64,000 nucleotides of DNA, taken from contig CAZZHR010000002.1 in the NCBI GenBank assembly GCA_964654205.1, positions 1,800 through 65,799 of the forward strand, written 5' to 3'. A program made the position numbers and the translations under genes. This document shows positions 1-64,000 of the stretch, piece by piece. The notes below the pieces were generated by a model. That model searched no databases and was not told the DNA's origin. It saw only the letters and a program-made list of their open reading frames with translations. Numbering within the stretch: position 1 is the stretch's first letter; each line of letters begins with the position of its first letter. The stretch is from an uncultured Candidatus Saccharibacteria bacterium. Its GTDB lineage: Bacteria; Patescibacteriota; Minisyncoccia; Phycocordibacterales; UBA2100.

Positions 1-559
1 CGGTCGACGGCTCGCGGACAGGGAGTTCGCCCGCGTCTATGACGAGATCGACGTAGTCCGCCCCCGATCCGAGCTGCGAGAGTATGTCGTCTACTAGCCG
101 CATAGGCTCTGCTCCCGCGCGATTCGCGCTCGTCGCAGTGATAGGGCCGCCGAAGGCGCGTATCATCGAAGAGCAGAACTCGTGTTGCGGTATGCGAAAA
201 CCGAACGTCTCTATCCGTTTCGATATCCCCCTATCGAGTCCCTCCTTTTTATTTGTAATGAAAGTAACCAGTCCCCTCGGCAGCTTGTCGTTGAGGATGC
301 GGGCGAAACCACTCACATCGGTGTAACGGGCGGCCATATCGATGTCTCCCACGATCGAATGCACCGGTTTGCCCTCATCGCGACCCTTTACCTTGAATAT
401 CTTTGCGACCGCTTCGTCGGAGAGCGCGTCGGCACCGAGCCCGTAGAGCGTGTCGGTCGGGTATATCACGACGCCGCCCGCGCGCAACACATCCGCCGCT
501 TTCTGCGCAGCGTCGTGCACGTTCTCGCTCGTAAGCGTAATGCGCTCCATGGCGTTCAT
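1..559 (-). CDS. tsaC: L-threonylcarbamoyladenylate synthase TsaC/YrdC (Sua5 family); C-terminal part runs off the window start
   Basis: Minus-strand translation from ATG (complement of 557-559): MNAMERITLTSENVHDAAQKAADVLRAGGVVIYPTDTLYGLGADAL... The YPTDTxYGLG motif is the YrdC hallmark. Absent from the ORF track because no stop codon falls inside the window. Confidence 0.7.
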   Translation of the reverse strand, partial: MNAMERITLTSENVHDAAQKAADVLRAGGVVIYPTDTLYGLGADALSDEAVAKIFKVKGRDEGKPVHSIVGDIDMAARYTDVSGFARILNDKLPRGLVTFITNKKEGLDRGISKRIETFGFRIPQHEFCSSMIRAFGGPITATSANRAGAEPMRLVDDILSQLGSGADYVDLVIDAGELPVREPST

Positions 560-566
560 ACTACAC

Positions 567-595
567 ATTGAAAACGTCGATATCTATAGGTATAT
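567..595 (+). promoter_or_regulatory. Sigma-70-like promoter for tRNA-Val: TTGAAA, 17-nt spacer, TATATT
   Basis: TTGAAA at 567-572 and TATATT at 590-595, about 10 nt upstream of the tRNA 5' end. Confidence 0.5.
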
Positions 596-605
596 TGTTC
601 CCTAC

Positions 606-677
606 GCGCGCTTAGCTCAGTGGTAGAGCATCGTCTTGACGTGACGAGGGTCGGGGGTTCGATCCCCTCAGCGCGCA
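606..677 (+). tRNA. tRNA-Val (anticodon GAC)
   Basis: Cloverleaf folded by hand. Acceptor stem GCGCGCT/AGCGCGC, D-arm GCTCAGTGGTAGAGC, anticodon stem TCGTC/GACGA with loop TTGACGT (anticodon GAC), T-arm GGGGGTTCGATCCCCC. Discriminator A677; CCA only partly encoded. Confidence 0.85.
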
Positions 678-687
678 CCCAATGTGG

Positions 688-713
688 AAGGCGCCCCTGG
701 TGGGCGCTTTTTG
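688..713 (+). terminator. Rho-independent terminator downstream of tRNA-Val
   Basis: Hairpin aaGGCGCCCctggtGGGCGCttttttg: GC stem followed by a T-run. Confidence 0.7.
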
Positions 714-797
714 CGTTGGGAGCATGGGTCGAAGGCCGGAGGCCGACGGGCCGAGGCGGGGTCGCGCGACTTGGCACCAGCAAAGTACGCATGACCA

Positions 798-815
798 ATC
801 CCCTCAGCGCGCACC
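798..815 (+). repeat. 18-nt direct copy of the tRNA-Val 3' end (atcccctcagcgcgcacc), att-like
   Basis: Exact match to 662-679, the tRNA T-arm/acceptor 3' half. No tRNA 5' half accompanies the second copy. Confidence 0.8.
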
Positions 816-835
816 GAAACGGTATACTAGAGCGT

Positions 836-1348
836 ATGCCAGTTCTCAACACGCGCCATCGCCAGCCGCTTGCGGCACTTTTCTATACGTCTCTCGGGGC
901 GTTCGTCGCGGCGATAGGTATGGTCTATCTCGGTATCATCCTTGTCTCATCGCATGCACTCGATGGGACGCTTCCGCCCGGGCTAAGCGCAACGCTCGTC
1001 ATCGCTATCGTCGTCGTGGCACTTGTTACTATCGCATACCCGGTGTTGCATTATGCACTCCTCTCGTATGAAGTAGGCGAACACGCCCTCTCCGTGTACT
1101 CGGGCGTGATTTTCCGCCAACACGAGACGATAAATTTCAGCCGCATCCAGTCGATAGAAAATGAGCGCGACCCCATCCTCGCACTCTTCGGACTCACGCA
1201 CATGGAAGTGTGGACGGCTTCACCGAACCAGCATGCGTCTTCACCCGCGGCGCGCCCACACCCAGAAACGACTCTCTACCTCTCGCGCGAAATGGCCAAC
1301 GAGCTCAAGAATTTCATGCTCCTTCGTCCGACAAACCTCGGAATCTGA
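836..1348 (+). CDS. Membrane protein with bacterial PH-like domain (YdbS/YdbT bPH_2 family)
   Basis: N-terminal TM helices, then NFSRIQSIENERDPILALFGLTHMEVWTAS, which matches the bPH_2 signature. The ORF-track start at 620 overlaps the tRNA, so an internal ATG at 836 was chosen. Confidence 0.55.
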   Translation: MPVLNTRHRQPLAALFYTSLGAFVAAIGMVYLGIILVSSHALDGTLPPGLSATLVIAIVVVALVTIAYPVLHYALLSYEVGEHALSVYSGVIFRQHETINFSRIQSIENERDPILALFGLTHMEVWTASPNQHASSPAARPHPETTLYLSREMANELKNFMLLRPTNLGI

Positions 1349-1431
1349 CCCATTTCTCAGACTTGTTTATAAGTCGCCATGGCGAGTTATAAACAAGCTC
1401 GTGTTGCAGACGGTCAGGGCTAGGAGCCTGT

Positions 1432-3222
1432 TCAATCCTGCAGGAATCCGCCGGCTTGGTGGCTCCACAATTCCGCATAGATGCCCGCCTTTTTTACGAG
1501 CTCGTCGTGAGTTCCTTGTTCGGTGATGACGCCCTTGTCCATCACGACGATGCGGTCCATCTCGCGCAGGGTCGAGAGTCGGTGCGCGATAGCTATCACG
1601 GTCTTCCCCTGCATGAGTTCTTTGAGCGCAGTTTGAATCGCGACCTCGCTCTCGCTGTCAAGCGCGCTCGTCGCCTCATCGAGCAGAAGAATCGGCGCGT
1701 TCTTGAGGATTGCGCGCGCGATAACAATGCGCTGCCGCTCACCGCCCGAAAGTTTTACGCCCCGCTCGCCGACCATAGATTCGTAGCCAGCAGGCAGACG
1801 TGAGATGAATTCGTGTGCCTGAGCAAGCTTCGCTGCCCGCTCAACTTCCTCAAGGCTCGCGCTCGGATTGCCGTACTGGATGTTCTCTCGGATGGTGCGG
1901 TGGAAGAGGAGAGGTTCCTGCGGGACCACGGATATCGCGCTCCGCAGACTTTCTTGCGTCACCGTCGCAATATCCGTGCCGTCGATGAGTATGCGCCCAC
2001 CGTCGAGGTCGTGATGGCGCAGAATGAGCCGGATGAGTGTAGATTTGCCTGCGCCGCTGCGACCCACAAGTCCCACGCGCTCGCCCGCAGATATCTTGAG
2101 GTTGAGGCCGTTGAAAACGCCGTTCTCACCGTAGCGGAACGTCGCATCGTCAAAATTGATACTGCAGCTCTTCAACTGAAGCTGCGCAGCCCCCGGCGCA
2201 TCCGGTATCTCGTGCGGGGCGATTATCTCCTCGAGGCTCTCGCGGATTTCACCCCAGATTTCGGCGAATCGGTTGAAGTTGGAGCCAAGCGACTGGAGCT
2301 GGCCTTCGATGCGGAATATCACGGTGAGGACGAGGACGATGTCACCGAGCGAGAGGAGCCCAGACTGCGCGAGCTGGATGGTCATGAATACCATCGCGCC
2401 GCCGAATACGGCGAGTAGGAGACCATTGTAGAGCCTCGTCCACTCGCCGAAGTACCAGCTTTTCAGGTGCGCAACCCGGTGGTTTTCAATCGAGCTCTTG
2501 ATGCGCTCGATCTCGAATTCACGCCTGGCATATTCTTGCATCGCGCTTACATTTGTCAGCAAATCGACAGTGACCCCATTGAGGTGCGTACCCAGGTTGT
2601 GTGCGCGTACTGCAAGAGGGACACGCTTGAGCCCCAGATACGCATTGAGCGCAAGAATGAGGCAAATCCACGCAATGAAGATGGCAGCAACGAGTGGACT
2701 CGTGAGCCACACGAGTATGATACTCACGATCGCGGTGATACCGACCTCCAGAAAATCCCACAAGAAAACGTCCACGACGTCGCGCATCCCGGATGATGCA
2801 TGTCGGATTTTATTCATCAAAGAGCCGCCGAATCTATCGGAAAAGTACGCACGGCTGTGGAGCGTGATATACGAGCTGAGTGCGTAGCGCCCCGTGGCCG
2901 ATGCCCCGGTCGCCCAACGTGCGGCGGAGAACCCGCTCGTGCGCCAAATGAGCTTGGAGAAGAAGAGAATCGCGATGTAAAGCACGCTCGCGCCGACAAG
3001 CGCGTCGTAGGCGCCCCCCTGGACGATGACGTTGGCACCTTCGACAACGAGCTTGAACACGTACGGCGTAAACGCGACGATGACGTTGGCGGTGACGGCG
3101 AGCCCGAACGCGATGAGCGCCGCCTTCCAGTGCGGTACCGATGCGAAAAGAAAGAAGCGGAGCGGACTTGTGCTCATGGGTGGATTGTCGCGCCACATGT
3201 ATTTGTTCTTGACTGAATCCAT
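1432..3222 (-). CDS. ABC transporter, fused permease/ATPase (MsbA-like exporter)
   Basis: N-terminal six-TM region; Walker A GRSGAGKST; ABC signature LSGGERQRIVIARAI; Walker B ILLLDEATSALD. Confidence 0.85.
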   Translation of the reverse strand: MDSVKNKYMWRDNPPMSTSPLRFFLFASVPHWKAALIAFGLAVTANVIVAFTPYVFKLVVEGANVIVQGGAYDALVGASVLYIAILFFSKLIWRTSGFSAARWATGASATGRYALSSYITLHSRAYFSDRFGGSLMNKIRHASSGMRDVVDVFLWDFLEVGITAIVSIILVWLTSPLVAAIFIAWICLILALNAYLGLKRVPLAVRAHNLGTHLNGVTVDLLTNVSAMQEYARREFEIERIKSSIENHRVAHLKSWYFGEWTRLYNGLLLAVFGGAMVFMTIQLAQSGLLSLGDIVLVLTVIFRIEGQLQSLGSNFNRFAEIWGEIRESLEEIIAPHEIPDAPGAAQLQLKSCSINFDDATFRYGENGVFNGLNLKISAGERVGLVGRSGAGKSTLIRLILRHHDLDGGRILIDGTDIATVTQESLRSAISVVPQEPLLFHRTIRENIQYGNPSASLEEVERAAKLAQAHEFISRLPAGYESMVGERGVKLSGGERQRIVIARAILKNAPILLLDEATSALDSESEVAIQTALKELMQGKTVIAIAHRLSTLREMDRIVVMDKGVITEQGTHDELVKKAGIYAELWSHQAGGFLQD

Positions 3223-3280
3223 AGGAGTGAAATTTGCTTGATTCTAGCCGAAAATAGCGGTCTGAGCTATCCTGCTGTGC

Positions 3281-4483
3281 ATGCGCATCCTCGGCATTGA
3301 AACATCGTGCGACGAAACGGCCGTGTGTCTAATTGAAGCTCAGGGAACCGGTGCGGACTTTTCTTATACAGTTCTCGGCAACGCGCTCTTGTCGCAAGCT
3401 GCGCTTCACGCTCAGTATGGCGGCGTCTTTCCGAATCTGGCGAAGCGCGAGCACGCGAAGAACCTCGTGCCACTGCTCGAGGAAACACTGCGGCAAGCGG
3501 GAGTACTCAACATCACATCGAAGCCTACCGACGTATCGGAAATTTTGCCCCTCAAAGACCTCCTCTCTCGCGAAGAAGAGCTCTTCAAGACACTTAGCGC
3601 CCACGTACTGCGCTATGAGAAAACGGATATCGATGCAATCGCCGTGACAGCGGGCCCCGGCCTCGAGCCGGCGCTCTGGGTGGGCATCAATTTCGCGAAG
3701 GCGCTCTCACAGCTTTGGGGCGCCCCACTAGTCGCGGTAAACCACATGGAAGGCCACGTCATCATGCCCATGATGGAACACCCGCACATACCCAAGTATA
3801 TGCGGGTGTCTGGTGGTATGCGGGAATTCAATTGGCCGGTGTTGAGTCTCCTGATTTCCGGTGGGCATACAGAACTCGTGCTATCAGAATCATTCGGACA
3901 GTACAAAAGAATCGGCGAGACGCGCGACGACGCAGCCGGTGAAGCATTCGACAAAGTCGCGCGGCTTATGGACCTTCCCTACCCGGGCGGACCGCAAATC
4001 AGTCGCCTTGCCGCAGACGCGCGAACGAAAGGTATTGAGTCTGATTTCACATTCACTCGCCCGATGCTCAAAGAAGATAATTATGACTTTTCGTTCTCCG
4101 GGCTCAAGAATGCTGTGCGACTCCAGGTCGAGAAAATGCAGCCTCTCGATGAAGAAAAGAAAATGGCGATTGCCCGCGAGTTCGAGGACTGCGTTGCAGA
4201 GACGCTTATCGAGAAAACCATGCGCGCTGCCGACGAATACGGCGCAAAGACGCTTGTAGTGGGCGGCGGCGTCTCGGCGAACACCCGCATCCGCGAGCTC
4301 CTCGCCGAGCGCGTCGCTCGTGATGGTATCGTCGAAAAGGTACTCGCGCCTGCGGCCGAACTCGCGACCGACAACGCGCTCATGATTGCGCTTGCCGGAT
4401 ATTTCCACGCCGAACGCGGCGAATTTGCACCGCCCGATACACTCGTCGCGGGCGGTAACCTGAGGCTAGAAACAGCGCTCTAA
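3281..4483 (+). CDS. tsaD: tRNA N6-adenosine threonylcarbamoyltransferase TsaD (Kae1/Gcp family), with internal insertion
   Basis: MRILGIETSCDETAVCL..., HMEGH metal-binding motif, SGGV..N and C-terminal GGGVSAN. 400 aa against about 340, with extra residues around HPHIPKYMRVSGGMREF. Confidence 0.85.
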   Translation: MRILGIETSCDETAVCLIEAQGTGADFSYTVLGNALLSQAALHAQYGGVFPNLAKREHAKNLVPLLEETLRQAGVLNITSKPTDVSEILPLKDLLSREEELFKTLSAHVLRYEKTDIDAIAVTAGPGLEPALWVGINFAKALSQLWGAPLVAVNHMEGHVIMPMMEHPHIPKYMRVSGGMREFNWPVLSLLISGGHTELVLSESFGQYKRIGETRDDAAGEAFDKVARLMDLPYPGGPQISRLAADARTKGIESDFTFTRPMLKEDNYDFSFSGLKNAVRLQVEKMQPLDEEKKMAIAREFEDCVAETLIEKTMRAADEYGAKTLVVGGGVSANTRIRELLAERVARDGIVEKVLAPAAELATDNALMIALAGYFHAERGEFAPPDTLVAGGNLRLETAL

Positions 4484-4503
4484 GACTGCTACGATACGTC
4501 GAT

Positions 4504-6723
4504 ATGGAGCCATCGCCTGCCCAGCCAGGGAAAGCCCCTGAGCCATTTCTAAAGCCATACGACCCGACTGCCTCGGAACCAGTGGTCAACGAACTCTGGG
4601 AGAAAAGCGGGTACGCAAATCCGGATGTCTGCATCGAAAAGGGTGTCACAAAGCCGGATGCCGATCCCTACACCATCGTCCTCCCTCCGCCGAACGTAAC
4701 TGGTACGCTCCACATGGGTCACGCGGCGATGCTCGCCATCGAGGACATCCTTATCCGCTACCACCGCATGCGCGGATACAAGACCCTGTGGATTCCCGGC
4801 ACCGACAGCGCCGCCATCGCGACGCAGGCAAAAGTAGAAGACGAGCTCTACAAGAAAGAGAAGAAGACGCGGCATGACTTGGGGCGCGATGAGCTCATGA
4901 AGCGCATCGATGCGTTTACCGACGAGAGCAAGAACATCATCATCAATCAGCTCAAGAGAATGGGTAGTTCACTCGATTGGAGCCGCTACGCATACACAAT
5001 GGACGAGCCAAGGTACAAGGCGGTGATGGAAGCATTTGTGCGCATGTACGACGCGGGGCTGATATATCGCGGCAACAGAATCGTGAACTGGGACCCGAAG
5101 CTCCAGACCACCGTGAGCGACGATGAGATTGAGTACGTCGAGAAAACCGACCCCTTCTACTATTTCCAGTACGGCCCCTTCGTTATAGGCACTGTGCGTC
5201 CCGAGACGAAATTTGGCGACAAGTACGTCGTGATGCACCCGGGCGATGAGCGGTACAAAGAGTACTCGCACGGCCAGACTATTGAGCTCGAGTGGATCAA
5301 CGGACCAATTACCGCCACTGTGATTAAAGACGAGGCCGTCGACCCCGAGGCCGGCTCCGGCGTCATGACGATAACCCCCGCGCACTCCAGCATCGACTTC
5401 GAGATTGCGCAGCGGCACAAGCTCGACATCGAGCCAGTAATCGATGAGCGCGGCATCTTGCTCCCTATCGCGGGCGAATTCGCGGGGCAGCACATCAAAA
5501 AAGCGCGCGCGCTGATTGTAGAGAAGCTGCAAAAGAAAGGCCTTGTTGTGAAAGTGGACGAAAAGTACGTCCACAATGTCGCGACCAACAGCCGCGGTGG
5601 TGGGACGATAGAGCCACAGATAAAAAAGCAGTGGTTTATCGCTGTAGCAAAGCCAGCGAAATTTCCCGATGGCAAGACCCGGACGCTCAAAGAGTGGATG
5701 CGCGAGGCGGTAGAAAGCGGCCAGACGAAAATTACGCCCGAACGCTACGAGCGCATCTACTATCACTGGATAGACAACCTCCGCGACTGGAACATTTCGC
5801 GCCAGATTTGGTTTGGCCACCGCATTCCCGCATGGTTTCGTGGCGATGAGGTTAAAGTGCAACTTGACCCGCCGGTTGGCGGACCGGGTGCAGAATGGCA
5901 GCAGGATCCCGACGTACTCGACACGTGGTTCTCATCAGGGCTCTGGACCTTTTCCACGCTCGGTTGGCCGGATGACAATGCAGACCTCAAGACATTCCAT
6001 CCAACATCGGTACTCGAAACTGGCTACGACATCCTCTTCTTCTGGGTCGCGCGCATGGTGCTCATGTCCGGATTCTTGCGGGGTGAAGTCCCCTTCCGCC
6101 AGGTCTACCTGCACGGGCTTGTGCGCGACGGACAGGGACGGAAAATGTCGAAGAGCCTCGGCAACATCATCGACCCGCTCGACATGATAAAGAAGTACGG
6201 CGCCGACGCGACGCGCCTCTCACTTATCGCTGGCTCTGCCCCCGGCACCGACCTCAAGCTTTCCGAAGACAAGGTCCGCGGGTACAAGAATTTCGCAAAC
6301 AAATTGTGGAACATCACGCGCTTTGTGTTGGAGAATCAGGACACTCAAGGTCCGACCTTGGGAATTCAAAAAGGTCGGACCTTGCACCCGGGGGACGAGC
6401 GAATTATAAACTTCGCGATCGGCGCGGCGATGCAAGCCGCGGCGGATATCGATAACTTCAGATTAGATATCGCTCTTGACCGTCTGTACCATGTCGTTTG
6501 GGACGAGTTTGCCGCAAAGACCCTTGAAGAGAGCAAGCCGATACTCAAGGGCGACGACAAGGCCGCGGCCGCGTCTCGAAGCGCTGCGCTCTACGAAGCA
6601 CTCGTCATTTACCTCAAAGCTCTTCACCCCTTCATGCCCTTCGTCACCGAAGCCATTTGGCAGCAATTGCCCAAGAAGGAATCCGACCTCCTCATGGTCG
6701 CAAAGTGGCCCCTGCTTCGCTAA
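4504..6723 (+). CDS. valS: Valine--tRNA ligase (compact, 739 aa)
   Basis: PPPNVTGTLHMGHA (HIGH motif, ValRS-type context) and KMSKSLGN; editing-domain-like middle region; lacks the long C-terminal coiled coil. Confidence 0.8.
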   Translation: MEPSPAQPGKAPEPFLKPYDPTASEPVVNELWEKSGYANPDVCIEKGVTKPDADPYTIVLPPPNVTGTLHMGHAAMLAIEDILIRYHRMRGYKTLWIPGTDSAAIATQAKVEDELYKKEKKTRHDLGRDELMKRIDAFTDESKNIIINQLKRMGSSLDWSRYAYTMDEPRYKAVMEAFVRMYDAGLIYRGNRIVNWDPKLQTTVSDDEIEYVEKTDPFYYFQYGPFVIGTVRPETKFGDKYVVMHPGDERYKEYSHGQTIELEWINGPITATVIKDEAVDPEAGSGVMTITPAHSSIDFEIAQRHKLDIEPVIDERGILLPIAGEFAGQHIKKARALIVEKLQKKGLVVKVDEKYVHNVATNSRGGGTIEPQIKKQWFIAVAKPAKFPDGKTRTLKEWMREAVESGQTKITPERYERIYYHWIDNLRDWNISRQIWFGHRIPAWFRGDEVKVQLDPPVGGPGAEWQQDPDVLDTWFSSGLWTFSTLGWPDDNADLKTFHPTSVLETGYDILFFWVARMVLMSGFLRGEVPFRQVYLHGLVRDGQGRKMSKSLGNIIDPLDMIKKYGADATRLSLIAGSAPGTDLKLSEDKVRGYKNFANKLWNITRFVLENQDTQGPTLGIQKGRTLHPGDERIINFAIGAAMQAAADIDNFRLDIALDRLYHVVWDEFAAKTLEESKPILKGDDKAAAASRSAALYEALVIYLKALHPFMPFVTEAIWQQLPKKESDLLMVAKWPLLR

Positions 6724-6765
6724 AGCTACGCAGGGCAGGCATAAAAACACATATATAATAGTCGA

Positions 6766-7488
6766 ATGCAGGAATTGCTCACGGTACTTGCTGCAGCCGC
6801 CGGCGGCGTGCTGCCGGCTCTCGCCTGGCTATGGTTCTGGCGACGCGAGGACAGTGCGCATCCGGAACCTCGCCGACTTATCGCCCTCGCCTTCTTTGCC
6901 GGCATGCTCACGGTAGCCGCCGTAATCCCGCTTCAGAAGCTGACCGCCGCATACATTAGCGAAGCGTATTTCTTTGTCGGGATTCTTTCGATTCAGACCC
7001 TGATTTTTACAGCCTGGTCTATCATCGAGGAAGTGGCTAAGTTTGTGTTCGCATATTTTACCGTCTTGCGCCGACGCGAAGACGACGAGCCGATAGACCC
7101 CGTGATTTACATGGTGACCGTCGCGCTTGGCTTTGCAGCCGCCGAGAACACCCTATTCCTCCTCTCCCCTCTCGCGGGAGATAGCCTCGTGCAGACTGTA
7201 ATGACGGGTAACTTGCGTTTTGTGGGTGCAACGCTGCTCCACATCCTCGCTTCAGCGGTTATCGGCGTCATGATGGGCTTTGCGTTTTATGAGAAAAGGC
7301 GTGTGCGCGTGTGGTACACGACCATCGGTGTTATCCTCGCCTGTGTTTTGCACGCCGCATTTAACTTTTTTATACTGAATACCGACGAGAGCGACCTCCT
7401 GCGCACCTTCGCCTTCGTCTGGCTGGGAGTCATACTACTCCTCGCTATCCTTGAATTTGTGAAGAGACTCCGCCCACGCTGGCGGTAA
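6766..7488 (+). CDS. PrsW-family intramembrane metalloprotease (CPBP-like)
   Basis: Polytopic membrane protein with the ordered motifs EEVAK (EExxK), FAAAEN (FxxxEN) and HAAFN (HxxxN). Confidence 0.55.
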   Translation: MQELLTVLAAAAGGVLPALAWLWFWRREDSAHPEPRRLIALAFFAGMLTVAAVIPLQKLTAAYISEAYFFVGILSIQTLIFTAWSIIEEVAKFVFAYFTVLRRREDDEPIDPVIYMVTVALGFAAAENTLFLLSPLAGDSLVQTVMTGNLRFVGATLLHILASAVIGVMMGFAFYEKRRVRVWYTTIGVILACVLHAAFNFFILNTDESDLLRTFAFVWLGVILLLAILEFVKRLRPRWR

Positions 7489-7505
7489 GGTGCTATCATA
7501 TACCC

Positions 7506-7991
7506 ATGATGAAATTCTTCTCAAAACTCACCGGCTCAGCCCAAGACTACGACGATTTTTTTGACGAGCCCGGCGGAGAGAAAACCCGATTCGAAGGCAA
7601 GGGCGAAGAGCGCCACGCACACATCACGCCTCGAGAGGAGTCGTGGACGCCCGAGGAGCCGGGAGGTGAGCTCGCGGTAGACGTGTACCAGACCCCTGAC
7701 AACATCGTCATCAAGGCACTCGTCGCAGGCGTGCAGCCTCAATCCATCGATATCTCTCTTACTCGTGAGATGGTGACCATCTCCGGCCAGCGCCAAGATG
7801 AAAAGGAAGTCGAGGAAGAGGACTACTTCCAGAAAGAGCTCTTCTGGGGCGCGTTCACCCGCACGATTCTCCTCCCCGAAGAAGTCGATGTAGACCTCGC
7901 GGAAGCGAGCGAGAAACACGGCATCCTGATGATTCGCCTACCCAAAATCAACAAAAAGCGCCAGACCAAGCTCAAAGTCCGCGCACGATAG
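7506..7991 (+). CDS. Small heat-shock protein, Hsp20/alpha-crystallin family
   Basis: Alpha-crystallin domain: VDVYQTPDNIVIKALVAGVQPQSIDISL...GAFTRTILLPEEVDVDLAEASEKHGILMIRLPK. Confidence 0.8.
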   Translation: MMKFFSKLTGSAQDYDDFFDEPGGEKTRFEGKGEERHAHITPREESWTPEEPGGELAVDVYQTPDNIVIKALVAGVQPQSIDISLTREMVTISGQRQDEKEVEEEDYFQKELFWGAFTRTILLPEEVDVDLAEASEKHGILMIRLPKINKKRQTKLKVRAR

Positions 7992-7992
7992 C

Positions 7993-8487
7993 ATGAAGCG
8001 CTTTTTTGCAGCGCTCGTTGCTTCACTTCTCCTCCTCCCCTCCTTCTCGCTCGCGGCCACCTGCATCGAGCGCAATGAAGAATGCTCTCTCGGGGAGCTC
8101 ATGGAGATAAACACAAGCGCGCGGGAAATCGGCCTTGCTCCTCATGAACACATCGCGGTGCTGCTCGAAATCATTTCCAACCTCCGCCGCATTATCACGA
8201 CGTTCCATGCCAACAAGGAAATCATCTACTGCGTGGACCTCAAGCACGACCTCAGGCCTGGCGCGACCGATGCGAAGACAGACGGGGGCGTGAGTACGCT
8301 GCAATTCTTCCTCACAAGCCAACGCGTCTACGACGGGCTCGTGACCGGCTACTACGGCACCGCGACCGCGGAGGCTGTATACGCTTGGCAACAACAGAAC
8401 AGCATCGAAGGCGTCACTCTGAGTACGGGCGCGGGACCTCTCACGAGAGCAAAGATACGCGCCGCAACCTGCGCGCTCGTGCAATAG
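7993..8487 (+). CDS. Secreted protein with C-terminal peptidoglycan-binding domain (PG_binding_1-like)
   Basis: Signal peptide MKRFFAALVASLLLLPSFSLA; C-terminus LQFFL..YDGLVTGYYGTATAEAVYAWQQQNSIEGVTLSTGAGPLT matches the PG_binding_1 pattern. Confidence 0.65.
   Translation: MKRFFAALVASLLLLPSFSLAATCIERNEECSLGELMEINTSAREIGLAPHEHIAVLLEIISNLRRIITTFHANKEIIYCVDLKHDLRPGATDAKTDGGVSTLQFFLTSQRVYDGLVTGYYGTATAEAVYAWQQQNSIEGVTLSTGAGPLTRAKIRAATCALVQ
8315..8369 (+). repeat. Core repeat, copy L (47 nt identical plus 7 of the next 8) shared with 9509-9563
   Basis: caagccaacgcgtctacgacgggctcgtgaccggctactacggcacc is identical at both sites; the sequence diverges downstream. Confidence 0.85.
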
Positions 8488-8534
8488 AGAAAAGCAGGGG
8501 GCGCGGCCCCATTCGATAGCCGCGCCCCAAGGTC

Positions 8535-9440
8535 TCACCAACCAGCGAGTCTGCGAACCTCGTTCACCATGCAAACCGCGTGACCTGGCTTACAGTCTGA
8601 CTTGAACGACCTGTCCGGCGTCAGGCCGGAACCCTGTACTTTCTCGCCGCCAGCAGTCCACTCGCCGCAGGTGATCACCGTATAGAATCCGCCGTGCGCA
8701 CTCGACGCGTGCGGGAGAGCACACTGAATGATTCCCTTCCCATACGTCTGTCTGCCGAGGATCGCACTCTGCTTCGGATAAAAATCGAAGCGAATGAGTG
8801 CGACGAGCCACTCAGCGGCAGAGGCAGACTTTTCGTCGGCGACAAGCACATACGTGAGGCCGGCGAGTACTCCCACCCGCTTCGATGTGTACCCCTTCCG
8901 CGTCGCGTCGTCTGCGCCGCTCGCTTGCATGTAGGTGATGCCCACAGCGGGCACGAAGAAGTCCTCGACTATCGCTGCGAGGAGCCCCTTCACGCCGCCC
9001 GGGTTGTCACGCACATCGACCACCACAACAGACGGGCGATTCTTGGCAAGAACGCTCTCGGTGTGGTACTGGAGACGGAGGGATTGGTGCACATTGCCGT
9101 AGAAGTGGGGGATTCTGATGTAGAGAAAATCCCCCACACTCTCAACGTGCGGATCCCCTTCGGGTTTTGCACGCTTCGGCCGTACGTGCAAGGTCGAGGC
9201 TGCGTCGAGACAACCCATCTCTCGCATGCGCGAATCGACCTCCTTCATCCAATCGAAGAAGGCCCAAGGATATACCGCGAGTGCATTCCGAAGGACACGA
9301 ACACACTGCGCTCGCTTGTGGGCGGGCAGGTAGACCGTGCGCTCGTACGCGCGGAGCAGCTGTTCGGTATCGAACGCACGGGCATACCCTGCCCCCGACA
9401 GCACATGCAGGCAGACGGCGAGCAACAGCACGATACGCAT
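8535..9440 (-). CDS. S41-family peptidase (C-terminal processing / tail-specific protease-like), secreted
   Basis: Signal peptide; VVVDVRDNPGG (S41 IIDLRxNxGG motif); catalytic Ser context ADEKSASAAEW; Lys in TYGKG; RBS GGGAGA. Confidence 0.7.
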   Translation of the reverse strand: MRIVLLLAVCLHVLSGAGYARAFDTEQLLRAYERTVYLPAHKRAQCVRVLRNALAVYPWAFFDWMKEVDSRMREMGCLDAASTLHVRPKRAKPEGDPHVESVGDFLYIRIPHFYGNVHQSLRLQYHTESVLAKNRPSVVVVDVRDNPGGVKGLLAAIVEDFFVPAVGITYMQASGADDATRKGYTSKRVGVLAGLTYVLVADEKSASAAEWLVALIRFDFYPKQSAILGRQTYGKGIIQCALPHASSAHGGFYTVITCGEWTAGGEKVQGSGLTPDRSFKSDCKPGHAVCMVNEVRRLAGW

Positions 9441-9504
9441 GGTGTTTCTCCCCTATGAGGCCGTAATGGCCTTTTCCATGACCATTTAAGCGCATCTGTG
9501 GCGC

Positions 9505-9681
9505 ATGGCAAGCCAACGCGTCTACGACGGGCTCGTGACCGGCTACTACGGCACCACGACCGCAAAGTACGTGTACGAGTGGCAAAGGCAGAACAACATC
9601 GAGGATGTGACGCCCGATACGGGGGTAGGCAAAATCACCCGCGAGAAGATACGCAGCGCAACCTGTGCGGTAGTGGAATAA
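9505..9681 (+). pseudogene. Orphan 3' fragment of a PG-binding-domain gene, paralogous to the end of 7993-8487
   Basis: 58-codon ORF MASQRVYDGLVTGYYGTTTAKYVYEWQRQNNIEDV...; about 75% nt identity to 8315-8487, with a 47-nt identical head. No N-terminal domain or signal peptide. Confidence 0.6.
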
Positions 9682-9755
9682 CCGCTTGACCCTATCCATA
9701 GCTCGGGTAGGCTGCTCCACTAGGAGCGGCTCAATCGCTCAATAGGGGGTAGCAC

Positions 9756-10391
9756 ATGCGATTCTTGCAGCAGTACTTCTTCCCGCAAATCCCGAACGGA
9801 CTCACATGTACTCGAATCGTCGTGGCGGTGATTATCGGATACTTCGCCGCACTCGAGTACGTGCACTTCGGGCCGCAAGCCGCTTCGGACATTTTCCATT
9901 GGAACCGAGTTGCGGCTCTCGTCCTGTATATGGTGTTCGCCTGCCTCACCGACGCGCTCGACGGCACTATCGCACGCAGGTATGGCTGGGTCTCCTCGAC
10001 CGGAGAATGGCTCGACCCGCTTGCCGACAAGGCTATCGCCATAGCGGTGCTCGGGTACGCATGGGTCATGTTCCATAGCTCAATGCAAGCGGTCGTGTAC
10101 TACGCAGTGTTCGTGCCGACCGTCATCTTCGTCGCTGCCTACAGCTGTGTTACGACTCTCCTGCGCATCTACGGAAAAGTGGGCGCTGCGAGCAAGACGG
10201 CACAGCGCAAGACCCTCGTACAGATGGTAGCGATGGGATTCTTCATCGTTGCGGGCGCACTCGAGCACGTAGCCCCAACGACATCGTCCATCTTGCTGTA
10301 CATCGGCATCCCGATTCTGGTCTACTCGGCCTGGCTCTGCGTACCATCGCTCGTTGGCTACCTGCGGCCAGCGTTTTGGCCCGCCAAGTGA
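9756..10391 (+). CDS. CDP-alcohol phosphatidyltransferase (PgsA-like)
   Basis: DALDGTIARRYGWVSSTGEWLDPLADK matches the family motif Dx2DGx2ARx8Gx3Dx3D; polytopic membrane protein. Confidence 0.7.
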   Translation: MRFLQQYFFPQIPNGLTCTRIVVAVIIGYFAALEYVHFGPQAASDIFHWNRVAALVLYMVFACLTDALDGTIARRYGWVSSTGEWLDPLADKAIAIAVLGYAWVMFHSSMQAVVYYAVFVPTVIFVAAYSCVTTLLRIYGKVGAASKTAQRKTLVQMVAMGFFIVAGALEHVAPTTSSILLYIGIPILVYSAWLCVPSLVGYLRPAFWPAK

Positions 10392-10413
10392 GCCGTCCGT
10401 TCTATCGAAATCG

Positions 10414-10440
10414 AAACGCGGCCTCACGGCCGCGTTTTTC
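10414..10440. terminator. Bidirectional intrinsic terminator between the pgsA-like and nuclease genes
   Basis: aaACGCGGCCtcacGGCCGCGTttttc. Confidence 0.65.
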
Positions 10441-11372
10441 TATTCCAGGAGCCCCAGGCGGTATATGTCGAAACTGTTCTCTCCCTCGAACATGTCCGAG
10501 GGATTTGGGAGGAATTTGCGCGGACGCATTATCTCTTCCGTCGCGTCGTTCAGGAGCCTGTGAAAGACCTCGAATTCGTGAGCGCATTTTTGGAAATCGA
10601 TGACGTAGCGCCGCAGCTGAGGCGAGCCATCGATGTTGCGGCTCTTTTTGCACTCGTACACCAGAAAGCGCCGCACTGGTTTTTTATACGAGTGGAGTAC
10701 GGTGTAGTAGTTGAAGAGGGCCTGCATCACGAAAAGCGTCTTTTGGTTCTTCTGCTTGCTAAAAGTATCGACGAACTTGTGGTCAACGATATCGAGCGCG
10801 TCCTTGTCGACTTTGGAGACGACGACGAGGTCGGATATCGCCTTGATGGGAAGGGGGAGTCCCTCGACCTCGGCGGTAGCCACGACTTCGACACCAAGCA
10901 CTTTGTGTTTCGGCGCCTTGTCCAGATAGAAGCTCACTGCCTGCAGGTAATCCCGCTCCATGAGCTCCCGCTTGCGCTTCTTATCGGTGCGAGAGCGCGC
11001 CTTGCCGAAATGTATCTCGAAATCCGGCACATCGCGCAGGTACGCGAGCCCAATATCGATGGCGGCTTCCCTACCGAGATCACCGTAGAAGTGCTGGAGC
11101 GCGACATGCCCCGCGCGGCCGATGACGGATGATGGGTTGGATGGCGTATCGCGGACATTCTCGACGTAGCGTTTGTACCAGGCGAGTTGGTTACGCAGGA
11201 ACGCCATGAGACTCGAGTGGCTCCAATGTGATATCGGCGGCTTCGGCTCCCTTCTCTTTGACCGTCTCACGGGACTCGCCCCATGAGAGACAGCGGCCAG
11301 ATCTCGGGCATCAGAGCGAACGTTGTTGTTCGACTTAAAAACGTGATTTCGACCTCGCCTTGCCTCTCTCAC
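10440..11372 (-). CDS. PD-(D/E)XK nuclease superfamily protein (RecB/Cas4-like nuclease domain); start uncertain
   Basis: N-terminal SHWSHSSLMAFLRNQLAWYKRY resembles the RecB-family nuclease N-terminal motif; D..D/ExK-like AISDLVVVSK...DIVDHKF. The ORF track uses a GTG start at 11372. Confidence 0.5.
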   Translation of the reverse strand: MREARRGRNHVFKSNNNVRSDARDLAAVSHGASPVRRSKRREPKPPISHWSHSSLMAFLRNQLAWYKRYVENVRDTPSNPSSVIGRAGHVALQHFYGDLGREAAIDIGLAYLRDVPDFEIHFGKARSRTDKKRKRELMERDYLQAVSFYLDKAPKHKVLGVEVVATAEVEGLPLPIKAISDLVVVSKVDKDALDIVDHKFVDTFSKQKNQKTLFVMQALFNYYTVLHSYKKPVRRFLVYECKKSRNIDGSPQLRRYVIDFQKCAHEFEVFHRLLNDATEEIMRPRKFLPNPSDMFEGENSFDIYRLGLLE

Positions 11373-11448
11373 GGGGCGAGTATACCCCGATTTGACGCTC
11401 GGCGCCTTCGGGATATAGCATGGAAATAGAATCCAACGGAGTCATACG

Positions 11449-11790
11449 ATGCGTGCATCAAAGGAGGGCGCACTGCGCGCGCTCTCAAAGCGCGTGTGGC
11501 AGGAATCCAAGAGAGTCCGCGCATCATGTAGCAGCTCCAGCGAACTCACCGCAGAGATTCGACATCGTGTTGCCAAACTCAAGGAAGAGACGCGGGAGTT
11601 CGGGATCGCGGCCATGCGCGAGTCCGACAGCAACGTAGCGGCGGAAAGCGCCGATGTGGTGTACCAGCTCTTTATCGTGCTCGCGCTCAGGAGCGTAAGC
11701 TATCGAGCGTTTCGTGCGGCGCTTATCAGTCAACTCGATCAGAAACGCCCCCACCGCCAAAACACGCGGAAGCGCAAACAGGCACCCTGA
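11449..11790 (+). CDS. MazG/HisE-like nucleoside-triphosphate pyrophosphohydrolase (PRA-PH fold)
   Basis: EFGIAAMRESDSNVAAESADVVYQLFIVLALRSVSYRAFRAALISQLD matches the HisE/MazG EExxDxxYhLLVLL helix pair; promoter-like TTGACG-16-TATAGC and RBS GGAG upstream. Confidence 0.5.
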   Translation: MRASKEGALRALSKRVWQESKRVRASCSSSSELTAEIRHRVAKLKEETREFGIAAMRESDSNVAAESADVVYQLFIVLALRSVSYRAFRAALISQLDQKRPHRQNTRKRKQAP

Positions 11791-11823
11791 CGCCGGGCGG
11801 CAACGCCCGGCTGAATCTTTTGT
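11791..11823 (+). terminator. Intrinsic terminator after the MazG-like gene
   Basis: GCCGGGCggcaacGCCCGGC followed by tgaatcttttt. Confidence 0.65.
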
Positions 11824-11939
11824 ACCCGACACTCATGGCTAGGACTCCCCTAGCCATGCACTAAGCAAGTCGGCTGGCTAGGACTCCCCTAGAGAGGAGA
11901 GCCTGCCTTCGACAAATATCAAATGGCAAACCTGTGATA

Positions 11940-11968
11940 TTGACGTCTCTGCGCGTACGTGATATGAT
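11940..11968 (+). promoter_or_regulatory. Near-consensus sigma-70 promoter: TTGACG, 17-nt spacer, TATGAT
   Basis: AT-rich island in a GC-rich genome; followed by RBS aaggaaaggaggg and an ATG at 12001. Confidence 0.6.
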
Positions 11969-12000
11969 ACAAATTTGTACATTAAGGAAAGGAGGGCTCA

Positions 12001-12270
12001 ATGCGCTTTTTCGTTGCAGTGCATCTCAGCACGGACGGCAAATCACCCGATAGCGATGATACCTGTTGCCACAAGAACGTGAACTGGTCGATCGTGCCAG
12101 CCATCGGAGACCAGGTCCAATTCGCCGATGATGATTTCATGCCAGTCGTGGCGAGATACCATAAGCGTATCAAAGGACGGCCAGCGATCATGATAGACGT
12201 GCTGGCAGATCCATGTGCGTTCGAACGCGTCTCGAAGAAGAGAGGTTGGAAGCAGGGACCTGCGTTCTAA
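12001..12270 (+). CDS. Small Cys-containing hypothetical protein (89 aa) with its own strong promoter and terminator
   Basis: Canonical promoter, strong RBS and an intrinsic terminator flank the ORF. No recognisable domain (MRFFVAVHLSTDGKSPDSDDTCCHKNVNW...). Confidence 0.5.
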   Translation: MRFFVAVHLSTDGKSPDSDDTCCHKNVNWSIVPAIGDQVQFADDDFMPVVARYHKRIKGRPAIMIDVLADPCAFERVSKKRGWKQGPAF

Positions 12271-12289
12271 TTTTCAAGATCCTCTACTG

Positions 12290-12326
12290 AAAAGGCCGGG
12301 CATGTCGCCCGGCCTTTTGATTTTTA
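12290..12326. terminator. Bidirectional intrinsic terminator between 12001-12270 and rpoD
   Basis: aaaaGGCCGGGCatgtcGCCCGGCCttttgattttt. Confidence 0.8.
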
Positions 12327-12328
12327 TA

Positions 12329-13624
<1,296 letters not shown>

Positions 13625-13798
13625 GATGATGTTTTGAACTCTCCGTCAACGCCTCGACTAGACTCTGCTTTTTATGATGTGCTTTGTATGAAAACGAAAG
13701 TATGCGTACAAGGCAAAAAACAGCCCCGTCATGCGGAAGCTGACTTTTCCAGAGTCCGCGCCCTATGTACTCACCTCTCGCGCGAACGTCTGCAGAGT

Positions 13799-15520
13799 CT
13801 ACACCCCAGCGTGCAACTTGGCAATCTCCCCTGTTAATAACTTGCACTCGCCCATGAGCCGTTCCATCTCCGCCTCGTTGCCTTCACCCTCGGCGGTCTT
13901 GAGCGCCGCTGCGGCTACGGCGAGACGGGCGGTGAGATGCTCGCGCCGGAGAACCGAAAGCAGCGCCTCCGCTTCCCGCTCGACCCCTGTCCCTTTGCTA
14001 TGCAAACGTTCTGCGGAAAAGCGCATCGACTCGCGCTCAGTCTCCGGCAATGAGACGAGTATGTCCATCGATTCTTTCCCAATGATATCGAAGAGTTTCT
14101 TTTCATACGCACCGATATCAAGCGCAGGCTTCGGGAGTGACTGCTGCCACAGGAGGAGCGAGAACGCCTGTCGCACGCGGTCGGCTTTGCCTCCTTCGTC
14201 TTGCTTTGGCTGTTCCGGAGATGTCCGCGACGTGTGCTCTCCCTGCACTTTTGGGGTCTTCTCGAACGCCTCACGCACCGCACTTTCGGATACGCCAAGC
14301 CTACGAGCGATGTCCTTGAGGTACTGTTCGCGCTCAATCGGGCTCTGCACGTCGGAAAGGTACGGAAGCACTATCGTCTCGACCGCGCGGCGGAATTTGT
14401 CGCTCTGGGGCAGATGCTCCGCGAGCACGTCGAGAAGGAACGTGATGATGTCTTTGCTCTCGCGAATTGCTGCTCTCCATGCACCCGCACCCTGTTTGAG
14501 AATGAGGTCTGCCGGGTCGAGCCCGCTCGGGAGCTGTGCGACCTTCACATTGAGCCCCCCTTGGAGAGCCGCCCTCGCTGCCTTTCCTGCCGCTTTGATG
14601 CCTGCCTGGTCGGCATCGAGCGCGAGGACGAGGTTGTCGCTCATGCGCTTGAGGAGGCTCGCGTGCTCCTGAGTGAAAGCGGTGCCCGATACAGCTACCG
14701 TATTAGGCCAGCCCGCCTGGTGGCTTGAAATAAGGTCCATTTGGCCTTCTACAAGAATGGAGAAATTGTGCTTGCGGATGGCTACTTTCGCCCTATCGAA
14801 GCCGTAGAGGATGCGGGACTTGTGGAAGAGTGGCGTCTCGGGGCTGTTGAGATACTTCGGTGCCTCGGGCGAGGCCTTTTCTCCAAAAATCCTGCCGGAG
14901 AAACCCACGACGCGCCCCGCGCTGTCGCTTATCGGGAACATGATGCGGTTGCGGAATTTATCGCGGAGCCCCTTATCGCCTTTTACCGCAAGCCCGGCAT
15001 CCACGATTTCCTTGTCGGAGAACTTCTTTGTGCGCAGGTAGTCGGATGCGGCTTCCCACGCATCTGATGCCCAGCCGAGTCGGAACTCGCGCGCCGTCTC
15101 CTCAGAAACGCCGCGCTCTTTCAAATACTTCTTCGCCTCCTCGGTCATCTGGTTCGTGTAAAAAATCGTCGCCGTCTCAAGGAGTTCGAAGAGACGCTCT
15201 CTCTCATCCCTATCCCCTTTCTTTTGATACACGATTTCCACGCCCGCCTTCTCGGCGAGTATCTTGAGCGCTCCCTTGAAGTCGAGCCCCTCTATCTCCT
15301 GTACAAATGTAAAGATGTCGCCGCCGACATTGCACCCGAAGCAGTGGTACGTGCCGCGCTCCGGCGACACGTGAAAAGAAGGCGTGCGCTCTGCATGGAA
15401 TGGGCAGCGGGCGCGCATACTCGCGCCCGCCCGCTCGAGCTTCACGTATTGCGAGACCACGTCCACGATGGAGAGCTTGTCTTTGATTTGTTGCACCGTA
15501 TCAGTGGCCATCGGGGTCAT
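13799..15520 (-). CDS. dnaG: DNA primase DnaG
   Basis: CHC2 zinc finger CPFHAERTPSFHVSPERGTYHCFGCNVGGD; TOPRIM region; start set at MTPMATD. The upstream 80 codons of the ORF-track call are Arg-rich and GC-driven. Confidence 0.85.
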   Translation of the reverse strand: MTPMATDTVQQIKDKLSIVDVVSQYVKLERAGASMRARCPFHAERTPSFHVSPERGTYHCFGCNVGGDIFTFVQEIEGLDFKGALKILAEKAGVEIVYQKKGDRDERERLFELLETATIFYTNQMTEEAKKYLKERGVSEETAREFRLGWASDAWEAASDYLRTKKFSDKEIVDAGLAVKGDKGLRDKFRNRIMFPISDSAGRVVGFSGRIFGEKASPEAPKYLNSPETPLFHKSRILYGFDRAKVAIRKHNFSILVEGQMDLISSHQAGWPNTVAVSGTAFTQEHASLLKRMSDNLVLALDADQAGIKAAGKAARAALQGGLNVKVAQLPSGLDPADLILKQGAGAWRAAIRESKDIITFLLDVLAEHLPQSDKFRRAVETIVLPYLSDVQSPIEREQYLKDIARRLGVSESAVREAFEKTPKVQGEHTSRTSPEQPKQDEGGKADRVRQAFSLLLWQQSLPKPALDIGAYEKKLFDIIGKESMDILVSLPETERESMRFSAERLHSKGTGVEREAEALLSVLRREHLTARLAVAAAALKTAEGEGNEAEMERLMGECKLLTGEIAKLHAGV

Positions 15521-15532
15521 TATGCACTTTCT

Positions 15533-15563
15533 ATAGAAAATCGCCCCGGCCGAGACCGGGGCG
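15533..15563 (-). terminator. Intrinsic terminator of the small membrane protein gene
   Basis: CGCCCCGGccgagaCCGGGGCG followed by a T-run on the minus strand. Confidence 0.6.
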
Positions 15564-15588
15564 ACGATTCGCGGAAGGCGGTACGCAG

Positions 15589-15741
15589 TCAGGTACGCTG
15601 CCCAGCCATCTGGTTCCACTTGACGCCAGCGACGACGCCAGGGCCGAGGGCGAGACCGAGCGGGCCCGCGATGCCGAAACCGACCGCGCTGAACCCCACC
15701 ATCGCGACTCCCGCATACGCGGCACGAATGAACTTCGACAT
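15589..15741 (-). CDS. Small membrane protein (50 aa)
   Basis: MSKFIRAAYAGVAMVGFSAVGFGIAGPLGLALGPGVVAGVKWNQMAGQRT; RBS agggagaaaatcATG; own terminator. The longer 195-aa ORF call is an Arg-rich artefact. Confidence 0.45.
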   Translation of the reverse strand: MSKFIRAAYAGVAMVGFSAVGFGIAGPLGLALGPGVVAGVKWNQMAGQRT

Positions 15742-15814
15742 GATTTTCTCCCTTGAGCATACGCCCGCGTGCTCCCGCGAGCCCTGGAACTCTGCCACAT
15801 TCATTTCAAAAGCG

Positions 15815-15840
15815 AAAGCCCGGCGATTGTGCCGGGCTTT
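15815..15840. terminator. Bidirectional intrinsic terminator
   Basis: aaaGCCCGGCgattgtGCCGGGCttt. Confidence 0.65.
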
Positions 15841-15857
15841 GAAGACAACCAGTGGTG

Positions 15858-16133
15858 CTACTCGACGCGGTCGGGGTACATTGGACGCGCCTCGGATAGC
15901 CATACGTGGTCGTTCACGTAAATCTCTGAAAATGACCTGCCGGGCATTTCCTTTTTCACCGCATCGAGGATTTGCTGCAGATTGGGCTGCACGAGCGTGC
16001 CGAACATGACGAGCTTGCCCGGTCCGGCAAAGTTGTTCATCGTGTGATACGCCATGATTTCCTCCTTCAAGCTCGTGTTTCGTTGCCGCGCGAGAGATGC
16101 CCGCACGGTCTCTTTTGTGAGAACCTTTTGCAT
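15858..16133 (-). CDS. Hypothetical protein (91 aa)
   Basis: Balanced composition, unlike the overlapping frames; GGGAG upstream of the start; function unknown. Confidence 0.4.
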   Translation of the reverse strand: MQKVLTKETVRASLARQRNTSLKEEIMAYHTMNNFAGPGKLVMFGTLVQPNLQQILDAVKKEMPGRSFSEIYVNDHVWLSEARPMYPDRVE

Positions 16134-16202
16134 TGGCCATGCTCCCGGTTTGTCTGCTCACGTCATACCACGACACGCCAAAGAATGCGACAGCGCGGAG
16201 CG

Positions 16203-16883
16203 CTACTTCCCCATGCGTCGCTCGCGCGCCGCATATTCTACGAGCACCGCGTCGAGCGCCTTCTCATCGAAATCAGGCCAGTGCATATCAACGAAAAAGA
16301 GCTCACTGTATACGCCTTTCCACGTGAGAAAACCGGAGAGCCTCTTTTCGCCGCTCGTGCGGATGATGATGTCGGGCTCGGGCATCTCCGCAGTCCAGAG
16401 GTAGCGCTCCAGATTCTCCTCGCTGATATCCTCCCCCGTTGTGAGGAGCGCTTGTGCGGCTTCGACTATCTCTGCGCGACCGCCGTATGAAAGACACGCC
16501 CAGAATGTAATCCGATTATTGGTTTCGGTATCTCTCTCGATTCGCGCCATGGCTTCCTGCAAGTCGGGCGCAAACCTATCCCGCTGACCCGCGAAACGAA
16601 TGCGCACTCCCTCTTTTCCGAGTTCTTCCAGCTCGCCCCGTATTCCTTCGCGAAAGAGCTCCATGAGATACGCGACCTCATCCTTGCTTCTGTTCCAATT
16701 CTCGGTGGAGAACATGTACGCGGCGAGGTGGGGTATGCCGCGGTCGCGGGCTGCGATTATCACGCGCTTGAGAGTCATGCGGAGTCCCACTCGGTGACCT
16801 TCGAGCGTTGGTAGCCCGCGCTCGCGCGCCCACCGCCTGTTGCCGTCGAGTATGATGCCGATACATTGCACGCTCATAGACAT
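16203..16883 (-). CDS. uppS: Isoprenyl transferase (undecaprenyl-diphosphate synthase)
   Basis: GIILDGNRRWARERGLP, HLAAYMFSTENWNRSKDEV, IIIRTSGEKRLSGFLTW. Confidence 0.9.
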   Translation of the reverse strand: MSMSVQCIGIILDGNRRWARERGLPTLEGHRVGLRMTLKRVIIAARDRGIPHLAAYMFSTENWNRSKDEVAYLMELFREGIRGELEELGKEGVRIRFAGQRDRFAPDLQEAMARIERDTETNNRITFWACLSYGGRAEIVEAAQALLTTGEDISEENLERYLWTAEMPEPDIIIRTSGEKRLSGFLTWKGVYSELFFVDMHWPDFDEKALDAVLVEYAARERRMGK

Positions 16884-16920
16884 CCATCAAGGCTACGCGT
16901 ACCGCCCGTGCGCGTCAATG

Positions 16921-16954
16921 TGAGTAGCGCGGAAAAGCACGCGGCCGCCCCGGT
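16921..16954 (-). terminator. Intrinsic terminator downstream of rpoC
   Basis: GCGGCCGCCCCggtGGGGCGGCCGC, an 11-bp stem, followed by a T-rich tract on the minus strand. Confidence 0.65.
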
Positions 16955-16989
16955 GGGGCGGCCGCGGTCGAATGCGGTGAGACGTATGC

Positions 16990-20694
<3,705 letters not shown>

Positions 20695-20714
20695 AGATTT
20701 TTTGAGTGGTGCTA

Positions 20715-23700
20715 CTACATTTGGCTGTCGCTTCCCGTAAACTCAATGTCGATACCTAAGCCCCGCAGATGTCGCACGAGCACGTTGAATGTTGCCGGCG
20801 TGTTCGTCTCTTCGATGCGCTTGCCGCTCACGATGGCGTCGAATGCGGCAGAGCGACCGAGAATGTCGTCAGACTTGATGGTGAGAATTTCTCGGAGCGA
20901 GTGGGCGGCACCGTAGCCGAGGAACGCCCAGACTTCCATCTCGCCGACGCGCTGGCCGCCGTTTTGCGCTTTGCCGCCGAGCGGCTGCTGCGTGGTGAGA
21001 GAGTACGGACCGATGGAGCGCATGTGTATCTTGTCTTCGACCATGTGGTGTAGCTTGAGCATGTACATGACGCCGACCATCACGTCTTGCGCGAAGGCCT
21101 CTCCCGTGCGTCCGTCGAAGAGCACACGCTTTCCGTTCTCCGGTACGCCTGCCGCTTTGAGCTCCTCGCGTATCTCCTCTTCTGTCGCGCCCGCAAAGCT
21201 CGGGACAATAGCCTGGTAGCCAAGCATCTCCGCCGCGAGGCCGAGGTGCGTCTCGAGAATTTGCCCGAGGTTCATGCGGCTTGGTACGCCGAGCGGCGTG
21301 AGGATGATGTCCACCGGATTTCCATCCGCGTCGAACGGCATGTCTTCTTCCGGCAGAATGCGTGAAATGACGCCCTTGTTGCCGTGGCGACCTGCGAGTT
21401 TGTCGCCCACCGAGATAGTGCGAAGCTGCGCGACTTCGATGTGTACACGCTTGATGACTCCGGACTCGAGCTGGTCGCCAGTTTCGCGCGAGAATACTTT
21501 CACGCCGATGACGCGACCACGCTTTCCTCCCTCCATGCGAAGACTCGTGTCTTTCACGTCCTTCGCCTTCTCACCGAAAATCGCATGCAGGAGTCGCTCC
21601 TCGGGCGTGAGTTGGGTCTCGCCCTTCGGTGTCACTTTGCCGACGAGGATGTCGCCGGGGCGCACTTCCGCGCCGATGCGGACAACGCCGTCTTCGTCGA
21701 GGTTGCGGAGTTTGAATTCAGAAACATTGGGAATGTCGTGCGTCGTGACTTCGGGACCAAGCTTCGTGTCGCGCACGACACAGACGAATTCTTCCTGGTG
21801 AATGGATGTAAAGCGCGCCTCTTTTGCGAGCCGCTCCGATATGACGATGGCGTCCTCGAAGTTGGCGCCGAACCACGGCAAGAATGCGACACGCACGTTC
21901 TGGCCGATGGCGAGCTGACCGCCTACCGAGGTCGACGTATCGGCGAGCACCGCGCCCTTTTTCACATTGTCGCCCACACTCACGATAGGACGCTGGTGGA
22001 ACGTCGTGAACCCGTTGGTGCGGGAGAAATTGACGAGCGGGTATTCGCGCGTCTTGCCCTCGCCCTTGACCTTGATCACCTGCGCGTCTGCATAGGTCAC
22101 TTCGCCCGCTTCTTCCGCGACGATGAGGCGGCCGGAGTCGCGCGCAGCCGCAGCCTCGACGCCGGTGCCAACGAACGGCGCCTCCGGGACGACAAGCGGG
22201 ACAGCCTGCTTCTGCATGTTCGAACCCATGAGTGCGCGGTTCGCGTCGTCGTTCTCGACGAAGGGAATCATCGCGGTCGCGACCGAGAAAGGCTGGTTGG
22301 TAGCAACTTCGATGAAGTCAACCTCGGCTCGCTCGACGAGCGTGGGCTTGCCATCCTTGCGAACCTCGACAAGCTTCGCGGTAATCTTGCCGTCGTCGTC
22401 GCGCGCTGTCGCGGCGTGTGCGATAGCGTACTGCTCTTCCTCGATAGCATTGAGGTACTTGACTTCTTTCGTTATCAGGCCTTTCTCAACGCGTGCGTAC
22501 GGAGTCTCGATGATGCCAAACTCGTTGGGGCGAGCGTAGAGCGACATGTGCAAGACGAGGCCGATGTTCTTGCCTTCCGGAGTATGGATGGGACAGACAC
22601 GGCCGTAGTGCGAAGAGTGCACGTCGCGCACTTCGAGACCGGCGCGCTCGGAGGTGAGGCCCCCGCGACCGAGCGTGGAAAGCGTGCGAAGGTGCTCTAT
22701 TTCATCGAGCGTGTTGTACTGCTGCATGAGCTGCGAGAGCTGGTCGGTCGTGAAGAACTCGCGGATAGCCGCCTGGAACGGGCGCGGATTTACGAAAGAC
22801 ACTGGCGTGACCGTCTCGGGATCAACCATCGCCATGCGGTCCTGGACGTTGCGCTTCATGCGAGAGAGACCGACGCGCATGCGCTGCTCAAGAAGCTCCC
22901 CAGCGAAGCGCACGCGGCGGAAGCCGAGATGGTCGATGTCGTCGGCCTCTGCGTGCGGGTTCTGGTTGCTCTCGGCGATGTGCGTAACGATACGGATGAC
23001 ATCTTCGAGTGTAAGAGTCGAATTGGAGAGGTCGGCATCTTTCATGCCGAGACCGAAGCGGCGGTTGAAGTGGAAACGGCCGACCTTCGAGAAGTCGTAG
23101 CGTTCGGAAGAGAGAATGCTTTCGACGTGCTCGCGCGCGGTCTCCGCGGTCGCGATGTCGCCATCACGCAATCTTCGATAAATCTCTACGAAGGCCTCTT
23201 CCTGAGTCTTCGCATGGTCGTGGCCGAGAGATGCCGCTATCGCATCGCGCGCAGCTACCGAACCCTCGAATGTACTCAGCATCTGCTTGTCTTCAACGAG
23301 GCCGAGAACACGAAGGAGGCTTGTGACCGGGAAGCGGCGCTTGCGGTCTATCTTTACGTACATGCCGCCGTCCGGGTCGGATTCAATCTCTATCCAAACT
23401 CCTCGCGCCGGGATGATTTTCGCGGCGAAGTAGTTCTTGCCCTTGTAGGGGACACTCTCAAAAAAGACTCCATAGCTGCGCGCGAGCTGCGGCACTACAA
23501 TGCGCTCGACGCCGTTGATGATGAACGTGCCGTGCGCTGTCATCCACGGGAAATCCGCGAGGAAAATCTCTTGCTCCTTCTTGTCCCCCGTCGTCTTGTT
23601 CTTGAGCTCGACGACCATGCTAAGCGGCGCCTCGTACGTCTTCATCGCACGCTTCGCGTACTGCTCGTCCCAGCGCAAATCGCCAAACGTGAACTTCTTG

Positions 23701-23894
23701 AGCGTCAGCTCAAACTTCTTGCCCGAGTGGTCGGAAATCGGGGAAAACTCTTTGAAGACACGCTCAGCACCGCCTTCGACGAAGTCGGTGAACGACTTGA
23801 TCTGCGACTCGACGAGCGACGGGAGCTTGACCAGCGGCTCGCGGAACTTGCCGAAATACTTCTGCGGACGGGGCTTCAGAGACGATTTAGCCAT
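20715..23894 (-). CDS. rpoB: DNA-directed RNA polymerase subunit beta (1059 aa)
   Basis: Conserved beta-subunit blocks throughout, e.g. GRHGNKGVISRILP and ...LGGKAQNGGQRVGEMEVWA... Confidence 0.95.
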   Translation of the reverse strand: MAKSSLKPRPQKYFGKFREPLVKLPSLVESQIKSFTDFVEGGAERVFKEFSPISDHSGKKFELTLKKFTFGDLRWDEQYAKRAMKTYEAPLSMVVELKNKTTGDKKEQEIFLADFPWMTAHGTFIINGVERIVVPQLARSYGVFFESVPYKGKNYFAAKIIPARGVWIEIESDPDGGMYVKIDRKRRFPVTSLLRVLGLVEDKQMLSTFEGSVAARDAIAASLGHDHAKTQEEAFVEIYRRLRDGDIATAETAREHVESILSSERYDFSKVGRFHFNRRFGLGMKDADLSNSTLTLEDVIRIVTHIAESNQNPHAEADDIDHLGFRRVRFAGELLEQRMRVGLSRMKRNVQDRMAMVDPETVTPVSFVNPRPFQAAIREFFTTDQLSQLMQQYNTLDEIEHLRTLSTLGRGGLTSERAGLEVRDVHSSHYGRVCPIHTPEGKNIGLVLHMSLYARPNEFGIIETPYARVEKGLITKEVKYLNAIEEEQYAIAHAATARDDDGKITAKLVEVRKDGKPTLVERAEVDFIEVATNQPFSVATAMIPFVENDDANRALMGSNMQKQAVPLVVPEAPFVGTGVEAAAARDSGRLIVAEEAGEVTYADAQVIKVKGEGKTREYPLVNFSRTNGFTTFHQRPIVSVGDNVKKGAVLADTSTSVGGQLAIGQNVRVAFLPWFGANFEDAIVISERLAKEARFTSIHQEEFVCVVRDTKLGPEVTTHDIPNVSEFKLRNLDEDGVVRIGAEVRPGDILVGKVTPKGETQLTPEERLLHAIFGEKAKDVKDTSLRMEGGKRGRVIGVKVFSRETGDQLESGVIKRVHIEVAQLRTISVGDKLAGRHGNKGVISRILPEEDMPFDADGNPVDIILTPLGVPSRMNLGQILETHLGLAAEMLGYQAIVPSFAGATEEEIREELKAAGVPENGKRVLFDGRTGEAFAQDVMVGVMYMLKLHHMVEDKIHMRSIGPYSLTTQQPLGGKAQNGGQRVGEMEVWAFLGYGAAHSLREILTIKSDDILGRSAAFDAIVSGKRIEETNTPATFNVLVRHLRGLGIDIEFTGSDSQM

Positions 23895-23920
23895 GTGTTT
23901 TTTGACCTTGGGAGATACAC

Positions 23921-23940
23921 AGTCCTTGCATGCGCATGCA
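23921..23940. promoter_or_regulatory. Perfect 20-bp palindrome (ccttgcatgcgcatgcaagg) in the rpoB leader
   Basis: Exactly self-complementary; 27 nt upstream of the rpoB start codon. Confidence 0.6.
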
Positions 23941-24164
23941 AGGAAGGAGGGTTCTCCCCAAGGCTGAGTTACGACGCACGCTTTTAAATTTTTCTATAAA
24001 AATGCCCGTGTCTTTCAACGGAACTGTTTTGCGTGAGGCCGAGGTCGCAACTCAATCAGGCCAGGCAAAGGTCGGCCAAATATATACGAGATGTATGGAT
24101 GAGTCAAATGTGAGGCAAAGAGCAGGACCGCCTTCGGCGGTCCCTCGATAGCCCTGGGGCATCC

Positions 24165-24497
24165 CTATGGGTGGTGCGGCTTGCCGTCGACGCGGACTAC
24201 CTTTCCGTCGACGACGTACGCGCCGACCGAGGTGCCATTGTCTTGAATGCGAAGCGGACTCTCCACGCCCCGGCGCCCCTCCGCCTTTTTGACCGTGATA
24301 ACTTCAAGCCGTTTCCGGCGAGGAACTGCTTCGCCTGTTGCCCTGTTCGAAATCATATCCACGACGTTCTCCTGTTGCTTTCGGTGGATTGCAGCTACTT
24401 TTGCCGCTTCGAGCTCCTCCTCGTCGATAACGGCTTTCCTTCTACAACCCGGTACAGATGTACCGCGACACGTGAATTGTTTACACCCACAAGACAT
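24165..24497 (-). CDS. Hypothetical protein with N-terminal 4-Cys cluster (110 aa)
   Basis: MSCGCKQFTCRGTSVPGC...; strong RBS GGGGGAGA; own hairpin terminator downstream. Confidence 0.4.
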   Translation of the reverse strand: MSCGCKQFTCRGTSVPGCRRKAVIDEEELEAAKVAAIHRKQQENVVDMISNRATGEAVPRRKRLEVITVKKAEGRRGVESPLRIQDNGTSVGAYVVDGKVVRVDGKPHHP

Positions 24498-24580
24498 GAG
24501 AATCTCCCCCTATATTTTGTGAACTTCGAACCCCACGAAGTTGCTGCGAAAATCCTACGCCTCTTACGGTAGTATTGCAA

Positions 24581-24626
24581 CAAAAATAAAAAGCAAGCGA
24601 GCAATACCTACCTAGGTATTGCTCGC
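24581..24626 (-). terminator. Intrinsic terminator after the 24657-24926 gene
   Basis: GCGAGCAATACCtacctaGGTATTGCTCGC, a 12-bp stem, followed by TTTTTATTTTTG on the minus strand. Confidence 0.8.
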
Positions 24627-24656
24627 TGTTTGTACTGCTGCCGCATTTTTACCTCC

Positions 24657-24926
24657 CTAGCTTGCTTTCTCGTACGAAAGTGCGTTGCTGGGAGCTGGAG
24701 CGTTCTGCTCGCGCTCTTTGGCGAGCCACGCCTTGTCGGCGTCAGTGAGCTCGCGCACCTTCACGGCCACGGACTTACCATCGCGCTCTACGACGACGGC
24801 TGGCGTAGACCAATCGCTGTTTCGTGGTATTGGTACATCGCAACCGGGACCACGGTATCCCCCTGGCGAGTTCGTCTTGACCTCGCTCACAGGTCCGACT
24901 CCCCAGGGATGCCACATTGCTGGCAT
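24657..24926 (-). CDS. Hypothetical protein (89 aa)
   Basis: RBS AGGAGG 6 nt upstream; strong terminator downstream; no recognisable domain. Confidence 0.45.
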   Translation of the reverse strand: MPAMWHPWGVGPVSEVKTNSPGGYRGPGCDVPIPRNSDWSTPAVVVERDGKSVAVKVRELTDADKAWLAKEREQNAPAPSNALSYEKAS

Positions 24927-24995
24927 TTGCCCCTCCTTCTGAGTTTGCGCACGCGTTTAACACGCACTTCTAAGCGCTAGAATAACATTTTTTTC

Positions 24996-25664
24996 TCATT
25001 TTTCAAGCCCCCGACGATTCTTTTTCCACTCATCGATCTTTGCGTGGTTGCCGCTCCTTAACACTGCCGGCACTTTGTACTTCTTTTTCTTCCACACAAG
25101 CACCTCCGGACGCGTATAGACCTCAGGCGACGACACGCGCGATGCTTCGAGCGATTCGGCTTTGCCGAGAACACCTGGTATGTGCCGCGCGATAGCATCT
25201 ATCATGGTGGCCGCGGGAAGCTCGCCGCCCGTGAGCACATACGGTCCGACGGAGACTTTCTTCGCCTTCAGTATCTTCTGCACGCGCGCATCGACACCCT
25301 CATAGTGGCCAGAGATGAAAACAATATCTTCCTTCTTTGCCAGCTTCACCGCCATCGCCTCGTCGAACTGTGCGCCATCAGTGGCGAAAAAGATTACTTC
25401 CGCTTTCCGCCGGCCGGCGGACTTGCCACGAGCCTTTTCAACCGCGCGGAGCATTGGCTCTGGTCGCATGACCATGCCCGGCCCTCCACCGTACGGACGT
25501 CGGTCAACCCGCTCTTCAGAGACGCGCCCCTTAGGCACAAATTTTTTTGGATCGTAGTAGGAGACACGAATCTTCTTTTTTTCCTGTGCTTTTCCGAGAA
25601 TCGACGCGTCGAGGTACGGACGAATCGCATCCGGGAAAAGCGTTACGATATGGAAGTGAATCAT
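24996..25664 (-). CDS. trmD: tRNA (guanine37-N1)-methyltransferase
   Basis: MIHFHIVTLFPD, RPYGGGPGMVM and the SPOUT knot region SGHYEGVDARV...LTGGELPA; start moved to MIHFHIV. Confidence 0.9.
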   Translation of the reverse strand: MIHFHIVTLFPDAIRPYLDASILGKAQEKKKIRVSYYDPKKFVPKGRVSEERVDRRPYGGGPGMVMRPEPMLRAVEKARGKSAGRRKAEVIFFATDGAQFDEAMAVKLAKKEDIVFISGHYEGVDARVQKILKAKKVSVGPYVLTGGELPAATMIDAIARHIPGVLGKAESLEASRVSSPEVYTRPEVLVWKKKKYKVPAVLRSGNHAKIDEWKKNRRGLEK

Positions 25665-25678
25665 ATATACTTTGGGCA

Positions 25679-25999
25679 ATGTTTGCGAAACTCCGCTCGT
25701 TCTTCGTGGCGTCACTCGTCGCGCTCTTCTTCCAGCTCGTAGTTATCTTTGTTTTTCAGATAATGTACCGAGGGTTGGATTGCGGATTGCTCGAACAAAG
25801 AGTCTGCTCGTTCCCTATCTTTCTCAAGGGTATTACCGAACTCGTCGCATCGATCAATATCTACAGCCTCGGAGCCCCGACAATACTTCTCGCACTCATC
25901 ATTGGGGCTGCGTGGCGTATTTATCGAGAACTTCGCAAGAGCGGTATGCGGCGGCGCGATTTTGTCGCCCCGTCGGCGCTCAACACTACTGACCTTTGA
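25679..25999 (+). CDS. Possible small two-TM membrane protein (106 aa), sitting where rimM would be expected
   Basis: MFAKLRSFFVASLVALFFQLVVIFVF... with moderate GC3 bias; the only plausible ORF in the 270-bp gap between trmD and khpA. Confidence 0.3.
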   Translation: MFAKLRSFFVASLVALFFQLVVIFVFQIMYRGLDCGLLEQRVCSFPIFLKGITELVASINIYSLGAPTILLALIIGAAWRIYRELRKSGMRRRDFVAPSALNTTDL

Positions 26000-26327
26000 G
26001 GTCGGTGATGATGTCGTCGACGGTCGTATCGCGAACGTACGGCTCAGAGGTACCAGAATCGCCCTGCGCATCCGCACGGCCACCCTCCGGCTCTTCTATC
26101 TTAAGGTTGACGCGCGCATCGTTCTTCATGCCCACCACGCGAAGCACGGTGCGGATTGCCTTGGCTGTCGCACCCGAGCGGCCGATGACCTTGCCCATGT
26201 CGTCGCGGTTGACGCTGAGCGTGAGGAGCACGCCCATCTCATCCACCGTGCGCGTAATCTTCACATCTTCCGGCTTGTCGACGAGTGCCTTTACTACGTA
26301 CTCGAGAAATGCCTGATCGCTTTCCAT
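25986..26327 (-). CDS. khpA: KH-domain RNA-binding protein (KhpA/YlqC-like, UPF0109)
   Basis: KH GxxG loop VIGRSGATAKAIRTVL; conserved position between rpsP and trmD. Confidence 0.75.
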   Translation of the reverse strand: MESDQAFLEYVVKALVDKPEDVKITRTVDEMGVLLTLSVNRDDMGKVIGRSGATAKAIRTVLRVVGMKNDARVNLKIEEPEGGRADAQGDSGTSEPYVRDTTVDDIITDLKGQ

Positions 26328-26400
26328 ATCTATCGTGCTATTCAGAGTAATGAAAACATTGTACGATTGCTGACATCGGGCGTCAACCTCACCTATCAGA

Positions 26401-26436
26401 CTCCTGCAAATTCACCAATTGGTGGATTTACAGGAG
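26401..26436. promoter_or_regulatory. 36-nt near-palindromic element, copy 1
   Basis: 31/36 identical to 54654-54689; core TTCACCAATTGGTGGA flanked by ctcctg/caggag arms; lies between rpsP and khpA. Confidence 0.7.
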
Positions 26437-26473
26437 TGAATCGTTTCCGAGGCTCGAGGTCGTTCTCGATGAA

Positions 26474-26893
26474 CTAGTCCTGCTTCTCTTCAGGAGCTAC
26501 TTCAGTCGGAGCTGCGTCGGCAGATGGTTCTTCAGCTGCCGGTGCCTCGACAGGAGTCTCTGTGGCAGGGGTCTCCGCAGCTGTCGGAGCTTCCGCCGGT
26601 GCCACTTCTTCTTTCTGCGGCTCGACGTACTTCGGAAGCACATTTATCTTCTTGCCCTTGATGATGCCTGCCGAAACGAGCATGTTGTGCACCGTGTCGG
26701 ATGGCTTCGCGCCGACGGAGAGCCAGTGCTGAATCTTGGCCTCGTCGAATTTCCTCTCCTTAGCCCTGGGATTATAAGTACCGACGATGTCGGTGAACTT
26801 GCCGGTCTTCGGTCCTTCTGTGTGCTCCACGACAATAAGGCGGTACGACGGCATGTTGATGCGGCCGATGCGCTGCAATCTGATTTTTAGCAT
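26474..26893 (-). CDS. rpsP: 30S ribosomal protein S16 with low-complexity Ala/Pro/Glu C-terminal extension
   Basis: MLKIRLQRIGRINMPSYRLIVVEH...GTYNP matches S16. Confidence 0.9.
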   Translation of the reverse strand: MLKIRLQRIGRINMPSYRLIVVEHTEGPKTGKFTDIVGTYNPRAKERKFDEAKIQHWLSVGAKPSDTVHNMLVSAGIIKGKKINVLPKYVEPQKEEVAPAEAPTAAETPATETPVEAPAAEEPSADAAPTEVAPEEKQD

Positions 26894-27137
26894 TGCGAGA
26901 CTCTAGCAAATTTGGCATCTACCGTCAAATCGTGGTTTACTATCCCCAGCCAAGAAAGGGGGTGATGTAAACGGACAAAGAAACCAAGTACAGTCTTATC
27001 GCTGTGGCTGTGAGCGTTGTAATCGCTGTGCTACTCACTTGTGTCGGAAGTATGCTCCCGCGTGCTTCCGAGACTCGCCCGGCACAGGCGACGTCCACAG
27101 ACCAAAGATGAGACAAGGGGATGATCTCTCGAAATAC

Positions 27138-27176
27138 GACGGCCGTGCTTGAGTGCACGGCCGTTTTCTTTTTTTG
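27138..27176 (+). terminator. Strong plus-strand intrinsic terminator with no annotated plus-strand gene upstream
   Basis: ACGGCCGTGCttgagtGCACGGCCGT followed by TTTTCTTTTTTTG. Confidence 0.7.
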
Positions 27177-27234
27177 TGATTATTTGACAAGTTTTAGCCG
27201 GCGCCCCGCTCGGGGCGCCGGCCATCGGGACGCA

Positions 27235-27570
27235 TCACGCGTCCGCGCGCACAACATCTTCGTTGATCATGAGGACCATGTCGCGGATGTGGCCTATCTG
27301 CTCGTCTTCCGACTCGCAGAGAGTTCCTGCGTCAGCGAAACCGAGCGCACGAATGCGCTCCGGTTCGGTGGCGGGCATCGGCATCCACGGGTCACCCGGA
27401 GTGGGTCGCCAGAGATAGAAGGTCCTCTGCTCCGGCCGCGTACGCGGCACCGCCCTTTCCGAAGGAAGATCGACGATGAGCTGGATGAACGCAGTTCCCT
27501 CGAACTCGCGTTCGCTGACGGTCCGCGGCGTATACGCCCTGTTGCCGCACTGGATGCGACTCATTTCCAT
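27235..27570 (-). CDS. Hypothetical protein (111 aa)
   Basis: High GC3 bias; RBS GGGAGG 7 nt upstream of ATG 27570; GC hairpin (27197-27222) downstream. Confidence 0.4.
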   Translation of the reverse strand: MEMSRIQCGNRAYTPRTVSEREFEGTAFIQLIVDLPSERAVPRTRPEQRTFYLWRPTPGDPWMPMPATEPERIRALGFADAGTLCESEDEQIGHIRDMVLMINEDVVRADA

Positions 27571-27625
27571 GCCTGCCTCCCGGCTACGATTGGCTCGAAC
27601 TGCCACCAATCTAGACGAGATACCA

Positions 27626-29836
27626 CTATTTCGCCACCCTTGTCGCCTCTTCAAACTTTACGGACAGGAGCTTCGAGACGCCGTCGTTCGACATGGTGAC
27701 CCCGTAGAGTTCGCCCGCGGCCGCCATCGTGGCTCTGTTGTGCGTAATCACGATGAGCTGTGATTTCTCTCCAAGCTCGCGAATCATGTCGGCGTATCGC
27801 TTGCTGTTGGCCTCGTCGAGTGCGGCGTCCGTCTCGTCAAGAATCAAAAAAGGCGGCGGATTCACCTGCGTCATCGCGAATATCATGGCGATAGAGGTGA
27901 GCGCGCGTTCGCCGCCCGAGAGCACCTCGAGTCCGCGTATCTTCTTTCGTGGCAGCGACACGTCTATCGCGAGGCCGGCGTATATCTCATCTTCCTCGGC
28001 GACATCCATTTCATCTTCATCGTCGAATTCTTCTTTCTTGCCGCGTCTCGGCTCTTCGATGAAGAGCTTCGCCATGCCGCCCCCGAAGAGCTTCTCGAAG
28101 AATGTCTTGAGCGCCGTGTTGATGTGCTTGAGGCCGTCTTTAAAGCGCTCGTCAATCGTCTTTTCAAGCTCAGCGATTATTTCCTTGAGCTTTACCGCCG
28201 ATGTTTCGAGGTCGGCAAGTTCACGTGTCAGGAATTCGTCGCGCTCCTTGGTCTGATTGAATTCTTTGACCACCGCGTCACCGTTGCCGAGCCCGCTCTC
28301 CTCAATCTTTATCTTGAGCCGCTCGATCTCGCGGCGACGCTTCTCCTGTTCTCTCCTATCTTCCATCAGTGCGCCCTGCGGAATACCCTCTTTCTCCCAG
28401 CCGTGCACGGCCGTACCCACGAGCGCGATTCCCTCTCGCACCTCTTCTTCAAAGCGCTGCCGCAGCGCCGCGATGCTCTGCCTCGCAGCGCCGGTCGCAT
28501 TGAGCAAATTCTGTGCCTCGCGTATCTGACCTTCGAGTTCGATTGTTTCTCGCTCGGCAGCAAAAGACGCTTCGCGGATACGTGCGATTTCTGCGCGCAT
28601 GTCCTCGATTTCTTTCACCACGGACGCCTCTTCCCTCTGCTTCTTCTCGAGCGCGTCGCCAAGCTCTTCCACGTGCTTTTTCGCCTCGTGGTTGGTCACG
28701 GGCGCGGCTCCCGTGAGCCCTTCGATGAATGATCGGATGCGGTCGCGAATCGCGAGCAGTGTCGAACGGATGTTCGCGATATCGCCGTCTTCGGCCGCCT
28801 CGGCGATTTGCGCGTCGATTTCTCGAGCGAACTGTCGCACATGCGGTACTGCGACAATCTGCTCTACCGTCACGGTGTTGGCCTCTAGTGCTCCCTCGGC
28901 GCGTCCGAGCTCTCGCGCGATATCGCCGGATTGCCGACGCATCTCGACGAGCTTTGCTTCCCTCTCTTGCAGCTTTTCGTGCAACTCGTGTGCTCGCGAA
29001 GTCGCACCGCTCTCCCCCTTGCCCGCAATCCCGCTCGCCTCTTTGAGTCGGGCGGTGAGCTTCTTTACATCGGCATCATGTTCTATAGCCTCGTCGCGAA
29101 GCCTCACATCTTCCTGCGTAATCCATGCGTTCTCGCGTGCGAGGTAATCACCGAGTTTTTCCGCGAGGAGCGCTTTCATCTCACGCGCTTTCTCTATTTT
29201 TTCCACTTGCGTTCGAAGAAAGTTCAGGTGCGGCGCAATCTCGCGGCGCAGCGACTTCGTCTTGTCGATGTTGACGGCTGTTTCCTCGAGCTTTCGCTCG
29301 CTCTCAGCTTTTTTGTGCTGGTAGAGCTTGAGCCCGAGCGCGTCTTCTACCATCTCGCGACGCTCGCGCGGAGATGCATTGAGGATGCGGTCGGCCTCGC
29401 CTTGGGAGATTATCTGATAGCCAGAGCCGCCGATGTTGGCTCCCGCGAGAAGACGGATGACATCTTTGAGTCGCACGACCGAGCCGTTGAGCAAATACTC
29501 ATTCTGACCGTCGCGGTACACGACGCGTTCCACGACCACTTCGTTGAAATCGATATCCAGAAGCCGCTTCGAGTTGTCGAACGTTACCTTCACGCCCGCG
29601 CGATTCGCGCGGGCAAGGCCGGGGCTGCCGCCCCAAATGAGGTCCTCGCCCTTTTTCGAGCGCATACTCTTCATCGACTGCTCGCCAAGAACGAAGCGAA
29701 AACCCTCTGCCACGTTCGATTTGCCGGAGCCGTTGGGCCCGACGATGCCGGCTATGGGCGACGTGAAGACCATTTCGGTCTTCTTGCCAAAAGATTTAAA
29801 GCCGTTGAGCTCGATGGATTTGAGCGCGAGGAACAT
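27626..29836 (-). CDS. smc: SMC-family chromosome segregation ATPase, minimal form (736 aa)
   Basis: N-terminus LNGFKSFGKKTEMVFTSPIAGIVGPNGSGKSNVAEGFRFVLGEQSMKSMR (SMC Walker A head); long coiled coil; C-terminal LSGGERALTSIAMIFA...LILDETDAALD signature and Walker B. Confidence 0.75.
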   Translation of the reverse strand: MFLALKSIELNGFKSFGKKTEMVFTSPIAGIVGPNGSGKSNVAEGFRFVLGEQSMKSMRSKKGEDLIWGGSPGLARANRAGVKVTFDNSKRLLDIDFNEVVVERVVYRDGQNEYLLNGSVVRLKDVIRLLAGANIGGSGYQIISQGEADRILNASPRERREMVEDALGLKLYQHKKAESERKLEETAVNIDKTKSLRREIAPHLNFLRTQVEKIEKAREMKALLAEKLGDYLARENAWITQEDVRLRDEAIEHDADVKKLTARLKEASGIAGKGESGATSRAHELHEKLQEREAKLVEMRRQSGDIARELGRAEGALEANTVTVEQIVAVPHVRQFAREIDAQIAEAAEDGDIANIRSTLLAIRDRIRSFIEGLTGAAPVTNHEAKKHVEELGDALEKKQREEASVVKEIEDMRAEIARIREASFAAERETIELEGQIREAQNLLNATGAARQSIAALRQRFEEEVREGIALVGTAVHGWEKEGIPQGALMEDRREQEKRRREIERLKIKIEESGLGNGDAVVKEFNQTKERDEFLTRELADLETSAVKLKEIIAELEKTIDERFKDGLKHINTALKTFFEKLFGGGMAKLFIEEPRRGKKEEFDDEDEMDVAEEDEIYAGLAIDVSLPRKKIRGLEVLSGGERALTSIAMIFAMTQVNPPPFLILDETDAALDEANSKRYADMIRELGEKSQLIVITHNRATMAAAGELYGVTMSNDGVSKLLSVKFEEATRVAK

Positions 29837-30015
29837 TGATCATTATTGTATCAAAAATAGTGAAGCCCCGGACCGAATAGTCCCGACCTCTTTTTCACAC
29901 CCACAGCGAGTCGGCGTGTGTCTTTTGCCGTCTTCGCAGGCCTGACGAGGCCGAGACCGAGCGCTGACGCAGCGGCGCCAGATAGCGACGGCAAAAGATA
30001 CGCACCGCGAGCCCC

Positions 30016-30705
30016 TCACCACCCCTTTGCATCCAGCGCCTTCTGCGCGGCGTCTTGTTCTGCTTCTTGTTTGGAGCGGCCTTCTCCGACAGCAACCTGC
30101 GCCCCCCCGATGACCGAGGCTACGCGAAATGTGCGGTCGTGGTCAGGGCCTGTTTGGCTGACGAGTTGGTACGACGGCGTTACCCGCTCTTTCTCTTGCG
30201 AAATCTCCTGCAGTCGCGACTTGGCGTCTTGCCAGAGGCGCTTCGCTACTACCTCGTCGGTCTTGTGGAAGAGTTGCTTCGATATGAACTCTTTTGCAGC
30301 GTCATACCCGCTGTCGAGGTAGAGCGCCCCTATCACTGCCTCAAACGCGTTGGCGAGAATAATCTGCCGAGCCCTGCCCGTATCGCGCGCCTCCCCGCGC
30401 GAGAGCAGGAGGTACTCGTTCATGCCGAGGTCTGTCGCGCATTGCGCGAGTGACACCGTGTTCACGAGTGCTGCCCGATACGCGGTGAGTTCGCCCTCCG
30501 GCTTGTCGGGATACTTGTTGTACAAGAATTCCGTTACCACGAGTTCGAGAATGGCATCGCCCAAAAACTCCAAGCGCTCGTTGTGCTCTCTGCCATTACC
30601 CCGGTTCTCATTGAGGTATGAGCGGTGCGTAAATGCCTGCTCCAGGAGTGCACGATTGCGGAACGTGTAACTGATTTTCAATTCGAAGTTGTTGAAATCG
30701 GACAT
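30016..30705 (-). CDS. rnc: Ribonuclease III
   Basis: ERLEFLGDAILELVVTEFLY signature; C-terminal dsRBD. Confidence 0.9.
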   Translation of the reverse strand: MSDFNNFELKISYTFRNRALLEQAFTHRSYLNENRGNGREHNERLEFLGDAILELVVTEFLYNKYPDKPEGELTAYRAALVNTVSLAQCATDLGMNEYLLLSRGEARDTGRARQIILANAFEAVIGALYLDSGYDAAKEFISKQLFHKTDEVVAKRLWQDAKSRLQEISQEKERVTPSYQLVSQTGPDHDRTFRVASVIGGAQVAVGEGRSKQEAEQDAAQKALDAKGW

Positions 30706-30783
30706 ACCAGCGGAGGTTATAGCTTACAGGTTAGAGGGAATAGTAGATGCATTTACTAAAACCTACAACCTAAAGCCCGTCCA

Positions 30784-31695
30784 CTACTTCCGGTCTTTTT
30801 GCGCAAGCAGATTTATCGCACGCGTGACGACCGGCAATATGTCATCGTAAAAGTTCAAATCGCCGACTGAGGCGAGCGGGAACCACTGTGCATCGTCGAG
30901 GCCGCCCTCCTTTTTCAGCCTCAAATCCTGAAAGCTTGCCCGGGCGAGGTAGTACGTCGCATGCCGCTTCTTTTTGCCTCCGGCCGCGTTGCTATCGTTT
31001 GCCACGTATTCGTTCTCGCCCAGCTGATCCTCGACCTCTACATCGAGTCCGATTTCTTCCCTGACTTTGCGCTTCACGCCGTCGTGCTGCTGTTCGTCTT
31101 TCTGCAACTTGCCTTTCGAGAGCGTCCAATGGCCGAATATATCGTGCACGAGCGCGAGATACACCTCCTTTCCTTCACGTGCGTACACGACAGCACCTAT
31201 GAGCTCTTCGACAGGCATCTTGCCTCCTTTTTGCGACGGTTGCTTGCGCGCCACTCCCTCGTTCTTGCCCGGTTCGCCGAGCTCCACGTAGACTGCGCCA
31301 AGAACGCCGTTCACGAATCTTCCCGATGACGAGCTGCCGAAAGATTTCGCGAGCTCTATCGCCTCGTTGATAGCAACTTTTGCGGGCACCTGCGCCCTAT
31401 CGGCAAAGAGCAGCTCCGTAAGACCGAGCCTCAAAATGTTCCTGTCTATCGCAGCAATCTTCTCAATCGGCCACTCCGGTGCCGCGCGGACTATTACTTC
31501 GTCTATCTCCCTCTGCTTCGCGACGGCAGTCTGCAGCAGATTCTTCATAAAATTACTGTCGCTATCGCGTGCGCCAAATTCCTTGGAGTAATCGGCGAGA
31601 CGCCCGATGCACTCATCGAGACTCATCGCTGTATTTGAATCACGCTCGAAAAGCACTTGGAGGACTACGGAGCGCGCGAGGTGTCTATTTGCCAT
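30784..31695 (-). CDS. nusB: NusB antitermination factor fused to a C-terminal NUDIX hydrolase domain
   Basis: N-terminal 140 aa are NusB-like (ARSVVLQVLFERD...). The C-terminus carries the Nudix box GKLQKDEQQHDGVKRKVREEIGL (Gx5Ex7REVxEEIGL). Confidence 0.7.
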   Translation of the reverse strand: MANRHLARSVVLQVLFERDSNTAMSLDECIGRLADYSKEFGARDSDSNFMKNLLQTAVAKQREIDEVIVRAAPEWPIEKIAAIDRNILRLGLTELLFADRAQVPAKVAINEAIELAKSFGSSSSGRFVNGVLGAVYVELGEPGKNEGVARKQPSQKGGKMPVEELIGAVVYAREGKEVYLALVHDIFGHWTLSKGKLQKDEQQHDGVKRKVREEIGLDVEVEDQLGENEYVANDSNAAGGKKKRHATYYLARASFQDLRLKKEGGLDDAQWFPLASVGDLNFYDDILPVVTRAINLLAQKDRK

Positions 31696-31903
31696 ACCCG
31701 GTTAGTACAATTTCGGGTGACTCAGTGCGTAAGCTCCGCCGACCCAGTCGCGAAGAATCGTCATTCGATAATTGTTGGAATGCGCGTGTTCAATATTCAT
31801 ACTAAAGAGCATATTCGAAGTTGTCCTACCGAGCATGCGAACAAAGGAACTGTCCCACCAGTGTAGCAGGAATCAATAAAGGGCGAATGAACGCCGTGGA
31901 AAA

Positions 31904-32179
31904 CTACTTGGCCTCGGCTGTATCCTTATCTTTCGATTCGGTCTGCTGCCCAGAAGCTCGGAGCTCCTTTTCCTTTCGCTTGATGCGGCGCTGTTCGCGC
32001 TTGGCTCGCTCCACGACATCGATGACCACCTTGCCGCGGTAAAGACCCGTCTGAGGGTCCACACGGTGGCGCAGGTGCACGCCGCCCTTCTGGTCCACCG
32101 TGAGGCGTGCGGCAGAGAGACCATGATGGCTCCGGCGCTTTCTCGTCTTTGAGCGGTTTACCCGCATTCGTACTACCAT
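31904..32179 (-). CDS. rpmF: 50S ribosomal protein L32 with Lys/Glu-rich C-terminal tail
   Basis: NRSKTRKRRSHHGLSAARLTVDQKGGVHLRHRVDPQTGLYRGKVVI aligns to E. coli L32 (RSHDALT..LSVDKTSGEKHLRHHIT..GYYRGRKVI). Confidence 0.75.
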   Translation of the reverse strand: MVVRMRVNRSKTRKRRSHHGLSAARLTVDQKGGVHLRHRVDPQTGLYRGKVVIDVVERAKREQRRIKRKEKELRASGQQTESKDKDTAEAK

Positions 32180-32196
32180 AGTGGCAGCACTATACC

Positions 32197-32820
32197 TCAA
32201 CTTCTGGCGGACGCAAACCCCCGACAGAACGTCGATCGATGCAAGTCGGACAGGCCATGACGGCGTATTGCTTGGCGATGCCGAAGCGTCCCATACCCTT
32301 TATGGATGTCGAAAAAGTAGCGCTCGTACTCAAGAGCGTAGTCTTCCATGACCCTATCGCGGAGCACCTTGGCGACGATGGACGCAAGCGCAATCACCGG
32401 AATGCGCTCGTCGCCCCGCACGAACGACTCCTGGTCCCACACGTCGGAAACGCGCAACCCTGCATCGAGGAGCACATCGGTTTTCTCTGGACTCACACGG
32501 AGCTCCTGGAGCGCGACAGCTGCGGCTTGGCGCGCGGCATTCGCGATGCCTATCTCGTCGATGGTTTTCGCATCAACAAACGCGGCCGCGTGACGAAGCC
32601 GTCCGTGCGCCGCAATGTATTCAAAAAGTATGTCCCGCTGCTGTGCCGAGAGCTGTTTCGAGTCGCGGAGCCGCGGCGTACCTTTGCGCGTGATGAGCGC
32701 GAAGACTTCGCGCCAGTCGAAATCCTGGGGGCACAGTACGGCGCCGACACACACAGGTCCTGCGAGCGCTCCGCGGCCTGCCTCGTCGATACCTACACGG
32801 CACCTCATTGCACCCATCAT
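32197..32820 (-). CDS. rnhB: Ribonuclease HII
   Basis: MRCRVGIDEAGRGALAGPVCVGAV; start moved to the MMGAM cluster to avoid overlap with divergent dnaE. Confidence 0.8.
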   Translation of the reverse strand: MMGAMRCRVGIDEAGRGALAGPVCVGAVLCPQDFDWREVFALITRKGTPRLRDSKQLSAQQRDILFEYIAAHGRLRHAAAFVDAKTIDEIGIANAARQAAAVALQELRVSPEKTDVLLDAGLRVSDVWDQESFVRGDERIPVIALASIVAKVLRDRVMEDYALEYERYFFDIHKGYGTLRHRQAIRRHGLSDLHRSTFCRGFASARS

Positions 32821-32900
32821 AGCAGCAGGAAGAGAAAAAAACGTGCGGTGTATACTGCCCGTATGTCGCCCTCCTTCGCGAAAGCTATGGACGGGCAGGC

Positions 32901-35900
32901 GTGCGCATGAAAAACAATTTCGTACATTTGCATACCCACAGCCATTACTCCCTACTCGAAGCGCTCCCGAAGGTTGAAGACTTGGTCGCCGCTGCAAGGG
33001 CCGATGGCCAGACAGCGCTTGCGCTCACCGATGCTGGCAACATGTACGGCGCCATTGATTTTTACAAAGAGTGCAAAAAAGAGGGTTTGAAGCCGATTAT
33101 CGGCGTGGACTTCTTCGTTGCGCCGCGCACGAGGCACGACAAGGAGCACCGCATCGACGACGCGACCACGCGACTCGTGCTGCTCGCACAGAATGAGACG
33201 GGGTACAAAAATCTCATCCAACTTGTCTCCGCGTCGTACCTGGAAGGCTTCTACTACCGCCCGCGCGTCGATCGCGAACTTCTCGAGAAATACTCCGGCG
33301 GTCTTGTCGCGATTTTGCCCTCCTTCTCAGGCGAACACGCGAAGGCATTGAAAGACGGCCAAAATGCGAAGGCGCGCGACGCTCTCGAGTACTTCAAGAA
33401 GCTTTACGGCGCTCCATCAGCCGGCGGATGTTACGCAGAGATTACGCACCACCCCGACATCGACGGGCACGAAGAGCGCATGGCCAAGATTGCCGAGCTT
33501 GCAAAAGAGGCTGGCCTCCCCCTCGTGGCATCGGGCGACACCTACTACCTCAAGCAGGATGATGCGGTAGCGCGCGAACTCGTCAACAAGATACGTACCG
33601 CGAGCACGCTCAACCGAGACCTCGCGGAAAACCTTCCGGATTTTTCGTTTACAAGTCGGGAGAAAGCATCGCACGTTTTTCGTGATGTTCCTGAGGCCAT
33701 AGACAACACGGTAAAAATCGCCGAGTCTTGCAATCTCGAGCTCACACTTGGCAAGGCTATTTTTCCTGTCTTCCCCATTCCCGAAAACACCACGGCCGAT
33801 GATGAATTGCGCTCCCTCGCTGAGAAGGGAATTCCTGAGCGCGGCTTCGCGGACACGCCGGAGTTGCGTGCACGCATGGATTACGAACTCAGCATCATCA
33901 AGCAGAAAGGCTACGCGTCGTACTTTCTCATCGTAGCAGACCTCCTAGGTCACGCGGCGAGCGTTGGCATTTTCACCAACACGAGAGGCTCTGCTGCGGG
34001 TTCGCTCGTCTCCTACCTCTGCGGCATAACGACCGTCGACCCCATAGCATTCAACATGCCATTCGAGCGCTTCTTGAATCCGGAGCGCCCTTCTGCGCCG
34101 GATATCGACATGGATATCGCCGACAACCGCCGCGACGAGCTTATCGAGTACGCACGCGAAAAATACGGCAAAGACCACGTCGTGCAGATAGGTACATTTG
34201 GCACGATGATGGCGCGCGCTGCCGTGCGCGACGTCGCCCGCGCGCTCGGACACAGCTACGCACTCGGCGATACCGTGGCCAAGCTCATCCCTTTTGGCAA
34301 GCAAGGGTTCCCCGTGACCATCAAGGGCGCGCTCGCCGACACCCCTGAGCTCGCGGAGCTCTACAAACGCGACCCGGACGCGCGGGAGATTCTGGATCTC
34401 GCGCAAAAAATCGAAGGCAATGCGCGGCATGTCGGAGTGCACGCGGCGGGTGTCGTGATAGCCCCATCGCCCGTCACCGAGTACGCGCCGATTCAGCTCG
34501 ACCCGAAGGGGGGCAAAACAATCACACAGTACGACATGTATTCGATTGCCGACGAGTACGGCGGCGTCGGCCTCCTCAAGTTCGACTTCCTCGGCCTCAC
34601 CAACCTTTCCGTACTTGCCGACTCTGTCGCCCGCGTGAGAGCTCGCCTCGGCACCGAGGTCGACCTCGAGAAAATCCCGCTTGATGATAGCAGGGTGTAC
34701 GAGATGCTCGCCGCAGGTCGAACACTCGGCGTCTTCCAAATGGCAGGAAGCGGCATGACTGCGTACCTCAAAGACTTGCAGCCCACCGTCATCCACGACC
34801 TCAACGCGATGGTCGCCCTCTACCGCCCGGGCCCCATGGCATTTATTCCCGAGTACATTCAGCGCAAGCGCAATCCCGCGCTCGTGAAGTACCTCGACCC
34901 GCGCATGGAATCGATTCTCAAGCCCACGTACGGCGTCCTCATCTACCAGGACGACGTCATGATGATGGCGGTGCAACTCGCAGGATACTCGTGGGGAGAG
35001 GCGGATAAGTTCCGCAAAGCGATGGGTAAGAAAATTCCGGAGGAGATGGCAAAGCAGAAAGAGCACTTCCTCTCAGGCTGCATCTCGCATGGGATGAAAG
35101 AGAAGGCGGCGCAGGAGCTCTGGCAGCAGATAGAGACTTTCGCCGCATACGGTTTCAACAAAGCGCACGCAGCTTCATACGGCAATCTCGCGTACAAGAC
35201 CGCGTACATGAAAGCCAACTTCCCTGTCGACTATATGGCGGCCGTCCTCACCGCCGACGCGGGCGATGTCGAAAAAATCGCGGAGGTCGTGGCCGAGTGC
35301 AAACAAATGGGCATCACGATCTTACCCCCGTCGGTCAACGAGAGCATGGGCACGTTCACCGTCATCGACGACAAGACGATACGGTTCGGGCTCTATTCGA
35401 TAAAGAATTTCGGCGTCGGCGTCGCCGACTCCATCATTGCGGCACGCGATACGGCCGGACGCTATGGGGACATCTCAGACTTTATCGCGCGGAATCCCGA
35501 CAAGAATCTCAACAAAAAATCGCTTGAGTCGCTCATACAGAGCGGAGCTATGGACGAACTCGGGGAGCGCGGCCAGTTGCTCGCCAATATAGAGAAGCTC
35601 CTTCAGTATCACAAAGAGTACATGAAGACCCCCCAGGATCAGGGGTCGCTCTTCGGCGCGATGAGCTCGCCGACATCAAAAGTAACGTTCAAGGATGTTT
35701 CTCCCGCGACGCTCGACGAGCGCCTCGCGTGGGAAAAAGAGCTCCTCGGCCTCTACATCTCAGGCCACCCGCTCGACAAGCATGCAGCAAAGCTGCAGAA
35801 CGCGAAAAACAGCATCAGGCACGCGAAGGAGAATCTAAAGGGAGTCGAGACGGTAATAGCGGGTTTCGTGGAGAACGTGCAATCAATCCTTACGAAGAAC

Positions 35901-36086
35901 GGGGAGCGCATGGCGTTCCTCAAGGTCGCAGACCTCTCCGACACCATCGAGGTCGTTGTCTTCCCGCGTACGCTCAAAGAGCAGGAGTCGCTATTTACTG
36001 CGGGAAATTGCATCGCACTCAAAGGCAAAATATCCGAGCGCAATGGCCAGGCGAGCTTCGTGGCCGAAAAAGCAAAAGCCTTATAG
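32901..36086 (+). CDS. dnaE: DNA polymerase III subunit alpha (compact, 1061 aa)
   Basis: PHP domain FVHLHTHSHYSLLEA; polymerase core; C-terminal OB fold. Confidence 0.9.
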   Translation: MRMKNNFVHLHTHSHYSLLEALPKVEDLVAAARADGQTALALTDAGNMYGAIDFYKECKKEGLKPIIGVDFFVAPRTRHDKEHRIDDATTRLVLLAQNETGYKNLIQLVSASYLEGFYYRPRVDRELLEKYSGGLVAILPSFSGEHAKALKDGQNAKARDALEYFKKLYGAPSAGGCYAEITHHPDIDGHEERMAKIAELAKEAGLPLVASGDTYYLKQDDAVARELVNKIRTASTLNRDLAENLPDFSFTSREKASHVFRDVPEAIDNTVKIAESCNLELTLGKAIFPVFPIPENTTADDELRSLAEKGIPERGFADTPELRARMDYELSIIKQKGYASYFLIVADLLGHAASVGIFTNTRGSAAGSLVSYLCGITTVDPIAFNMPFERFLNPERPSAPDIDMDIADNRRDELIEYAREKYGKDHVVQIGTFGTMMARAAVRDVARALGHSYALGDTVAKLIPFGKQGFPVTIKGALADTPELAELYKRDPDAREILDLAQKIEGNARHVGVHAAGVVIAPSPVTEYAPIQLDPKGGKTITQYDMYSIADEYGGVGLLKFDFLGLTNLSVLADSVARVRARLGTEVDLEKIPLDDSRVYEMLAAGRTLGVFQMAGSGMTAYLKDLQPTVIHDLNAMVALYRPGPMAFIPEYIQRKRNPALVKYLDPRMESILKPTYGVLIYQDDVMMMAVQLAGYSWGEADKFRKAMGKKIPEEMAKQKEHFLSGCISHGMKEKAAQELWQQIETFAAYGFNKAHAASYGNLAYKTAYMKANFPVDYMAAVLTADAGDVEKIAEVVAECKQMGITILPPSVNESMGTFTVIDDKTIRFGLYSIKNFGVGVADSIIAARDTAGRYGDISDFIARNPDKNLNKKSLESLIQSGAMDELGERGQLLANIEKLLQYHKEYMKTPQDQGSLFGAMSSPTSKVTFKDVSPATLDERLAWEKELLGLYISGHPLDKHAAKLQNAKNSIRHAKENLKGVETVIAGFVENVQSILTKNGERMAFLKVADLSDTIEVVVFPRTLKEQESLFTAGNCIALKGKISERNGQASFVAEKAKAL

Positions 36087-36119
36087 CATATTTGTACGAG
36101 CGGCTCTAATGCTGCTATC

Positions 36120-37871
36120 ATGCACCGATATATGGCCGAACTTGAGCATATCCGGCACACGCTCGCGCACCTCCTCGCACAGGCCATACTCGAGAGCTAC
36201 CCCAAGGCAAAACTCACGCTCGGCCCCGCCGTCGACAACGGTTTCTACTACGATGTCGACTTCGGTGAGGACAAAGTCCCGGAGGAAAGCCTCAAGACAT
36301 TTCAAAAGACGATGAAAAAGCGCCTCTCATCGTGGAAAGAGTTCACGCATGAGGAAGTCTCCAGGGAAAAAGCCCTCGAAATCTTTGCCGGCAACGAGTA
36401 CAAGGCCGAGCTCATCGAGGAAATCGCCGAGCGCGGCGAGACAATCACGCTCTACACCTGCGGCGGATTTACCGACCTGTGCCGCGGCGGTCACGCAGAG
36501 AATCCCGCACAAGACATCGACCCCGACAGCTTCAAACTCGACCGCATCGCGGGCGCATACTGGCGGGGCGATGAAAAAAATAAGATGCTCACCCGCATCT
36601 ACGGCCTCGCATTTGCGAGCAAGGAGGAACTGGATGCCTACCTCGTCCAGCGCGAAGAGGCCAAGAAGCGCGACCACAGGAAGATTGCACGCGAGCAGGA
36701 TCTGCTTGTCTTTTCCGACCTCGTCGGAAGTGGCATGCCCATGTATACGCCTAAGGGCAACATCGCGCGCAATGCCATCGTCAATTACTCGCGCGAACTC
36801 AATGCAAAGCTGGGCTTTGGCGAAGTACACACACCCAACATCAACAAAGCGGAGCTCTTCAAACTCTCAGGCCACTACGACGCATACAAGGAAGACATGC
36901 TCTCTGTCCGTTCGCAGTACGTGAGTGATGAAATGTTTCTCAAGCCGATGAACTGCCCGCAGCACACGCAGATCTTTGAATCGCAGCCGCGCAGTTACCG
37001 CGACCTCCCTATCCGATATGCCGACTTCGCGAATCTGTACCGCGACGAGAGGCCGGGCGAACTTTCAGGCCTCACGAGACTTCGCGCGTTTGCTCAGGAC
37101 GATGGGCACATCTTTTGCCGCGAAGACCAGATTGAGCAAGAGGTCTCTGCAGTTCTCGGCGCGATTCAAGAAGCACTCGCGACATACAAGATTGGATACT
37201 GGATGCGGCTCTCGCTGAGCGACCCGCAGAACCCGGCCAAGTATCTCGGTGATCCTGCGGTATGGCAGCGCGCCGAAGCAATCATGCGCGACCTTCTTAC
37301 CAAAAAAGGCATCGAGCACAAAGAAGCAGTCGGCGAGGCAGCTTTCTACGGCCCGAAAATCGACATCATGGCCGTCGACGCGATAGGACGAGAGTGGCAG
37401 ATTTCGACCGTACAGCTCGACTTTGTCCAACCATCACGCTTCCAGCTCGAGTACACGGCAGAAGACGGCGGCAAACAAACGCCAGTCATGATACATCGCG
37501 CTCTCATCGGTTCGCCCGATAGATTCCTCGGCATTCTCATCGAGCACTATGCGGGCGCGTTCCCCCTCTGGATGGCACCGGTGCAGCTCAGCATCCTTCC
37601 TGTCTCTGAAACGCACTCGGAGTATGGGCGCAGCGTCGCGCAGCAGCTTAAAGATGCGGGGCTCCGCGTGGAACTCGACGAGACAGATAGTCTCGGCAAG
37701 CGCATCCGCACCATGAAGATGCAGAAAGTGCCGCTCTACATCGTCGTCGGCGACCAGGAGGTCGACGCAAAGACCGTGACGGTGGAAGACCGTGCGGGAG
37801 AAAAGCGCACGCTCGCACTCCCTGCACTTATCGACGAACTCAAGCAAAAAATCTCCTCCCGCTCCCTCTAG
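36120..37871 (+). CDS. thrS: Threonine--tRNA ligase (short form lacking TGS N-terminus)
   Basis: Class II core and anticodon-binding domain; editing-domain HxxxH context; collinear with ThrS from the second N-terminal domain onward. Confidence 0.85.
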   Translation: MHRYMAELEHIRHTLAHLLAQAILESYPKAKLTLGPAVDNGFYYDVDFGEDKVPEESLKTFQKTMKKRLSSWKEFTHEEVSREKALEIFAGNEYKAELIEEIAERGETITLYTCGGFTDLCRGGHAENPAQDIDPDSFKLDRIAGAYWRGDEKNKMLTRIYGLAFASKEELDAYLVQREEAKKRDHRKIAREQDLLVFSDLVGSGMPMYTPKGNIARNAIVNYSRELNAKLGFGEVHTPNINKAELFKLSGHYDAYKEDMLSVRSQYVSDEMFLKPMNCPQHTQIFESQPRSYRDLPIRYADFANLYRDERPGELSGLTRLRAFAQDDGHIFCREDQIEQEVSAVLGAIQEALATYKIGYWMRLSLSDPQNPAKYLGDPAVWQRAEAIMRDLLTKKGIEHKEAVGEAAFYGPKIDIMAVDAIGREWQISTVQLDFVQPSRFQLEYTAEDGGKQTPVMIHRALIGSPDRFLGILIEHYAGAFPLWMAPVQLSILPVSETHSEYGRSVAQQLKDAGLRVELDETDSLGKRIRTMKMQKVPLYIVVGDQEVDAKTVTVEDRAGEKRTLALPALIDELKQKISSRSL

Positions 37872-37946
37872 CAACATCGACACGCCCCAGACTGGTCTCA
37901 AACACATTTCGAGCACGTTTCAAACTACTGTCTCTGTGGTCTGTAC

Positions 37947-37992
37947 GCACATACACCAACCCCCCACGACCGTTTGGAGTTGGTGTATGTGC
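37947..37992 (-). promoter_or_regulatory. Element A: ATACACCAA-N6-ACGGTCGT-N6-TTGGTGTAT, 11 nt past the stop of PaaX-like gene 1
   Basis: Same element and orientation as 38567-38612. Confidence 0.7.
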
Positions 37993-38002
37993 AGATCGAG
38001 CC

Positions 38003-38572
38003 CTAAGCCAAACCGAAGTCGCGCTTGAGAGAAGCTTCCCCCTCAAGCTCTTGCACGACCATGTATCGCATCTTGTAGCCGATACGCCACTCAGATTTCA
38101 AAAGTGCGACTAAGTCTTCACAATTGTACGGAAACACCCAGACGCTGTCCTGAAGTCGCACGAAACCAAGGTGCCTGAGCATTTCCCGGATGCGATCGCG
38201 CAGTCGACGGTTCTTCTCTGGAATGTCAAAAATAAGCACTCGCCACTTCCCGTCCCATTTTTTCTGATTCCGTGCCTGAAGGTCTGCCACACTTTGCAAC
38301 CTCTCGAGCTCGCGCGCACCGAGCGCTGTCAGGCGCAAGCCCGCTGCCTCCCGCCGAGCATACCCCTTTTCGACGAGTCGCCGGTATGTGCGCCTCATAC
38401 TCTCGCCCTGTCGCGGACCAGGGACTAGTCCGAGTCGCTTCAGACCTTGCACTGCATTTGGAGCCGCAATAGCAATCGCGAGCAGTCCGCCTAATTTGAG
38501 CGTCTCGAGTGCGACCTGTTGAATTTTCTCTTTTCTCGAACGCGATGCACCTCTCTCCTCCAATCGCCCCAT
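38003..38572 (-). CDS. PaaX-family-like transcriptional regulator, paralog 1 (190 aa)
   Basis: GLRLTALGARELERLQ...WDGKWRVLIFDIPEKNRRLRDRIREMLRHLGFVRLQDSVWVFPY parallels PaaX (GLRLTRRAESK..WDGKW) and has a Cas2/VapD-like core. Start set at MGRLEERG by alignment to paralog 2. Confidence 0.55.
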   Translation of the reverse strand: MGRLEERGASRSRKEKIQQVALETLKLGGLLAIAIAAPNAVQGLKRLGLVPGPRQGESMRRTYRRLVEKGYARREAAGLRLTALGARELERLQSVADLQARNQKKWDGKWRVLIFDIPEKNRRLRDRIREMLRHLGFVRLQDSVWVFPYNCEDLVALLKSEWRIGYKMRYMVVQELEGEASLKRDFGLA

Positions 38573-38612
38573 ACACCAAGTATATACGACCGTGGGGTAT
38601 TGGTGTATTGGG
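38567..38612 (-). promoter_or_regulatory. Element B: the same 37-bp inverted-repeat element, overlapping the start codon and -10 region of PaaX-like gene 1
   Basis: cccCATacaccaagtatatacgaccgtggggtattggtgtat; TATACT box 6 nt before the ATG suggests a leaderless transcript. Confidence 0.65.
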
Positions 38613-38746
38613 TAAGATGGAAATGCGGGGGTGTCTGCGACCGTCAGCTCAGCGGTCGATTGCGACAACGCGAAAGCCCCGGCGTATGCCGGGGCTTTGC
38701 GTTCACTTGTTTCCCTCTTTCGAGAGCTTGGAGCGGGCGGCGGCGT

Positions 38747-40069
38747 TTAGGCGCGCGAGATGACGAGACGCGGCGTGCCGTAGGCATCGCGAGTCACCTT
38801 CATCGCATCGCGGGTCATCGAATCGCTAGTCGGAAGCTCGAAGTGATTAGCCTTGACCTCCTGGGTCGTGGCTACCTCTTCTGTCTGCTCCTCTGCTCGA
38901 CTGCGCGAAATCATCGAAGTCGCGAGCGCGAGAGCGCCACCCTTGTAGTAGACGAGGAGGTAGCTACCCGCTATCGCGAGAGCGATGAGGCCAGCCCAGT
39001 ACGCGATGTTCGCGATAGGACCGAGTGTCAGACCCGTGTACGGAATCTGCGTGAGCGAGACGTACGGAGAGACTGGCGCCGCCGGAGCAACGTAGCTCTG
39101 CGTGTGACACGTGTACGTGCCGCCAGGACCGGAGACCGTGAGCGAGTAGACCGTGTTGCCGTAGGCGTAGAGCGAAGTAGAACCATTCGGAGCGACCTGA
39201 CCGACCGACGGCGTGATGTACGCGCTGGTGACAAGTCCCTGCGAACTCCACGTGAGCGTAATCATGCCTGTCGTGTAGTAGCCCTGGCCAATCGTGATGA
39301 CACAGTACGGAGCCTGGGCCTGCGGATAGACAGGGTAGCTCGGGTACACAGGGTAGCTCGGAGCGACATACTGCACTATCGGCTGCGGGTTCGCCTGCGT
39401 GACGGTCGTCACGTTGGTGTTCACGTTGGTGTTCGTGTTCACGTTGCAGCTGTTGTTGACGCAGTTGTTATTCGTCACTGGAGGCTGCGGCGCAGGCGGG
39501 ATGTATACCGGCGGCTGCGGCCTCGGAGGCTGCTGCGGCGGGTAGCTCGGGTACGAGGGGAAGCTCGGGAAGGAAGGCGTCGAGAACTTCGGAGGCACAA
39601 TGCTCATCGGGCTCGAGAACGGCTTGAAGCTGTAGCTTTCGTACTGTCCACACGAATAGCAGTCGTCGAGCGGGTAGGACCAATCATTACCCATGTCGTA
39701 GGACCAGTCACAGGTATAACAGTCGTCGAGCGGGTAGGACCAGTCACTGCCGATGTCGTACGACCAGTCGTTACCCATGTCGTACGACCAGTCGCTACCC
39801 ATGTCGTACGACCAGTCGCTACCCATGTCGTACGACCAGTCGCTACCCATGTCGTACGACCAGTCGCTTCCCATGTCGTAGGACCAATCATTACCCATGT
39901 CGTACGACCAGTCGCTGCCCATGTCGTAGGACCAATCGCTGCCCATGTCGTAGGACCAGTCTTCCCCATCGGCGTGTGCAATCGTGGCAAATGCGCCGAA
40001 AGAAAGCGCTGCCGCAATCGCGACCACTGTGAGACCAAAGAGCAGGTTTCTTATTGATGCATTTGTCAT
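38747..40069 (-). CDS. Secreted or surface protein with about 12 tandem DWSYDMGS octapeptide repeats, a Pro/Tyr-rich linker, an IPYTG motif followed by a TM segment, and a cytoplasmic tail
   Basis: Signal peptide; 24-bp in-frame tandem repeats; PSYPVYP repeats; IPYTG then LTLGPIANIAYWAGLIALAIAGSYLLVYYK. Confidence 0.7.
   Translation of the reverse strand: MTNASIRNLLFGLTVVAIAAALSFGAFATIAHADGEDWSYDMGSDWSYDMGSDWSYDMGNDWSYDMGSDWSYDMGSDWSYDMGSDWSYDMGSDWSYDMGNDWSYDIGSDWSYPLDDCYTCDWSYDMGNDWSYPLDDCYSCGQYESYSFKPFSSPMSIVPPKFSTPSFPSFPSYPSYPPQQPPRPQPPVYIPPAPQPPVTNNNCVNNSCNVNTNTNVNTNVTTVTQANPQPIVQYVAPSYPVYPSYPVYPQAQAPYCVITIGQGYYTTGMITLTWSSQGLVTSAYITPSVGQVAPNGSTSLYAYGNTVYSLTVSGPGGTYTCHTQSYVAPAAPVSPYVSLTQIPYTGLTLGPIANIAYWAGLIALAIAGSYLLVYYKGGALALATSMISRSRAEEQTEEVATTQEVKANHFELPTSDSMTRDAMKVTRDAYGTPRLVISRA
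39626..39961 (-). repeat. 24-bp in-frame tandem repeats encoding DWSYDMGS
   Basis: Period 24 nt, about 12 units with wobble variation; no spacers. Confidence 0.85.
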
Positions 40070-40130
40070 AATTGCATTCGTTTTACTTTTAAGCCGGGCT
40101 AATAAAAGCTAATAATCGCTTTACAAAGCT

Positions 40131-40158
40131 ATTATATCAGGTATTCGAGGGTTGTCAA
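40131..40158 (-). promoter_or_regulatory. Consensus sigma-70 promoter: TTGACA, 16-nt spacer, TATAAT (minus strand) for 38747-40069
   Basis: Exact hexamers in an AT-rich stretch. Confidence 0.65.
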
Positions 40159-40224
40159 GTACCTCTGAAAGAGGTGGAGAGCGGCCGCGAGACCGCTCTC
40201 CCAGTTCGTCGGACTCCCTTGGAC

Positions 40225-40635
40225 TCACGAAGACGGCTGCGGGCTGACCGGCCTGCTCTTGCAGGTGTTGTCGGGGTGGAGCCAGCCATACTGCCCCGCG
40301 TGCGGCGAGTTCGCCGGTGCCATGCAGCGGCCGTTGGGCAAAGCTGTCGGGCGCGTCGGATCCGCGACAGGCGGCGGCACGTAGGCATAGCCCGGGACAC
40401 GTGCGAGCGGCAAAGCGCAGATGCCAGGCCGGTAGGCATGCGGCCGCACCTTGTAACGCTCGTACGCGTACTTCGGCTTATAGCGCCGCGGGGGCACATA
40501 CCGCCGCGGCTTGCAGCTGCGATGATGGAAGCCGAACTCGGGGCCACAGTAACCGGCCAGAGCAACCGGAGCCGAGAACATGGTACTTCCGAGCGCCGCG
40601 GCAGCCGCCGCAGCTATCAGAGCCAACTTCTTCAT
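40225..40635 (-). CDS. Secreted basic Pro/Tyr/Arg-rich protein with conserved C-terminal Cys motif domain, paralog A
   Basis: Signal peptide MKKLALIAAAAAAALGSTMFSAPVALA; C-terminus LPNGRCMAPANSPHAGQYGWLHPDNTCKSRP is shared with 40840-41493; RBS GGAGG. Confidence 0.65.
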   Translation of the reverse strand: MKKLALIAAAAAAALGSTMFSAPVALAGYCGPEFGFHHRSCKPRRYVPPRRYKPKYAYERYKVRPHAYRPGICALPLARVPGYAYVPPPVADPTRPTALPNGRCMAPANSPHAGQYGWLHPDNTCKSRPVSPQPSS

Positions 40636-40771
40636 GGTGGAGGTCCTCCGTTGAAACGATCGCGAAGCCGGGCGATGAGGCGTCAGCCTCGATATCATGA
40701 ACACCCAGATTCTTGCCGCGCATTAATTCACTCTTGAGCGGCACTGTCAAGTAGTACGCCATATTGATTAT

Positions 40772-40812
40772 GAAGAAAAGCTTAAGGGGGGCAGAGCAAG
40801 CTCTGTCCCCCC
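40772..40812 (-). terminator. Intrinsic terminator of paralog B gene
   Basis: GGGGGGCAGAGCaaGCTCTGTCCCCCC, a 12-bp stem, followed by a T-rich tract on the minus strand. Confidence 0.8.
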
Positions 40813-40839
40813 TTTGTGAACGCAACCGGCGTTCGATCG

Positions 40840-41493
40840 TCAGTAGTAGGCGTAACGCACCGCCGCAGCAGCCGGCGGCCTTCCCTTGCAGGTGCCATCC
40901 GGATGGATGAAGCCCATCTGCCCAGCGTGCGGCGAATTCGCCGGCGCCATGCAGCGCCCGTTCGGGAGCGGTGCCGCGGCATTGACGCCGCAGCCACGCG
41001 CACCGCACGTCGGCGCCATCGCACGCGGACCGCAGTTGACGCAGTTCACACGCGGGCGCGAGTCGGAGCGGATGATGTTCGTGTTGGGCGGGTTCGGAAC
41101 GACGATATTGATCGGCCGTTCCAGAACCGCCTTCGCGATTTCCGCCGCCTGCTGACGTGCAGCTGCCGTCTCGGTCGCCGCGTTCAGCACGCGGACCGTG
41201 TCGTTGGACTGCCGCACGGCGGCGTCCGACTTCCGGATGTCGAGATCGGTGCGAACGACTTCCGTGCAGAGGTCGTTGGTGCAGCGCTCGTAGTTGGCAC
41301 TGCCGACCATCGTGTTCACCACGAAGTAGCCGCCGAGGCCGAGGCCGACGACGACAACGAGCGTGATGAGCAGGTTGAAGAGCGGCGTGCTGTCGGAATC
41401 CTGGAGCGGCACCCACCTGTCCTGGCGGGCTGAAGCTCGCTCCTCTCCAGTCTCGGTGTTGAAGTAACCGGTAGTGCGACGACGTCCGAACAT
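40840..41493 (-). CDS. Membrane-anchored protein with the same C-terminal Cys motif domain, paralog B
   Basis: Signal-anchor LFNLLITLVVVVGLGLGGYFVV; C-terminus LPNGRCMAPANSPHAGQMGFIHPDGTCKGRP; RBS AGAAGGAGAA. Confidence 0.65.
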   Translation of the reverse strand: MFGRRRTTGYFNTETGEERASARQDRWVPLQDSDSTPLFNLLITLVVVVGLGLGGYFVVNTMVGSANYERCTNDLCTEVVRTDLDIRKSDAAVRQSNDTVRVLNAATETAAARQQAAEIAKAVLERPINIVVPNPPNTNIIRSDSRPRVNCVNCGPRAMAPTCGARGCGVNAAAPLPNGRCMAPANSPHAGQMGFIHPDGTCKGRPPAAAAVRYAYY

Positions 41494-41590
41494 GGCGTTC
41501 TCCTTCTGAGTTGCCTAGTTGCTATGGGTTGCGTTTGGAACTCGAGGCAGAAATCGTGGCATTGCTGCCTCGAATTCCACTCGTAGTATC

Positions 41591-41618
41591 ATTATAACAA
41601 ATACAATACGTTTGTCAA
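41591..41618 (-). promoter_or_regulatory. Consensus sigma-70 promoter: TTGACA, 16-nt spacer, TATAAT (minus strand), with a roughly 100-nt structured leader
   Basis: Leader contains the hairpin GGAATTCGAGGCAG...CTGCCTCGAGTTCC (14 bp, one mismatch). Confidence 0.65.
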
Positions 41619-41642
41619 GTATAAAATTTGGCTCAATAGAGC

Positions 41643-41676
41643 CAAAAGACTGATGCCCCGCATTTTCACGCGGGGC
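41643..41676 (-). terminator. Intrinsic terminator of the 41707-42384 gene
   Basis: GCCCCGCattttcacGCGGGGC followed by a T-run on the minus strand. Confidence 0.65.
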
Positions 41677-41706
41677 ACCTTTCATGAGCTTATCCGACTC
41701 CGGAAC

Positions 41707-42384
41707 CTACGTCGGCTGAGGCACGAGCGCCGCAGGCGGAGCACCAGCTGCCGCCTGAGCGTTGACCCGCAGCTGGTCTGCTGCGAGGCTAATCAGACGC
41801 GCCTCGTCGATGGCGGGAATGTCCGGCTCGACGTATCCATCGGGAGCCACGTCGAGAAACACTGTCTCTTGCAGCGGACCGATTCGCCGGAGCCCCCGCT
41901 CGTAGAACGGAAGCAGCGGTCCGAGGCCGTAGCTCTGCTGGGCGGCTGGGTCCATTTGCACGTTGATGAGCCCTGCATCGGCGATTCGCTGAAGCAGAAA
42001 CACGTCCACGTACGCATACGCCGTCAGCATGATCAGGATTTGCAGCGCGTTTGAGGTTTGCAGCACAATCCAGATATCAGCGCCGCCGAAGCTCATCTGG
42101 GCGATGACCGCAAGCGACGTGAGCGAGAGGCTCCACAGCGCGACCGTCGACGTCTTCTTGTCGATGGAATTGAGCGTGGGACTCGGCTTCACGAAGATTG
42201 CGAGCGTGTTGGAGACGAGGTAGGTCACCCAGACCGTCGTGCCGAAGTTGATCAGCACGGAGGCCCAGTACACGACGCTTTGCGCCTGCGCGAATGCCGG
42301 AATCGCAAAGTACGAGAGCGGCGCCCACAGGGCGACGAGCAAACCGGACACAATCGAGACGATTTTGACAATAACGCTTGTCAT
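41707..42384 (-). CDS. Polytopic membrane protein (4 TM) with soluble C-terminal tail
   Basis: Hydrophobic helices; no recognisable domain; TTGACA-17-TATACA promoter at 42453-42481. Confidence 0.55.
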   Translation of the reverse strand: MTSVIVKIVSIVSGLLVALWAPLSYFAIPAFAQAQSVVYWASVLINFGTTVWVTYLVSNTLAIFVKPSPTLNSIDKKTSTVALWSLSLTSLAVIAQMSFGGADIWIVLQTSNALQILIMLTAYAYVDVFLLQRIADAGLINVQMDPAAQQSYGLGPLLPFYERGLRRIGPLQETVFLDVAPDGYVEPDIPAIDEARLISLAADQLRVNAQAAAGAPPAALVPQPT

Positions 42385-42477
42385 CGAGTTCTCCTGCCGA
42401 GTCTTGTGTTGCGTTGGATTCGGAGCCCAGCATCATGCCGGGAACTCTTCTATGTATACATCAAAACGCGCGCCCTG

Positions 42478-42744
42478 TCAAGTGTGGTCTGTTCCTCTCC
42501 TCTCCGTCTTTTCGATGTCTTGAATTATCTTCAAACCTTTCTCCTGAATGTCGGCTATTGCCGCTGCTTCAGTATTCTGCTTCTGAAGGGCAGCAAAGTA
42601 CACATTGTTGAGTATTCTGCCCTGAAGCTCATCTGGAAGCTTTTCGAATTCTTCTGCCACAAGCTTCTGAGCAGCCGCCTGATCACCCTTTGATAAAAGT
42701 TCGTGGAGTCTGTCGTATAGCTGTCCGAGATTGTCTTCGGTCAT
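42478..42744 (-). CDS. Small helical cytoplasmic protein (88 aa)
   Basis: Low-GC ORF with balanced composition, immediately downstream of the 697-aa gene. Confidence 0.45.
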   Translation of the reverse strand: MTEDNLGQLYDRLHELLSKGDQAAAQKLVAEEFEKLPDELQGRILNNVYFAALQKQNTEAAAIADIQEKGLKIIQDIEKTERRGTDHT

Positions 42745-42754
42745 GCAGAGGGTG

Positions 42755-44848
42755 TTAGTTGTTAAATGCGCCGCTCGCCATAAGTTTCTTTCGCTCCTGC
42801 TTCAATTTTTCTGAGAAGACTGCACTCAAGATTCCGGCAAACCAACCAAACAGCGACTGCCTCTTTTCGGCGTCAGACTCACGGTCTGCGAAAAATGCAT
42901 CAGCTCGTTCGTCTGGCGTTGCGTCCGCCCATTTTTTTCCCATCTTATTTTCCAGTGACACTTGAAAAGTCTCATCCTTGGCTTTTAATTTCTTAATATC
43001 CTCATCGAGTGCCGTATTTAGGTTCTTTGTATTCGTTTCGAACTCACCGAACGTGGCTTCCCCGCGCTCGCCCAGAGCTGGTATGGGCTTCTTACCATAA
43101 GCTTCCTGGACGATACGGGCTCGGAATACGCTGTCATTGGAGAGTGTGCCTGCGAGAACTTTTCCTATTTCAATCCTATTGTGCGCCAAGGAGTTGATTG
43201 CATTGTTCGAGCGAATCGTGCTGTCCCGCAACAGTACGCGCCTGAAAAAGCCGGGTTTGCGAATGTTTCGCGCTGTTCTTGCGTCAAGCATGGACCAATT
43301 GAGGTCTTCCGGCCCGACTCCTATGAGACCCGTGAAGTGCCTGGTGCGTTCCTTGAGTTTCGCATAGCTTGCGTTCATTCGAATATCGAGGTTCGATCTG
43401 TGCGAGAGTACAATTGCCCTCACGTCGTCGGAGCTGGCAAGCGCAAATGTGTACGACAGCGCAGTTTTCATAGCCTCGAGTCTACGAGTTGGATTCAGGT
43501 TTGTCGCGAGAACAGCAAAAGCTTTGTCGTTGGCAATCATGAACTCGACGTCAGCCGCCGTGAGTCCATCGCGCACCTCATCAAGCAGGCGCATGCGATG
43601 ATCGAACTCTTTGAGGAGCTCCTGTAGCTCCGCATAGTCGTCCTCTTCCATCGTAGACGCGTCTTGCATAGAAGCCATGTGCCGCACACTGAGCCCTTCT
43701 GGGCCGTGCGCTTTGACGTATTCGCCGAAAAGCTCCTGCTTCTTCTTGTCCTTCAGGATGACATCCATTGTCGAACCCTGATTCGTATATGTTATCGATT
43801 GCGCCCGCACGAGCGGCAAGGCTGAATATCTGCGTTTTACGTGCTTCGGGACGACGCCGACCACCCTTCCCTTTTTCGGCAATGGTTGGGGCATAGCGCC
43901 ACGACCACTCTTCTTTCCGCTCCCATTCTCTGAATCGTCGCCCCCATCACCGCCGTCACCGCCGCTTGGCGGTTCCGGACCGTCCGACTTCTCCGTCCCA
44001 TTCCTGGACTCGTTTTTGGCTTTCCGGTCACGCAGCATCTGTATTTGTTCCGAAGTGTACAGTTTCCCAGGTGTATCTGGATGGTAATAGTAGCGCCCGC
44101 CCCAAACGCCCGCGAGATGCTCAAATTTGGTAAGGTCGAGATCCTTATTTCTCTCCGCGAGCTTCTTTAAAAGCTCCTCAACCTCCTTTTGCTTCGCCGG
44201 ATCGTTGGCGTTGTCTGCGAAGCCACCGTCGTTGGTAGCGTTACCGTCTAACTCCGAGGCCGATTCTTTTCCTTTGCTGCTCGCCTCATACACTTGAAGC
44301 GCTTCACTGATGCCTTTTATTTCGATAGGTTTCGTTGCTGCACCGACGTAATCCTCCAGTCGCTTGAAATGTTTATCACCGATTTTTGCCTTTACCGCCT
44401 CGAGTCGCGCATGAATATTTTTCTTTGCCTCTTCGAGCTGTTCTGGTTTAGCATATTCGCTGCTCGCGCTAACCTCCTCGGTCACAGCATTAACTCCCTC
44501 CAGCTCAGCAATCTCTGCGTTGGACACACGAACAAGTTCCATCTGAGGTACGTCATCTCTCAATGCATCCCCCATCTCTGTCCTTATAATCTGATCCTCT
44601 TCCGCTTCGTTCGGCTTCCGTTTGGTACCATCCATCTCAACGATAAGAAATCCGCTCGCCCCCGCCTCGTACTTCAATTTAGACGTTCGCGCTTCAGCAG
44701 AAGCTTCATGCCGCCGTGAATCTGGTGGCGCATCCGTCTTGGGCTCAAACGAGGACGAACTTTGGTCTGGGAGACTAATGATGCTGTCGTCTTCGACAGG
44801 TTTTTTACGACGCTCGAGTGCGCGCTTCGCCCGCTCTTCAAATGCCAT
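42755..44848 (-). CDS. Large hypothetical cytoplasmic protein (697 aa); low GC; no recognisable domain
   Basis: Long intact ORF at about 45-50% GC in a 60% GC genome; acidic/basic low-complexity linkers (GGDGGDGGDD). Confidence 0.6.
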   Translation of the reverse strand: MAFEERAKRALERRKKPVEDDSIISLPDQSSSSFEPKTDAPPDSRRHEASAEARTSKLKYEAGASGFLIVEMDGTKRKPNEAEEDQIIRTEMGDALRDDVPQMELVRVSNAEIAELEGVNAVTEEVSASSEYAKPEQLEEAKKNIHARLEAVKAKIGDKHFKRLEDYVGAATKPIEIKGISEALQVYEASSKGKESASELDGNATNDGGFADNANDPAKQKEVEELLKKLAERNKDLDLTKFEHLAGVWGGRYYYHPDTPGKLYTSEQIQMLRDRKAKNESRNGTEKSDGPEPPSGGDGGDGGDDSENGSGKKSGRGAMPQPLPKKGRVVGVVPKHVKRRYSALPLVRAQSITYTNQGSTMDVILKDKKKQELFGEYVKAHGPEGLSVRHMASMQDASTMEEDDYAELQELLKEFDHRMRLLDEVRDGLTAADVEFMIANDKAFAVLATNLNPTRRLEAMKTALSYTFALASSDDVRAIVLSHRSNLDIRMNASYAKLKERTRHFTGLIGVGPEDLNWSMLDARTARNIRKPGFFRRVLLRDSTIRSNNAINSLAHNRIEIGKVLAGTLSNDSVFRARIVQEAYGKKPIPALGERGEATFGEFETNTKNLNTALDEDIKKLKAKDETFQVSLENKMGKKWADATPDERADAFFADRESDAEKRQSLFGWFAGILSAVFSEKLKQERKKLMASGAFNN

Positions 44849-44896
44849 GCGTGAATTTTATCACGATGTAACGCCATTATTTCAATGTACGTGCAT

Positions 44897-44927
44897 AGAA
44901 AAAGGGCGAGCCGAAGCTCGCCCTTTC
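44897..44927 (-). terminator. Intrinsic terminator
   Basis: aaaaaGGGCGAGCcgaaGCTCGCCCtttcc. Confidence 0.8.
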
Positions 44928-44949
44928 CGTCGCACTAGGGCGACAAAGA

Positions 44950-45774
44950 TCAGGTCTTGGCACCGATGGAGATGCCTTTCCCGTTGTAAGCCGGGTTGCC
45001 CTTGGCAGCTTCCGCAGCAGCGGCGGCGGCGATCTTCTGTCGCTCCTCCATGTCTTCCATGAAGAGGCGTTCGAAGAACTTGTCGTAGCCTGTCGCGTCC
45101 TGTTCGAGGAGCTGTGTCTTGCCGCCGATCAGGCGGCACGACTTGCCGTTGACATCGCGCACGATGACGACGGCGCCCTCAGGGATACGCCAGAAGTCGA
45201 AGTTGACCGGGGAGTACGGAAGTCCACGGATGTTCTTGCCGTGGACACTCCCGATCTTCTCGGCCGCAGCCGTGCCGAAATCCGCTTTCTCTTCGCGGCC
45301 TTCGGCGATCTTGAACGCGCCGGACTTCTTGTCGAAGTTGTACGAGCCGTGAGGCTTCACTTCGCCCTTGCTCGCGATGTCCATGTAGTCGCCCATCATG
45401 CCCTGCGGACCGAACTGGAAGCCAGTCCGAATGAGCACGATCCAGTCGTTGCCATCCTTGTGGGAGGCGAGGACCTTGCGGGTCTTGCCGTCGCCGATGT
45501 CCTGATCGATCGCGCTCGCGCGGATGATCTTGTTGCGCTGGTCGAACAGCGGGCGATCGGTCAGCAGTGCCGGGACGACTGATGCGCCCTTGCTGAGCTT
45601 CCCGTTGCGTCCGATGCCGCCGACCACCACGGACGGCAGCGCGATTTTCGCGACGGAATCCGGCAACAGGTCAGACCTGATACCGGTGGTCAGACCCTGA
45701 CCGCGGGGCATGAAGAAGTACAAGTTGGCGTCCTTCGCGGTGCCAACCTGGTGTTCAGCGGACTGACTGCGCAT
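44950..45774 (-). CDS. Hypothetical protein (274 aa)
   Basis: Intact ORF with high GC3; flanked by intrinsic terminators; no signal peptide; no assignable domain. Confidence 0.55.
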   Translation of the reverse strand: MRSQSAEHQVGTAKDANLYFFMPRGQGLTTGIRSDLLPDSVAKIALPSVVVGGIGRNGKLSKGASVVPALLTDRPLFDQRNKIIRASAIDQDIGDGKTRKVLASHKDGNDWIVLIRTGFQFGPQGMMGDYMDIASKGEVKPHGSYNFDKKSGAFKIAEGREEKADFGTAAAEKIGSVHGKNIRGLPYSPVNFDFWRIPEGAVVIVRDVNGKSCRLIGGKTQLLEQDATGYDKFFERLFMEDMEERQKIAAAAAAEAAKGNPAYNGKGISIGAKT

Positions 45775-45895
45775 TTGGTGTGCTCCTTAAGCTGCGCTTC
45801 TGGTGAGATCTCCGAGGAGACCAGAGCCCTATGCTCCACCCTTGATGGTATCATATTATCTAGAAATGTCAATATATGGCTCAAGTACCTGTCCA

Positions 45896-45931
45896 ATATA
45901 AAAGACAAAGCGCCGCGGTTGCCCGCGGCGC
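45896..45931 (-). terminator. Intrinsic terminator
   Basis: GCGCCGCGGttgcCCGCGGCGC followed by TTTGTCTTTTAT on the minus strand. Confidence 0.8.
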
Positions 45932-45958
45932 TGAAAGATAGCTTGCCTTGCGAATAGT

Positions 45959-46546
45959 TCACCTGTTGCGCGGCAGCCTCTGCTCCGTACGTTCACCTCT
46001 CGGTGCCGACTTCAGCATCTCCATCAGGAGCCCGTTTACGAAGTAGTTCGTGATGAGGATGGCGAAGACATTGACGCCGACGAGATGCCACTCGACTACG
46101 CCATAGCGTATCGGGCTGCCTCCCGGCTCGTTGCGATAGTACGCCCATGCCACGAGCCATATCACGACTGCGAGAATCGTCCCTATGTGCGGCAGCTGTG
46201 CAGTACGCACCTGCCTGCGCGCTTGTGGCGCACTTATCGAGCCGCGCCCCTCCATCTGTCCCATAATCTCGCGCGCTTCGAGAAGCACGTAGAGGAATAG
46301 GAACGCGACCCAGTAGAAGCCGATCCAGAGCTTCGTTACCGTCGAGAACCCACTCAAAGAAAGGAGCGGGATGCCGAAGGTAATCAGAACCATGAGAATC
46401 GGCGCATTCCAGCGCTCCGCCCAGATGAACGGCGGATGTCCAGCGGGGTCACGCATAAGCCCTACCGCAATTTTCCAGTTGGCCCACTTGTCGGGATTTC
46501 GCGGGACTGTTGGTTCCTGACCAATCTCGGTCATATGTCGCTCCAT
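45959..46546 (-). CDS. Membrane protein (4 TM), unknown function
   Basis: Hydrophobic helices ILMVLITFGIPLL, LWIGFYWVAFLFLYVLL, ILAVVIWLVAWAYY, VFAILITNYFVNGLL. Confidence 0.55.
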   Translation of the reverse strand: MERHMTEIGQEPTVPRNPDKWANWKIAVGLMRDPAGHPPFIWAERWNAPILMVLITFGIPLLSLSGFSTVTKLWIGFYWVAFLFLYVLLEAREIMGQMEGRGSISAPQARRQVRTAQLPHIGTILAVVIWLVAWAYYRNEPGGSPIRYGVVEWHLVGVNVFAILITNYFVNGLLMEMLKSAPRGERTEQRLPRNR

Positions 46547-46610
46547 TATTCGCTCCCCCTCGGGGAGCTTCTAGCGCACGTTGTGCGCTTTTATGAGGCG
46601 CGTGTCAAGC

Positions 46611-47306
46611 CTAGTGCGCGAGGATGCGGCGGATTTGTTCGAGGTTGGAGGCGACGGAATTGTCGGGCTTGTTGAGTCGATGAATATCCACCGCGCGGGC
46701 GACTTCTACAGGCCGCGCCACATCGACTACGCGTCCGACGTCGACTGCGTGCCCGATAGTGACCGCTGATGCGATGTTGCCCGCGCTGCCTATGCTGACC
46801 GCACGACCAATGTCGACCGCATGAGCGATGTCGACGGCGTGCGCAATAGTCACGGCATTGCCGATGACCACGGGGTAACCGAGACTCACCGGACGGCCTA
46901 CGATGACGGGGTACCCAATCGTGACCGGACGTCCGACTGTAACAGGACGTCCGACCGTCACCGGCCTCCCGACGTTCACGGGACGACCGACATTGACCGG
47001 ACGAGCCACCGAAACAGGCCTCGCGACGGTAGCGGGACGCGCGACAGATACCGGATGAGCCACGCGGACAGGTTCGGCGACGATGGCACTGCGAGTGACG
47101 ACTATCTCATCGCATGCGCATTCGTCGGCAAAGACCCACGCGAGCGGCGTGAGCAGCGCACCGATGAGAATAGCGATGGCGTACTTCTGCTCCATAGTGA
47201 GATGCACGGGACGGACGTTCACGATTCGGGCGCGTGCTGCGGCAACCGTGTCGCGCACGAGCGACAGGAGCCTCACGGGTACGAATTTCTTTGCAAGTGT
47301 TTCCAT
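46611..47306 (-). CDS. N-terminally anchored protein made of about 25 tandem hexapeptide repeats (xRPVxV / xHAVDI)
   Basis: TM anchor MEQKYAIAILIGALLTPLAWVFA; 18-bp in-frame tandem repeats; start ATG 4 nt after the sortase stop. Confidence 0.6.
   Translation of the reverse strand: METLAKKFVPVRLLSLVRDTVAAARARIVNVRPVHLTMEQKYAIAILIGALLTPLAWVFADECACDEIVVTRSAIVAEPVRVAHPVSVARPATVARPVSVARPVNVGRPVNVGRPVTVGRPVTVGRPVTIGYPVIVGRPVSLGYPVVIGNAVTIAHAVDIAHAVDIGRAVSIGSAGNIASAVTIGHAVDVGRVVDVARPVEVARAVDIHRLNKPDNSVASNLEQIRRILAH
46665..47096 (-). repeat. 18-bp in-frame tandem repeats (hexapeptide)
   Basis: Period 18 nt, coding, no spacers. Confidence 0.8.
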
Positions 47307-47310
47307 ACGT

Positions 47311-47976
47311 TTAGTACACCCCGACAAACGACGCCTCGACGACAAAACGAGCGTCTTTGGATGTGAGCGTGTCGCAGGTGACGAGCGTGATACGAGTGCC
47401 GAGTTCCTTGCGCATGTCGATGCGCGTGTCGGATGCATCGGCCTTCTTTACCGACGTGACCGAATAGAGGTAGTTCTTGCCAGCGGCCTGGAGCGTGATG
47501 GTGTCGCCCGCCTCGAGTTCTTTCACGCGATTAAAAGCCTTGTACATCGGGTTGCGCACGACCGGAAGATTGGACGAGTGCGCAAAGAGAAGGACGTTGC
47601 CACCTTTCTCGCCGAGCTTAGCGGAATCGATGTAGCGCGCAGGACCATTTTTGAGAAGCTCGTCGAGCTCAGCGATGTCGCGCGTATCGGGATTCTGAAT
47701 CGCGAGATCGAGTTCAATGTCGGCGATGATGATTCTTTCTGGCTCTACGACGACTTCGTTGCCGAGCTCCGGCAGGTGCGACAACGCGACCGTATTGCTC
47801 GAGAGCGTCTCGGCGACAGTTTCGTAATCTCTGTCAGTACCATCGATGTAGTCGGGCACGAAGCCGACGGAACTAGCCGCCGAGAGCGAGAGGAAGAAAA
47901 TCACCACCGCGGCACTCACAAAGACGCTCTTGGGAGCGCGATTCTGTGGCTCTACTGAGCGGTGTAGCTGACTCAT
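47311..47976 (-). CDS. Sortase-family transpeptidase
   Basis: N-terminal TM anchor; His in LLFAHSS; TLxTC active site RITLVTCDT; Arg in ARFVVEASF. Confidence 0.75.
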   Translation of the reverse strand: MSQLHRSVEPQNRAPKSVFVSAAVVIFFLSLSAASSVGFVPDYIDGTDRDYETVAETLSSNTVALSHLPELGNEVVVEPERIIIADIELDLAIQNPDTRDIAELDELLKNGPARYIDSAKLGEKGGNVLLFAHSSNLPVVRNPMYKAFNRVKELEAGDTITLQAAGKNYLYSVTSVKKADASDTRIDMRKELGTRITLVTCDTLTSKDARFVVEASFVGVY

Positions 47977-48005
47977 ATATTTATATTGTACCTCTGTAGG
48001 GTTGA

Positions 48006-48029
48006 TTTGTCAATAGTATACTTGACAAA
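48006..48029. promoter_or_regulatory. Divergent promoter region with a palindromic pair of TTGACA boxes (tttgtcaatagtatacttgacaaa)
   Basis: Minus strand: TTGACA-17-TACAAT, with the ATG 8 nt later (leaderless sortase mRNA). Plus strand: TTGACA-16-TACTCT before the CARDB gene. Confidence 0.5.
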
Positions 48030-48056
48030 ACGTAGGAACACGGTACTCTTGCCCGC

Positions 48057-49031
48057 ATGTCAGACCCGCACCAACCGCCCGCGCAAAAAACGCACAAACC
48101 CTCCGGTACGACGATGGTCGCCAACGTTCTCGCCATCGTAGGCTCCATCATTCTCGTAATCATCATTATTTGGGGACTCGTCCACCTCCTTTCTCTCTCG
48201 GGCGGATTCTTCTCTTCCCTCTTCGGCGGCAAAGACCGTGACATCGTAGTGGACGCGCCGTCTGAAGTTACTTCCGGGGAAGCGTTCAAGATTTCCTGGA
48301 TGCATGAGACGGACGAGGGCGGCATGTACGCGCTCCTCTATCCGTGCACCGAGGGCTTGCGCTTCTCCATCCTCGCGCCGAACGATGATGACATTACGAT
48401 CCCCTGTGGCGCGGCATTTGCCATCGGAACCGCGACGACCAGCGCGAGCCTCACGCCCGTGCTGATTGGCGCCTCGACGGTGAGCACGCCGCTGAGTGTG
48501 CTCTTCATCCCGAGCTCTACATCGAGCGCGCCCGTAGAAGGCACCGTGACACTCTCCGTCGAGACTGTGTCTACACCGACGCAGCCTGAACCAGAAGAGC
48601 CCGCTCCAACGCCGAAACCGACTACCCCTGTTGCGCCGAGCACCCCTGGCGACCTCGCGGTTACCATCACGTCGGTCTCTGTAGACCAGTTCGGCAACGG
48701 CACCGTCGTCTTCAACATATCCAACATCGGCTCCGGCGCGACCGGTGGGTACTACTTCACCGCACAGCTCCCGACTCGCCAGCCATACACATACATCTCT
48801 CCGACCCAGGCATCGCTTTCCCCGGGCGCGTACATCGTAAACACGCTTCGCTTCACGCAGGCGATGGCCGGCAATGTAACTGTGGTCGCCGACCCGGCCA
48901 ATGTGGTGCGCGAGAGCAACGAGAACAACAACACCGCCGTGCAATACATCTCCGGCCAATACCCGTACCAGTACACATACCCGCAACAGCCATCGAGCTA
49001 CAACATCTACAACTATCCGTACACCTACTAA
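48057..49031 (+). CDS. Cell-surface protein: N-terminal signal anchor, Thr/Pro-rich linker, CARDB-like domain, Tyr-rich C-terminus
   Basis: DLAVTITSVSVDQFGNGTVVFNISNIGSGATGGYYFTAQLP...VTVVADPANVVRESNENNNT matches the CARDB pattern; the ending QYPYQYTYPQQPSSYNIYNYPYTY echoes the YP repeats of 38747-40069. Confidence 0.65.
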   Translation: MSDPHQPPAQKTHKPSGTTMVANVLAIVGSIILVIIIIWGLVHLLSLSGGFFSSLFGGKDRDIVVDAPSEVTSGEAFKISWMHETDEGGMYALLYPCTEGLRFSILAPNDDDITIPCGAAFAIGTATTSASLTPVLIGASTVSTPLSVLFIPSSTSSAPVEGTVTLSVETVSTPTQPEPEEPAPTPKPTTPVAPSTPGDLAVTITSVSVDQFGNGTVVFNISNIGSGATGGYYFTAQLPTRQPYTYISPTQASLSPGAYIVNTLRFTQAMAGNVTVVADPANVVRESNENNNTAVQYISGQYPYQYTYPQQPSSYNIYNYPYTY

Positions 49032-49130
49032 GGGTCAGCGCGGATGAAATCAAAAGGGCGGCCGAATGGCTACCCTTTTGATTGCACACCTTGCCACAAT
49101 ATGCGCGCTTTGTGTCGGTGCTATCTGTGC

Positions 49131-49159
49131 GTTATAGCGAACGTATAGCATTTACATCA
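49131..49159 (-). promoter_or_regulatory. Element C, downstream copy: TATAGCGAA-N3-ATAGCAT, overlapping the stop of PaaX-like gene 2
   Basis: gttatagcgaacgtatagcatttaca; same orientation as 49736-49764. Confidence 0.65.
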
Positions 49160-49729
49160 TTTCCCTTTCAGACCGAAATGTTTGCGTAAATCCTCATCAC
49201 CCTCTATCTCGTCAACAATCATATAGCGGACTGCCCTTCCGATGTGTAGATCAGCCTTCACGAGTGAAACAAAATCTTCAACATCGTAGGGGAAAACCCA
49301 TACGCTATCCTGCAACATAAGAAAGCCGATGTGTCGGAGAGTCCTACGGATCTTATCCCTATCTGCTTTCCGATGTTCGGGGATATCAAAGATGAGCACA
49401 CGCCACCTGCCGTCCCAACGACGCGGCACGTCCCCTCGCATCAATGCCTCATGTAGATCCAGCTCTTTCCGGCCTCGGTCAGTCAATCGAAGCCCTTTCT
49501 CCGTGCTACGAATGTGTCCAGAGGCGATTAATCGCTTTCGCGCTCGATTAATCGTTGAGGAATCTTGCGGAGACCTCTCAAGGAGTCCCAATTTGTACAA
49601 ACTTTGGACCGCATTCGGTGCTGCCAAAACAAATCCTGTGATTGCAGCCACTTTGACCGCCGCGAGTAATGCGAACTTGATATCTCTTTTCCGCTTACGG
49701 ATCCTCCCTCGTATTTCTACCTCGCCCAT
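49157..49729 (-). CDS. PaaX-family-like transcriptional regulator, paralog 2 (190 aa)
   Basis: APNAVQ..GLRLTDRGRKELDLHE..RWDGRWRVLIFDIPEHRKADRDKIRRTLRHIGFLMLQDSVWVFPY; collinear with 38003-38572. Confidence 0.55.
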   Translation of the reverse strand: MGEVEIRGRIRKRKRDIKFALLAAVKVAAITGFVLAAPNAVQSLYKLGLLERSPQDSSTINRARKRLIASGHIRSTEKGLRLTDRGRKELDLHEALMRGDVPRRWDGRWRVLIFDIPEHRKADRDKIRRTLRHIGFLMLQDSVWVFPYDVEDFVSLVKADLHIGRAVRYMIVDEIEGDEDLRKHFGLKGK

Positions 49730-49735
49730 ACTATT

Positions 49736-49764
49736 TATTCGCTATAGCGAAATGATAGCATGAC
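49736..49764 (-). promoter_or_regulatory. Element C, upstream copy with a perfect 14-bp palindrome ttcgctatagcgaa, 8 nt upstream of the paralog 2 start
   Basis: tattcgctatagcgaaatgatagcatgac. Confidence 0.65.
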
Positions 49765-49826
49765 AGTCTGAAACATACGTCTAACGTATTGTCTACGTAT
49801 GTCGACGGAGCAAAACAGGGCGCACG

Positions 49827-49895
49827 TTAGATGTCGAGTGTCGCTTCTTTAGCGTGGCTCTGAATGAATTCCGCCAGAAGGCGGATTACGCGCAC
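49827..49895 (-). pseudogene. In-frame tandem duplicate of the gyrB C-terminal tail (…AEFIQSHAKEATLDI*), recoded at synonymous sites
   Basis: Reading through the gyrB TGA gives VRVIRLLAEFIQSHAKEATLDI then TAA at 49827-49829. It encodes the same 13 aa as the genuine gyrB end; about 28/42 nt are identical, with differences confined to wobble positions. Confidence 0.7.
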
Positions 49896-51953
49896 TCATA
49901 TATCCAACGTCGCCTCTTTGGCGTGAGACTGAATAAAAGACTTTCTTGCTGGGACGTCGGTGCCCATGAGCATGTCGAATATCATGTCGGCTTCCTGGGC
50001 GTCCTCGATCGCCACTTGCTTGAGGATGCGGCGTGCCGGATCCATTGTGGTCTCCCAGAGTTCTTCGCTGTTCATCTCGCCGAGACCCTTGTAGCGCTGC
50101 ACGGAGATTTTCGCAGTCTTTTTCTTTTTCGCTGCCTCACCGGCGGCTTCTTCTTGCTCGCTCTCCTCTTCTTCGATGAGTTCCTCGGCCTCTATCGGCA
50201 TCTCTTCACCGACGAGCGAGATGCGCTCTTCGTCGGAGTACGCGTACGCGATTTCCTTGCCCTTCTTTATCTTGAAGAGTGGCGGCTGGGCGATATAGAG
50301 AAAGCCACCTTCTATCACCGGCTTAAAGTGGCGGTACATGAGCGTGAGGAGGAGCGTGCGGATATGCGCGCCGTCCACGTCGGCATCGGTCGCGATGATT
50401 ATTTTGTGGTAGCGGAGCTTCTCGATGTTGAAGATGTCGCCAATCGCGGTGCCAAGCGCAACGACGAGATTCTTTATCTGCTCGCTCGCGAGCATCTTGT
50501 CGAGGCGGGCGCGCTCGATGTTGAGTATTTTGCCGCGCAAAGGGAGAATGGCCTGGATACGTCTGTCGCGGCCCATTTTCGCCGTGCCTCCCGCCGAGTC
50601 TCCCTCGACGATGAAGAGCTCAGACTCCTCCGCGCTTTTGCTCTGGCAGTCGGCGAGCTTGCCAGGCAGTGTCATACCGTCGAGCGCTCCTTTGCGTAAG
50701 ATGGAGTCTTTCGCAGCCTTCGCGGCCTTGCGCGCTTTCATCGCGAGCGTGATTTTCCCGATGATTGCTCGCGCCTCATCCGGGTTCTCTTCCAAGAAGG
50801 TCGAGAATGCCTCGCCGAAGATTGCTTCGGTCGCACCGCGCGCCTCCACGCTCCCGAGCTTCCCCTTGGTCTGACCTTCAAACTGTATCTCACGAAGCTT
50901 TACGGAAACCACTGCCGTGAGGCCTTCGAGCACGTCGTCGCCGGTGAAGCTCTCGCTGCCGCCATTCTTGCTGTTGATCGAGCGTGTGAGCGCCGTCTTG
51001 AAGCCGGTCACATGCGTGCCGCCTTCAGCGTTGTAGATATTGTTGGCAAATGCGGAGATGCGCGAGGTGATGTCGTCGACGTACTGAAGTGCGACTTCGA
51101 CCTGCACGCCGTCTTGCTCCTTTTCGACATAAAAGATCGTCTTGTGTATCGGCTCGAGGTGATGATTTTGGAAAGAAACGAGCGAGCGGAGCCCACCTTC
51201 GAAGTAAAAGGTCATCGACGGCGCATCGAGCCCGAGTTCTCTCAGGTAAAAAACACCCTCGTCGTCCACCGTACCCGCGTTGCGTAAGTCGATGATTGAA
51301 ATGCGCAGCCCCTTCACCAGGTACGCTTGCTGGCGCATGTGCGAGACGATGGTGTCCCAATTGAATGTGGTATCGGGAAAGATGCTTTTATCGGGCTGGA
51401 ACGTGATGATGGTGCCGTGCAGCTTAGAGCTGCCGACTTTCTTGACCTTGCTCACCGCTTTGCCGCCGTCCTTGTATTCTTGTACGTGTTCGCCGCCGTC
51501 GCGGTGCACGACAGCGCGCACTTTCGTGGAAAGCGCATTGACCACCGACGCGCCGACACCGTGGAGGCCGCCCGAGACTTTGTAGCCCTCCCCTCCGAAT
51601 TTGCCGCCCGCGTGGAGCGTGGTCATGATTGTCTCGAGCGCTGAGACCTTGGTCTTCGGATGTATATCTACTGGGATTCCGCGGCCATTGTCGGCGACGC
51701 GCACGCGATTGCCCGGAAGCAGCGCTATCTCGATATCATCAGCAAAGCCGCCCATCGCTTCGTCGCGCGAGTTGTCGAAGATCTCCCACACAAGGTGGTG
51801 GAGACCTGAAGTGCCGGTCGTACCGATGTACATGCCCGGCCTCCGGCGTACCGCCTCGAGACCTTCGAGCACTGTGATGTCGGCTGCCCCGTACGAAGAC
51901 GCGCCCTTTTTCTGGGCGGTTTCTGCGGCCTTTTTTGCCTTAGTTTCAGCCAT
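49896..51953 (-). CDS. gyrB: DNA gyrase subunit B (685 aa)
   Basis: GHKL ATPase N-terminus, TOPRIM EGDSAGG and PLRGKILN; C-terminus ...SFIQSHAKEATLDI. Confidence 0.95.
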   Translation of the reverse strand: MAETKAKKAAETAQKKGASSYGAADITVLEGLEAVRRRPGMYIGTTGTSGLHHLVWEIFDNSRDEAMGGFADDIEIALLPGNRVRVADNGRGIPVDIHPKTKVSALETIMTTLHAGGKFGGEGYKVSGGLHGVGASVVNALSTKVRAVVHRDGGEHVQEYKDGGKAVSKVKKVGSSKLHGTIITFQPDKSIFPDTTFNWDTIVSHMRQQAYLVKGLRISIIDLRNAGTVDDEGVFYLRELGLDAPSMTFYFEGGLRSLVSFQNHHLEPIHKTIFYVEKEQDGVQVEVALQYVDDITSRISAFANNIYNAEGGTHVTGFKTALTRSINSKNGGSESFTGDDVLEGLTAVVSVKLREIQFEGQTKGKLGSVEARGATEAIFGEAFSTFLEENPDEARAIIGKITLAMKARKAAKAAKDSILRKGALDGMTLPGKLADCQSKSAEESELFIVEGDSAGGTAKMGRDRRIQAILPLRGKILNIERARLDKMLASEQIKNLVVALGTAIGDIFNIEKLRYHKIIIATDADVDGAHIRTLLLTLMYRHFKPVIEGGFLYIAQPPLFKIKKGKEIAYAYSDEERISLVGEEMPIEAEELIEEEESEQEEAAGEAAKKKKTAKISVQRYKGLGEMNSEELWETTMDPARRILKQVAIEDAQEADMIFDMLMGTDVPARKSFIQSHAKEATLDI

Positions 51954-52023
51954 AATTTAGTGCTTTCAGTGTATCAAAAAACAAGCCCTCTGGCTAGGCC
52001 TTTTCCCGCCTGCGAGTGCGCAT

Positions 52024-53868
52024 TTAGCGCACCTCCCAACCCCTCGTTTTTACCGCCGCACTCACGCTCTCCATGCGCTCGTTTGCGTCTTCGTCGGTGA
52101 GTGTGCGGTCGAACGACTGCAATACGAGCCGGAATGCGTACGAGACGCGGTCGTCCTTCTTGAACTCGTCGAAGAGCGAGCTGCGCACGAGGAGCTCCCC
52201 CGCCGCGCTGCGTATGACGCTGAGAACTTCATCTGCATTTGTATCCTCAGGGACCCAGAGTGCGATGTCGCGGACAATGAACGGGTACTTTGAATACGGC
52301 TGGTAACGATCCGCCTTAGTGAAGGAAATGTTTGGATACGTTCCGGCCTCACCATGCTCGGCCAAGTACTCGTCGAGTAGCTTTTTGTAGTCATCGGCAG
52401 TCTTCATCTTTTTGACCTTTTCTACAGCAAGTTCGACGGTGATTTCTTCATTACCACCCTTCCACACTGTCCCTATTTCAAACAGTTTCACTTGGCTGAG
52501 TCCGAGCAGATCTTTGTTGCGCACATTTTTCTCAAGCGCTTCTTGGAGCGACTCCGTGAGCTCCCTGCGCAGGTGCGGCTTCACGCCGTCGACTTTGTTG
52601 AGCACGACACGGTCGCCTTTGGTGGTAAATACTGATGTAAAGACTTCGCTGAAGCCCTCTCGCGCGAGAAATTCTCGGATGCGCTCACTCCGTGCATATT
52701 CTTGGTTGACCTCCGGCTGTCCTGGCATGGCGGGCAGCTCTACCGACGGCACGTGCTCGTACCCCGCGATGCGCGCTATCTCTTCGACGAGGTCTTCAGG
52801 TCCGCCAGCTGGCGGAGAGAGGTCGAGCCGCTCGAATGGTACGTGCACTTCGAACTCATCGCCTCGCTCTTCATGCGCGAGGTCGAGACGGGTGAGAATC
52901 TCGGCGATTTTTTCTGGTGTGAACGATGTACCAAGCACCTTGTTGATGTGCGCCACAGATACGCTCGCGGTCTGCTTCTGTGCTCGCGTGGGGTACTCAT
53001 CCACGTACCCGACGAGCTCGCCGCCCGCAAGCTCGAGCACCATTTCCGCCGCAGCTTTGAGTCCGTACGCCGCAAGTTCAGGGGAAATCACTTGTTCGAA
53101 TCGCGCCGACGCGTCGGTGCGGAGCTTGAGAGATTGCGACGTCTTTCGTATGGTCACACCGTCCCAATTGGCCGCTTCGAGGAGCACGTCTTCGGTGTCC
53201 TCGTCGATGCCCGTCGGAAGACCCCCTTTGACGCCCGCGATACTCACTGCCGCACCGGCGTGCGCATCTTCTATCGCGAGCATTGCCTCAGTGAGCTCGT
53301 ATTTCTTTTCATCGAGCCCGACGAGCGACTCCCCTTTTTGTGCTTTGCGGACGATGAGCGCGCGTACACCCTCTTTCTCTCGCAGCTTAGCCATATCGAA
53401 CGCATGGAGTGGCTGGCCGAGATGGAACATCACGTAGTTCGTGACGTCGACCACATTGTTTATCGGGCGCTGTCCGATGCTCTCGAGCGCCTTCTGGATG
53501 TGTGCGGGCGAAGGACCGACTTTGACCCCGCGTATGTGCGCTGCCGTAAAGCGCGTGCAAAGCGCCGGAGCCTGGATATCCACGCGAATACTATCTGTCT
53601 TGGGCTCAATAGTAATTTTCTGCCGCAGCGGGTCGCCTTTCATCGGAATCTGCAAAATCGCCGAGAGCTCTTTGGCAATGCCGCGATGCGAGAGGCAATC
53701 GTGGCCGCGATTGGGCGTAACTTTCACATCGAGAATGTCTCCGCCAGCTGGCGGACTCGATATACTCTCTATCTCAAATGCGTGGAACGTGAGCGCATCG
53801 CCAAGCTTCTGCGCGTCCGGCAACGGCGCATCGAAAAAAGTCTGGAGCCATTCGCGAGAGATTTTCAT
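52024..53868 (-). CDS. pheT: Phenylalanine--tRNA ligase beta subunit (compact, 614 aa)
   Basis: Begins MKISREWLQTFF (the tRNA-binding / B3-4 domain start); start codon is 3 nt after the pheS stop. Confidence 0.85.
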   Translation of the reverse strand: MKISREWLQTFFDAPLPDAQKLGDALTFHAFEIESISSPPAGGDILDVKVTPNRGHDCLSHRGIAKELSAILQIPMKGDPLRQKITIEPKTDSIRVDIQAPALCTRFTAAHIRGVKVGPSPAHIQKALESIGQRPINNVVDVTNYVMFHLGQPLHAFDMAKLREKEGVRALIVRKAQKGESLVGLDEKKYELTEAMLAIEDAHAGAAVSIAGVKGGLPTGIDEDTEDVLLEAANWDGVTIRKTSQSLKLRTDASARFEQVISPELAAYGLKAAAEMVLELAGGELVGYVDEYPTRAQKQTASVSVAHINKVLGTSFTPEKIAEILTRLDLAHEERGDEFEVHVPFERLDLSPPAGGPEDLVEEIARIAGYEHVPSVELPAMPGQPEVNQEYARSERIREFLAREGFSEVFTSVFTTKGDRVVLNKVDGVKPHLRRELTESLQEALEKNVRNKDLLGLSQVKLFEIGTVWKGGNEEITVELAVEKVKKMKTADDYKKLLDEYLAEHGEAGTYPNISFTKADRYQPYSKYPFIVRDIALWVPEDTNADEVLSVIRSAAGELLVRSSLFDEFKKDDRVSYAFRLVLQSFDRTLTDEDANERMESVSAAVKTRGWEVR

Positions 53869-53870
53869 GA

Positions 53871-54611
53871 CTAGAATTGGTTGATGAAGCGGAGATCCGC
53901 AGAGTGCATGTGGCGCACGTCGTCTATCCCCCAGCGGAGCATCGCCAGTCGGTCGAGCCCCATGCCGAATGCGAATCCACGGTACCTCTCGGGGTCGACA
54001 CCTGCGTTGCGGAGTACCGAGGGATGCACCATGCCCGCGCCCATCATCTCTATCCAACGGTCTTTCAGCTTCTCCGGCACATCGCTTCCGACGAGGCGCA
54101 TATCTACCTCGACGCCCGGCTCGACAAAGGGAAAGAAGCTCGGACGGAAACGTACCTCGACATTGGCGCCCTTAAAGAGTTCCTTGAAAAACTTTTCGAG
54201 CGTACCTTTGAGGTGCGCGAGCGTGATGTCCTCGCCGACCGCGAGCCCTTCTATCTGGAAAAATTCAGCTTCGTGCGTCATGTCGGTCGCTTCGTTGCGG
54301 AAGACCTTGCCCGGGACAATCACGCGATACGGAGGCTTCTTGCCAGCTTTGATTTGCGCTTCCATGTAGCGCACCTGCACCGGCGAGGTGTGCGTGCGGA
54401 GCACATAGCCCGGTTCGTCTTTGATAAAGAATGTGTCCTGCATGTCGCGCGCGGGATGGTCTTTCGGCACATTGAGTGCATCGAAGTTATACCACTCGCT
54501 CTCGAGGAGCGGGCCGGACGCGAGCGTGAAGCCCATCCCGTAGAAAATCCGATTTGCTTCTCGGATGAGGTGGGAAATGGGATGCAGGTGCCCCGCAGAA
54601 TGCATGGCCAC
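53871..54611 (-). CDS. pheS: Phenylalanine--tRNA ligase alpha subunit, catalytic core only (246 aa)
   Basis: Class II motifs: FRNEATD..HEAEFFQIEG, GAGMVHP and FAFGMGLDRLAMLRWGIDD. Confidence 0.9.
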   Translation of the reverse strand: MAMHSAGHLHPISHLIREANRIFYGMGFTLASGPLLESEWYNFDALNVPKDHPARDMQDTFFIKDEPGYVLRTHTSPVQVRYMEAQIKAGKKPPYRVIVPGKVFRNEATDMTHEAEFFQIEGLAVGEDITLAHLKGTLEKFFKELFKGANVEVRFRPSFFPFVEPGVEVDMRLVGSDVPEKLKDRWIEMMGAGMVHPSVLRNAGVDPERYRGFAFGMGLDRLAMLRWGIDDVRHMHSADLRFINQF

Positions 54612-54653
54612 CAGTATATCCCACGGGCGCTCAAATTCTACGTAAATGGGTCA

Positions 54654-54689
54654 CTCCTGTATTTTCACCAATTGGTGAATTTACTGGAG
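54654..54689. promoter_or_regulatory. 36-nt near-palindromic element, copy 2 (extends to a 42-bp palindrome, 54651-54692), 40 nt upstream of pheS
   Basis: ctcctgtattttcaccaattggtgaatttactggag; perfect 16-bp core TTCACCAATTGGTGAA. Confidence 0.7.
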
Positions 54690-54805
54690 TGAGATATTCA
54701 ACCACCGATAGCAACAGGGTTGGAGAATGAGAGCTGCGCAGCCTCCCCATGATGACAGGGTCGCATCGACACGATGCAGCGCTCGAGCCCAGTTCCAATG
54801 AAAAG

Positions 54806-55627
54806 CTAGAATCCGTCCACCTCGTAGAGCTCGTCGTCGTCTTTTACGATGAACCTGCCATCGATAAGGCGGGCATCGGACCCGCGGCGGGCATAGATGG
54901 GAGCAATGACCGATGTAGGGCGCACGTCGGGCTCCGCAAAGAAAACGCCCCCTTCTTCAGTGATATACACGACGTTGTCGCCTATGTAGAACGCTCCTGT
55001 CGCCTTCTGCCTCGTCTCCTCGACGGGTATCTGACGCACGCAGTACGACGGCCGACCACAGAATCGGCTGGGCGGTATCGTCGATGGATCGAGCAAGCGC
55101 ACGTACACATCTCCCTTCTCCACGAAAAGGGTCTCTCCTTCGCGGCCGACAGTAGTGGAAGCAAGTTCGACTTCGAAAGCGTCGAGGTACGCATCATATT
55201 GTGCGCGTGGAATCGAGCGTGTCGAGGTCGAGGTCGTGCTTACAAATGTGAGGGGGACTACATCGATGGCTTCTGGAATGAGGACGGCGCGGGCATCAGT
55301 GACAACCTCCGGCTCCACAACGAGTGTGCGGTACCATGGCAGTGCGTCTTCACGCTCTACGCGTATCTCGTATGCATCGGGCGACAGGCTATCGATGTAG
55401 AATCCTCTGTTCAAAAGTCCGCTGCGCCCCACCTCCTCACCGTTCATGTGTACGACTGCGTCGTTGTACGGGACTGACAAGTAGATACCCCCCGTGCGGA
55501 AAATCCCGAATTCGGAACTGAATCGATACCCGCTAGCGAAGAAAATCGCGACCGGGATGCAGACGAGGAACAGAACGAGGAAAATCGCGAAATATATCCT
55601 GCGCACGAGTGAGGAGAGAGGTTGCAT
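54806..55627 (-). CDS. Membrane-anchored hypothetical protein (273 aa)
   Basis: N-terminal TM helix FAIFLVLFLVCIPVAIFF with an extracytoplasmic body; sits next to the GT2 gene. Confidence 0.5.
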   Translation of the reverse strand: MQPLSSLVRRIYFAIFLVLFLVCIPVAIFFASGYRFSSEFGIFRTGGIYLSVPYNDAVVHMNGEEVGRSGLLNRGFYIDSLSPDAYEIRVEREDALPWYRTLVVEPEVVTDARAVLIPEAIDVVPLTFVSTTSTSTRSIPRAQYDAYLDAFEVELASTTVGREGETLFVEKGDVYVRLLDPSTIPPSRFCGRPSYCVRQIPVEETRQKATGAFYIGDNVVYITEEGGVFFAEPDVRPTSVIAPIYARRGSDARLIDGRFIVKDDDELYEVDGF

Positions 55628-55636
55628 ACTGAAGCC

Positions 55637-57187
55637 TTAGCCGGAAACGCGCTCCTTTGGCGTCACCCAAAATGAAAGGTACCTGCCAAAAAGGAGCCGC
55701 ATCTGCGAGTCGAGTCCTGGAAGCGAGCTGAAGATGACCATGGTAATCGGCACAAGGAGCCACTGCAAGAGCATCATCGCATGTTTTACCCTCCCGTGTT
55801 GCGCGGGTCGCGCAGGCAAAAGGTACATGCAGAGCGCCGCGGAGATGATGAGGCCGAACATAGCGAGCATGAGGAAGATGCGCGCAACGAACGGCAGGTT
55901 GTAGGAGAGCACGGTGGCATTAAACGCCTTACCTCCGATAAAGAGCGGAAGCCAGCCTACAATGAAGAGTATGAGTGGGTGCGTCGTGAGCGACCAGAAA
56001 CCTTCGATCTGCACGAATGCAGCGCGAACTTTCTTGCCGAGCGGGATGCGCGGATTTTTGATAAACGCGAAAAGAATGTACGCGATATTCTCCGCGCCGT
56101 ATGTCCAGCGGCGATGCTGCTTGTAGATGTTCTTGAACGTACCCCAGAATGTGGGTGCAACATTGGCATCCATCGAGACAGGGTACGCCATGGGCACGAC
56201 GCGGTAGTCGCCATCGTAGCGCACAAAAAGATTCCAGAATATGCGCGAGTCCTCGGAGACGACATTGCGCTGCCAGTACCCCGCTTCTCTGAGCGCCTTG
56301 AAAGGCACCGCATGTGAGGAGAATGTCGCGAGCTTTTCCGGACGCTCCTGCTGTATCATTTGCCAGAAGGAGCTCGAGTAGGCCATGACTCTAGCGAGCA
56401 TGGGCGCGTCCCAGATATTGTTGTTGTAGAGCGGGACTGGCTGGAACGATGCCCGCTCAGGGCGCTCGGCGGTGAGGTAGTACCACGTGAGACATGCGAA
56501 ATATTGAGGGTACACGACCGTGTCGATATCAAACGCGGAGACGAGGACATCGCCGTACGGTATTCCCTGCGCGTCGAGGATACGCTTCCTCGCCTCCTCG
56601 GCAGCATACGAAATGTTGGAGCCTTTGCCCGGTATCTCGCCAGGCATGTCAGCAGGATGGATGGTGTGGATGATGGAAAGGAATGTCCCCTGAAATTCCC
56701 GCTCCACCTGCTCCGCAATCGCGCGCGCTTTTTCCCCCGCCCGCTCCTCCGCCGCGAGCACAACCGCGATGCGCTTGGGGTCCCACGATGCTCTGAGGAG
56801 CGCTTGAATGCTGTCCACCACTACCTCATACGGTTCGTCGTAAAAGGGAAAGATGACGAGGTGCACGACATGCGAATATTTTAAATTGTCCAGACGCTCC
56901 CTCCAATTGATGGAGAGGTGGTGTCGGATGCGTTTGAAATCGTGGCGAAGATGTACCGAGAGGTACATGGTCTTGAAGAGCCAGTACGCGGCAAAAACGA
57001 TGGTGAGGTACGCCGCCCACACAGGCTTTACAAACGAGAGTACGATGAAGGCGCCGAGCGTGCCGAGAGAGAGCAGACCCGGCAGCATTTCGAAAAAGCG
57101 ATAGAGAATCCTGTCGCGCCCCACAAGGTCACTCGCGCGGCCAATGTGCAAGTACCAATACGAATCTGTCTGTTGTGTGTCCGACAT
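55637..57187 (-). CDS. Family 2 membrane glycosyltransferase (processive synthase-like)
   Basis: DxD-type SAFDIDTV; QHRRW motif (QxxRW); multiple TM helices at both ends. Confidence 0.7.
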   Translation of the reverse strand: MSDTQQTDSYWYLHIGRASDLVGRDRILYRFFEMLPGLLSLGTLGAFIVLSFVKPVWAAYLTIVFAAYWLFKTMYLSVHLRHDFKRIRHHLSINWRERLDNLKYSHVVHLVIFPFYDEPYEVVVDSIQALLRASWDPKRIAVVLAAEERAGEKARAIAEQVEREFQGTFLSIIHTIHPADMPGEIPGKGSNISYAAEEARKRILDAQGIPYGDVLVSAFDIDTVVYPQYFACLTWYYLTAERPERASFQPVPLYNNNIWDAPMLARVMAYSSSFWQMIQQERPEKLATFSSHAVPFKALREAGYWQRNVVSEDSRIFWNLFVRYDGDYRVVPMAYPVSMDANVAPTFWGTFKNIYKQHRRWTYGAENIAYILFAFIKNPRIPLGKKVRAAFVQIEGFWSLTTHPLILFIVGWLPLFIGGKAFNATVLSYNLPFVARIFLMLAMFGLIISAALCMYLLPARPAQHGRVKHAMMLLQWLLVPITMVIFSSLPGLDSQMRLLFGRYLSFWVTPKERVSG

Positions 57188-57199
57188 GGTGAAAATTTG

Positions 57200-57272
57200 A
57201 GCCGCTTCCCGGACTCGAACCGGGGACCTTCGCTTTACAAAAGCGTTGCTCTACCAACTGAGCTAAAGCGGC
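57200..57272 (-). tRNA. tRNA-Thr (anticodon TGT)
   Basis: Minus-strand fold: acceptor GCCGCTT/AAGCGGC, D-arm TAGCTCAGTTGGTAGAGC, anticodon loop TTTGTAA, T-arm CCCGGTTCGAGTCCGGG. Confidence 0.8.
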
Positions 57273-57287
57273 AGCGAAAAAAGGATA

Positions 57288-57698
57288 CTACACTTCTTCG
57301 CGTTCGTCGTGCCCGCCATTCTTTACGTCCCCCACTTGTTTCAGAAAGTTTGAACGTGGGCCCTGCGGCCTGTCAGATCGCTTCTCGAAAGAGCGCTTGT
57401 GCGATACGAGGTCGGCAATCTTGTGCGACTGCGTTTCCGCGAGGCGCGCGAGCTTCGCCGCTCCAAGCGCAAGCTCGTGAAGCGCGTAGCGTGTGAGCAG
57501 CACGAGCATCGGCGGAACACGCGCGAGAAGAATGCCTGTACGAAGAATCATCGATTTGAGCGCAAGGGCAAAATCATCGCAGAACCCTCGAAGGCGCGGG
57601 AAGAAAATGCCACCGCGCTTAGCCTCGACGGCCTTCAATGTGAAGAGGAGGGCGAGACCGGCAAGAGACGCAAAGAAGAACGACGCGGCGACAACCAT
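57288..57698 (-). CDS. Possible hypothetical protein (136 aa) immediately downstream of tsf
   Basis: ATG overlaps the tsf stop (taaATG); hydrophobic N-terminus; codon bias only moderate. Confidence 0.3.
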   Translation of the reverse strand: MVVAASFFFASLAGLALLFTLKAVEAKRGGIFFPRLRGFCDDFALALKSMILRTGILLARVPPMLVLLTRYALHELALGAAKLARLAETQSHKIADLVSHKRSFEKRSDRPQGPRSNFLKQVGDVKNGGHDEREEV

Positions 57699-57699
57699 G

Positions 57700-58281
57700 T
57701 TATTTCACGGAGAGGCGTTCGAATCGAACTACCTCGATCTTCTCGCCAAACTTCTGTACGTGCGAATCGATGAGTTCTTTTATCGTGATCTCACCATTCT
57801 TCACGAACGGCTGATCCATGAGCACGCGCTCTTTGAGGTACGCATCGAGTTTGCCCTGCACCGCCATGTCGCGTTTTGCTTCGGGTACGTTCGCAGCTTC
57901 CTGCATAAAGACTTCCTTCGCAGCTCGGACGTCCGCATCCTTCACGTCATCACGCGTCTTGAACAGCGGCTTCATCGCCGCCACGTGCATCGCGATATCA
58001 CGCGCGAGCTTCGCGAACTCCTCATTCTTCGATACGAAGTCTGTCTCGCACGCGAGCACGATAGCGCCGACCACGCTTCCCCCCGCGTGGACATATGCGG
58101 ACGCGACGCCCGCACCGAGCTCTCTGTCTGCCTTCTTCGTGGCGATAGCGGCAGATGCCTTGCGGAGGATGACCTTCGCTTTTTCTATATCGCCGCCCGC
58201 TTCTTCGAGCGCCTTCTTACATTGCATGATTGAAACCCCTGTTTCATCGCGCAAAGCTTTCAAATCGTCGGATACTGCCAT
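57700..58281 (-). CDS. tsf: Elongation factor Ts (short form)
   Basis: N-terminal UBA-like LRDETGVSIMQCKKALEEAGGDIEKAKVILRK; dimerisation core. Confidence 0.9.
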   Translation of the reverse strand: MAVSDDLKALRDETGVSIMQCKKALEEAGGDIEKAKVILRKASAAIATKKADRELGAGVASAYVHAGGSVVGAIVLACETDFVSKNEEFAKLARDIAMHVAAMKPLFKTRDDVKDADVRAAKEVFMQEAANVPEAKRDMAVQGKLDAYLKERVLMDQPFVKNGEITIKELIDSHVQKFGEKIEVVRFERLSVK

Positions 58282-58322
58282 AGTACAAGGTGGCCCCGAG
58301 GGCCGATTTACGGATTATAACA

Positions 58323-59072
58323 CTAGCGCTGCGCTGCAGCTTTCGCCGCAGACGAGCTGGCCGGTGCGGGTGCGCCTGCATGACCAGGCATGCGCTTGCC
58401 AGTCTGGTACGCCTCCGCTATCGCTTCCGCGACGAGGCGGATGCTGCGGACGGACGTATCGTTCCCCGGTATCGGGTACTGTACGAGCGCGAAATCACAA
58501 TCGCTCGACGCGAGACCGACGACGGGGATGCCAAGCTGGTTGGCCTCCTTGACTGCCGTCTCCTCGTGGCGCGAATCGACGACGAAGAGCGCGCCGGGAA
58601 GTTCGTTCATAGACACAAGTCCTCCGAAGCGCGCGAGGAGCTCCTCGATCTCGCGATCGATGAGGAGGCGCTCCTTCTTTGTGTATTTCTCAAGCTCGCC
58701 GGATTCACGCTCCGCCGTGAGCTTCTGGAGGCGGTCGATGCGCTTGCGGATATTCTTGAAATTCGTGAGGCTTCCACCGATCCAGCGGCCTGCTACGTAT
58801 GGTGCGCCGATTTTCTCCGCGAGATTCTGCACAGTCGCGACGGCCTCGTGCTTACCACCGACGAAGAGGACTTGTTTGCCGCTCTGCGCGATTGATGCGA
58901 CGAAGTCGCACGCTGCCGCGAGTCGGCGACCTGTTTCCTCGAGGTCAAAGATGTCCGTCCTGTCCTTGGTGCCAAAAATGTATGGTGCGGCTGAGGGGTG
59001 GCGGCGTGCGCGCGCGTAGCCGAAGTGAGCCCCGGCCTCAAAAAGATTCTTGATATCAGCTGTCGATGCCAT
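58323..59072 (-). CDS. rpsB: 30S ribosomal protein S2
   Basis: LFEAGAHFGYARARRHPSAAPYIFGTKDRTDIFDLEET... Confidence 0.9.
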   Translation of the reverse strand: MASTADIKNLFEAGAHFGYARARRHPSAAPYIFGTKDRTDIFDLEETGRRLAAACDFVASIAQSGKQVLFVGGKHEAVATVQNLAEKIGAPYVAGRWIGGSLTNFKNIRKRIDRLQKLTAERESGELEKYTKKERLLIDREIEELLARFGGLVSMNELPGALFVVDSRHEETAVKEANQLGIPVVGLASSDCDFALVQYPIPGNDTSVRSIRLVAEAIAEAYQTGKRMPGHAGAPAPASSSAAKAAAQR

Positions 59073-59144
59073 GTATATGTTGAATCCGCCCTTGGGCGGA
59101 GTGTTGGGATAGTACCAGAGCCTGCCACCTCTCGCAAGCGAGGA

Positions 59145-60130
59145 TTAGTCCTCTTCTCCGGAGAGCTCCCCTCCCTCTGCTGCCGCAAGCGCCTCGAGAA
59201 TGGGAGCTATGCGCCCGGCCATAATCCCCTCAATATTCGACCATGATTCCTTGATGCGGTGGTCGGTCACCCTATCCTGGGGGAAATTGTACGTGCGTAT
59301 CTTTTCCGACCTATCGCCGGTGCCAACTTGCTGCTTGCGGTTTGCCGCGCGCTCGCGCGCCTCCTTTTCGTCCTGCATCTGCTGGAGCCGACTCGCGAGG
59401 AGTTGGTAAGCCTTTTCCTTATTTTGCGCCTGACTCCGCTCCGACGTGCAGCGCACATCCATGCCGGTCGGTTTGTGGATGAGTCGCACTGCCGTCTCTA
59501 CTTTGTTCACGTTCTGCCCGCCAGCCCCGCCCGAGCGACTCGTCTCGATGTCGATGTCTGACCAGTTGAGGTCGACTTTCGTGCGCTTGTAGACGGGGAG
59601 AATGACGACCGACGCAGTCGATGTGTGGATCCGGCCGGCTTTTTCCGTGGCCGGCACGCGCTGCACGCGGTGCACGCCTGTCTCGTACTGGAGTGCGCGG
59701 AATACATCCTGACCTTTTATCTCGAATTGTGCCTCTTTATATCCGCCGAGTCCCGCGCGCGACTCATCGAGCGAGCGCGTCTTCCAGCCCTTTGACTCTG
59801 CGTAGCGCAGGTACATGCGCGCGAGCTCTTCGGCAAAGAGCGACGCCTCCTCGCCCCCGACGCCAGCGCGTACCTCCAGGACGATTTCATTCGGCCACTC
59901 GCGCTCGCCCACTTTGCCGACGATGCCCTCCATCTGCGCCATGAGTGCATTCTTTTGCTGACCTATCTCTTCGAGTTCCTTCTCCGCGAGATCTTTCATC
60001 GTAGGATCGACCTCGACGAGCTCACTGGCATCTTTCTCGGCTTGCGAGAGTCGCTTCCACTCCTGGACTAAATACGAAACCCGCGGGTCATCCGCATATT
60101 CGAGGGGGTCGATGTGTTTCGTTTCGGTCA
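59145..60130 (-). CDS. prfA: Peptide chain release factor 1
   Basis: GGQ motif [18 protein letters not shown]; RF1-type PAT tripeptide in [14 protein letters not shown]; start set at MTETK (the ORF-track start at 60155 would lie inside the hairpin). Confidence 0.8.
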
Positions 60131-60138
60131 TACCTATA

Positions 60139-60170
60139 GTATAGCCGCCGCCCATGAGGGCGGCGGCTAT
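60139..60170. promoter_or_regulatory. Perfect 14-bp-stem palindromic hairpin between rpmE and prfA
   Basis: TATAGCCGCCGCCCatgaGGGCGGCGGCTATA. Confidence 0.6.
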
Positions 60171-60182
60171 AGGTCAGGGTCG

Positions 60183-60467
60183 TTATTTAGAAGACTTCTT
60201 AGACTTCGCTGCAGCAGCCTGCCCGGCCAGGGCGCGCGTCTTGAACTTCTCAACGCGGCCGGCGGTATCAATAGTCTTGGATTGTCCCGTGTAGAAGGGA
60301 TGCGACGCACTGGAGATTTCTATCTGGAAGACCGGGTACTCCTTGCCATCGTCCCATTTGTCGGTCTTTTCCGTCTCGATGGTCGAGCCTATGAGAAAAC
60401 GCTTCCCCGAGGTCACGTCCTCGAAGATCACTGGTCGGTAGTTTTCCGGGTGAATATCCTTTTTCAT
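60183..60467 (-). CDS. rpmE: 50S ribosomal protein L31
   Basis: [29 protein letters not shown]... Confidence 0.9.
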
Positions 60468-60587
60468 GCGTGCCCGTCCGAAGCCTAGGCGAAGGAGGGT
60501 GGCGACACTATACCGTAAAGTCGTCGAAATACAAATCCTTGACCCCTCTTTACACCATGCTCTACTGCCCTCAGGGAGGACTCGACA

Positions 60588-60959
60588 ATGAAACTTGCAA
60601 CGCGCCTTGCGTTCGTGCTGCTTATCGCAATACCCACTGCAGCGACCGCGCAGACCCCGCTACCGCATCCGCCGGCAGTCGCGAAGCCACCAGGCGTCGC
60701 GCTCGTCGAAGCGACCGAGAGCGCGAAGCTCTTAGTCTGCCCGGGGATCGACCGCAAGCATACGTGCGAGGAAGATTTCGACAGACTTATCGTTCGGGCT
60801 CGCGAGCTCGCGTCGATGGCGCACGCTGCGCTGCTCGCCGAGCGCGATGGTAAGCCCGAAGTCGCAAAGCGCGTGCTGCAGGAGTCCGCAGAGATGACGG
60901 AAGAGTTCCGGCGTGCGGTACGAGCTGTGCTCGCACGATACGCGCTTCCCGAAGTGTGA
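60588..60959 (+). CDS. Small secreted helical protein (123 aa)
   Basis: Signal peptide [21 protein letters not shown]; RBS AGGGAGGA; terminator 60965-61012. Confidence 0.5.
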
Positions 60960-60964
60960 AGTCA

Positions 60965-61012
60965 ACGACCCCGGTGTAGGTCTCGCGTCCCGGGGTCGTT
61001 TGTGTTTATTTG
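60965..61012 (+). terminator. Intrinsic terminator
   Basis: ACGACCCCGG, loop, CCGGGGTCGT, then TTGTGTTTATTTG. Confidence 0.7.
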
Positions 61013-62355
61013 CCCTCGAGAATGTCTATCTCCGCCTGAATTCTATCCATGTGTCGCAAGACGCCGTCGCCGTACGGGGCGTTCGCTGGCTTCGCCCAGT
61101 TGCCACCCGCGAAGTAGCGGAGCGCGGCGCGGCGCCAGCTCTCGCGCGTCCCTCCATCGGCACCATTGTCCTGCATGAGAAGCGCCGTCGCCATGATGGC
61201 GGTGCGCGCGTGCCACGGGTCGGGCATGCTTTGTCCTGAAAGAGTTGAGAGTCTGTTTTTGTACAACATCCAGGTAGAAGGGATAAACTGCGAAGGACCC
61301 ATCGCACCGCCGTACCCGACTGACTGCGGACAGGAGACTGGCGTGGTCGACCAATCGATGCCGAGCGCCTCGGTAATCGTCTGGAACGGCACGGTGTCTC
61401 GCGGAGCGGCCATGACTTTGCTGAATGCGCGACCAGTGTTCTTACCGACACCGTCGCCTGTCGAAAGACTCTTTACATAGCACGAGCCCTGGTTCGCACC
61501 GAGGTTCGTCTCCTGAGTGAGTATGGCGAGAATGAGCGCGGGCGGCACCCCCGTCCCCTGCGAGGCCTCTTTCGCATAATCATACGCGGTGCCGAAGGGT
61601 ATCGCGCTCGTGTCGCGCAGACCGAAAAGTGCCGCCCGAATTTCTGCCGCTTTCTTCTGTTTCTCCGCGATTATCTGTTCGTATGTTTTTTCTTGACCCC
61701 TCGTCGCTGTCAGGATGCTCTGCTTCTCCTTCTCGTCGGCCTCTATCGCCTGTCTCGCGACCACCTGGGCGGTACGTACTTGGCGAGCCTCGTCTTCCTT
61801 GTCTTCGAGGGCGCGTTTTCTATCCTGAAGCTCAAGCTTGTAGAGCGCCATTTCTTCAAATGAGACCCCAAGCGCACGCTGTACCTGCTCGTAACTGTCA
61901 ACCTGCTGGAACACATCTGATATGGAACCGGTCGCAAGTGCGAGCACAGCGATAGAGAGGTCATCTATCTCGCGCGTACGGCGCAAGATCTGCGCGAGCG
62001 ACTCTTGGCCTTTCGCGACCTTGGCATCTACGAGCCGCATCGCCTGCTGCTTGTCCGTAATGTCGGTTTGTATCTGACGAAGCGTAAGGTCTGTCTGACG
62101 TATCTGCTGCTGCGCTATCCTTATCTTGTTGTCGAGGATAGCAATGTCGCGCTCGAGGGTTGTACGCTCTTTCTGAAGCTCGGATAACGTGCCCCGATTG
62201 TTCGCGATATCACGCTCTATCTGATCGAGCTCAGCCTGAAGCCGCGCCCGTTCTGCAGCGTCGGTGACTTGCGCCGAGGAAAAAGAAGGGAGGAAAAGGG
62301 AAGACGAGACAAACAGTGCCGTCGCTACGACATATACAATTCGCCTCATACGCAT
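61006..62355 (-). CDS. Secreted coiled-coil protein fused to a lytic murein transglycosylase (SLT/MltB-like) domain
   Basis: Signal peptide; 230-aa coiled coil; ILTQETNLG (catalytic Glu context) and GYGGAMGPSQFIPSTW (MltB-like). Confidence 0.65.
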   Translation of the reverse strand: MRMRRIVYVVATALFVSSSLFLPSFSSAQVTDAAERARLQAELDQIERDIANNRGTLSELQKERTTLERDIAILDNKIRIAQQQIRQTDLTLRQIQTDITDKQQAMRLVDAKVAKGQESLAQILRRTREIDDLSIAVLALATGSISDVFQQVDSYEQVQRALGVSFEEMALYKLELQDRKRALEDKEDEARQVRTAQVVARQAIEADEKEKQSILTATRGQEKTYEQIIAEKQKKAAEIRAALFGLRDTSAIPFGTAYDYAKEASQGTGVPPALILAILTQETNLGANQGSCYVKSLSTGDGVGKNTGRAFSKVMAAPRDTVPFQTITEALGIDWSTTPVSCPQSVGYGGAMGPSQFIPSTWMLYKNRLSTLSGQSMPDPWHARTAIMATALLMQDNGADGGTRESWRRAALRYFAGGNWAKPANAPYGDGVLRHMDRIQAEIDILEGK

Positions 62356-62518
62356 ACGTTCTGACGATTATACCCCGTGAGATATTACATTCGAGCTTGA
62401 AAGGAGGATTGCGTCATGGCAGTAGTTGGATACTGCACCAAAGCCATTTTGAGTATCTCATGGGGTTATATCAGAACCGTATTACCCAAAACCGGCGCTC
62501 CCGCGCCGGTTTTCATCA

Positions 62519-63175
62519 TTATTCGCTTTTCGCTTCTCCTTCGGGAGCTGGAGCCGTCTCGCCTTCTGCAGGAGCAGCACCTTCTTCAGGTGCAGCACCT
62601 TCGGCCGGCGCCGGAGCCTCTTCTTTTTCCTCGACGTGAGCCGTGACCGACGCGACGATTTCTTCCGCACCTGAGATGAGGGTCGCGCTCGGGGGCAGCT
62701 GTATCTGAGCCGCCGTGATGTGGTCGCCCACGTTCTCGAGTGTCGAGAGGTCAACTTCGAGATGCTGCGGAAGCTCTTGCGGAGCAACCTCTATTTCGAT
62801 TTCATGCAATGCTTTGGAAATAACGTGGCCGGCTTTCTCTGCTGGCGCGGCGCCGACGAACTCGAGCGGGATATTGAGCGTAATCTTCTTTCCTTTTTCG
62901 AGCACGTAGAAGTCGGCATGGAGCAGTGCGCCCGTGACCGGGTCTTTCTGGACATCTTTGATGAGCGTGTCCTTGTCCTCGCCCGCGCCCGTGAGCGTGA
63001 TGATGGTCGTTTCGCCGGCCTCTTTCCATACTGCAGCAAGCCTCCTGCCGTCTATCGCGATGGGAGTCGCATGTTCCTTCGGACCATAGAAAACAGCCGG
63101 GACAGCTCCCCTCGAGCGTACCGATTCGGCGGACGCTTTCGCGTCGCGCGGACTGACTTCAAGCTTCACTATCAT
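62519..63175 (-). CDS. rplY: 50S ribosomal protein L25 (Ctc form) with Ala/Pro/Glu-rich tail
   Basis: MIVKLEVSPRDAKASAESVRSRGAVPAVFYG... Confidence 0.85.
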   Translation of the reverse strand: MIVKLEVSPRDAKASAESVRSRGAVPAVFYGPKEHATPIAIDGRRLAAVWKEAGETTIITLTGAGEDKDTLIKDVQKDPVTGALLHADFYVLEKGKKITLNIPLEFVGAAPAEKAGHVISKALHEIEIEVAPQELPQHLEVDLSTLENVGDHITAAQIQLPPSATLISGAEEIVASVTAHVEEKEEAPAPAEGAAPEEGAAPAEGETAPAPEGEAKSE

Positions 63176-63207
63176 GGCTCAGGAGTATACCGTGAGCGAT
63201 AGAAATA

Positions 63208-64000
63208 TCAAGATTTGTCCCCAAATACACGCAGCCTTTTCTCGATGTACGCGGTCATTTTCTCGACAGCAGGCGACAGGAATTTGTAGGGTGCGACTTC
63301 GTCCCCAGCGACCGCATCCCTCAGAGAATCACGGTAGAGTACTCTCAACTCCGTGTTGATATGCACCACTGCGACGCCCGCCTTGATACACGCGGTGATA
63401 TCTGCATCGGTATTACCGGACGCACCGTGAAGAACGAGTGGAACGTTCGTCGTGGCCGCTATGTCGGCCACTCTATCGGGATGCAGCTTCGGCTCGGACG
63501 CGTTCTTGAGCATGCCGTGTATGTTGCCCACTGCCGGCGCAAGACAATCGAGCCCACCTTCTGCTACCAGCCGCTGTGCATCCTCCGTAGACGTCAAATT
63601 CTCCAGCGAAACACCCTCGGGGAGCTCATCGTGCAGCTTGGAAGACTGCCCGATATACCCAAGCTCTCCTTCGACGACGATATCTCTACCACTCTGTCTC
63701 GCGTACGCCACCACGTCTTTCACGTAGGAAATATTCTCCTCCATCGCTAGCTTCGCGCCGTCGACGACTATGGAATCGACCATCGCGTCGATTGCGGCCT
63801 TAGCATTTTCGCGCGTGTACGTGTGGTCGGCGTTGAGATAGAGCTCGATGCCATCTCTGCGATACATATCGATAAGCGCGCGAGCGTGCGCAAGAGGGAA
63901 GTGTTCGCGTTCCCCTTCTGAGAGACCGACGATGACGGGGAGAGCGGCTCCGCGACTCGCGAGCGCGATCGCTTTGAGCTGGTTGCTGTCAGATATGTTG
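63208..64000 (-). CDS. fba: Class II fructose-bisphosphate aldolase (N-terminus beyond the window end)
   Basis: LHGASG, HINTE and GELGYIGQ motifs; the reading frame stays open upstream of the internal Met to the window end (…PVIVGLSEGEREH…). Confidence 0.8.
   Translation of the reverse strand, partial: NISDSNQLKAIALASRGAALPVIVGLSEGEREHFPLAHARALIDMYRRDGIELYLNADHTYTRENAKAAIDAMVDSIVVDGAKLAMEENISYVKDVVAYARQSGRDIVVEGELGYIGQSSKLHDELPEGVSLENLTSTEDAQRLVAEGGLDCLAPAVGNIHGMLKNASEPKLHPDRVADIAATTNVPLVLHGASGNTDADITACIKAGVAVVHINTELRVLYRDSLRDAVAGDEVAPYKFLSPAVEKMTAYIEKRLRVFGDKS

Follow-up and report, generated by a model that had tools for sequence, protein, structure and literature searches.

The window, by which we mean the whole 64-kb stretch of DNA analysed here, carries two genes for small PaaX-like regulators, and the question raised by these loci is why each gene should be bracketed by copies of its own palindromic element. 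A first-pass annotation had noted this arrangement and offered three readings of it, namely autoregulatory operators with a second site for DNA looping, recombination sites that define mobile regulator cassettes, and RNA hairpins recognised by the Cas2-like core of the protein itself. When the elements were searched for again across the whole window, with shuffled sequence as the chance control, the bracketing of both genes was borne out, each element being present in two copies where 0.00 were expected. The features concerned are listed below.

38003..38572, minus strand: paralogue 1 (W1), a 189-aa mini-PaaX protein (translation, Pfam, Foldseek)
38571..38608, minus strand: element 1, promoter-proximal (upstream) copy (sequence)
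38579..38584, minus strand: -10-like hexamer TATACT, at -12 to -7 relative to the W1 ATG, in the right spacer of the putative operator (sequence)
37951..37988, minus strand: element 1, downstream copy, with 37951 as its 3'-most base on the gene strand (sequence)
49157..49729, minus strand: paralogue 2 (W2), a 190-aa mini-PaaX protein, directly downstream of gyrB (translation, Pfam)
49728..49761, minus strand: element 2, upstream copy, its final bases being the 'AT' of the W2 ATG (sequence)
49118..49151, minus strand: element 2, downstream copy, dyad centre between 49134 and 49135, its end 6 nt after the W2 stop (sequence)
49045..49086, no strand assigned: GC-rich hairpin in the interval where the W2 and CARDB genes converge, with A and T runs on its flanks (inverted repeat and RNA fold)

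The two mini-PaaX proteins and their palindromes

W1 and W2 are true paralogues (47% identical) in which a predicted winged helix-turn-helix (wHTH) is followed by a Cas2-like PaaX_M domain, without PaaX_C. PaaX_M (PF20803) was matched with E-values of 1.2e-21 (W1) and 8.2e-22 (W2), at 77 bits against a 24-bit cut-off, and is the sole domain above the Pfam cut-off in either protein; no Pfam match to PaaX_C was obtained in W1 or W2, both of which stop after PaaX_M, and TIGR02277 reached 38-43 bits against a cut-off of 264.55 bits. No Pfam wHTH domain was matched at E <= 0.1 in the two proteins, while the AlphaFold2 model presents the N-terminus as helix-helix-helix-beta-beta, with residues 27-50 at a pLDDT below 50. 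Foldseek returned Rv0674 (3kfw), Cas2 and E. coli PaaX (8a39), with 170-185 columns aligned to Rv0674 and PaaX, the N-terminal part aligned to MarR proteins and about 75 residues aligned to Cas2 structures. The Pfam CRISPR_Cas2 model came near its threshold (23.2 bits against a 23.8-bit cut-off), TIGR01573 scored 29.2 against 24.5 for W1 and 23.7 for W2, and the Cas2-like domain retains the aspartate closing beta-1, in FDIPE. CRISPR Cas2 is, however, a stand-alone protein of about 90-110 aa encoded beside cas1 and a CRISPR array, whereas in W1 and W2 about 100 aa with a putative DNA-binding role precede the domain in the same chain and the flanking genes are housekeeping genes. The family comprises 1533 homologues, mainly from Patescibacteria/Paceibacteria, and its more than 1500 members are now annotated merely as 'PaaX', 'Cas2' or hypothetical; as the NCBI cas2 model exceeds its cut-off on mini-PaaX proteins, systematic misannotation is likely. 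The start codon is fixed by the N-terminal MGxLE, a sequence conserved in 33 homologues. The exact W1 and W2 proteins were found just in short Logan contigs. Neighbours of the two genes in the window encode ThrRS, DnaE, GyrB, a CARDB-domain protein and a sortase, and paa catabolic genes are not among them; W1 is convergent with the ThrRS-type gene (36120-37871) and W2 with the gene for the CARDB-domain protein.

Element 1, ATACACCAA-N6-ACGACCGT-N6-TTGGTGTAT, is 38 bp long and occurs exactly twice in the 64-kb window (37951-37988 and 38571-38608, with starts 620 bp apart), against 0.00 matches expected from shuffles of that window. Its upstream copy reads ATACACCAA-TACCCC-ACGGTCGT-ATATAC-TTGGTGTAT on the minus strand, has its dyad centre between 38589 and 38590, 17 nt ahead of the A in the W1 ATG, and runs into this start codon (38572-38570, minus strand). 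The position of TATACT within it implies a leaderless transcript, the putative start site of which we infer from sequence. The first base of the downstream copy lies 15 nt past the W1 stop, in the interval where W1 and ThrRS converge; this copy repeats the arms and core of the upstream one exactly, has GGGGGG in place of the -10 spacer, and together with its flanks makes up a palindrome with 14-bp arms (37947-37992). Folded as RNA, it gives a hairpin of at least 18 base pairs on the sense strand, which folds better than the opposite strand, and it is the sole strong hairpin between W1 and ThrRS.

Element 2 had been described as TATAGCGAA-N3-ATAGCAT, and this motif is indeed present at both ends of the gene (49133-49151 and 49743-49761, chance expectation 0.00), but it represents only half of a full unit that is a 34-bp dyad, at 49728-49761 upstream and 49118-49151 downstream, with starts 610 bp apart and 25/34 positions identical between copies. 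On the minus strand the upstream copy reads ATGCTAT-CATTT-CGCTATAGCG-AATAA-ATAGTAT and the downstream copy ATGCTAT-ACGTT-CGCTATAACG-CACAG-ATAGCAC. The dyad centre of the former, between 49744 and 49745, is 15 nt before the W2 ATG, an atypical register 2 bp closer to the gene, and by direct reading the sole -10-like hexamer of the W2 promoter is ATAAAT at -9 to -4; the geometry of this promoter is uncertain. The hairpin at 49045..49086 looks like a conventional bidirectional terminator, in which case the downstream palindrome of W2 would not be required as one.

Third copies of each locus's own element are essentially absent within +/-2.5 kb and in the window, and a generic palindrome scan of 393 kb returned 38 sites upstream, 33 downstream and 3 elsewhere. 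A chance origin of the brackets was ruled out by the shuffle expectation of 0.00 together with cross-locus controls far below the observed values. The earlier description of the copies as direct repeats in the same orientation has no meaning for such elements: since they are palindromes, direct and inverted relations between the copies score alike (74-77% and 76%, respectively), the orientation of element 1 is readable solely from its central AC/GT dinucleotide, and homologous loci with an asymmetric centre are randomly divided between the same (9) and the opposite (9) orientation.

Conservation of the paired palindromes and covariation with the protein

The arrangement is not confined to the window: among 65 homologous loci in genomes of Paceibacteria, 62 carry the gene's own upstream palindrome again 0-200 bp past the stop codon, with matches above the 95th percentile of cross-locus controls; in an anchored 40-mer test the median was 30/40 matches as compared to 20/40 in controls. 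The copies are spaced 588-770 bp apart (median 627), and no helical periodicity at 10-11.3 bp was detected in this spacing (Rayleigh p > 0.15), a test that is weakly informative at distances of about 620 bp. The upstream copies share the architecture arm-N6-core-N6-arm with a TATAAT-like box in one spacer, in most of 43 loci the ATG follows the dyad centre at a distance of 17 nt, and TANNNT begins at -12 in 46 of 67 homologous loci. A Shine-Dalgarno-like 4-mer is present in just 5/67 of these, and owing to this absence the upstream element resembles an operator placed over a leaderless promoter.

Downstream copies retain the arms and the core but lose the -10 box, a gene-side -10-like hexamer being found in 43/55 upstream copies as against 8/58 downstream copies, and they are the more symmetric of the two (14.5/18 symmetric pairs downstream, 13.3/18 upstream). 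Dyad symmetry amounts to 0.91-0.98 at positions 1-3 from the centre and to 0.8-0.98 in the arms; in the spacers of downstream copies and of sites without a family gene it is 0.5-0.8, far beyond the need of a protein with three contact blocks. No T-run was found after the downstream copies. The possibility that the downstream copy is the promoter or operator of the next gene was rejected in general, as 34 loci have a convergent and 30 a co-directional neighbour on this side, and downstream copies show no conservation of the -10 box.

Protein and DNA were found to covary across 56 loci, by statistics that ignore kinship. The top covarying pairs join arm positions 13-16 to residues 57, 58, 60, 61 and 63, which fall in the predicted recognition helix (53-69), and to residues 74 and 78, in the predicted wing (72-81); the signal is thus located in the helix and wing of the wHTH and not in the Cas2-like domain. 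At residue 57, Glu occurs with C in 35/39 loci and Asp, Asn, Ser, Gly or Pro with T in 15/15, while at residue 74 Trp goes with T in 11/11 and Arg with C in 14/14. This covariation represents the start of a residue-to-base recognition code, with which the sites of each paralogue would become predictable from sequence alone. The two sites of a gene were moreover observed to evolve together in place. W1 and its counterparts L007, L008, L021 and L041 are all convergent with ThrRS, and within this group the core varies by genome (ACGGTCGT, CACCACCG, CTCGGTCG, CGCTATAGCG), with upstream and downstream copies matching within each genome. Other orthologous groups neighbour SecA, TopA, FtsH, IF2/RbfA, Obg and other housekeeping genes, with synteny conserved within groups.

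Proposed two-operator self-repression and the readings that compete with it

On balance we lean, with little more than even confidence, towards the view that W1 and W2 are mini-PaaX repressors that each bind their own two operators, and that the loci represent a conserved form of two-operator self-repression. Each protein, lacking the ligand-binding C-terminal domain of PaaX, would bind its own 34-38-bp tripartite palindrome (arm-N5/6-core-N5/6-arm) on double-stranded DNA as a symmetric dimer, with the Cas2-like domain serving in dimerisation. The promoter-proximal copy would span about -36 to +2 with the -10 box inside one spacer, the transcript would start at or beside the ATG, and the bound protein would occlude RNA polymerase and thereby switch off its own gene. 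The second and often more perfect copy, about 620 bp away past the stop, is most likely an auxiliary high-affinity operator that would keep the repressor close to its gene and act cooperatively with the promoter site, which is a compromise in sequence since it must accommodate the -10 box and the ATG as well. Such cooperation might proceed via a DNA loop around the gene, which would require at least a dimer of dimers, or via a higher local concentration, and the distal site may also block transcription leaving or entering the gene. Whereas the anatomy, its conservation, the joint evolution of both sites in place and the protein-DNA covariation were observed, we infer binding and repression as well as leaderless transcription, and most of all what the distal site does, be it looping or a roadblock. 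Among the three readings put forward at the outset, the operators are best supported, by the constant register that the upstream copy keeps in most homologues relative to -10 box and start codon, the retention of arms and core downstream and the covariation; the looping that had been attached to them finds no helical phasing in its favour. The lack of phasing, the atypical register and unclear -10 box of W2, the sense-strand hairpin downstream of W1, the disregard of kinship in the covariation and the many sites in convergent regions without a promoter were counted against self-repression. Highly symmetric spacers and perfect palindromes without a family gene count against it too, as they hint that such sites may act as hairpins or cruciforms or be subject to quasi-palindrome correction.

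The palindrome class is not exclusive to brackets. A metagenome scan for ATACAC-N9-GCTATAGC-N9-GTGTAT yielded 127 sites, only 24 of them beside a family gene and 59 with at least 800 bp on both sides free of one, so that the class is common at loci without a PaaX-like gene. The outcome named beforehand as speaking against gene-specific brackets has thus come about in part, and it fits a regulon rather than elements exclusive to brackets. These 59 gene-less sites are mostly intergenic (51/59), typically 20-130 bp past a stop codon, and about half are perfect 38-bp palindromes. No recurrent gene family was found beside them, the neighbours being diverse housekeeping genes, and these scattered sites suggest mini-PaaX roles beyond self-regulation. 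A cognate partner lies nearby in only about 2-3 of the 59 assessable gene-less sites, and pairing is therefore specific to mini-PaaX genes. Since 20 positions were fixed beforehand by the search pattern, the clustering of sites at >=33/38 identity is uninformative for assigning them to paralogues, and the comparison of flank with palindrome identity at orthologous gene-less loci is subject to the same prior fixing of positions.

It is from these sites that the most substantial competing explanation draws its strength, namely that downstream and gene-less copies act mainly as boundary or terminator elements, either as 3'-end roadblocks or insulators to which a mini-PaaX paralogue binds, or as long hairpins that stop the polymerase, with autoregulation as just one use of boundary marking across the genome. 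The preponderance of gene-less over gene-associated sites and their position after stop codons agree with this, as do cognate pairs around other transcription units (L125 4158/6525, L153 4581/5526), the W1 downstream copy as the only strong hairpin between convergent genes, and another 36-bp palindrome between convergent genes at 1362-1397 of the window. The excess of convergent over divergent settings (13 versus 8) is, however, not significant, a -10-like hexamer, as would suit promoters, is present in half of the gene-less sites, downstream copies lack a T-run, W2 has its conventional terminator besides the downstream copy, and a pure hairpin terminator could do without any match to the operator of its gene or to the recognition residues of the protein. 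We consider this explanation unlikely as the main account, and the downstream copy may still have a secondary role as hairpin or terminator. A broader version, in which Paceibacteria possess a genome-wide system of paralogue-specific 38-bp palindromes, each with its own mini-PaaX, that mark the ends of transcription units as insulators, terminators or loop anchors, or in which dispersed palindromes are maintained in a REP/RAYT-like manner, is a shade more doubtful; if true, the regulator genes would be the units that invariably carry the mark of their own product at either end.

The remaining proposals fare considerably worse. Post-transcriptional control, in which the protein would bind a 3'-UTR hairpin, perhaps via its Cas2/VapD-like core, and tune the stability or processing of its own mRNA, would make sense of the conserved beta-1 aspartate and of the very stable sense-strand hairpin downstream of W1 with its G.U pairs in the spacer. 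Mismatches in downstream copies also favour G.T (45) over A.C (30), but this bias is not significant, and the symmetry of 0.93 at position 1 would be pointless inside a hairpin loop. The upstream copy, having the same specificity, would be left untranscribed by a leaderless start, the covariation maps to the wHTH rather than to the Cas2-like domain, and no known RNA family was matched by Rfam in the region. The domain in question serves dimerisation in PaaX (PMC9493321). RNA hairpins read by the Cas2-like core are accordingly a highly improbable explanation. At the least probable end we place mobile or selfish units, with the palindromes as the ends at which a regulator cassette recombines or transposes, or as REP-like dispersed palindromes with a dedicated protein. 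A gene between cognate palindromes does recall REP/RAYT units, perfect palindromes are common, and identical 38-42-bp palindromes were found in unrelated contexts (L204 and L088, which share their sample and coverage; L166 and L148, which share a metagenome). Orthologues nevertheless occupy conserved positions among housekeeping genes, where their sites diverge from locus to locus yet match within each, only two copies per element exist in 64 kb, the centres are oriented at random, neither a recombinase nor an HUH or Y1 motif was found nearby, and the identity of only about 47% between paralogues rules out recent spread; a search of 2.9 million viral contigs returned neither a family member nor a palindrome of this class.

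Two-operator self-repression as favoured here appears to be an arrangement undescribed so far, and literature searches on PaaX with Patescibacteria, Cas2-like proteins and Parcubacteria palindromes returned nothing relevant. A promoter operator with a better one past the stop codon, conserved over very divergent genomes, is an unusual design for a bacterial autorepressor. The Patescibacteria (CPR) are uncultured and have very few recognisable regulators, and their transcription control is almost unknown; the result supplies a testable cis-element for these bacteria and a model of a leaderless promoter with its -10 box inside the operator.

Comparison with known systems

In E. coli, PaaX recognises TGATTC-N27-GAATCA and, by keeping RNA polymerase away, represses the promoter of its own gene (PMC9493321). 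PaaX proteins (E. coli, 8a39, and Pseudomonas; Jannaschia, 3l09; M. tuberculosis Rv0674, 3kfw) share with the predicted structure of mini-PaaX a winged helix at the N-terminus and, after it, a Cas2-like PaaX_M, and both PaaX and mini-PaaX have widely spaced inverted-repeat operators and appear to repress their own promoters by polymerase occlusion. PaaX is, however, responsive to phenylacetyl-CoA, whereas mini-PaaX, at 189-190 aa, is without the ligand-binding PaaX_C, has housekeeping neighbours rather than paa genes, and differs further in the additional central core palindrome, the putatively leaderless gene, the second cognate operator past the stop and the presence of several paralogues with different specificities per genome.

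Sites for one sequence-specific protein at both ends of a transcription unit are also known from TTF-I and Reb1 of Pol I and from mitochondrial mTERF1, terminator-binding factors that bind beside the promoter as well. The likeness to mini-PaaX is putative, as proteins and polymerases are unrelated and termination by mini-PaaX is hypothetical. REPtrons consist of a vertically inherited RAYT gene with flanking REPs, the palindromes being clade-specific and also scattered intergenically, often after genes. REP/RAYT units thus share with mini-PaaX loci a protein gene flanked by cognate palindromes and further intergenic palindromes, but mini-PaaX is a putative DNA binder of wHTH/Cas2-like type and not an HUH/Y1 nuclease, there are apparently few copies per specific element rather than hundreds, and the upstream copy is held in a fixed promoter register.

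Looping repressors such as lambda CI (OL/OR around cI-rex), LacI (O1/O2/O3), GalR and DeoR make use of auxiliary operators that are usually weaker than the main one, and in lambda the repressor gene lies between two operator clusters, with the loop tightening autoregulation. These systems and the mini-PaaX loci have in common two cognate operators hundreds of bp apart, one of them at the promoter. The mini-PaaX loci depart from the classical looping repressors in that the distal site is the more perfect one, that there is no helical phasing, and that a loop would enclose the repressor gene alone.

Elements flanking the two mini-PaaX genes of the window

The two mini-PaaX genes, W1 and W2, are each enclosed by two copies of a palindrome of their own, one on the promoter and one past the stop codon, and pattern searches confirmed this arrangement, which the first-pass annotation had reported, at the following coordinates:

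37951-37988 and 38571-38608, + strand: element 1, ATACACCAA-N6-ACGACCGT-N6-TTGGTGTAT
38003-38572, minus strand: W1 gene, 189-aa protein, between the copies of element 1
49133-49151 and 49743-49761: element 2, TATAGCGAA-N3-ATAGCAT
49728-49761, with its partner at 49118-49151: full element 2, 34-bp dyad ATGCTAT-N5-CGCTATAGCG-N5-ATAGTAT (gene strand)
49157-49729, minus strand: W2 gene, 190-aa protein, between the copies of element 2

Within the window both elements are restricted to their two flanking copies; with three mismatches permitted, element 1 occurs exactly twice in 64 kb as against 0.00 expected in shuffles. The starts of the copies lie 620 bp (element 1) and 610 bp (element 2) apart, and an independent repeat finder returned the same pairs. 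The motif originally described for element 2 is indeed present at both ends of W2, but represents merely the visible half of the 34-bp dyad, while the description of the copies as direct and in the same orientation carries little meaning, as palindromes align equally well direct or inverted and the two alignments score alike.

The W1 and W2 proteins share 47% identity and both strongly match PaaX_M, the Cas2-like middle domain of PaaX, while profile searches gave no match to PaaX_C in either. Their start codons are fixed by the N-terminus MGxLE, which is common to 33 homologues. The promoter of W2 is uncertain, as its dyad is centred 15 nt before the ATG, compared to 17 nt in the family, and its best -10-like hexamer, ATAAAT, is too near the ATG. 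Between the W1 operator and an upstream ORF (38747-40069, minus strand, no Pfam match) lies a GC-rich hairpin, CGAAAGCCCCGGC-GTAT-GCCGGGGCTTTGCG (38671-38701), which is probably the terminator of that ORF; if it ends the upstream transcript, W1 would form its own transcription unit. Just upstream of the W2 operator, in the gyrB-W2 intergenic region, ACATACGT-N14-ACGTATGT with an internal ACGTAT (49773-49802) has arms similar to the ATACGT arms found at sites elsewhere in the family and may belong to a different paralogue. A 15-nt pair, 80% complementary, between the 3' end of the W2 ORF (49166-49180) and the region just upstream of its operator (49759-49773) may be due to chance.

Conservation of the bracket across the family

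The mini-PaaX family comprises at least 1533 members of approximately 188 aa, and those that are named belong almost exclusively to Patescibacteria (Kaiserbacteria, Taylorbacteria, Paceibacterota and relatives). From 80 genomic loci fetched, 65 usable genes were obtained and analysed together with W1 and W2. The upstream architecture is near-universal, consisting of an arm of 7-9 bp, N6, a core palindrome of 8-10 bp (GCTATAGC, GCGGTCGC, ACGGTCGT, CCTATAGG and others), a TATAAT-like hexamer and a second arm that extends into the ATG. In 46/67 loci TANNNT begins at -12, a Shine-Dalgarno-like 4-mer is found in just 5/67, and for most of the 43 loci whose dyads were analysed the distance from dyad centre to the A of the ATG is exactly 17 nt. 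Given where transcription normally starts relative to a -10 box, we infer that mRNAs of the family are leaderless, starting at or beside the ATG.

The bracket extends to further PaaX-like genes, as the downstream copy is retained at homologous loci: in 62/65 the gene's own upstream element (taken anywhere within 150 bp) recurs within 400 bp past the stop above the 95th percentile of controls drawn from other loci. An anchored 40-mer from the upstream copy gave a median of 30/40 matches in its own downstream region, as compared to 20/40 in those of other loci. The downstream copy retains arms and core and is on average the better palindrome, with the -10 hexamer usually absent (present on the gene side in 8/58 downstream versus 43/55 upstream copies). 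Its centre lies 10-148 nt past the stop (43 loci) and 588-770 bp (median 627) from that of the upstream copy. Some loci carry three cognate copies or two tandem downstream copies, among them L037 (centres 907 and 999) and L166 (5412 and 5513); L035 has three (1448, 2397 and 3071), the upstream one 46 nt from the ATG in place of the usual 17 nt. At locus L204, the upstream and downstream palindromes of the family gene (at 3296-3334 and 3918-3956) differ in their arms (ACGCTAT versus ACACATA), which suggests that the gene of one paralogue can carry the site of another, thereby allowing cross-regulation.

The brackets had also been proposed to be recombination sites of mobile regulator cassettes, a reading that the observations do not support. 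Neighbour clustering showed that several orthologous groups have constant places among housekeeping genes: W1 and its counterparts L007, L008, L021 and L041 each converge on a ThrRS-type gene, W2 follows gyrB, and other groups adjoin SecA, TopA, FtsH, IF2/RbfA, methionine aminopeptidase/PurD, ATP synthase subunit a or Obg. In the ThrRS group the cores vary between genomes (ACGGTCGT, CACCACCG, CTCGGTCG, CGCTATAGCG) and agree upstream and downstream within each, indicating in-place coevolution of the protein with both of its sites. Of the loci with an asymmetric central dinucleotide, 9 have their copies in the same orientation and 9 in opposite orientations; excision would require direct repeats. 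No recombinase was found near the family genes, and the family and its palindrome class were absent from 2.9 million viral contigs.

Palindromes away from family genes

One common class, ATACAC-N9-GCTATAGC-N9-GTGTAT, yielded 127 sites in 120 loci when metagenome contigs were scanned, with a family gene (by family HMM) within 500 bp of just 24. As 44 sites were too near a contig end to judge, 83 were assessable, and 59 of these had no family gene for at least 800 bp on both sides; palindromes of this kind thus do occur at unrelated loci. The gene-less sites are mainly intergenic (51/59), beside unrelated housekeeping genes and usually a few tens of bp past a stop codon; every neighbour arrangement is represented, including the convergent (13 sites) and the divergent (8 sites). 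A -10-like hexamer is present in half of them, and approximately half are perfect 38-bp palindromes, spacers included. Examples, and the two cognate pairs found around other genes, are:

L088:1799-1840, L148:11810-11848 and L091:6651-6689: gene-less sites
L125:4139-4177 and 6506-6544: cognate pair around other genes
L153:4562-4600 and 5507-5545: cognate pair around other genes

Two gene-less sites match, exactly or almost exactly, the downstream copy at a family gene that lies on a different contig from the same sample (L088/L204 and L148/L166), and no homology was found between the flanks of either pair. Of the two units bracketed at L125 and L153, one is a divergent gene pair, with a uracil-DNA-glycosylase-like gene as one member, and one is a 165-aa gene without known function. 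Nearly all regulator genes have a flanking pair but few gene-less sites do (approximately 2-3/59), and a generic scan of 393 kb centred on family genes, window included, gave 38 upstream, 33 downstream and just 3 other sites. Our reading is that mini-PaaX proteins have further sites at other places in the genome. Less probably, the brackets would be just the portion now in view of a REP-like system, or one that marks boundaries, spanning the whole genome. The window itself holds further palindromes:

1362-1397: 36-bp near-perfect palindrome CTTGTTTATAAGTCGCCATGGCGAGTTATAAACAAG, between two convergent genes
24596-24627 and 26400-26437: long palindromes AGCGAGCAATACCTACCTAGGTATTGCTCGCT and ACTCCTGCAAATTCACCAATTGGTGGATTTACAGGAGT

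The arm class of the first (TTGTTTAT...ATAAACAA, CG-N6-CG core) recurs at L013:5389-5422 and L200:11215-11248, and judging from this sequence it is a second conserved palindrome class, distinct from the bracket elements; the other two have no sequence likeness to elements 1 or 2.

Predicted recognition, proposed mechanism and known systems

Symmetry of the sites falls into three blocks: positions 1-3 from the centre score 0.91-0.98 and the arms 0.8-0.98, with lower values in the spacers, while the central pair is symmetric just half the time. Strong symmetry beside the centre fits duplex DNA read by a protein with two-fold symmetry, whereas in a hairpin these bases would form the loop; recognition of RNA hairpins by the Cas2-like core is the least supported of the three ideas in the first-pass annotation. 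Outer arm bases (ATAC...GTAT) are common across the family, and the inner arm and core are locus-specific. When alignment columns were compared with arm bases, mutual information was highest at W1 residues 57, 58, 60, 61, 63 and 74, 78. These fall in helix 53-69 and beta-hairpin 72-81 of an AlphaFold2 model (mean pLDDT 72; poor at residues 27-50), the places at which winged-helix proteins in general have their recognition helix and wing. The arm base is C in 35/39 cases with Glu57 and T in 15/15 with Asp, Asn, Ser, Gly or Pro at 57; T in 11/11 with Trp74 and C in 14/14 with Arg74; and C in 33/38 with Arg61. This covariation is supportive of protein-arm recognition rather than proof, as the statistics ignore kinship. 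Among solved structures, the nearest in fold are Rv0674 (3kfw), Cas2 proteins (C-terminal half) and E. coli PaaX (8a39). W1 passes the NCBIfam cas2 equivalog TIGR01573 (29.2 bits, cut-off 24.5) and the homologue P0024 is named 'CRISPR-associated endonuclease Cas2' in NCBI; as cas context is absent, this label is probably a systematic misannotation.

In the mechanism we propose, each mini-PaaX dimer would bind its own tripartite palindrome on duplex DNA. Occupancy of the promoter-proximal site, which covers roughly -36 to +2, would block RNA polymerase and result in negative autoregulation. This site is compromised, as one of its spacers has to serve as the -10 box and one of its arms has to finish in AT(G). 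The second site, just past the stop, is free of these constraints and is the better palindrome; it probably retains repressor near the gene and acts cooperatively with the promoter-proximal copy. Cooperation of this kind is classically achieved by looping, as in lambda OL/OR, lac, gal and deo. Autoregulatory operators with a second site, as suggested initially, are the best supported reading, but looping itself is only inferred, and no helical phasing was found in the operator spacing. The main rival is that the downstream copy acts as a roadblock, insulator or hairpin terminator, in keeping with the gene-less sites past stop codons, the strong hairpin that the W1 downstream copy forms on the sense strand and the palindrome between convergent genes at 1362-1397; however, W2 possesses a conventional terminator (49045-49086) besides its downstream copy.

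Full-text literature searches returned no account of the family, of its operators or of comparable palindromes from Patescibacteria. PaaX, whose binding site is TGATTC-N27-GAATCA, is an autorepressor that keeps RNA polymerase off its own promoter (PMC9493321), and mini-PaaX, for which binding is predicted, would follow the same logic with similar operator geometry. The PaaX-like repressor, the promoter-overlapping operator and the auxiliary operator are each of a known kind, but their combination appears to be new, uniting a lineage of truncated PaaX proteins that has many paralogues, a 38-bp tripartite palindrome enclosing a leaderless promoter, a second, conserved operator of the cognate type past the stop codon and sites of the same class among housekeeping genes.

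Follow-up and report, generated by a model that had tools for sequence, protein, structure and literature searches.

A probably vertically inherited gyrB–thrS interval with a sortase and its probable surface substrate in Kaiserbacteria and other Paceibacterota

Gene content of the interval

The window, i.e., the whole 64-kb stretch of DNA that was analyzed, contains thrS and gyrB separated by 11.7 kb (Table 1). As stated in the initial annotation, 13 non-housekeeping genes were found between them, with cell-surface proteins among their products. The assignment to the cell envelope was borne out as well: besides a sortase and a CARDB protein, the genes encode proteins with signal peptides or transmembrane (TM) segments, and the repeat protein carries a sorting signal. 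Some details had to be corrected. Two polytopic membrane proteins were found instead of three, the thirteenth gene being a soluble 88-aa open reading frame (ORF); the GC content of the window was 57%, not 60%; and the 697-aa and 274-aa proteins, labeled orphans, are rare, yet both have homologs.

Table 1 Features of the thrS–gyrB interval (window positions)
Feature	Position	Strand	Remarks
thrS (flank)	36120-37871	+	Pfam
paaX1 downstream palindrome, 34 bp	37953-37986	.	ACACCAA-N20-TTGGTGT; 17 bp past paaX1 stop
paaX1 (PaaX-like gene 1), 189 aa	38003-38572	-	PF20803, E=1.7e-21; codon-usage z = -4.3
paaX1 upstream palindrome copy	38573-38606	.	abuts ATG
440-aa surface protein	38747-40069	-
Putative sortase target peptide of 440-aa protein			SLTQIPYTGLTLG; predicted mature end Thr345
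Repeat protein promoter	40131-40158	-	exact, TTGACA-N16-(TG)TATAAT
Small secreted basic Cys-motif protein	40225-40704	-	likely start M24, giving 136 aa with signal peptide
217-aa signal-anchored Cys-motif protein	40840-41493	-
217-aa Cys-motif gene promoter	41618-41591		exact
Polytopic membrane protein, 225 aa	41707-42384	-
88-aa acidic helical protein	42478-42744	-	10 nt 3' of 697-aa gene
697-aa cytoplasmic protein	42755-44848	-
274-aa gene terminator	44901-44926
274-aa strongly conserved protein	44950-45774	-	GC3 0.83; first gene of conserved trio
274-aa gene promoter	45872-45845		10/12
4-TM protein, 195 aa	45959-46546	-	four TM segments
Hexapeptide-repeat protein, 231 aa	46611-47306	-	type II membrane protein
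Divergent sortase, 221 aa	47311-47976	-	N-terminal TM; PF04203, 63.5 bits vs cutoff 26.6
Sortase promoter	47985-48013	-	TTGACA-N17-TACAAT (11/12); in 80-bp divergent region shared with CARDB gene
CARDB-domain protein, 324 aa	48057-49031	+	membrane-anchored; Tyr/Pro-rich C-terminus; PF07705, 35 bits vs cutoff 22.7
Segment of 744 bp with paaX2 and bracketing sites	49083-49826	-	missing at precisely the same spot in L081
paaX2 bracketing site TGCGTTATAGCGAA	49128-49141
paaX2 (PaaX-like gene 2), PaaX_M-like	49157-49729	-	codon-usage z = -6.9
paaX2 bracketing site TTCGCTATAGCGAA	49738-49751
Second, non-gyrB copy of last 13 gyrB codons + stop	49827-49868	-
Spacer hairpin between tail copies	49870-49885
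gyrB (flank)	49896-51953	-	Pfam

The comparison set comprised 80 gyrB-anchored loci (L numbers), in which the proteins of the window were searched for by tblastn in ~20 kb around gyrB per relative. The gyrB genes of the window and L081 were 94% identical. The sortase carries the catalytic residues H133, C201 (TLVTC), and R210, a triad that was invariant in 25/25 locus sortases. The hexapeptide gene starts 4 nt past the sortase stop and is translationally coupled to the sortase gene; its product has an extracytoplasmic region of [PA]V[ST]VGR repeats, with an LbH-type match below the cutoff. The CARDB gene is transcribed divergently from the sortase gene, and in roughly half of the 80 loci a CARDB homolog adjoins gyrB (tblastn; blastp was used on the ORF sets of 39 loci). 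Identities to L081 were 82% for the sortase, 77% for the hexapeptide protein, and 76% for the CARDB protein. The 195-aa membrane protein has homologs in L081 (58%), L083, and L005, and a weak homolog of the 225-aa one was detected at the equivalent position in L088. The two Cys-motif proteins, of 159 and 217 aa (76% and 46% identical to their L081 counterparts, respectively), are alike only in a 31-aa C-terminal motif (LPNGRCMAPANSPHAGQxGxxHPDxTCKxRP, 84% identity).

The 274-, 697-, and 88-aa proteins form a cytoplasmic trio, of which the first is 90% identical to its L081 counterpart. The 697-aa protein (63 representative clusters) consists of an N-terminal domain (residues 1–199), a low-complexity linker, and a C-terminal domain (~340–697), which was modeled confidently as all-alpha (pLDDT 92.7) and had no structural neighbor in structure searches. 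Between the window and L081, identity falls from 77% at the N-terminus to 33% in the C-terminal domain, and is likewise 33% for the downstream 88-aa protein. In pairwise comparisons, the identity of the C-terminal domain correlated with that of the 88-aa protein (rho 0.56, p = 0.002), and neither correlated with that of the neighboring 274-aa protein. A conserved N-terminus with joint divergence of the C-terminal domain and a small downstream gene is also seen in polymorphic toxin–immunity loci (CdiA-CT/CdiI, Rhs, LXG). In contrast to these, all 697-aa C-terminal domains are homologous and belong to one all-alpha family, and no secretion signal, toxin/immunity family, or secretion system was found in the locus. 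The trio had no evident link to surface display.

Promoters, terminators, and border regions

Exact TTGACA-N16-TATAAT promoters were found 5' of the repeat protein gene and the 217-aa Cys-motif gene. Sites scoring ≥11/12 numbered three in the whole window, all within the interval (P ~0.006). An own strong promoter had been assigned to most genes; exact or near-exact ones do exist for some, but "most" is an overstatement, since the matches of the other genes are weaker. Strong terminators were confirmed, with seven hairpins of dG −24 to −34 kcal/mol (z −2.2 to −6.1).

PaaX is the phenylacetyl-CoA-responsive repressor of the paa operon (TIGR02277; Pfam PaaX, PaaX_M, PaaX_C). The two PaaX-like proteins of the window are 47% identical, and such genes recur at the borders in several relatives. 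The paaX1 product has a PaaX-type winged-helix region and a central Cas2-like PaaX_M domain, and, as with PaaX, cognate palindromic DNA sites lie by the gene. The proteins differ from PaaX in being only ~190 aa long, in lacking the PaaX_C ligand domain, and in scoring 38–43 bits (paaX1, 38) against the TIGR02277 cutoff of 264; no paa genes are nearby. Each gene is also bracketed by its own palindrome pair, one copy lying at the start codon and the other just past the stop, and the palindrome sequence co-varies with its gene. The paaX1 palindrome matched at two places in the 64 kb, against 0 expected, and its downstream copy doubles as the thrS/paaX1 hairpin (dG −33.9, z −6.1). The PaaX-like genes were often missing from related loci, including those of the close relatives L081, L083, and L001–L003. 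They are self-contained cassettes. The initial annotation had placed the locus under dedicated regulators, a claim not supported in view of these absences and of the palindromes, which bracket their own genes only and had no further copy in any promoter of the interval. The proteins would be short PaaX-type repressors, each acting on its own palindrome pair and presumably autoregulatory; control of the locus could not be demonstrated.

At the other flank, the reported duplication of the gyrB tail was verified: the codons FIQSHAKEATLDI and stop at 49937–49896 recur at 49868–49827 (30/42 nt and 13/13 aa identical). The two copies are adjacent, and the island does not lie between them. As the scar is shared with L081, it is old, and it represents a past recombination event rather than the edge of an imported island.

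Conservation in related genomes

The order gyrB–CARDB–sortase–...–repeat protein–thrS–dnaE was found in many Kaiserbacteria, in an Adlerbacterium (L040), and in other Paceibacterota, and gyrB adjoins thrS directly in Zambryski-/Nomurabacteria. The gyrB–thrS interval was complete in 47 related genomes of Paceibacterota. Of these, CARDB/sortase and the motif protein were both present in 22, the sortase only in one, the motif protein only in none, and neither in 24 (Fisher p = 1.6e-12). The interval measured 4.6–9.4 kb in carriers of the module versus 0.02–2 kb in non-carriers. The full gene order, including the 274-aa, 697-aa, 88-aa, membrane, and Cys-motif genes, was kept by L081, L083, and L087, which are the closest relatives.

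The candidate sortase substrate

From the N- to the C-terminus, the 440-aa protein comprises a signal peptide, 12 DWSYDMG(S/N) repeats, Cys pairs, P-rich and N/T-rich linkers, an Ig-like domain, the sequence SLTQIPYTG (nt 39032-39046), a TM helix, and a 94-aa cytoplasmic tail ending in PRLVISRA. The octapeptide repeat reported earlier was thus recovered, with a 24-nt period in 9.5 copies and 12 DWSY units. Orthologs have the same architecture and different repeat units. In related loci, (I/V)PYTG was present in 30/31 motifs (extended consensus YVSLSQIPYTGLDLGP, then TM), followed by 47–369 residues (median ~115) with a conserved C-terminal motif.

The 440-aa protein is probably a sortase substrate. 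Gram-positive housekeeping sortase and LPXTG-type loci (classes A and E) share with this one a membrane-anchored sortase with a His-Cys-Arg triad and TLxTC motif, a neighboring exported protein in which an xPxTG motif is accompanied by a hydrophobic helix and basic residues, and passenger domains that are repeat-rich and Ig-like. They differ in that the sortase studied here reached the NCBIfam cutoff of no sortase class (36 bits for class E and 35 for class C vs 160), the (I/V)PYTG motif is embedded in a longer stretch of conserved residues, the cytoplasmic tail of the substrate is long and conserved, unlike the short basic tail of a classical sorting signal, the position between gyrB and thrS is fixed, and the partner is a CARDB protein. 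Sortases are common in CPR bacteria (PMC6744442).

The (I/V)PYTG protein could instead be a bitopic receptor or anchor, its conserved juxtamembrane segment and tail serving in signaling or docking, in which case the sortase would have other substrates or be a protease. The long tail would suit such a role, with its conserved [MT]P[RK]IVI.R[ANS] end in Kaiserbacteria and a larger conserved C-terminal segment after the TM helix in L027, L039, L059, and L063, as would motif conservation well past five residues (SLSQIPYTGLDLGP) and an NCBIfam scan (E ≤ 0.1) in which no sorting-signal or cell-wall-anchor family matched the repeat protein. We consider this unlikely given the near-perfect co-occurrence with the sortase, the motif protein never being found alone. 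The motif also conforms to the general xPxTG pattern, with a TM helix and then K/R residues after it, and this protein is the sole ORF with an xPxTG-plus-TM signal in the window.

Inheritance of the locus

In the initial annotation, the interval was read as a horizontally assembled accessory island between two housekeeping genes, run by the two terminal PaaX-like regulators. Its view of a surface locus stands, parts of which differ among genomes, and PaaX-like genes do recur at both borders in several relatives; horizontal assembly and dedicated regulation were not supported. Codon usage spoke for import in part, being atypical in paaX1, paaX2, and the genes for the 697-aa and 88-aa proteins (z −4.2 to −6.9), but GC3 and codon usage were core-like in 9/13 genes, and the 697-aa gene had a low GC3 in every relative, which is a property of the gene itself. 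An island would also be in keeping with a gyrB–thrS junction that is empty in roughly half of the species related to this one, the gyrB-tail duplicate as a mark of past recombination, the paaX2 segment as an indel relative to L081, the PaaX-like genes at both borders in other genomes too, and a window thrS of a different type than that of near relatives. Against this, the core is kept in 22 species (22/47 intervals) and gene order and content in the three closest relatives, so that conserved order with core-like composition was largely what was found; the gyrB scar is old, the interval promoters have no PaaX operators, and neither an integrase or tRNA target nor a match to phage or defence families was found. 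The island reading is largely refuted by synteny and appears quite improbable. From the synteny, the core-like codon usage, and the family-wide low GC3, it follows that the locus is vertically inherited and fast-diverging.

A degraded integrative element, prophage, or defence island is scarcely credible: the gyrB-tail duplicate looks att-like, the PaaX-like proteins have Cas2-like domains, and a weak Y1_Tnp match adjoins thrS in L087, but the tail copies lie side by side and do not flank the island, the interval has no recombinase, PHROG and PADLOC gave no match besides the Cas2-like domain, no viral relative of paaX2 was found, and the 697-aa C-terminal domain had no viral structural match.

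Proposed function

The interval is likely the local version of a cell-envelope locus kept between gyrB and thrS by Kaiserbacteria and several other Paceibacterota, with a sortase and a likely anchored surface protein at its centre. The conserved core consists of the membrane-anchored CARDB protein, the divergently transcribed, unclassified sortase with its intact His-Cys-Arg triad, and a Sec-exported protein that combines an Ig-like domain and (I/V)PYTG plus a TM helix with acidic/aromatic tandem repeats peculiar to each species. Between the core parts lie lineage-specific, fast-evolving genes, each with its own sigma-70-type promoter and hairpin terminator: the hexapeptide beta-helix membrane protein, the polytopic membrane proteins, the Cys-motif secreted proteins, and the cytoplasmic trio. 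Local recombination has probably acted by joint swapping of the 697-aa C-terminal domain and the 88-aa gene, by replacement of the gyrB 3'-end allele, leaving the 42-nt scar, and by gain or loss of the PaaX-like cassette adjoining gyrB. Only around one in two of the relatives sampled has the module, which may reflect one ancient insertion into the gyrB–thrS junction or repeated loss. After export of the proteins, the sortase would cut IPYTG in the repeat protein between its T and G residues, and the TM helix would be left in the membrane together with the cytoplasmic tail, which is conserved. The sortase would then attach the repeat protein to an acceptor, either the cell wall or another one at the surface, and the variable repeats would thereby be displayed on the cell.

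Gene content and expression signals

The window has a GC content of 57% and originates from a Kaiserbacteria-like Paceibacterota (CPR) organism; its gyrB shares 79–91% identity with that of Kaiserbacteria and Parcubacteria metagenome-assembled genomes (MAGs). Between thrS and gyrB lie 13 genes, 12 of which are on the minus strand. This gene set, described in the initial annotation as a surface locus without housekeeping roles, was borne out with minor corrections, and its surface-locus reading was supported. The interval encodes two polytopic membrane proteins. The part common to the two Cys-motif proteins is limited to a 31-residue C-terminal motif. The hexapeptide-repeat protein starts 4 nt past the sortase stop codon, and the 18-nt periodicity of its gene is real; it scored 27.3 bits against Pfam LbH_EIF2B (cutoff 54), and NCBIfam matched LpxD/LpxA-type stretches (E 1e-9 to 1e-5) far under the cutoffs. 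No Rfam family was found within positions 36000–52500. Antisense ORFs in the repeat regions (38519–40057+, 47083–47958+) were rejected as genes, since their GC distribution over the codon positions does not fit a coding frame and the conserved frames are the sense frames.

Promoters of the form TTGACA-N16-TATAAT were found as two exact copies (TG upstream in both), one 11/12 match, and one 10/12 match, and the top three promoter matches of the entire 64-kb window all lie inside the island. Seven intergenic hairpins were detected (−24 to −34 kcal/mol, z −2.2 to −6.1). The earlier picture of strong, mostly monocistronic expression is sound, but for roughly half of the genes it goes too far.

Features of the thrS–gyrB interval and its borders (window positions)
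Feature	Position	Strand	Remarks
thrS	36120–37871	+	
paaX1 palindrome, distal copy	37953–37986		ACACCAA-N20-TTGGTGT, 17 bp past the paaX1 stop; chance expectation zero matches
paaX1 (PaaX-like, thrS side)	38003–38572	−	PaaX_M (Cas2-like) domain, Pfam-confirmed
paaX1 palindrome, proximal copy	38573–38606		Same palindrome, abuts the paaX1 ATG
440-aa repeat protein	38747–40069	−	
Cys-motif protein	40225–40704	−	
Cys-motif protein	40840–41493	−	
88-aa protein	42478–42744	−	
697-aa protein	42755–44848	−	
274-aa protein	44950–45774	−	
Sortase domain	47311–47976		Pfam-confirmed
CARDB domain (PF07705)	48057–49031		Pfam, 35 bits, gathering cutoff 22.7
paaX2 palindrome copy	49128–49141		TGCGTTATAGCGAA
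paaX2 (PaaX-like, gyrB side)	49157–49729	−	PaaX_M (Cas2-like) domain, Pfam-confirmed
paaX2 palindrome copy	49738–49751		TTCGCTATAGCGAA
22-aa ORF with the second gyrB-tail copy	49827–49895		13 gyrB codons and stop intact
gyrB	49896–51953	−	

Conservation and descent of the locus

The window proteins were mapped onto 80 gyrB-anchored loci from species-representative genomes. The order pheT–gyrB–CARDB(−)–sortase(+)–...–440-aa homologue–thrS–dnaE was recurrent in Kaiserbacteria. This pheT-to-dnaE order was also present in MAGs labelled Adlerbacteria (L040) and Paceibacterota, and on a Taylorbacteria contig (L037) the gyrB–CARDB–sortase portion was visible before the contig end. In Zambryskibacteria and Nomurabacteria, thrS immediately adjoins gyrB. 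A sortase was found together with a protein having (I/V)PYTG and then a hydrophobic helix in 22 of the 47 complete intervals; one interval had the sortase alone, none the motif alone, and 24 neither (Fisher's exact test, p = 1.6e-12). Interval length was 4.6–9.4 kb with the module versus 22–2052 bp without it. The locus is a variant of a putative sortase–substrate system at a fixed chromosomal address. In the papers searched, no description of the gyrB–thrS locus was found; those on CPR/Parcubacteria sortases made general statements only.

The middle of the interval is variable: each relative has between one and six small proteins of the signal-peptide or membrane type, mostly without sequence kinship between species. 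In L002, three paralogous small secreted proteins (15657–17741) with the C-terminal two-Cys motif Y[IV]AGAP..[AE]C.ARGG...N.G..C.GY[QR] have the same position as the Cys-motif pair of the window, to which they are analogous and non-homologous. In L087, a gene that separates thrS from the PYTG protein (17766–18536) gave a weak match to Y1_Tnp (IS200-type transposase).

The middle genes of the window had no match among those 80 loci. The 697-aa and 274-aa proteins had been called orphans, a status that does not hold: large protein databases contained five relatives of the 274-aa protein and one close relative of the 697-aa protein, and the contigs carrying them had the gene order of the window. 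In the nearest genome (L081, gyrB 94% identical), the order was pheT, gyrB, CARDB, sortase, hexapeptide-repeat, 4-TM, 274-aa, 697-aa-like, 88-aa-like, membrane protein, and both Cys-motif proteins. It was kept from pheT through the 88-aa-like gene in L083 (gyrB 83%), and also in L087 (gyrB 80%), where the PYTG protein, thrS, and dnaE followed and a PaaX_M gene was located after gyrB. As the relatives of the middle genes keep the window order, the gyrB–thrS block has been passed down at this site in a subclade of Kaiserbacteria.

Composition was compared with that of 18 housekeeping genes of the window (GC3 and codon usage). Nine island genes were in the core range; the four outliers were both PaaX-like genes and the 697-aa and 88-aa genes. 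GC3 was low (0.43–0.60) in 697-aa homologues and very high (0.74–0.86) in 274-aa homologues, in every relative; these extremes are gene-specific traits and no sign of recent import. Horizontal assembly, as proposed initially, was unsupported: the gene order is kept in L081, L083, and L087, the core is present at this site in 22 species, and composition is not atypical across the block, being so in just four genes, with one outlier class gene-specific in all relatives. No integrase, tRNA target, or flanking direct repeats were found for the interval, the sole repeat being the adjacent gyrB-tail pair.

The adjoining thrS of the window encodes all of the enzyme (583 aa), N-terminal editing region included, and several of the closest gyrB relatives (loci compared: L002, L007, L016, L087) have a form of ~410–440 aa without the N-terminus. 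The window thrS is 64–70% identical to that of more distant Paceibacterota (L040, L050, L072) versus 45–51% to that of the closest gyrB relatives, which suggests that thrS was replaced in place.

The sortase and its candidate substrate

The Sortase domain (PF04203) was detected with 63.5 bits (gathering cutoff 26.6, E = 2e-17), and catalytic H133, C201 (TLVTC; TLxTC type), and R210 were invariant in 25/25 locus sortases. No class cutoff (A–F, GN) was reached (class E 36, class C 35, and class D 26 bits, versus 160–165), and the generic sortase model TIGR01076 scored 33.5 bits (cutoff 39.35). The enzyme is remote from all solved sortases, with the best PDB sequence match at E = 3e-4.

The 440-aa protein combines a signal peptide with 12 DWSYDMG(S/N) units (24-nt period). 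It is the sole ORF in the window with a sorting-type signal, that is, an xPxTG-type motif (IPYTG, residues 342–346) followed by a hydrophobic helix (TM 355–373) and basic residues (YYKGG...SRSR). At E ≤ 0.1, no NCBIfam family for a sorting signal or anchor domain matched this protein. Across the family, the architecture comprises a signal peptide, tandem repeats, Cys pairs, an N/T-rich stretch, an Ig-like domain, the motif block [YV]SL[ST]Q[IV]PYTG[LF]D[LF]GP, a TM helix, and a cytoplasmic tail. The short tandem repeats are acidic/aromatic, and the unit is species-specific: DWSYDMGS in the window, YDSEYVPS in L007, YDYSTP in L018, YYDTSAYN in L020, and GGDVSFGG in L015. PKD and DUF11 domains were found in more distant members.

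In the simplest mechanism, the sortase would cut at T|G of IPYTG, and the repeat protein would then be covalently displayed. Classical sortase substrates have a short tail after the TM helix, whereas in the (I/V)PYTG family 47–369 residues (median about 115) follow the motif, and the tail end is conserved as [MT]P[RK]IVI.R[ANS]. This long conserved tail keeps alive the reading of the (I/V)PYTG protein as a bitopic receptor.

PaaX-like border genes

The proteins encoded by paaX1 and paaX2 (189–190 aa) are 47% identical. PaaX_M was matched with 76.6 and 77.6 bits, respectively (cutoff 24); the PaaX equivalog TIGR02277 scored 38 and 43 bits for the two proteins (cutoff 264), and Pfam PaaX_C gave no match in either. 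The architecture is a PaaX-type winged helix plus a Cas2-like domain, with 29.2 (paaX1) and 23.7 (paaX2) bits against Cas2 TIGR01573 (cutoff 24.5) and 22.8 and 19.5 bits against Pfam Cas2 (cutoff 23.8); neither cas genes nor a repeat array were found in the interval. The N-terminal hydrophobic stretch, which we take to be the first helix of the winged-helix domain, was rejected as a TM helix because the alignment of the NCBIfam PaaX model begins downstream of it, at residues 51–58.

Each of the two genes lies between two copies of its own palindrome. The same layout was found in relatives' PaaX-like genes, the palindrome sequence differing and co-varying with the gene: palindromes of ~30–36 bp, located at the start codon and just past the stop (window; L005, L013, L019, L044, L065, L090–L169). 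For 71 metagenomic loci, the upstream and downstream flanks of each gene were compared for common exact words: the longest had a median length of 13 nt, and one of ≥12 nt was present in 38/71 loci versus 16/419 mismatched pairs. No copies of the paaX1 and paaX2 palindromes were found in other promoters of the window, and the proposal that these genes are dedicated regulators of the locus was accordingly unsupported. The PaaX-like proteins most likely act by autorepression via two putative operators.

This family of short PaaX-like genes has at least 588 metagenomic relatives; viral contigs contained no relative of paaX2. The genes cluster by position into a gyrB-side clade (window paaX2, L090, L005, L013, L087), a thrS-side clade (L091, L114, L138), and a pheT–gyrB clade (L019, L127); from this we conclude that they recur at the borders and are frequently lost. 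In the comparison with L081, paaX2 stands out as a 744-bp indel (49083–49826) located exactly between the stop of the second gyrB tail and the shared terminator.

The duplicated gyrB tail

The second gyrB-tail copy is located 27 nt 3' of the gyrB stop codon, and the spacer contains a hairpin. The duplicate was found in no locus other than L081, which lacks paaX2; import of the tail with paaX2 was rejected on this ground. Copy 2 is similar to the single tail in L083; it probably represents the ancestral tail, which was displaced upon replacement of the 3' end of gyrB with another allele. Copies 1 and 2 of the window have 12 differences, all synonymous. Copy 2 of the window and that of L081 (6559–6630) have five nucleotide differences, again all synonymous, among them an AGC/TCT difference at Ser; P is about 2e-4 if they are counted as five substitutions and 0.008 if counted as three events. 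An in-frame start precedes copy 2 in both genomes, giving ORFs of 22 aa (GTG, window) and 24 aa (ATG overlapping the gyrB stop, L081) that end as the GyrB C-terminus. Copy 2 may be translated as a micro-ORF, or repeated gene conversion may have produced it. Read-through of the gyrB stop codon into copy 2 was rejected, as the L081 spacer differs by 2 nt and the frames are mismatched there. In four other loci, 7-nt tandem repeats directly follow the gyrB stop at the place of the duplicate: TTTCTAG x12 (L014), AGCTTTC x5 (L011), and CAGGTTT (L008, L010).

The cytoplasmic trio

The 697-, 274-, and 88-aa proteins had no TM helix and no N-terminal hydrophobic (signal-like) segment. Scans of the middle genes against Pfam, NCBIfam, PHROGs, and PADLOC were empty, and neither the 697-aa nor the 274-aa profile matched any PDB sequence. 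The order [263–300 aa]–[669–1062 aa]–[86–96 aa, 1–15 nt gap] was found in 7/7 related loci with visible flanks. An exhaustive profile search with the 697-aa protein gave 63 representative clusters, nearly all aligned over the C-terminal ~360 residues; a few weak matches were restricted to N-terminal or linker segments.

The identity of the 274-aa protein tracks that of gyrB (about 91% to L081, 76% to L083). Compared with L081, the 697-aa protein drops from 77% identity (residues 1–199) to 33% (residues 220–695), and the 88-aa protein is 33% identical; the window C-terminal domain and 88-aa protein are nearer to L085/L086 (42–48%) than to the nearest genome. Pairwise comparison (28 pairs) showed a correlation between identities of the C-terminal domain and those of the 88-aa protein (rho 0.56, p = 0.002), whereas identities of the 274-aa protein correlated with neither. 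This pattern suggests that the C-terminal domain and the 88-aa protein are exchanged, or co-diversify, as one unit.

Residues 330–697 of the 697-aa protein were modelled with AlphaFold2 (34-sequence alignment) as a confident all-alpha domain (pLDDT 92.7, pTM 0.87). Foldseek gave no meaningful neighbour of this model in the PDB (best E about 1) or in BFVD (best E 0.17). The AlphaFold2 model of the 274-aa protein (6-sequence alignment) was unusable (pLDDT 38). As in polymorphic toxin–immunity pairs, a variable C-terminal domain is followed by a co-varying small downstream gene; unlike in those, the trio has no secretion/trafficking domain and no recognisable toxin fold. We regard the following twofold reading as improbable: that the trio is an undescribed module, in which a new all-alpha domain and its acidic partner co-diversify by cassette exchange, much like an effector–immunity or lock-and-key pair, and that the palindrome-bracketed PaaX-like genes form a class of self-contained cassettes, regulatory or selfish, that has not been described before. 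If the reading of the trio is true, the pair could set strain or host specificity in episymbiont-type bacteria.

Significance

Two side products that may be of wider use were obtained: a confidently modelled all-alpha domain without a structural neighbour (PDB, BFVD), co-diversifying with a small partner, and the large family of short PaaX-like genes (at least 588 metagenomic relatives), each between two copies of its own palindrome. CPR/Patescibacteria are thought to be host-attached, and their attachment machinery is mostly unknown. What appeared to be a one-off island is a defined locus with a fixed chromosomal address, comparable across genomes. In Kaiserbacteria-type organisms, it is a concrete target for peptide-cleavage assays (e.g., VSLTQIPYTGLTLGP), proteomics, and cryo-ET labelling, and it offers a candidate enzyme–substrate pair, a divergent sortase and an (I/V)PYTG surface protein whose repeats differ per species.

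Follow-up and report, generated by a model that had tools for sequence, protein, structure and literature searches.

Two adjacent genes, here called ORF B and ORF A in their order of transcription, lie on the minus strand of a 64-kb (64,000-nucleotide) stretch of DNA, hereafter the window, from an uncultured bacterium with a close relative recorded as Candidatus Saccharibacteria. The features of the locus and of the gene that follows it are listed below in the direction of transcription.

41591..41618, minus strand: promoter of ORF B, an exact sigma-70 consensus (TTGACA-16-TATAAT) with TG upstream of the -10 element, found by consensus scan.
41536..41579, minus strand: hairpin of 15+3 bp, lacking a U-tract, in the 5' leader of the ORF B mRNA, with arms at 41536-41554 and 41561-41579, predicted by folding against shuffled sequences.
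41500..41505, minus strand: Shine-Dalgarno sequence AAGGAG of ORF B, 6 nt before the ATG, read from the sequence.
40840..41493, minus strand: ORF B, 217 aa, a predicted type-II (N-in) membrane-anchored protein, from the ORF list, hydropathy, AlphaFold and the homologues P0002, P0004, P0006, P0008 and P0009.
41317..41382, minus strand: TM segment of ORF B, residues ~38-59 (LFNLLITLVVVVGLGLGGYFVV), a predicted helix with a Kyte-Doolittle maximum of 2.5 at residues 41-59.
40876..41028, minus strand: head of ORF B, codons 156-206, consisting of RAMAPTCGARGCGVNAAAP and then the motif; its nucleotide identity to the related genome L001 is 96%, that of the N-terminal 154 codons 42%.
40876..40968, minus strand: ORF B copy of the two-Cys module, codons 176-206 (LPNGRCMAPANSPHAGQMGFIHPDGTCKGRP), from BLASTP, nucleotide alignment and short strands in AlphaFold (pLDDT 67-77).
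40786..40812, minus strand: GC-rich terminator-like hairpin 3' of ORF B, followed by a T-rich stretch (fold z=-3.9; identical in L001).
40722..40750, minus strand: putative weaker promoter of ORF A, TTGACA-17-ATTAAT, TG-extended, read from the sequence, conserved in L001 and missed by the consensus scan.
40645-40649, minus strand: GGAGG of ORF A, read from the sequence.
40225..40635, minus strand: ORF A, 136 aa, starting MKKL, a predicted secreted protein, from the ORF list, its signal peptide, a homologue in L001 and the A-type protein P0005 of a second lineage.
40249..40341, minus strand: ORF A copy of the two-Cys module, codons 99-129 (LPNGRCMAPANSPHAGQYGWLHPDNTCKSRP), from BLASTP and nucleotide alignment.
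40176..40201, minus strand: terminator-like hairpin 3' of ORF A, from fold analysis.
40131-40158, minus strand: second perfect promoter, which drives the next gene, found by consensus scan.
38747..40069, minus strand: downstream cluster gene for a 440-aa acidic surface protein with DWSYDMG repeats and a C-terminal LTQIPYTGL plus TM segment, from the ORF list, with orthologues in L007, L011 and L009.

ORF A and ORF B are real genes and are separately transcribed. From its N-terminus ORF B runs through ~37 cytoplasmic residues and a TM segment to a long helix, which a Pro-rich linker connects to a Cys-rich head at the C-terminus; it contains eight Cys, and AlphaFold places helices at residues 36-68 and 78-125. 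ORF A carries a Sec-type signal peptide (codons 1-27, 40555-40635) with cleavage between ALA and GY. The mature protein, of 109 aa, has a pI of 10.0 and is rich in Pro (21), Tyr (10) and Arg (12); this basic chain is probably disordered. It retains an odd number of Cys, five, after removal of the signal peptide. The ORF list also holds a 159-aa ORF with a GTG start, which is an upstream extension of ORF A.

The C-termini of the two proteins share a 31-residue module, LPNGRCMAPANSPHAGQxGxxHPDxTCKxRP (BLASTP, 26/31 identities, 84%, E=1e-17), and BLASTP gave no credible similarity between them outside it. The description of two different proteins with a common two-Cys C-terminal module, made in a first-pass annotation of this DNA, is thereby confirmed. 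Similarity between the two genes drops abruptly at both edges of the motif, and these are the only copies in the 64-kb window. At the nucleotide level the copies are 77% identical over 101 nt and 78.5% identical (73/93) over the 31 core codons, or 75-78% overall, so that the figure of about 85% given in the first-pass annotation was too high. They differ at 20 of 93 nucleotides, 10 of the differences being synonymous and 12 falling at third codon positions, and 9 of the 26 codons for shared amino acids differ synonymously.

Among the distinct module sequences the consensus is LP[NDE]GRCxAPxxSP[HK]AGQxG[WFY][LI][HW]xxxxC, with a Pro a few residues on. R-C, P, A-G-Q, G and the second C are invariant, and the 20-residue spacing of the two invariant Cys, Cys181 and Cys202 in ORF B, is fixed in all five. 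The module is C-terminal in each of the six proteins that bear the motif, lying 2-15 residues from the C-terminus. It is positioned after the signal peptide in ORF A and after the TM segment in ORF B, that is, in a region predicted to be exported, with its two invariant Cys. Across lineages the motif is still recognisable at 42-60% nucleotide identity; judged from these alignments, the module is selected at the peptide level.

Other readings of the same DNA, as antisense genes on the plus strand (40174-40737 and 40816-41433) or as a non-coding nucleotide repeat, were considered and rejected, since in the minus-strand frame the two copies differ mainly by synonymous substitutions, the minus-strand ORFs come with Shine-Dalgarno sequences, promoters, terminators and either a signal peptide or a TM segment, and it is the peptide which is conserved across lineages at such low nucleotide identity.

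Relatives of the module are few. An exhaustive HMMER search of 1.84 billion protein representatives returned nine matches, and the module is present in only ~6 proteins, which apparently come from three lineages and only one of which is named as Saccharibacteria. A search with P0006 found it to be a singleton; in this third lineage the downstream gene is truncated. P0007 was rejected as a homologue. It has three repeats of CGTDxWENGF[VI]HPDxTCxGR, of which only the half GF[IV]HPDxTCxGR is held in common, too weak a likeness, and it is known from a 928-bp contig without gene context. Metagenome scans with window-specific peptide patterns found nothing, and those with degenerate patterns yielded nothing beyond the known second lineage (L010, L011). 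A scan of viral contigs gave no match and so no sign of a phage origin.

Profile searches of curated collections were likewise negative. Pfam (E<=0.1 to 1) holds no family for ORF A, ORF B, P0002, P0004, P0005 or P0006, and NCBIfam (E<=0.1) none for ORF A or ORF B; P0007-P0009 have only weak Pfam matches (E 0.016-0.62), each below the gathering score of its family. A PDB sequence profile search gave no match. By these searches the module is a previously undescribed one which matches no curated domain family, in keeping with the earlier view that it lies outside recognised domains. Structure prediction, also proposed at that stage, has gone part of the way: two AlphaFold runs, on alignments of 6-8 sequences, reached moderate confidence (mean pLDDT 61-63) with the motif, predicted as short strands, the best-scored part of the ectodomain, and Foldseek against the PDB found no analogue, nothing scoring better than E=5.6.

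The expression signals of ORF B are strong. Exact sigma-70 promoter matches number two in the 64 kb, against none expected, and the two flank the B-A pair. All five B-type genes (those of the window, L001, L007, L008 and L009) are preceded by equivalent TTGACA-17-TATAAT-like promoters. The leader hairpin of ORF B begins ~9 nt past the predicted transcription start and folds with z=-4.4 to -5.4 relative to shuffled sequences; each of the five genes has a hairpin at this position (z=-2.6 to -5.4), although the sequences are unrelated. The first-pass annotation was correct as to the exact promoter, which it placed on the downstream paralog, whereas the gene concerned is ORF B, upstream in the direction of transcription. 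The hairpin that it described is real, albeit of 15+3 rather than 14 bp, and the check for conservation of the leader structure has come out in favour of its position.

As an intrinsic terminator or attenuator the hairpin is a poor match: there is no U-run, AAACGCAACCC follows, and the terminator scan did not report it. The sole Rfam match on the locus is a chance miRNA (21.8 bits against a gathering score of 81). Since the hairpin has neither a U-tract nor an Rfam match, the leader is more likely to be a 5' mRNA-stabilising stem-loop than a riboswitch or attenuator; of the regulatory RNA once suggested here, the structured leader stands and the regulatory roles have become less probable. Stable 5' stem-loops which protect mRNA have established precedents in S-layer gene leaders and ompA. 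Like the 5' UTR stem-loops of abundant envelope-protein mRNAs (S-layer leaders, E. coli ompA, B. subtilis aprE), the leader of ORF B combines a consensus promoter with a predicted stable 5'-proximal hairpin and no terminator U-tract, the hairpin being conserved in position and not in sequence; it differs in falling outside any Rfam family. Most likely, the consensus promoter and the position-conserved hairpin would together give a stable, abundant ORF B mRNA, and the strength of these signals suggests that ORF B is itself abundant.

The B-A pair recurs in the second lineage within the same gene cluster, the evidence for pair or cluster coming from L001 and from L004, L005, L006, L007 and L011. 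The conserved order runs from a sortase gene, six genes upstream in the window, to B, A and the acidic repeat protein, and the module is always found within this sortase-linked surface cluster. Among the cluster neighbours only Sortase, CARDB and a PaaX/Cas2-like domain rise above the Pfam threshold; there is one hexapeptide (LbH) match below it and otherwise no credible match. ORF A and the repeat protein are complementary in charge, with a pI of 10 for the former and of about 4 for the acidic DWSY repeats. In L009, B lacks the motif, A is absent and the repeat protein has GGYFAGD instead of DWSY repeats, and the link between module and DWSY repeats is drawn from three loci. In L008, B has the motif but the next gene resembles the repeat protein and is not A-type, so the B-A pair is not universal. 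Neither Dsb nor VKOR turned up in the scanned genes of the window.

The two module copies of the window agree at 26 of 33 positions, against 13-21 of 33 in every other comparison between distinct genes, which indicates that gene conversion has homogenised the module between them, though not recently. In the second lineage the B and A modules are only 60% identical at the nucleotide level, and the B-A arrangement is therefore old and kept by selection on the peptide. Of the recent duplication or gene conversion that had been proposed, conversion is thus retained and its recency is not, given the 75-78% nucleotide identity, the synonymous differences and the age of the pair. A duplication introduced during assembly, the other doubt raised at first, is ruled out: over window positions 39839-45133 a Logan assembly of run SRR15237804 shows 100% identity, the copies differ from one another, and the pair recurs in other genomes.

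L001 is a mosaic by comparison with the window. Its ORF B N-terminus is unrelated, but from the ORF B head through ORF A the DNA is 96-99% identical, with an intergenic region 90% identical and an 84-nt insertion in ORF A. The junction lies at about position 10440 of the L001 contig, CAZQMS010000002.1. Recombination has apparently transferred the segment comprising the head and ORF A between related genomes; the stalk and the upstream genes diverge rapidly.

The reading that we favour, with a probability of roughly 0.4, is that the module is an extracellular, disulfide-closed docking knob, borne on a stalk and on a secreted protein within a fast-evolving, strongly expressed surface cluster. 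It would fold on its own as a small extracytoplasmic domain whose two Cys close a beta-hairpin-like loop through a disulfide. One copy would sit at the tip of the membrane-anchored stalk of ORF B and the other on the soluble, basic ORF A, and both would engage the same partner, as a common docking or binding unit. The partner could be an envelope polymer, the neighbouring acidic surface protein with DWSY repeats, or the surface of the host cell. Peptide-level selection, the C-terminal position, the conserved cluster, the expression signals and the charge complementarity of ORF A and the DWSY repeats speak for this reading; the moderate AlphaFold confidence, the lack of a Foldseek analogue, the odd number of Cys in mature ORF A, the negative scan of window genes for Dsb and VKOR and the departure of L008 from the pair speak against it.

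It is unlikely that the module serves instead as a C-terminal sorting or processing tag read by an envelope machine, for example the sortase of the cluster. Its constant place at the very C-terminal end of secreted proteins that otherwise differ would suit such a tag, and its LP[NDE]G start recalls the LPXTG sorting signals, the more so as the sortase gene is conserved in the cluster. The pentapeptide itself is, however, missing: there is no Thr at position 4, the module begins LPNGR, LPDGR or LPEGR, and in P0006 LPxG is absent, with DASSR in its place. Where a sortase substrate has a hydrophobic segment and a basic, charged tail, ~28 polar residues are found, the hydrophobic maxima of these proteins lying only in the N-terminal signal peptide or TM segment. 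Moreover NCBIfam, which includes many curated C-terminal sorting-signal models, gave no match, and a far better sortase-type signal, IPYTG and then a TM segment, is found on the adjacent repeat protein. The module is not a member of the LPXTG class.

Quite improbable, too, is a copper or zinc site of the pattern C-M-x7-H-x3-M-x3-H-x4-C in place of the disulfide loop. Cys, Met, His, (Met), His and Cys are regularly spaced in the window copies, and the His of SPHAGQ is found in four of the five distinct module sequences. Examined as a Cys2His2-type or copper mini-site, however, the module does not keep all of its candidate ligands among homologues: Trp replaces the second His in P0004 and P0005, Lys replaces the first in P0006, and after the first Cys Met gives way to T, A, P or K in other sequences, so that only the two Cys are invariant. 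The predicted extracytoplasmic location of the module proteins also counts against metal binding, as paired Cys outside the cytoplasm are usually oxidised.

It is very unlikely that the module is a mature signal or antimicrobial peptide with one disulfide, released from pro-regions represented by the N-terminal parts of ORF A and ORF B. A conserved two-Cys 30-mer at the C-terminus after variable, partly disordered N-terminal regions would fit this, as would the signal peptide of ORF A and the strong promoters. Against it, no processing protease, ABC exporter, immunity or modification gene of the kind that accompanies RiPPs and bacteriocins was found among the cluster neighbours with Pfam, and a TM-anchored coiled-coil stalk would be an unusual precursor. 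Peptide precursors, furthermore, usually have a conserved leader and a variable core, the opposite of the conserved module and variable N-terminal part seen here.

Least probable is that the similarity is functionless, a by-product of gene conversion or mis-assembly with the L001 mosaic a chimeric contig end, for although the window pair has the extra similarity expected of conversion, P0002 is known only from the single co-assembly of L001 and that contig terminates inside ORF A exactly where the repeated motif starts, the window locus comes out exactly the same in an independent assembly of one run, the copies differ mostly synonymously, the motif persists across three lineages as well as several independent samples and assemblies, and a de Bruijn chimera needs near-identical sequence at its junction, while the high-identity part of L001 departs from the window in its intergenic region and in ORF A.

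To return to the docking knob, a further step, which we regard as doubtful, would have the hypervariable stalk cluster, with its conserved knob, determine host attachment and host range in these episymbiotic Saccharibacteria. The knob would recognise a conserved host-envelope receptor, soluble ORF A would compete with it or bridge, and a cassette of knob and ORF A would be swapped between co-occurring species by recombination in a gene-specific sweep. To our knowledge, host recognition and attachment by CPR/Patescibacteria episymbionts are largely unknown and most of their surface proteins are unannotated. The locus offers a compact, testable candidate for how such cells may hold or recognise a host: a strongly promoted, conserved cluster in which the stalk and its neighbours diverge very fast and a 31-residue putative knob is kept, homogenised and apparently exchanged between species. 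Should the knob prove to be a binding module, it would define a new family of small domains and open a way into how Saccharibacteria organise their envelope or interact with hosts; otherwise, it would be a narrow, lineage-specific curiosity of ~6 proteins among the billions searched.

A number of parallels can be drawn with known surface systems. As a working analogy, SLH, LysM, GW and choline-binding repeats, which serve for anchoring or binding at the surface in Gram-positive-type envelopes, are also short terminal modules on otherwise unrelated extracytoplasmic proteins of a single genome, encoded by strongly expressed surface genes. The present module has no sequence or profile similarity to these; it occurs as a single copy of ~31 aa with two Cys, is much smaller, and belongs to a family of ~6 proteins. 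The D-region of type IV pilins, a loop used in receptor binding, is likewise a C-terminal loop with two Cys on a surface-exposed protein, the disulfide being a predicted one here. Neither ORF A nor ORF B has the leader or the N-terminal helix of a pilin, and no homology to pilins was detected. In the present proteins, moreover, it is the loop that is conserved and the remainder that varies; in pilins the pattern is the other way round.

Two exported proteins of different architecture, encoded side by side on the minus strand of the window, end in a common C-terminal module with two invariant Cys, which, from its codons, is under selection as a peptide.

40840-41493, minus strand: ORF B, membrane-anchored, 217 aa, the first gene in the direction of transcription
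40225-40635, minus strand: ORF A, secreted, 136 aa counted from its MKKL start, second, after ORF B

BLASTP returns a single significant segment between them, with 26 of 31 residues identical (LPNGRCMAPANSPHAGQxGxxHPDxTCKxRP, E=1e-17), and no other credible similarity outside it; there is no third copy of the motif within the 64-kb window. ORF A begins with a classical Sec signal peptide, cleaved between MKKLALIAAAAAAALGSTMFSAPVALA and GY, and its mature form of 109 residues (pI 10.0) contains 21 Pro, 10 Tyr, 12 Arg and 5 Cys. ORF B has one strongly hydrophobic segment at residues ~38-59 and eight ectodomain Cys, six of them within the last 70 residues. In the AlphaFold model a TM helix and a long helix (78-125) are accompanied by a disordered Pro-rich linker, and short strands are predicted for the motif, which scores highest within the ectodomain (pLDDT 67-77). 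The 136-aa product of ORF A is recorded in exact form from a Logan assembly only and is absent from the NCBI record holding ORF B, so ORF A was probably uncalled, or called with a different start, in the deposited annotation.

The first-pass annotation had put the nucleotide identity of the shared stretch at about 85% and attributed it to recent duplication or gene conversion. That value was too high, the identity being 77% over 101 nt and 78.5% over the 31 core codons. There are 20 differences across these codons, 12 at third positions and 10 synonymous, and the codons flanking the module are unrelated on both sides; recent duplication was therefore wrong in degree. Such a pattern is what purifying selection leaves on a peptide module, and not the mark of a fresh duplication. 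An assembly duplication, also considered at that stage, is contradicted by the independent Logan assembly of a single run, SRR15237804, which matches window 39839-45133 at 100% identity.

The module was further compared with its copies in a second lineage (contigs L004, L005, L006, L007, L010 and L011) and with P0006, a module protein of a third lineage.

Identities within the module, counted over 33 codons
A versus B, window: 26/33 aa, 75% nt
A versus B, second lineage: 19/33 aa, 60% nt
Window versus second lineage, any combination: 19-21/33 aa, 58-60% nt
Any copy versus P0006: 13-15/33 aa, 42-46% nt

The module carries no orthology signal: B copies are no closer to one another, nor A copies to one another, than B copies are to A copies. 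The window pair is distinctly more alike than all other comparisons, which indicates that in its lineage the module underwent gene conversion or was replaced. The conversion is old, because 9 of the 26 codons for identical residues already differ synonymously; conversion is thus retained from the original proposal, albeit without its recent date. In the second lineage, the A-type gene of five contigs has a sole polymorphism (L007 position 5848 versus L004, L005, L006 and L011), which is nonsynonymous and lies inside the motif loop GRC[A/P]AP, at a site where the lineages differ as well (M, T, A, K).

The module constitutes an undescribed mini-domain family of very narrow distribution. ORF A and ORF B have no match in Pfam-A or NCBIfam, in line with the initial impression that the motif belonged to no recognised domain. 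Their relatives have nothing credible in Pfam (P0007-P0009 give weak matches below each family's gathering score), no PDB sequence was found with the module profile, and Foldseek with a head model of moderate confidence gave a best match of only E=5.6. Apart from the two window proteins, a word-indexed search retrieved a single homologue, P0002, whilst searching 1.84 billion cluster representatives exhaustively with a HMMER profile yielded nine proteins at E<=1e-3.

Proteins from the profile search (B-type, like ORF B; A-type, like ORF A)
P0001 and P0003: ORF B and ORF A of the window
P0002: B-type homologue on L001 (CAZQMS010000002.1), a contig of a related Saccharibacteria genome
P0004: B-type, motif present
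P0005: A-type, motif present
P0006: B-type, motif present
P0007: half-motif, partial and repeated
P0008 and P0009: B-type N-termini, different C-termini

Each of their 90% clusters has between one and four members, and the contigs added by scanning GTDB species representatives, JGI metagenomes and IMG/VR all belonged to lineages already found. The only titled record among the module contigs is an 'uncultured Candidatus Saccharibacteria bacterium' MAG; the others are metagenome contigs from ENA, JGI and Logan assemblies. Across lineages the residues R-C, P, A-G-Q, G and the second C do not vary, a Pro follows shortly after them, and the module lies 2-15 residues from the C-terminus in every module protein. 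P0007 (163 aa) lies on L012, a 928-bp Logan contig (SRR18067531) without genomic context. It consists of three ~52-aa repeats, each with CGTDxWENGF[VI]HPDxTCxGR, and has the second half of the motif (GF[IV]HPDxTCxGR), but a Cys spacing of C-x15-C; it has no credible Pfam match, two being far below threshold.

The pair belongs to a conserved surface gene cluster and is equipped with strong expression signals. The window is chromosomal core, with gyrB, pheT, dnaE, thrS, rpoD, dnaG, smc and other housekeeping genes. Within it the cluster runs from a CARDB protein through a sortase, two or three small proteins (membrane or unknown), a protein of 700-820 aa, an 88-aa protein and a multi-TM protein to ORF B, then ORF A, and finally an acidic repeat protein of 440-500 aa with a C-terminal [LS][ST]Q-IPYTG and a TM segment. 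This order is the same in L001 and the second lineage (L004, L005, L006, L007, L011). The flank is occupied by thrS in the window and by a 414-aa class II aminoacyl-tRNA synthetase in the second lineage. Pfam support for dnaE is confined to the window; the corresponding second-lineage gene runs off the contig. The A gene is not universal, as L009 has a B gene without the motif, no A gene, and a repeat protein with GGYFAGD in place of DWSY repeats, and in L008, where the motif is present in B, the next gene resembles the repeat protein.

38747-40069, minus strand: DWSY-repeat protein, 440 aa, ~13 tandem DWSYDMG[SN] repeats of 24-nt period
46611-47438, minus strand: membrane-anchored protein adjoining the sortase, mostly hexapeptide repeats (PV[ST]V[AG]R and similar), with a weak, below-threshold Pfam match to left-handed beta-helix (LbH)
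38003-38668 and 49157-49729, minus strand: two PaaX_M / Cas2-like paralogs (Pfam E about 1e-21)

The DWSY-repeat protein also has a Pro/Gln-rich linker and an Asn/Thr-rich stretch, and ends in VSLTQIPYTGL, a TM segment and a ~70-aa cytoplasmic tail. Together with the TM segment, IPYTG could constitute a sortase signal of variant form; the literature gave no match for IPYTG in this role. Its orthologues carry DWSYPT repeats in L007 and L011, and GGYFAGD repeats in L009. The PaaX_M / Cas2-like paralogs bracket the entire surface gene cluster, and in L001 no gene corresponding to the 49157-49729 copy is called in the interval from gyrB to the CARDB gene.

Comparison of the window with L001 reveals a mosaic. 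Flanking genes are 76-84% identical in nucleotides and the ORF B promoter and leader 72%. Codons 1-154 of ORF B fall to 42% (BLASTP similarity nil), whilst its head reaches 96%, the B-A intergenic region 90% (20 differences in 203 nt) and ORF A codons 1-89 99% (three differences, one synonymous). The ORF B N-terminus resembles P0009 in the window (35% identity, E=6e-20) and P0008 in L001 (28%, E=7e-16), so that two stalk types are joined to one nearly identical head and ORF A segment. This is read as probable recombination among co-occurring populations that are related. Since L001 stops inside ORF A, its contig end may conceivably be chimeric, but near-identical sequence at the junction would itself be required, and an 84-nt insertion and ~10% intergenic divergence set the L001 segment apart from the window. 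A mosaic of like kind is seen at strain level in L005 and L007 of the second lineage, which are 99.9% identical over B, A and the repeat gene and ~93% in adjacent housekeeping genes. Window ~41500-44260 and L001 6170-9850 cannot be aligned by blastn between flanks 76-84% identical. This stretch spans the C-terminal half of the 697/822-aa protein, the 88-aa protein, the multi-TM protein (225 aa in the window, 460 aa in L001) and the ORF B N-terminus, and over these parts L001 is more like L009 than like the window; the segment has the look of a hypervariable cassette. Divergence across window 40363-40839 is heterogeneous, the intergenic region being more diverged than ORF A synonymous sites, which may reflect either recombination tracts of different age or nucleotide-level constraint, for example from a long antisense ORF at 40174-40737 (plus strand). 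At L001 ~11110-11195 the ORF A homologue has a 28-aa insertion, ARYHPPATYGYSAPAYYPPTAHAYVPPP, between direct repeats AYVPPP, giving length variation in its Pro/Tyr-rich region.

It is attractive to consider that the module forms a disulfide-closed loop or beta-hairpin knob outside the cell, where both proteins would use it for docking or binding, ORF B displaying its copy on a membrane-anchored stalk and ORF A carrying the other as a soluble basic protein. This model is tentative (probability about 0.4). The acidic DWSY-repeat neighbour (pI about 4, against pI 10 for ORF A) is a plausible candidate partner, with support from three loci. A metal site would be a rival reading, but the putative His and Met ligands vary among homologues. 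A sortase-type or other sorting tag might be suspected from the C-terminal position, but the module has no Thr at position 4, no hydrophobic tail and no NCBIfam match. For a released peptide no processing or export genes were found in the cluster, and the conservation pattern is the inverse of that in known precursors. A meaningless product of conversion or assembly is contradicted by the independent assembly, the synonymous differences, the several lineages and the conserved cluster. A hypervariable stalk, a conserved knob and apparent exchange between genomes, together in one CPR episymbiont, make the pair a reasonable candidate for studies of the envelope or of host interaction. It does not represent a new category of biology; what is new is one small module, within the well-known context of modular surface proteins.

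The expression signals can also be set beside known systems. The exact TTGACA-16-TATAAT promoter noted upstream of ORF B was confirmed, and is one of only two exact consensus promoters found in the window by pattern search, against 0 expected by chance.

40131-40158, minus strand: second exact sigma-70 promoter, driving the DWSY-repeat gene directly downstream of ORF A
41536-41579, minus strand: ORF B leader hairpin, 15+3 bp, z=-4.4 to -5.4

ORF B has a Shine-Dalgarno AAGGAG and a leader of ~95 nt, whose hairpin is without a U-tract. Terminator-like GC-rich hairpins follow both ORF B and ORF A, and ORF A has its own weaker promoter element (TTGACA-17-ATTAAT, read from the sequence); the two are thus separate transcription units. 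All five B-type promoters (window 41627-41646, minus strand; L001, L007, L008, L009) have a T-run leading into TGGCT(C/T) at 21-31 nt before the main -35; it may represent a second promoter in tandem, an UP-like element or the end of an upstream terminator. In the window this element forms a short stem-loop, TTTGGCTC-TATT-GAGCCAAA, as well as a further promoter-like site of lower strength, TTGGCT-16-TATACT. Nothing in the locus matches Rfam. Upstream of each of the four other B-type genes (L001, L007, L008, L009) lie a TTGACA-17-TATAAT-like promoter and a stable hairpin beginning 6-17 nt past the predicted start (z -2.6 to -5.3), the hairpin sequences being unrelated. The leader hairpin is therefore conserved in position and structure, not in sequence, which bears out the earlier suggestion of a structured leader RNA. 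It would fit a 5' stem-loop stabilising an abundant mRNA better than a ligand-sensing element. Stabilising 5' stem-loops of this type occur on abundant mRNAs in S-layer gene leaders and in ompA, and the B-type leaders appear to fit the same pattern.
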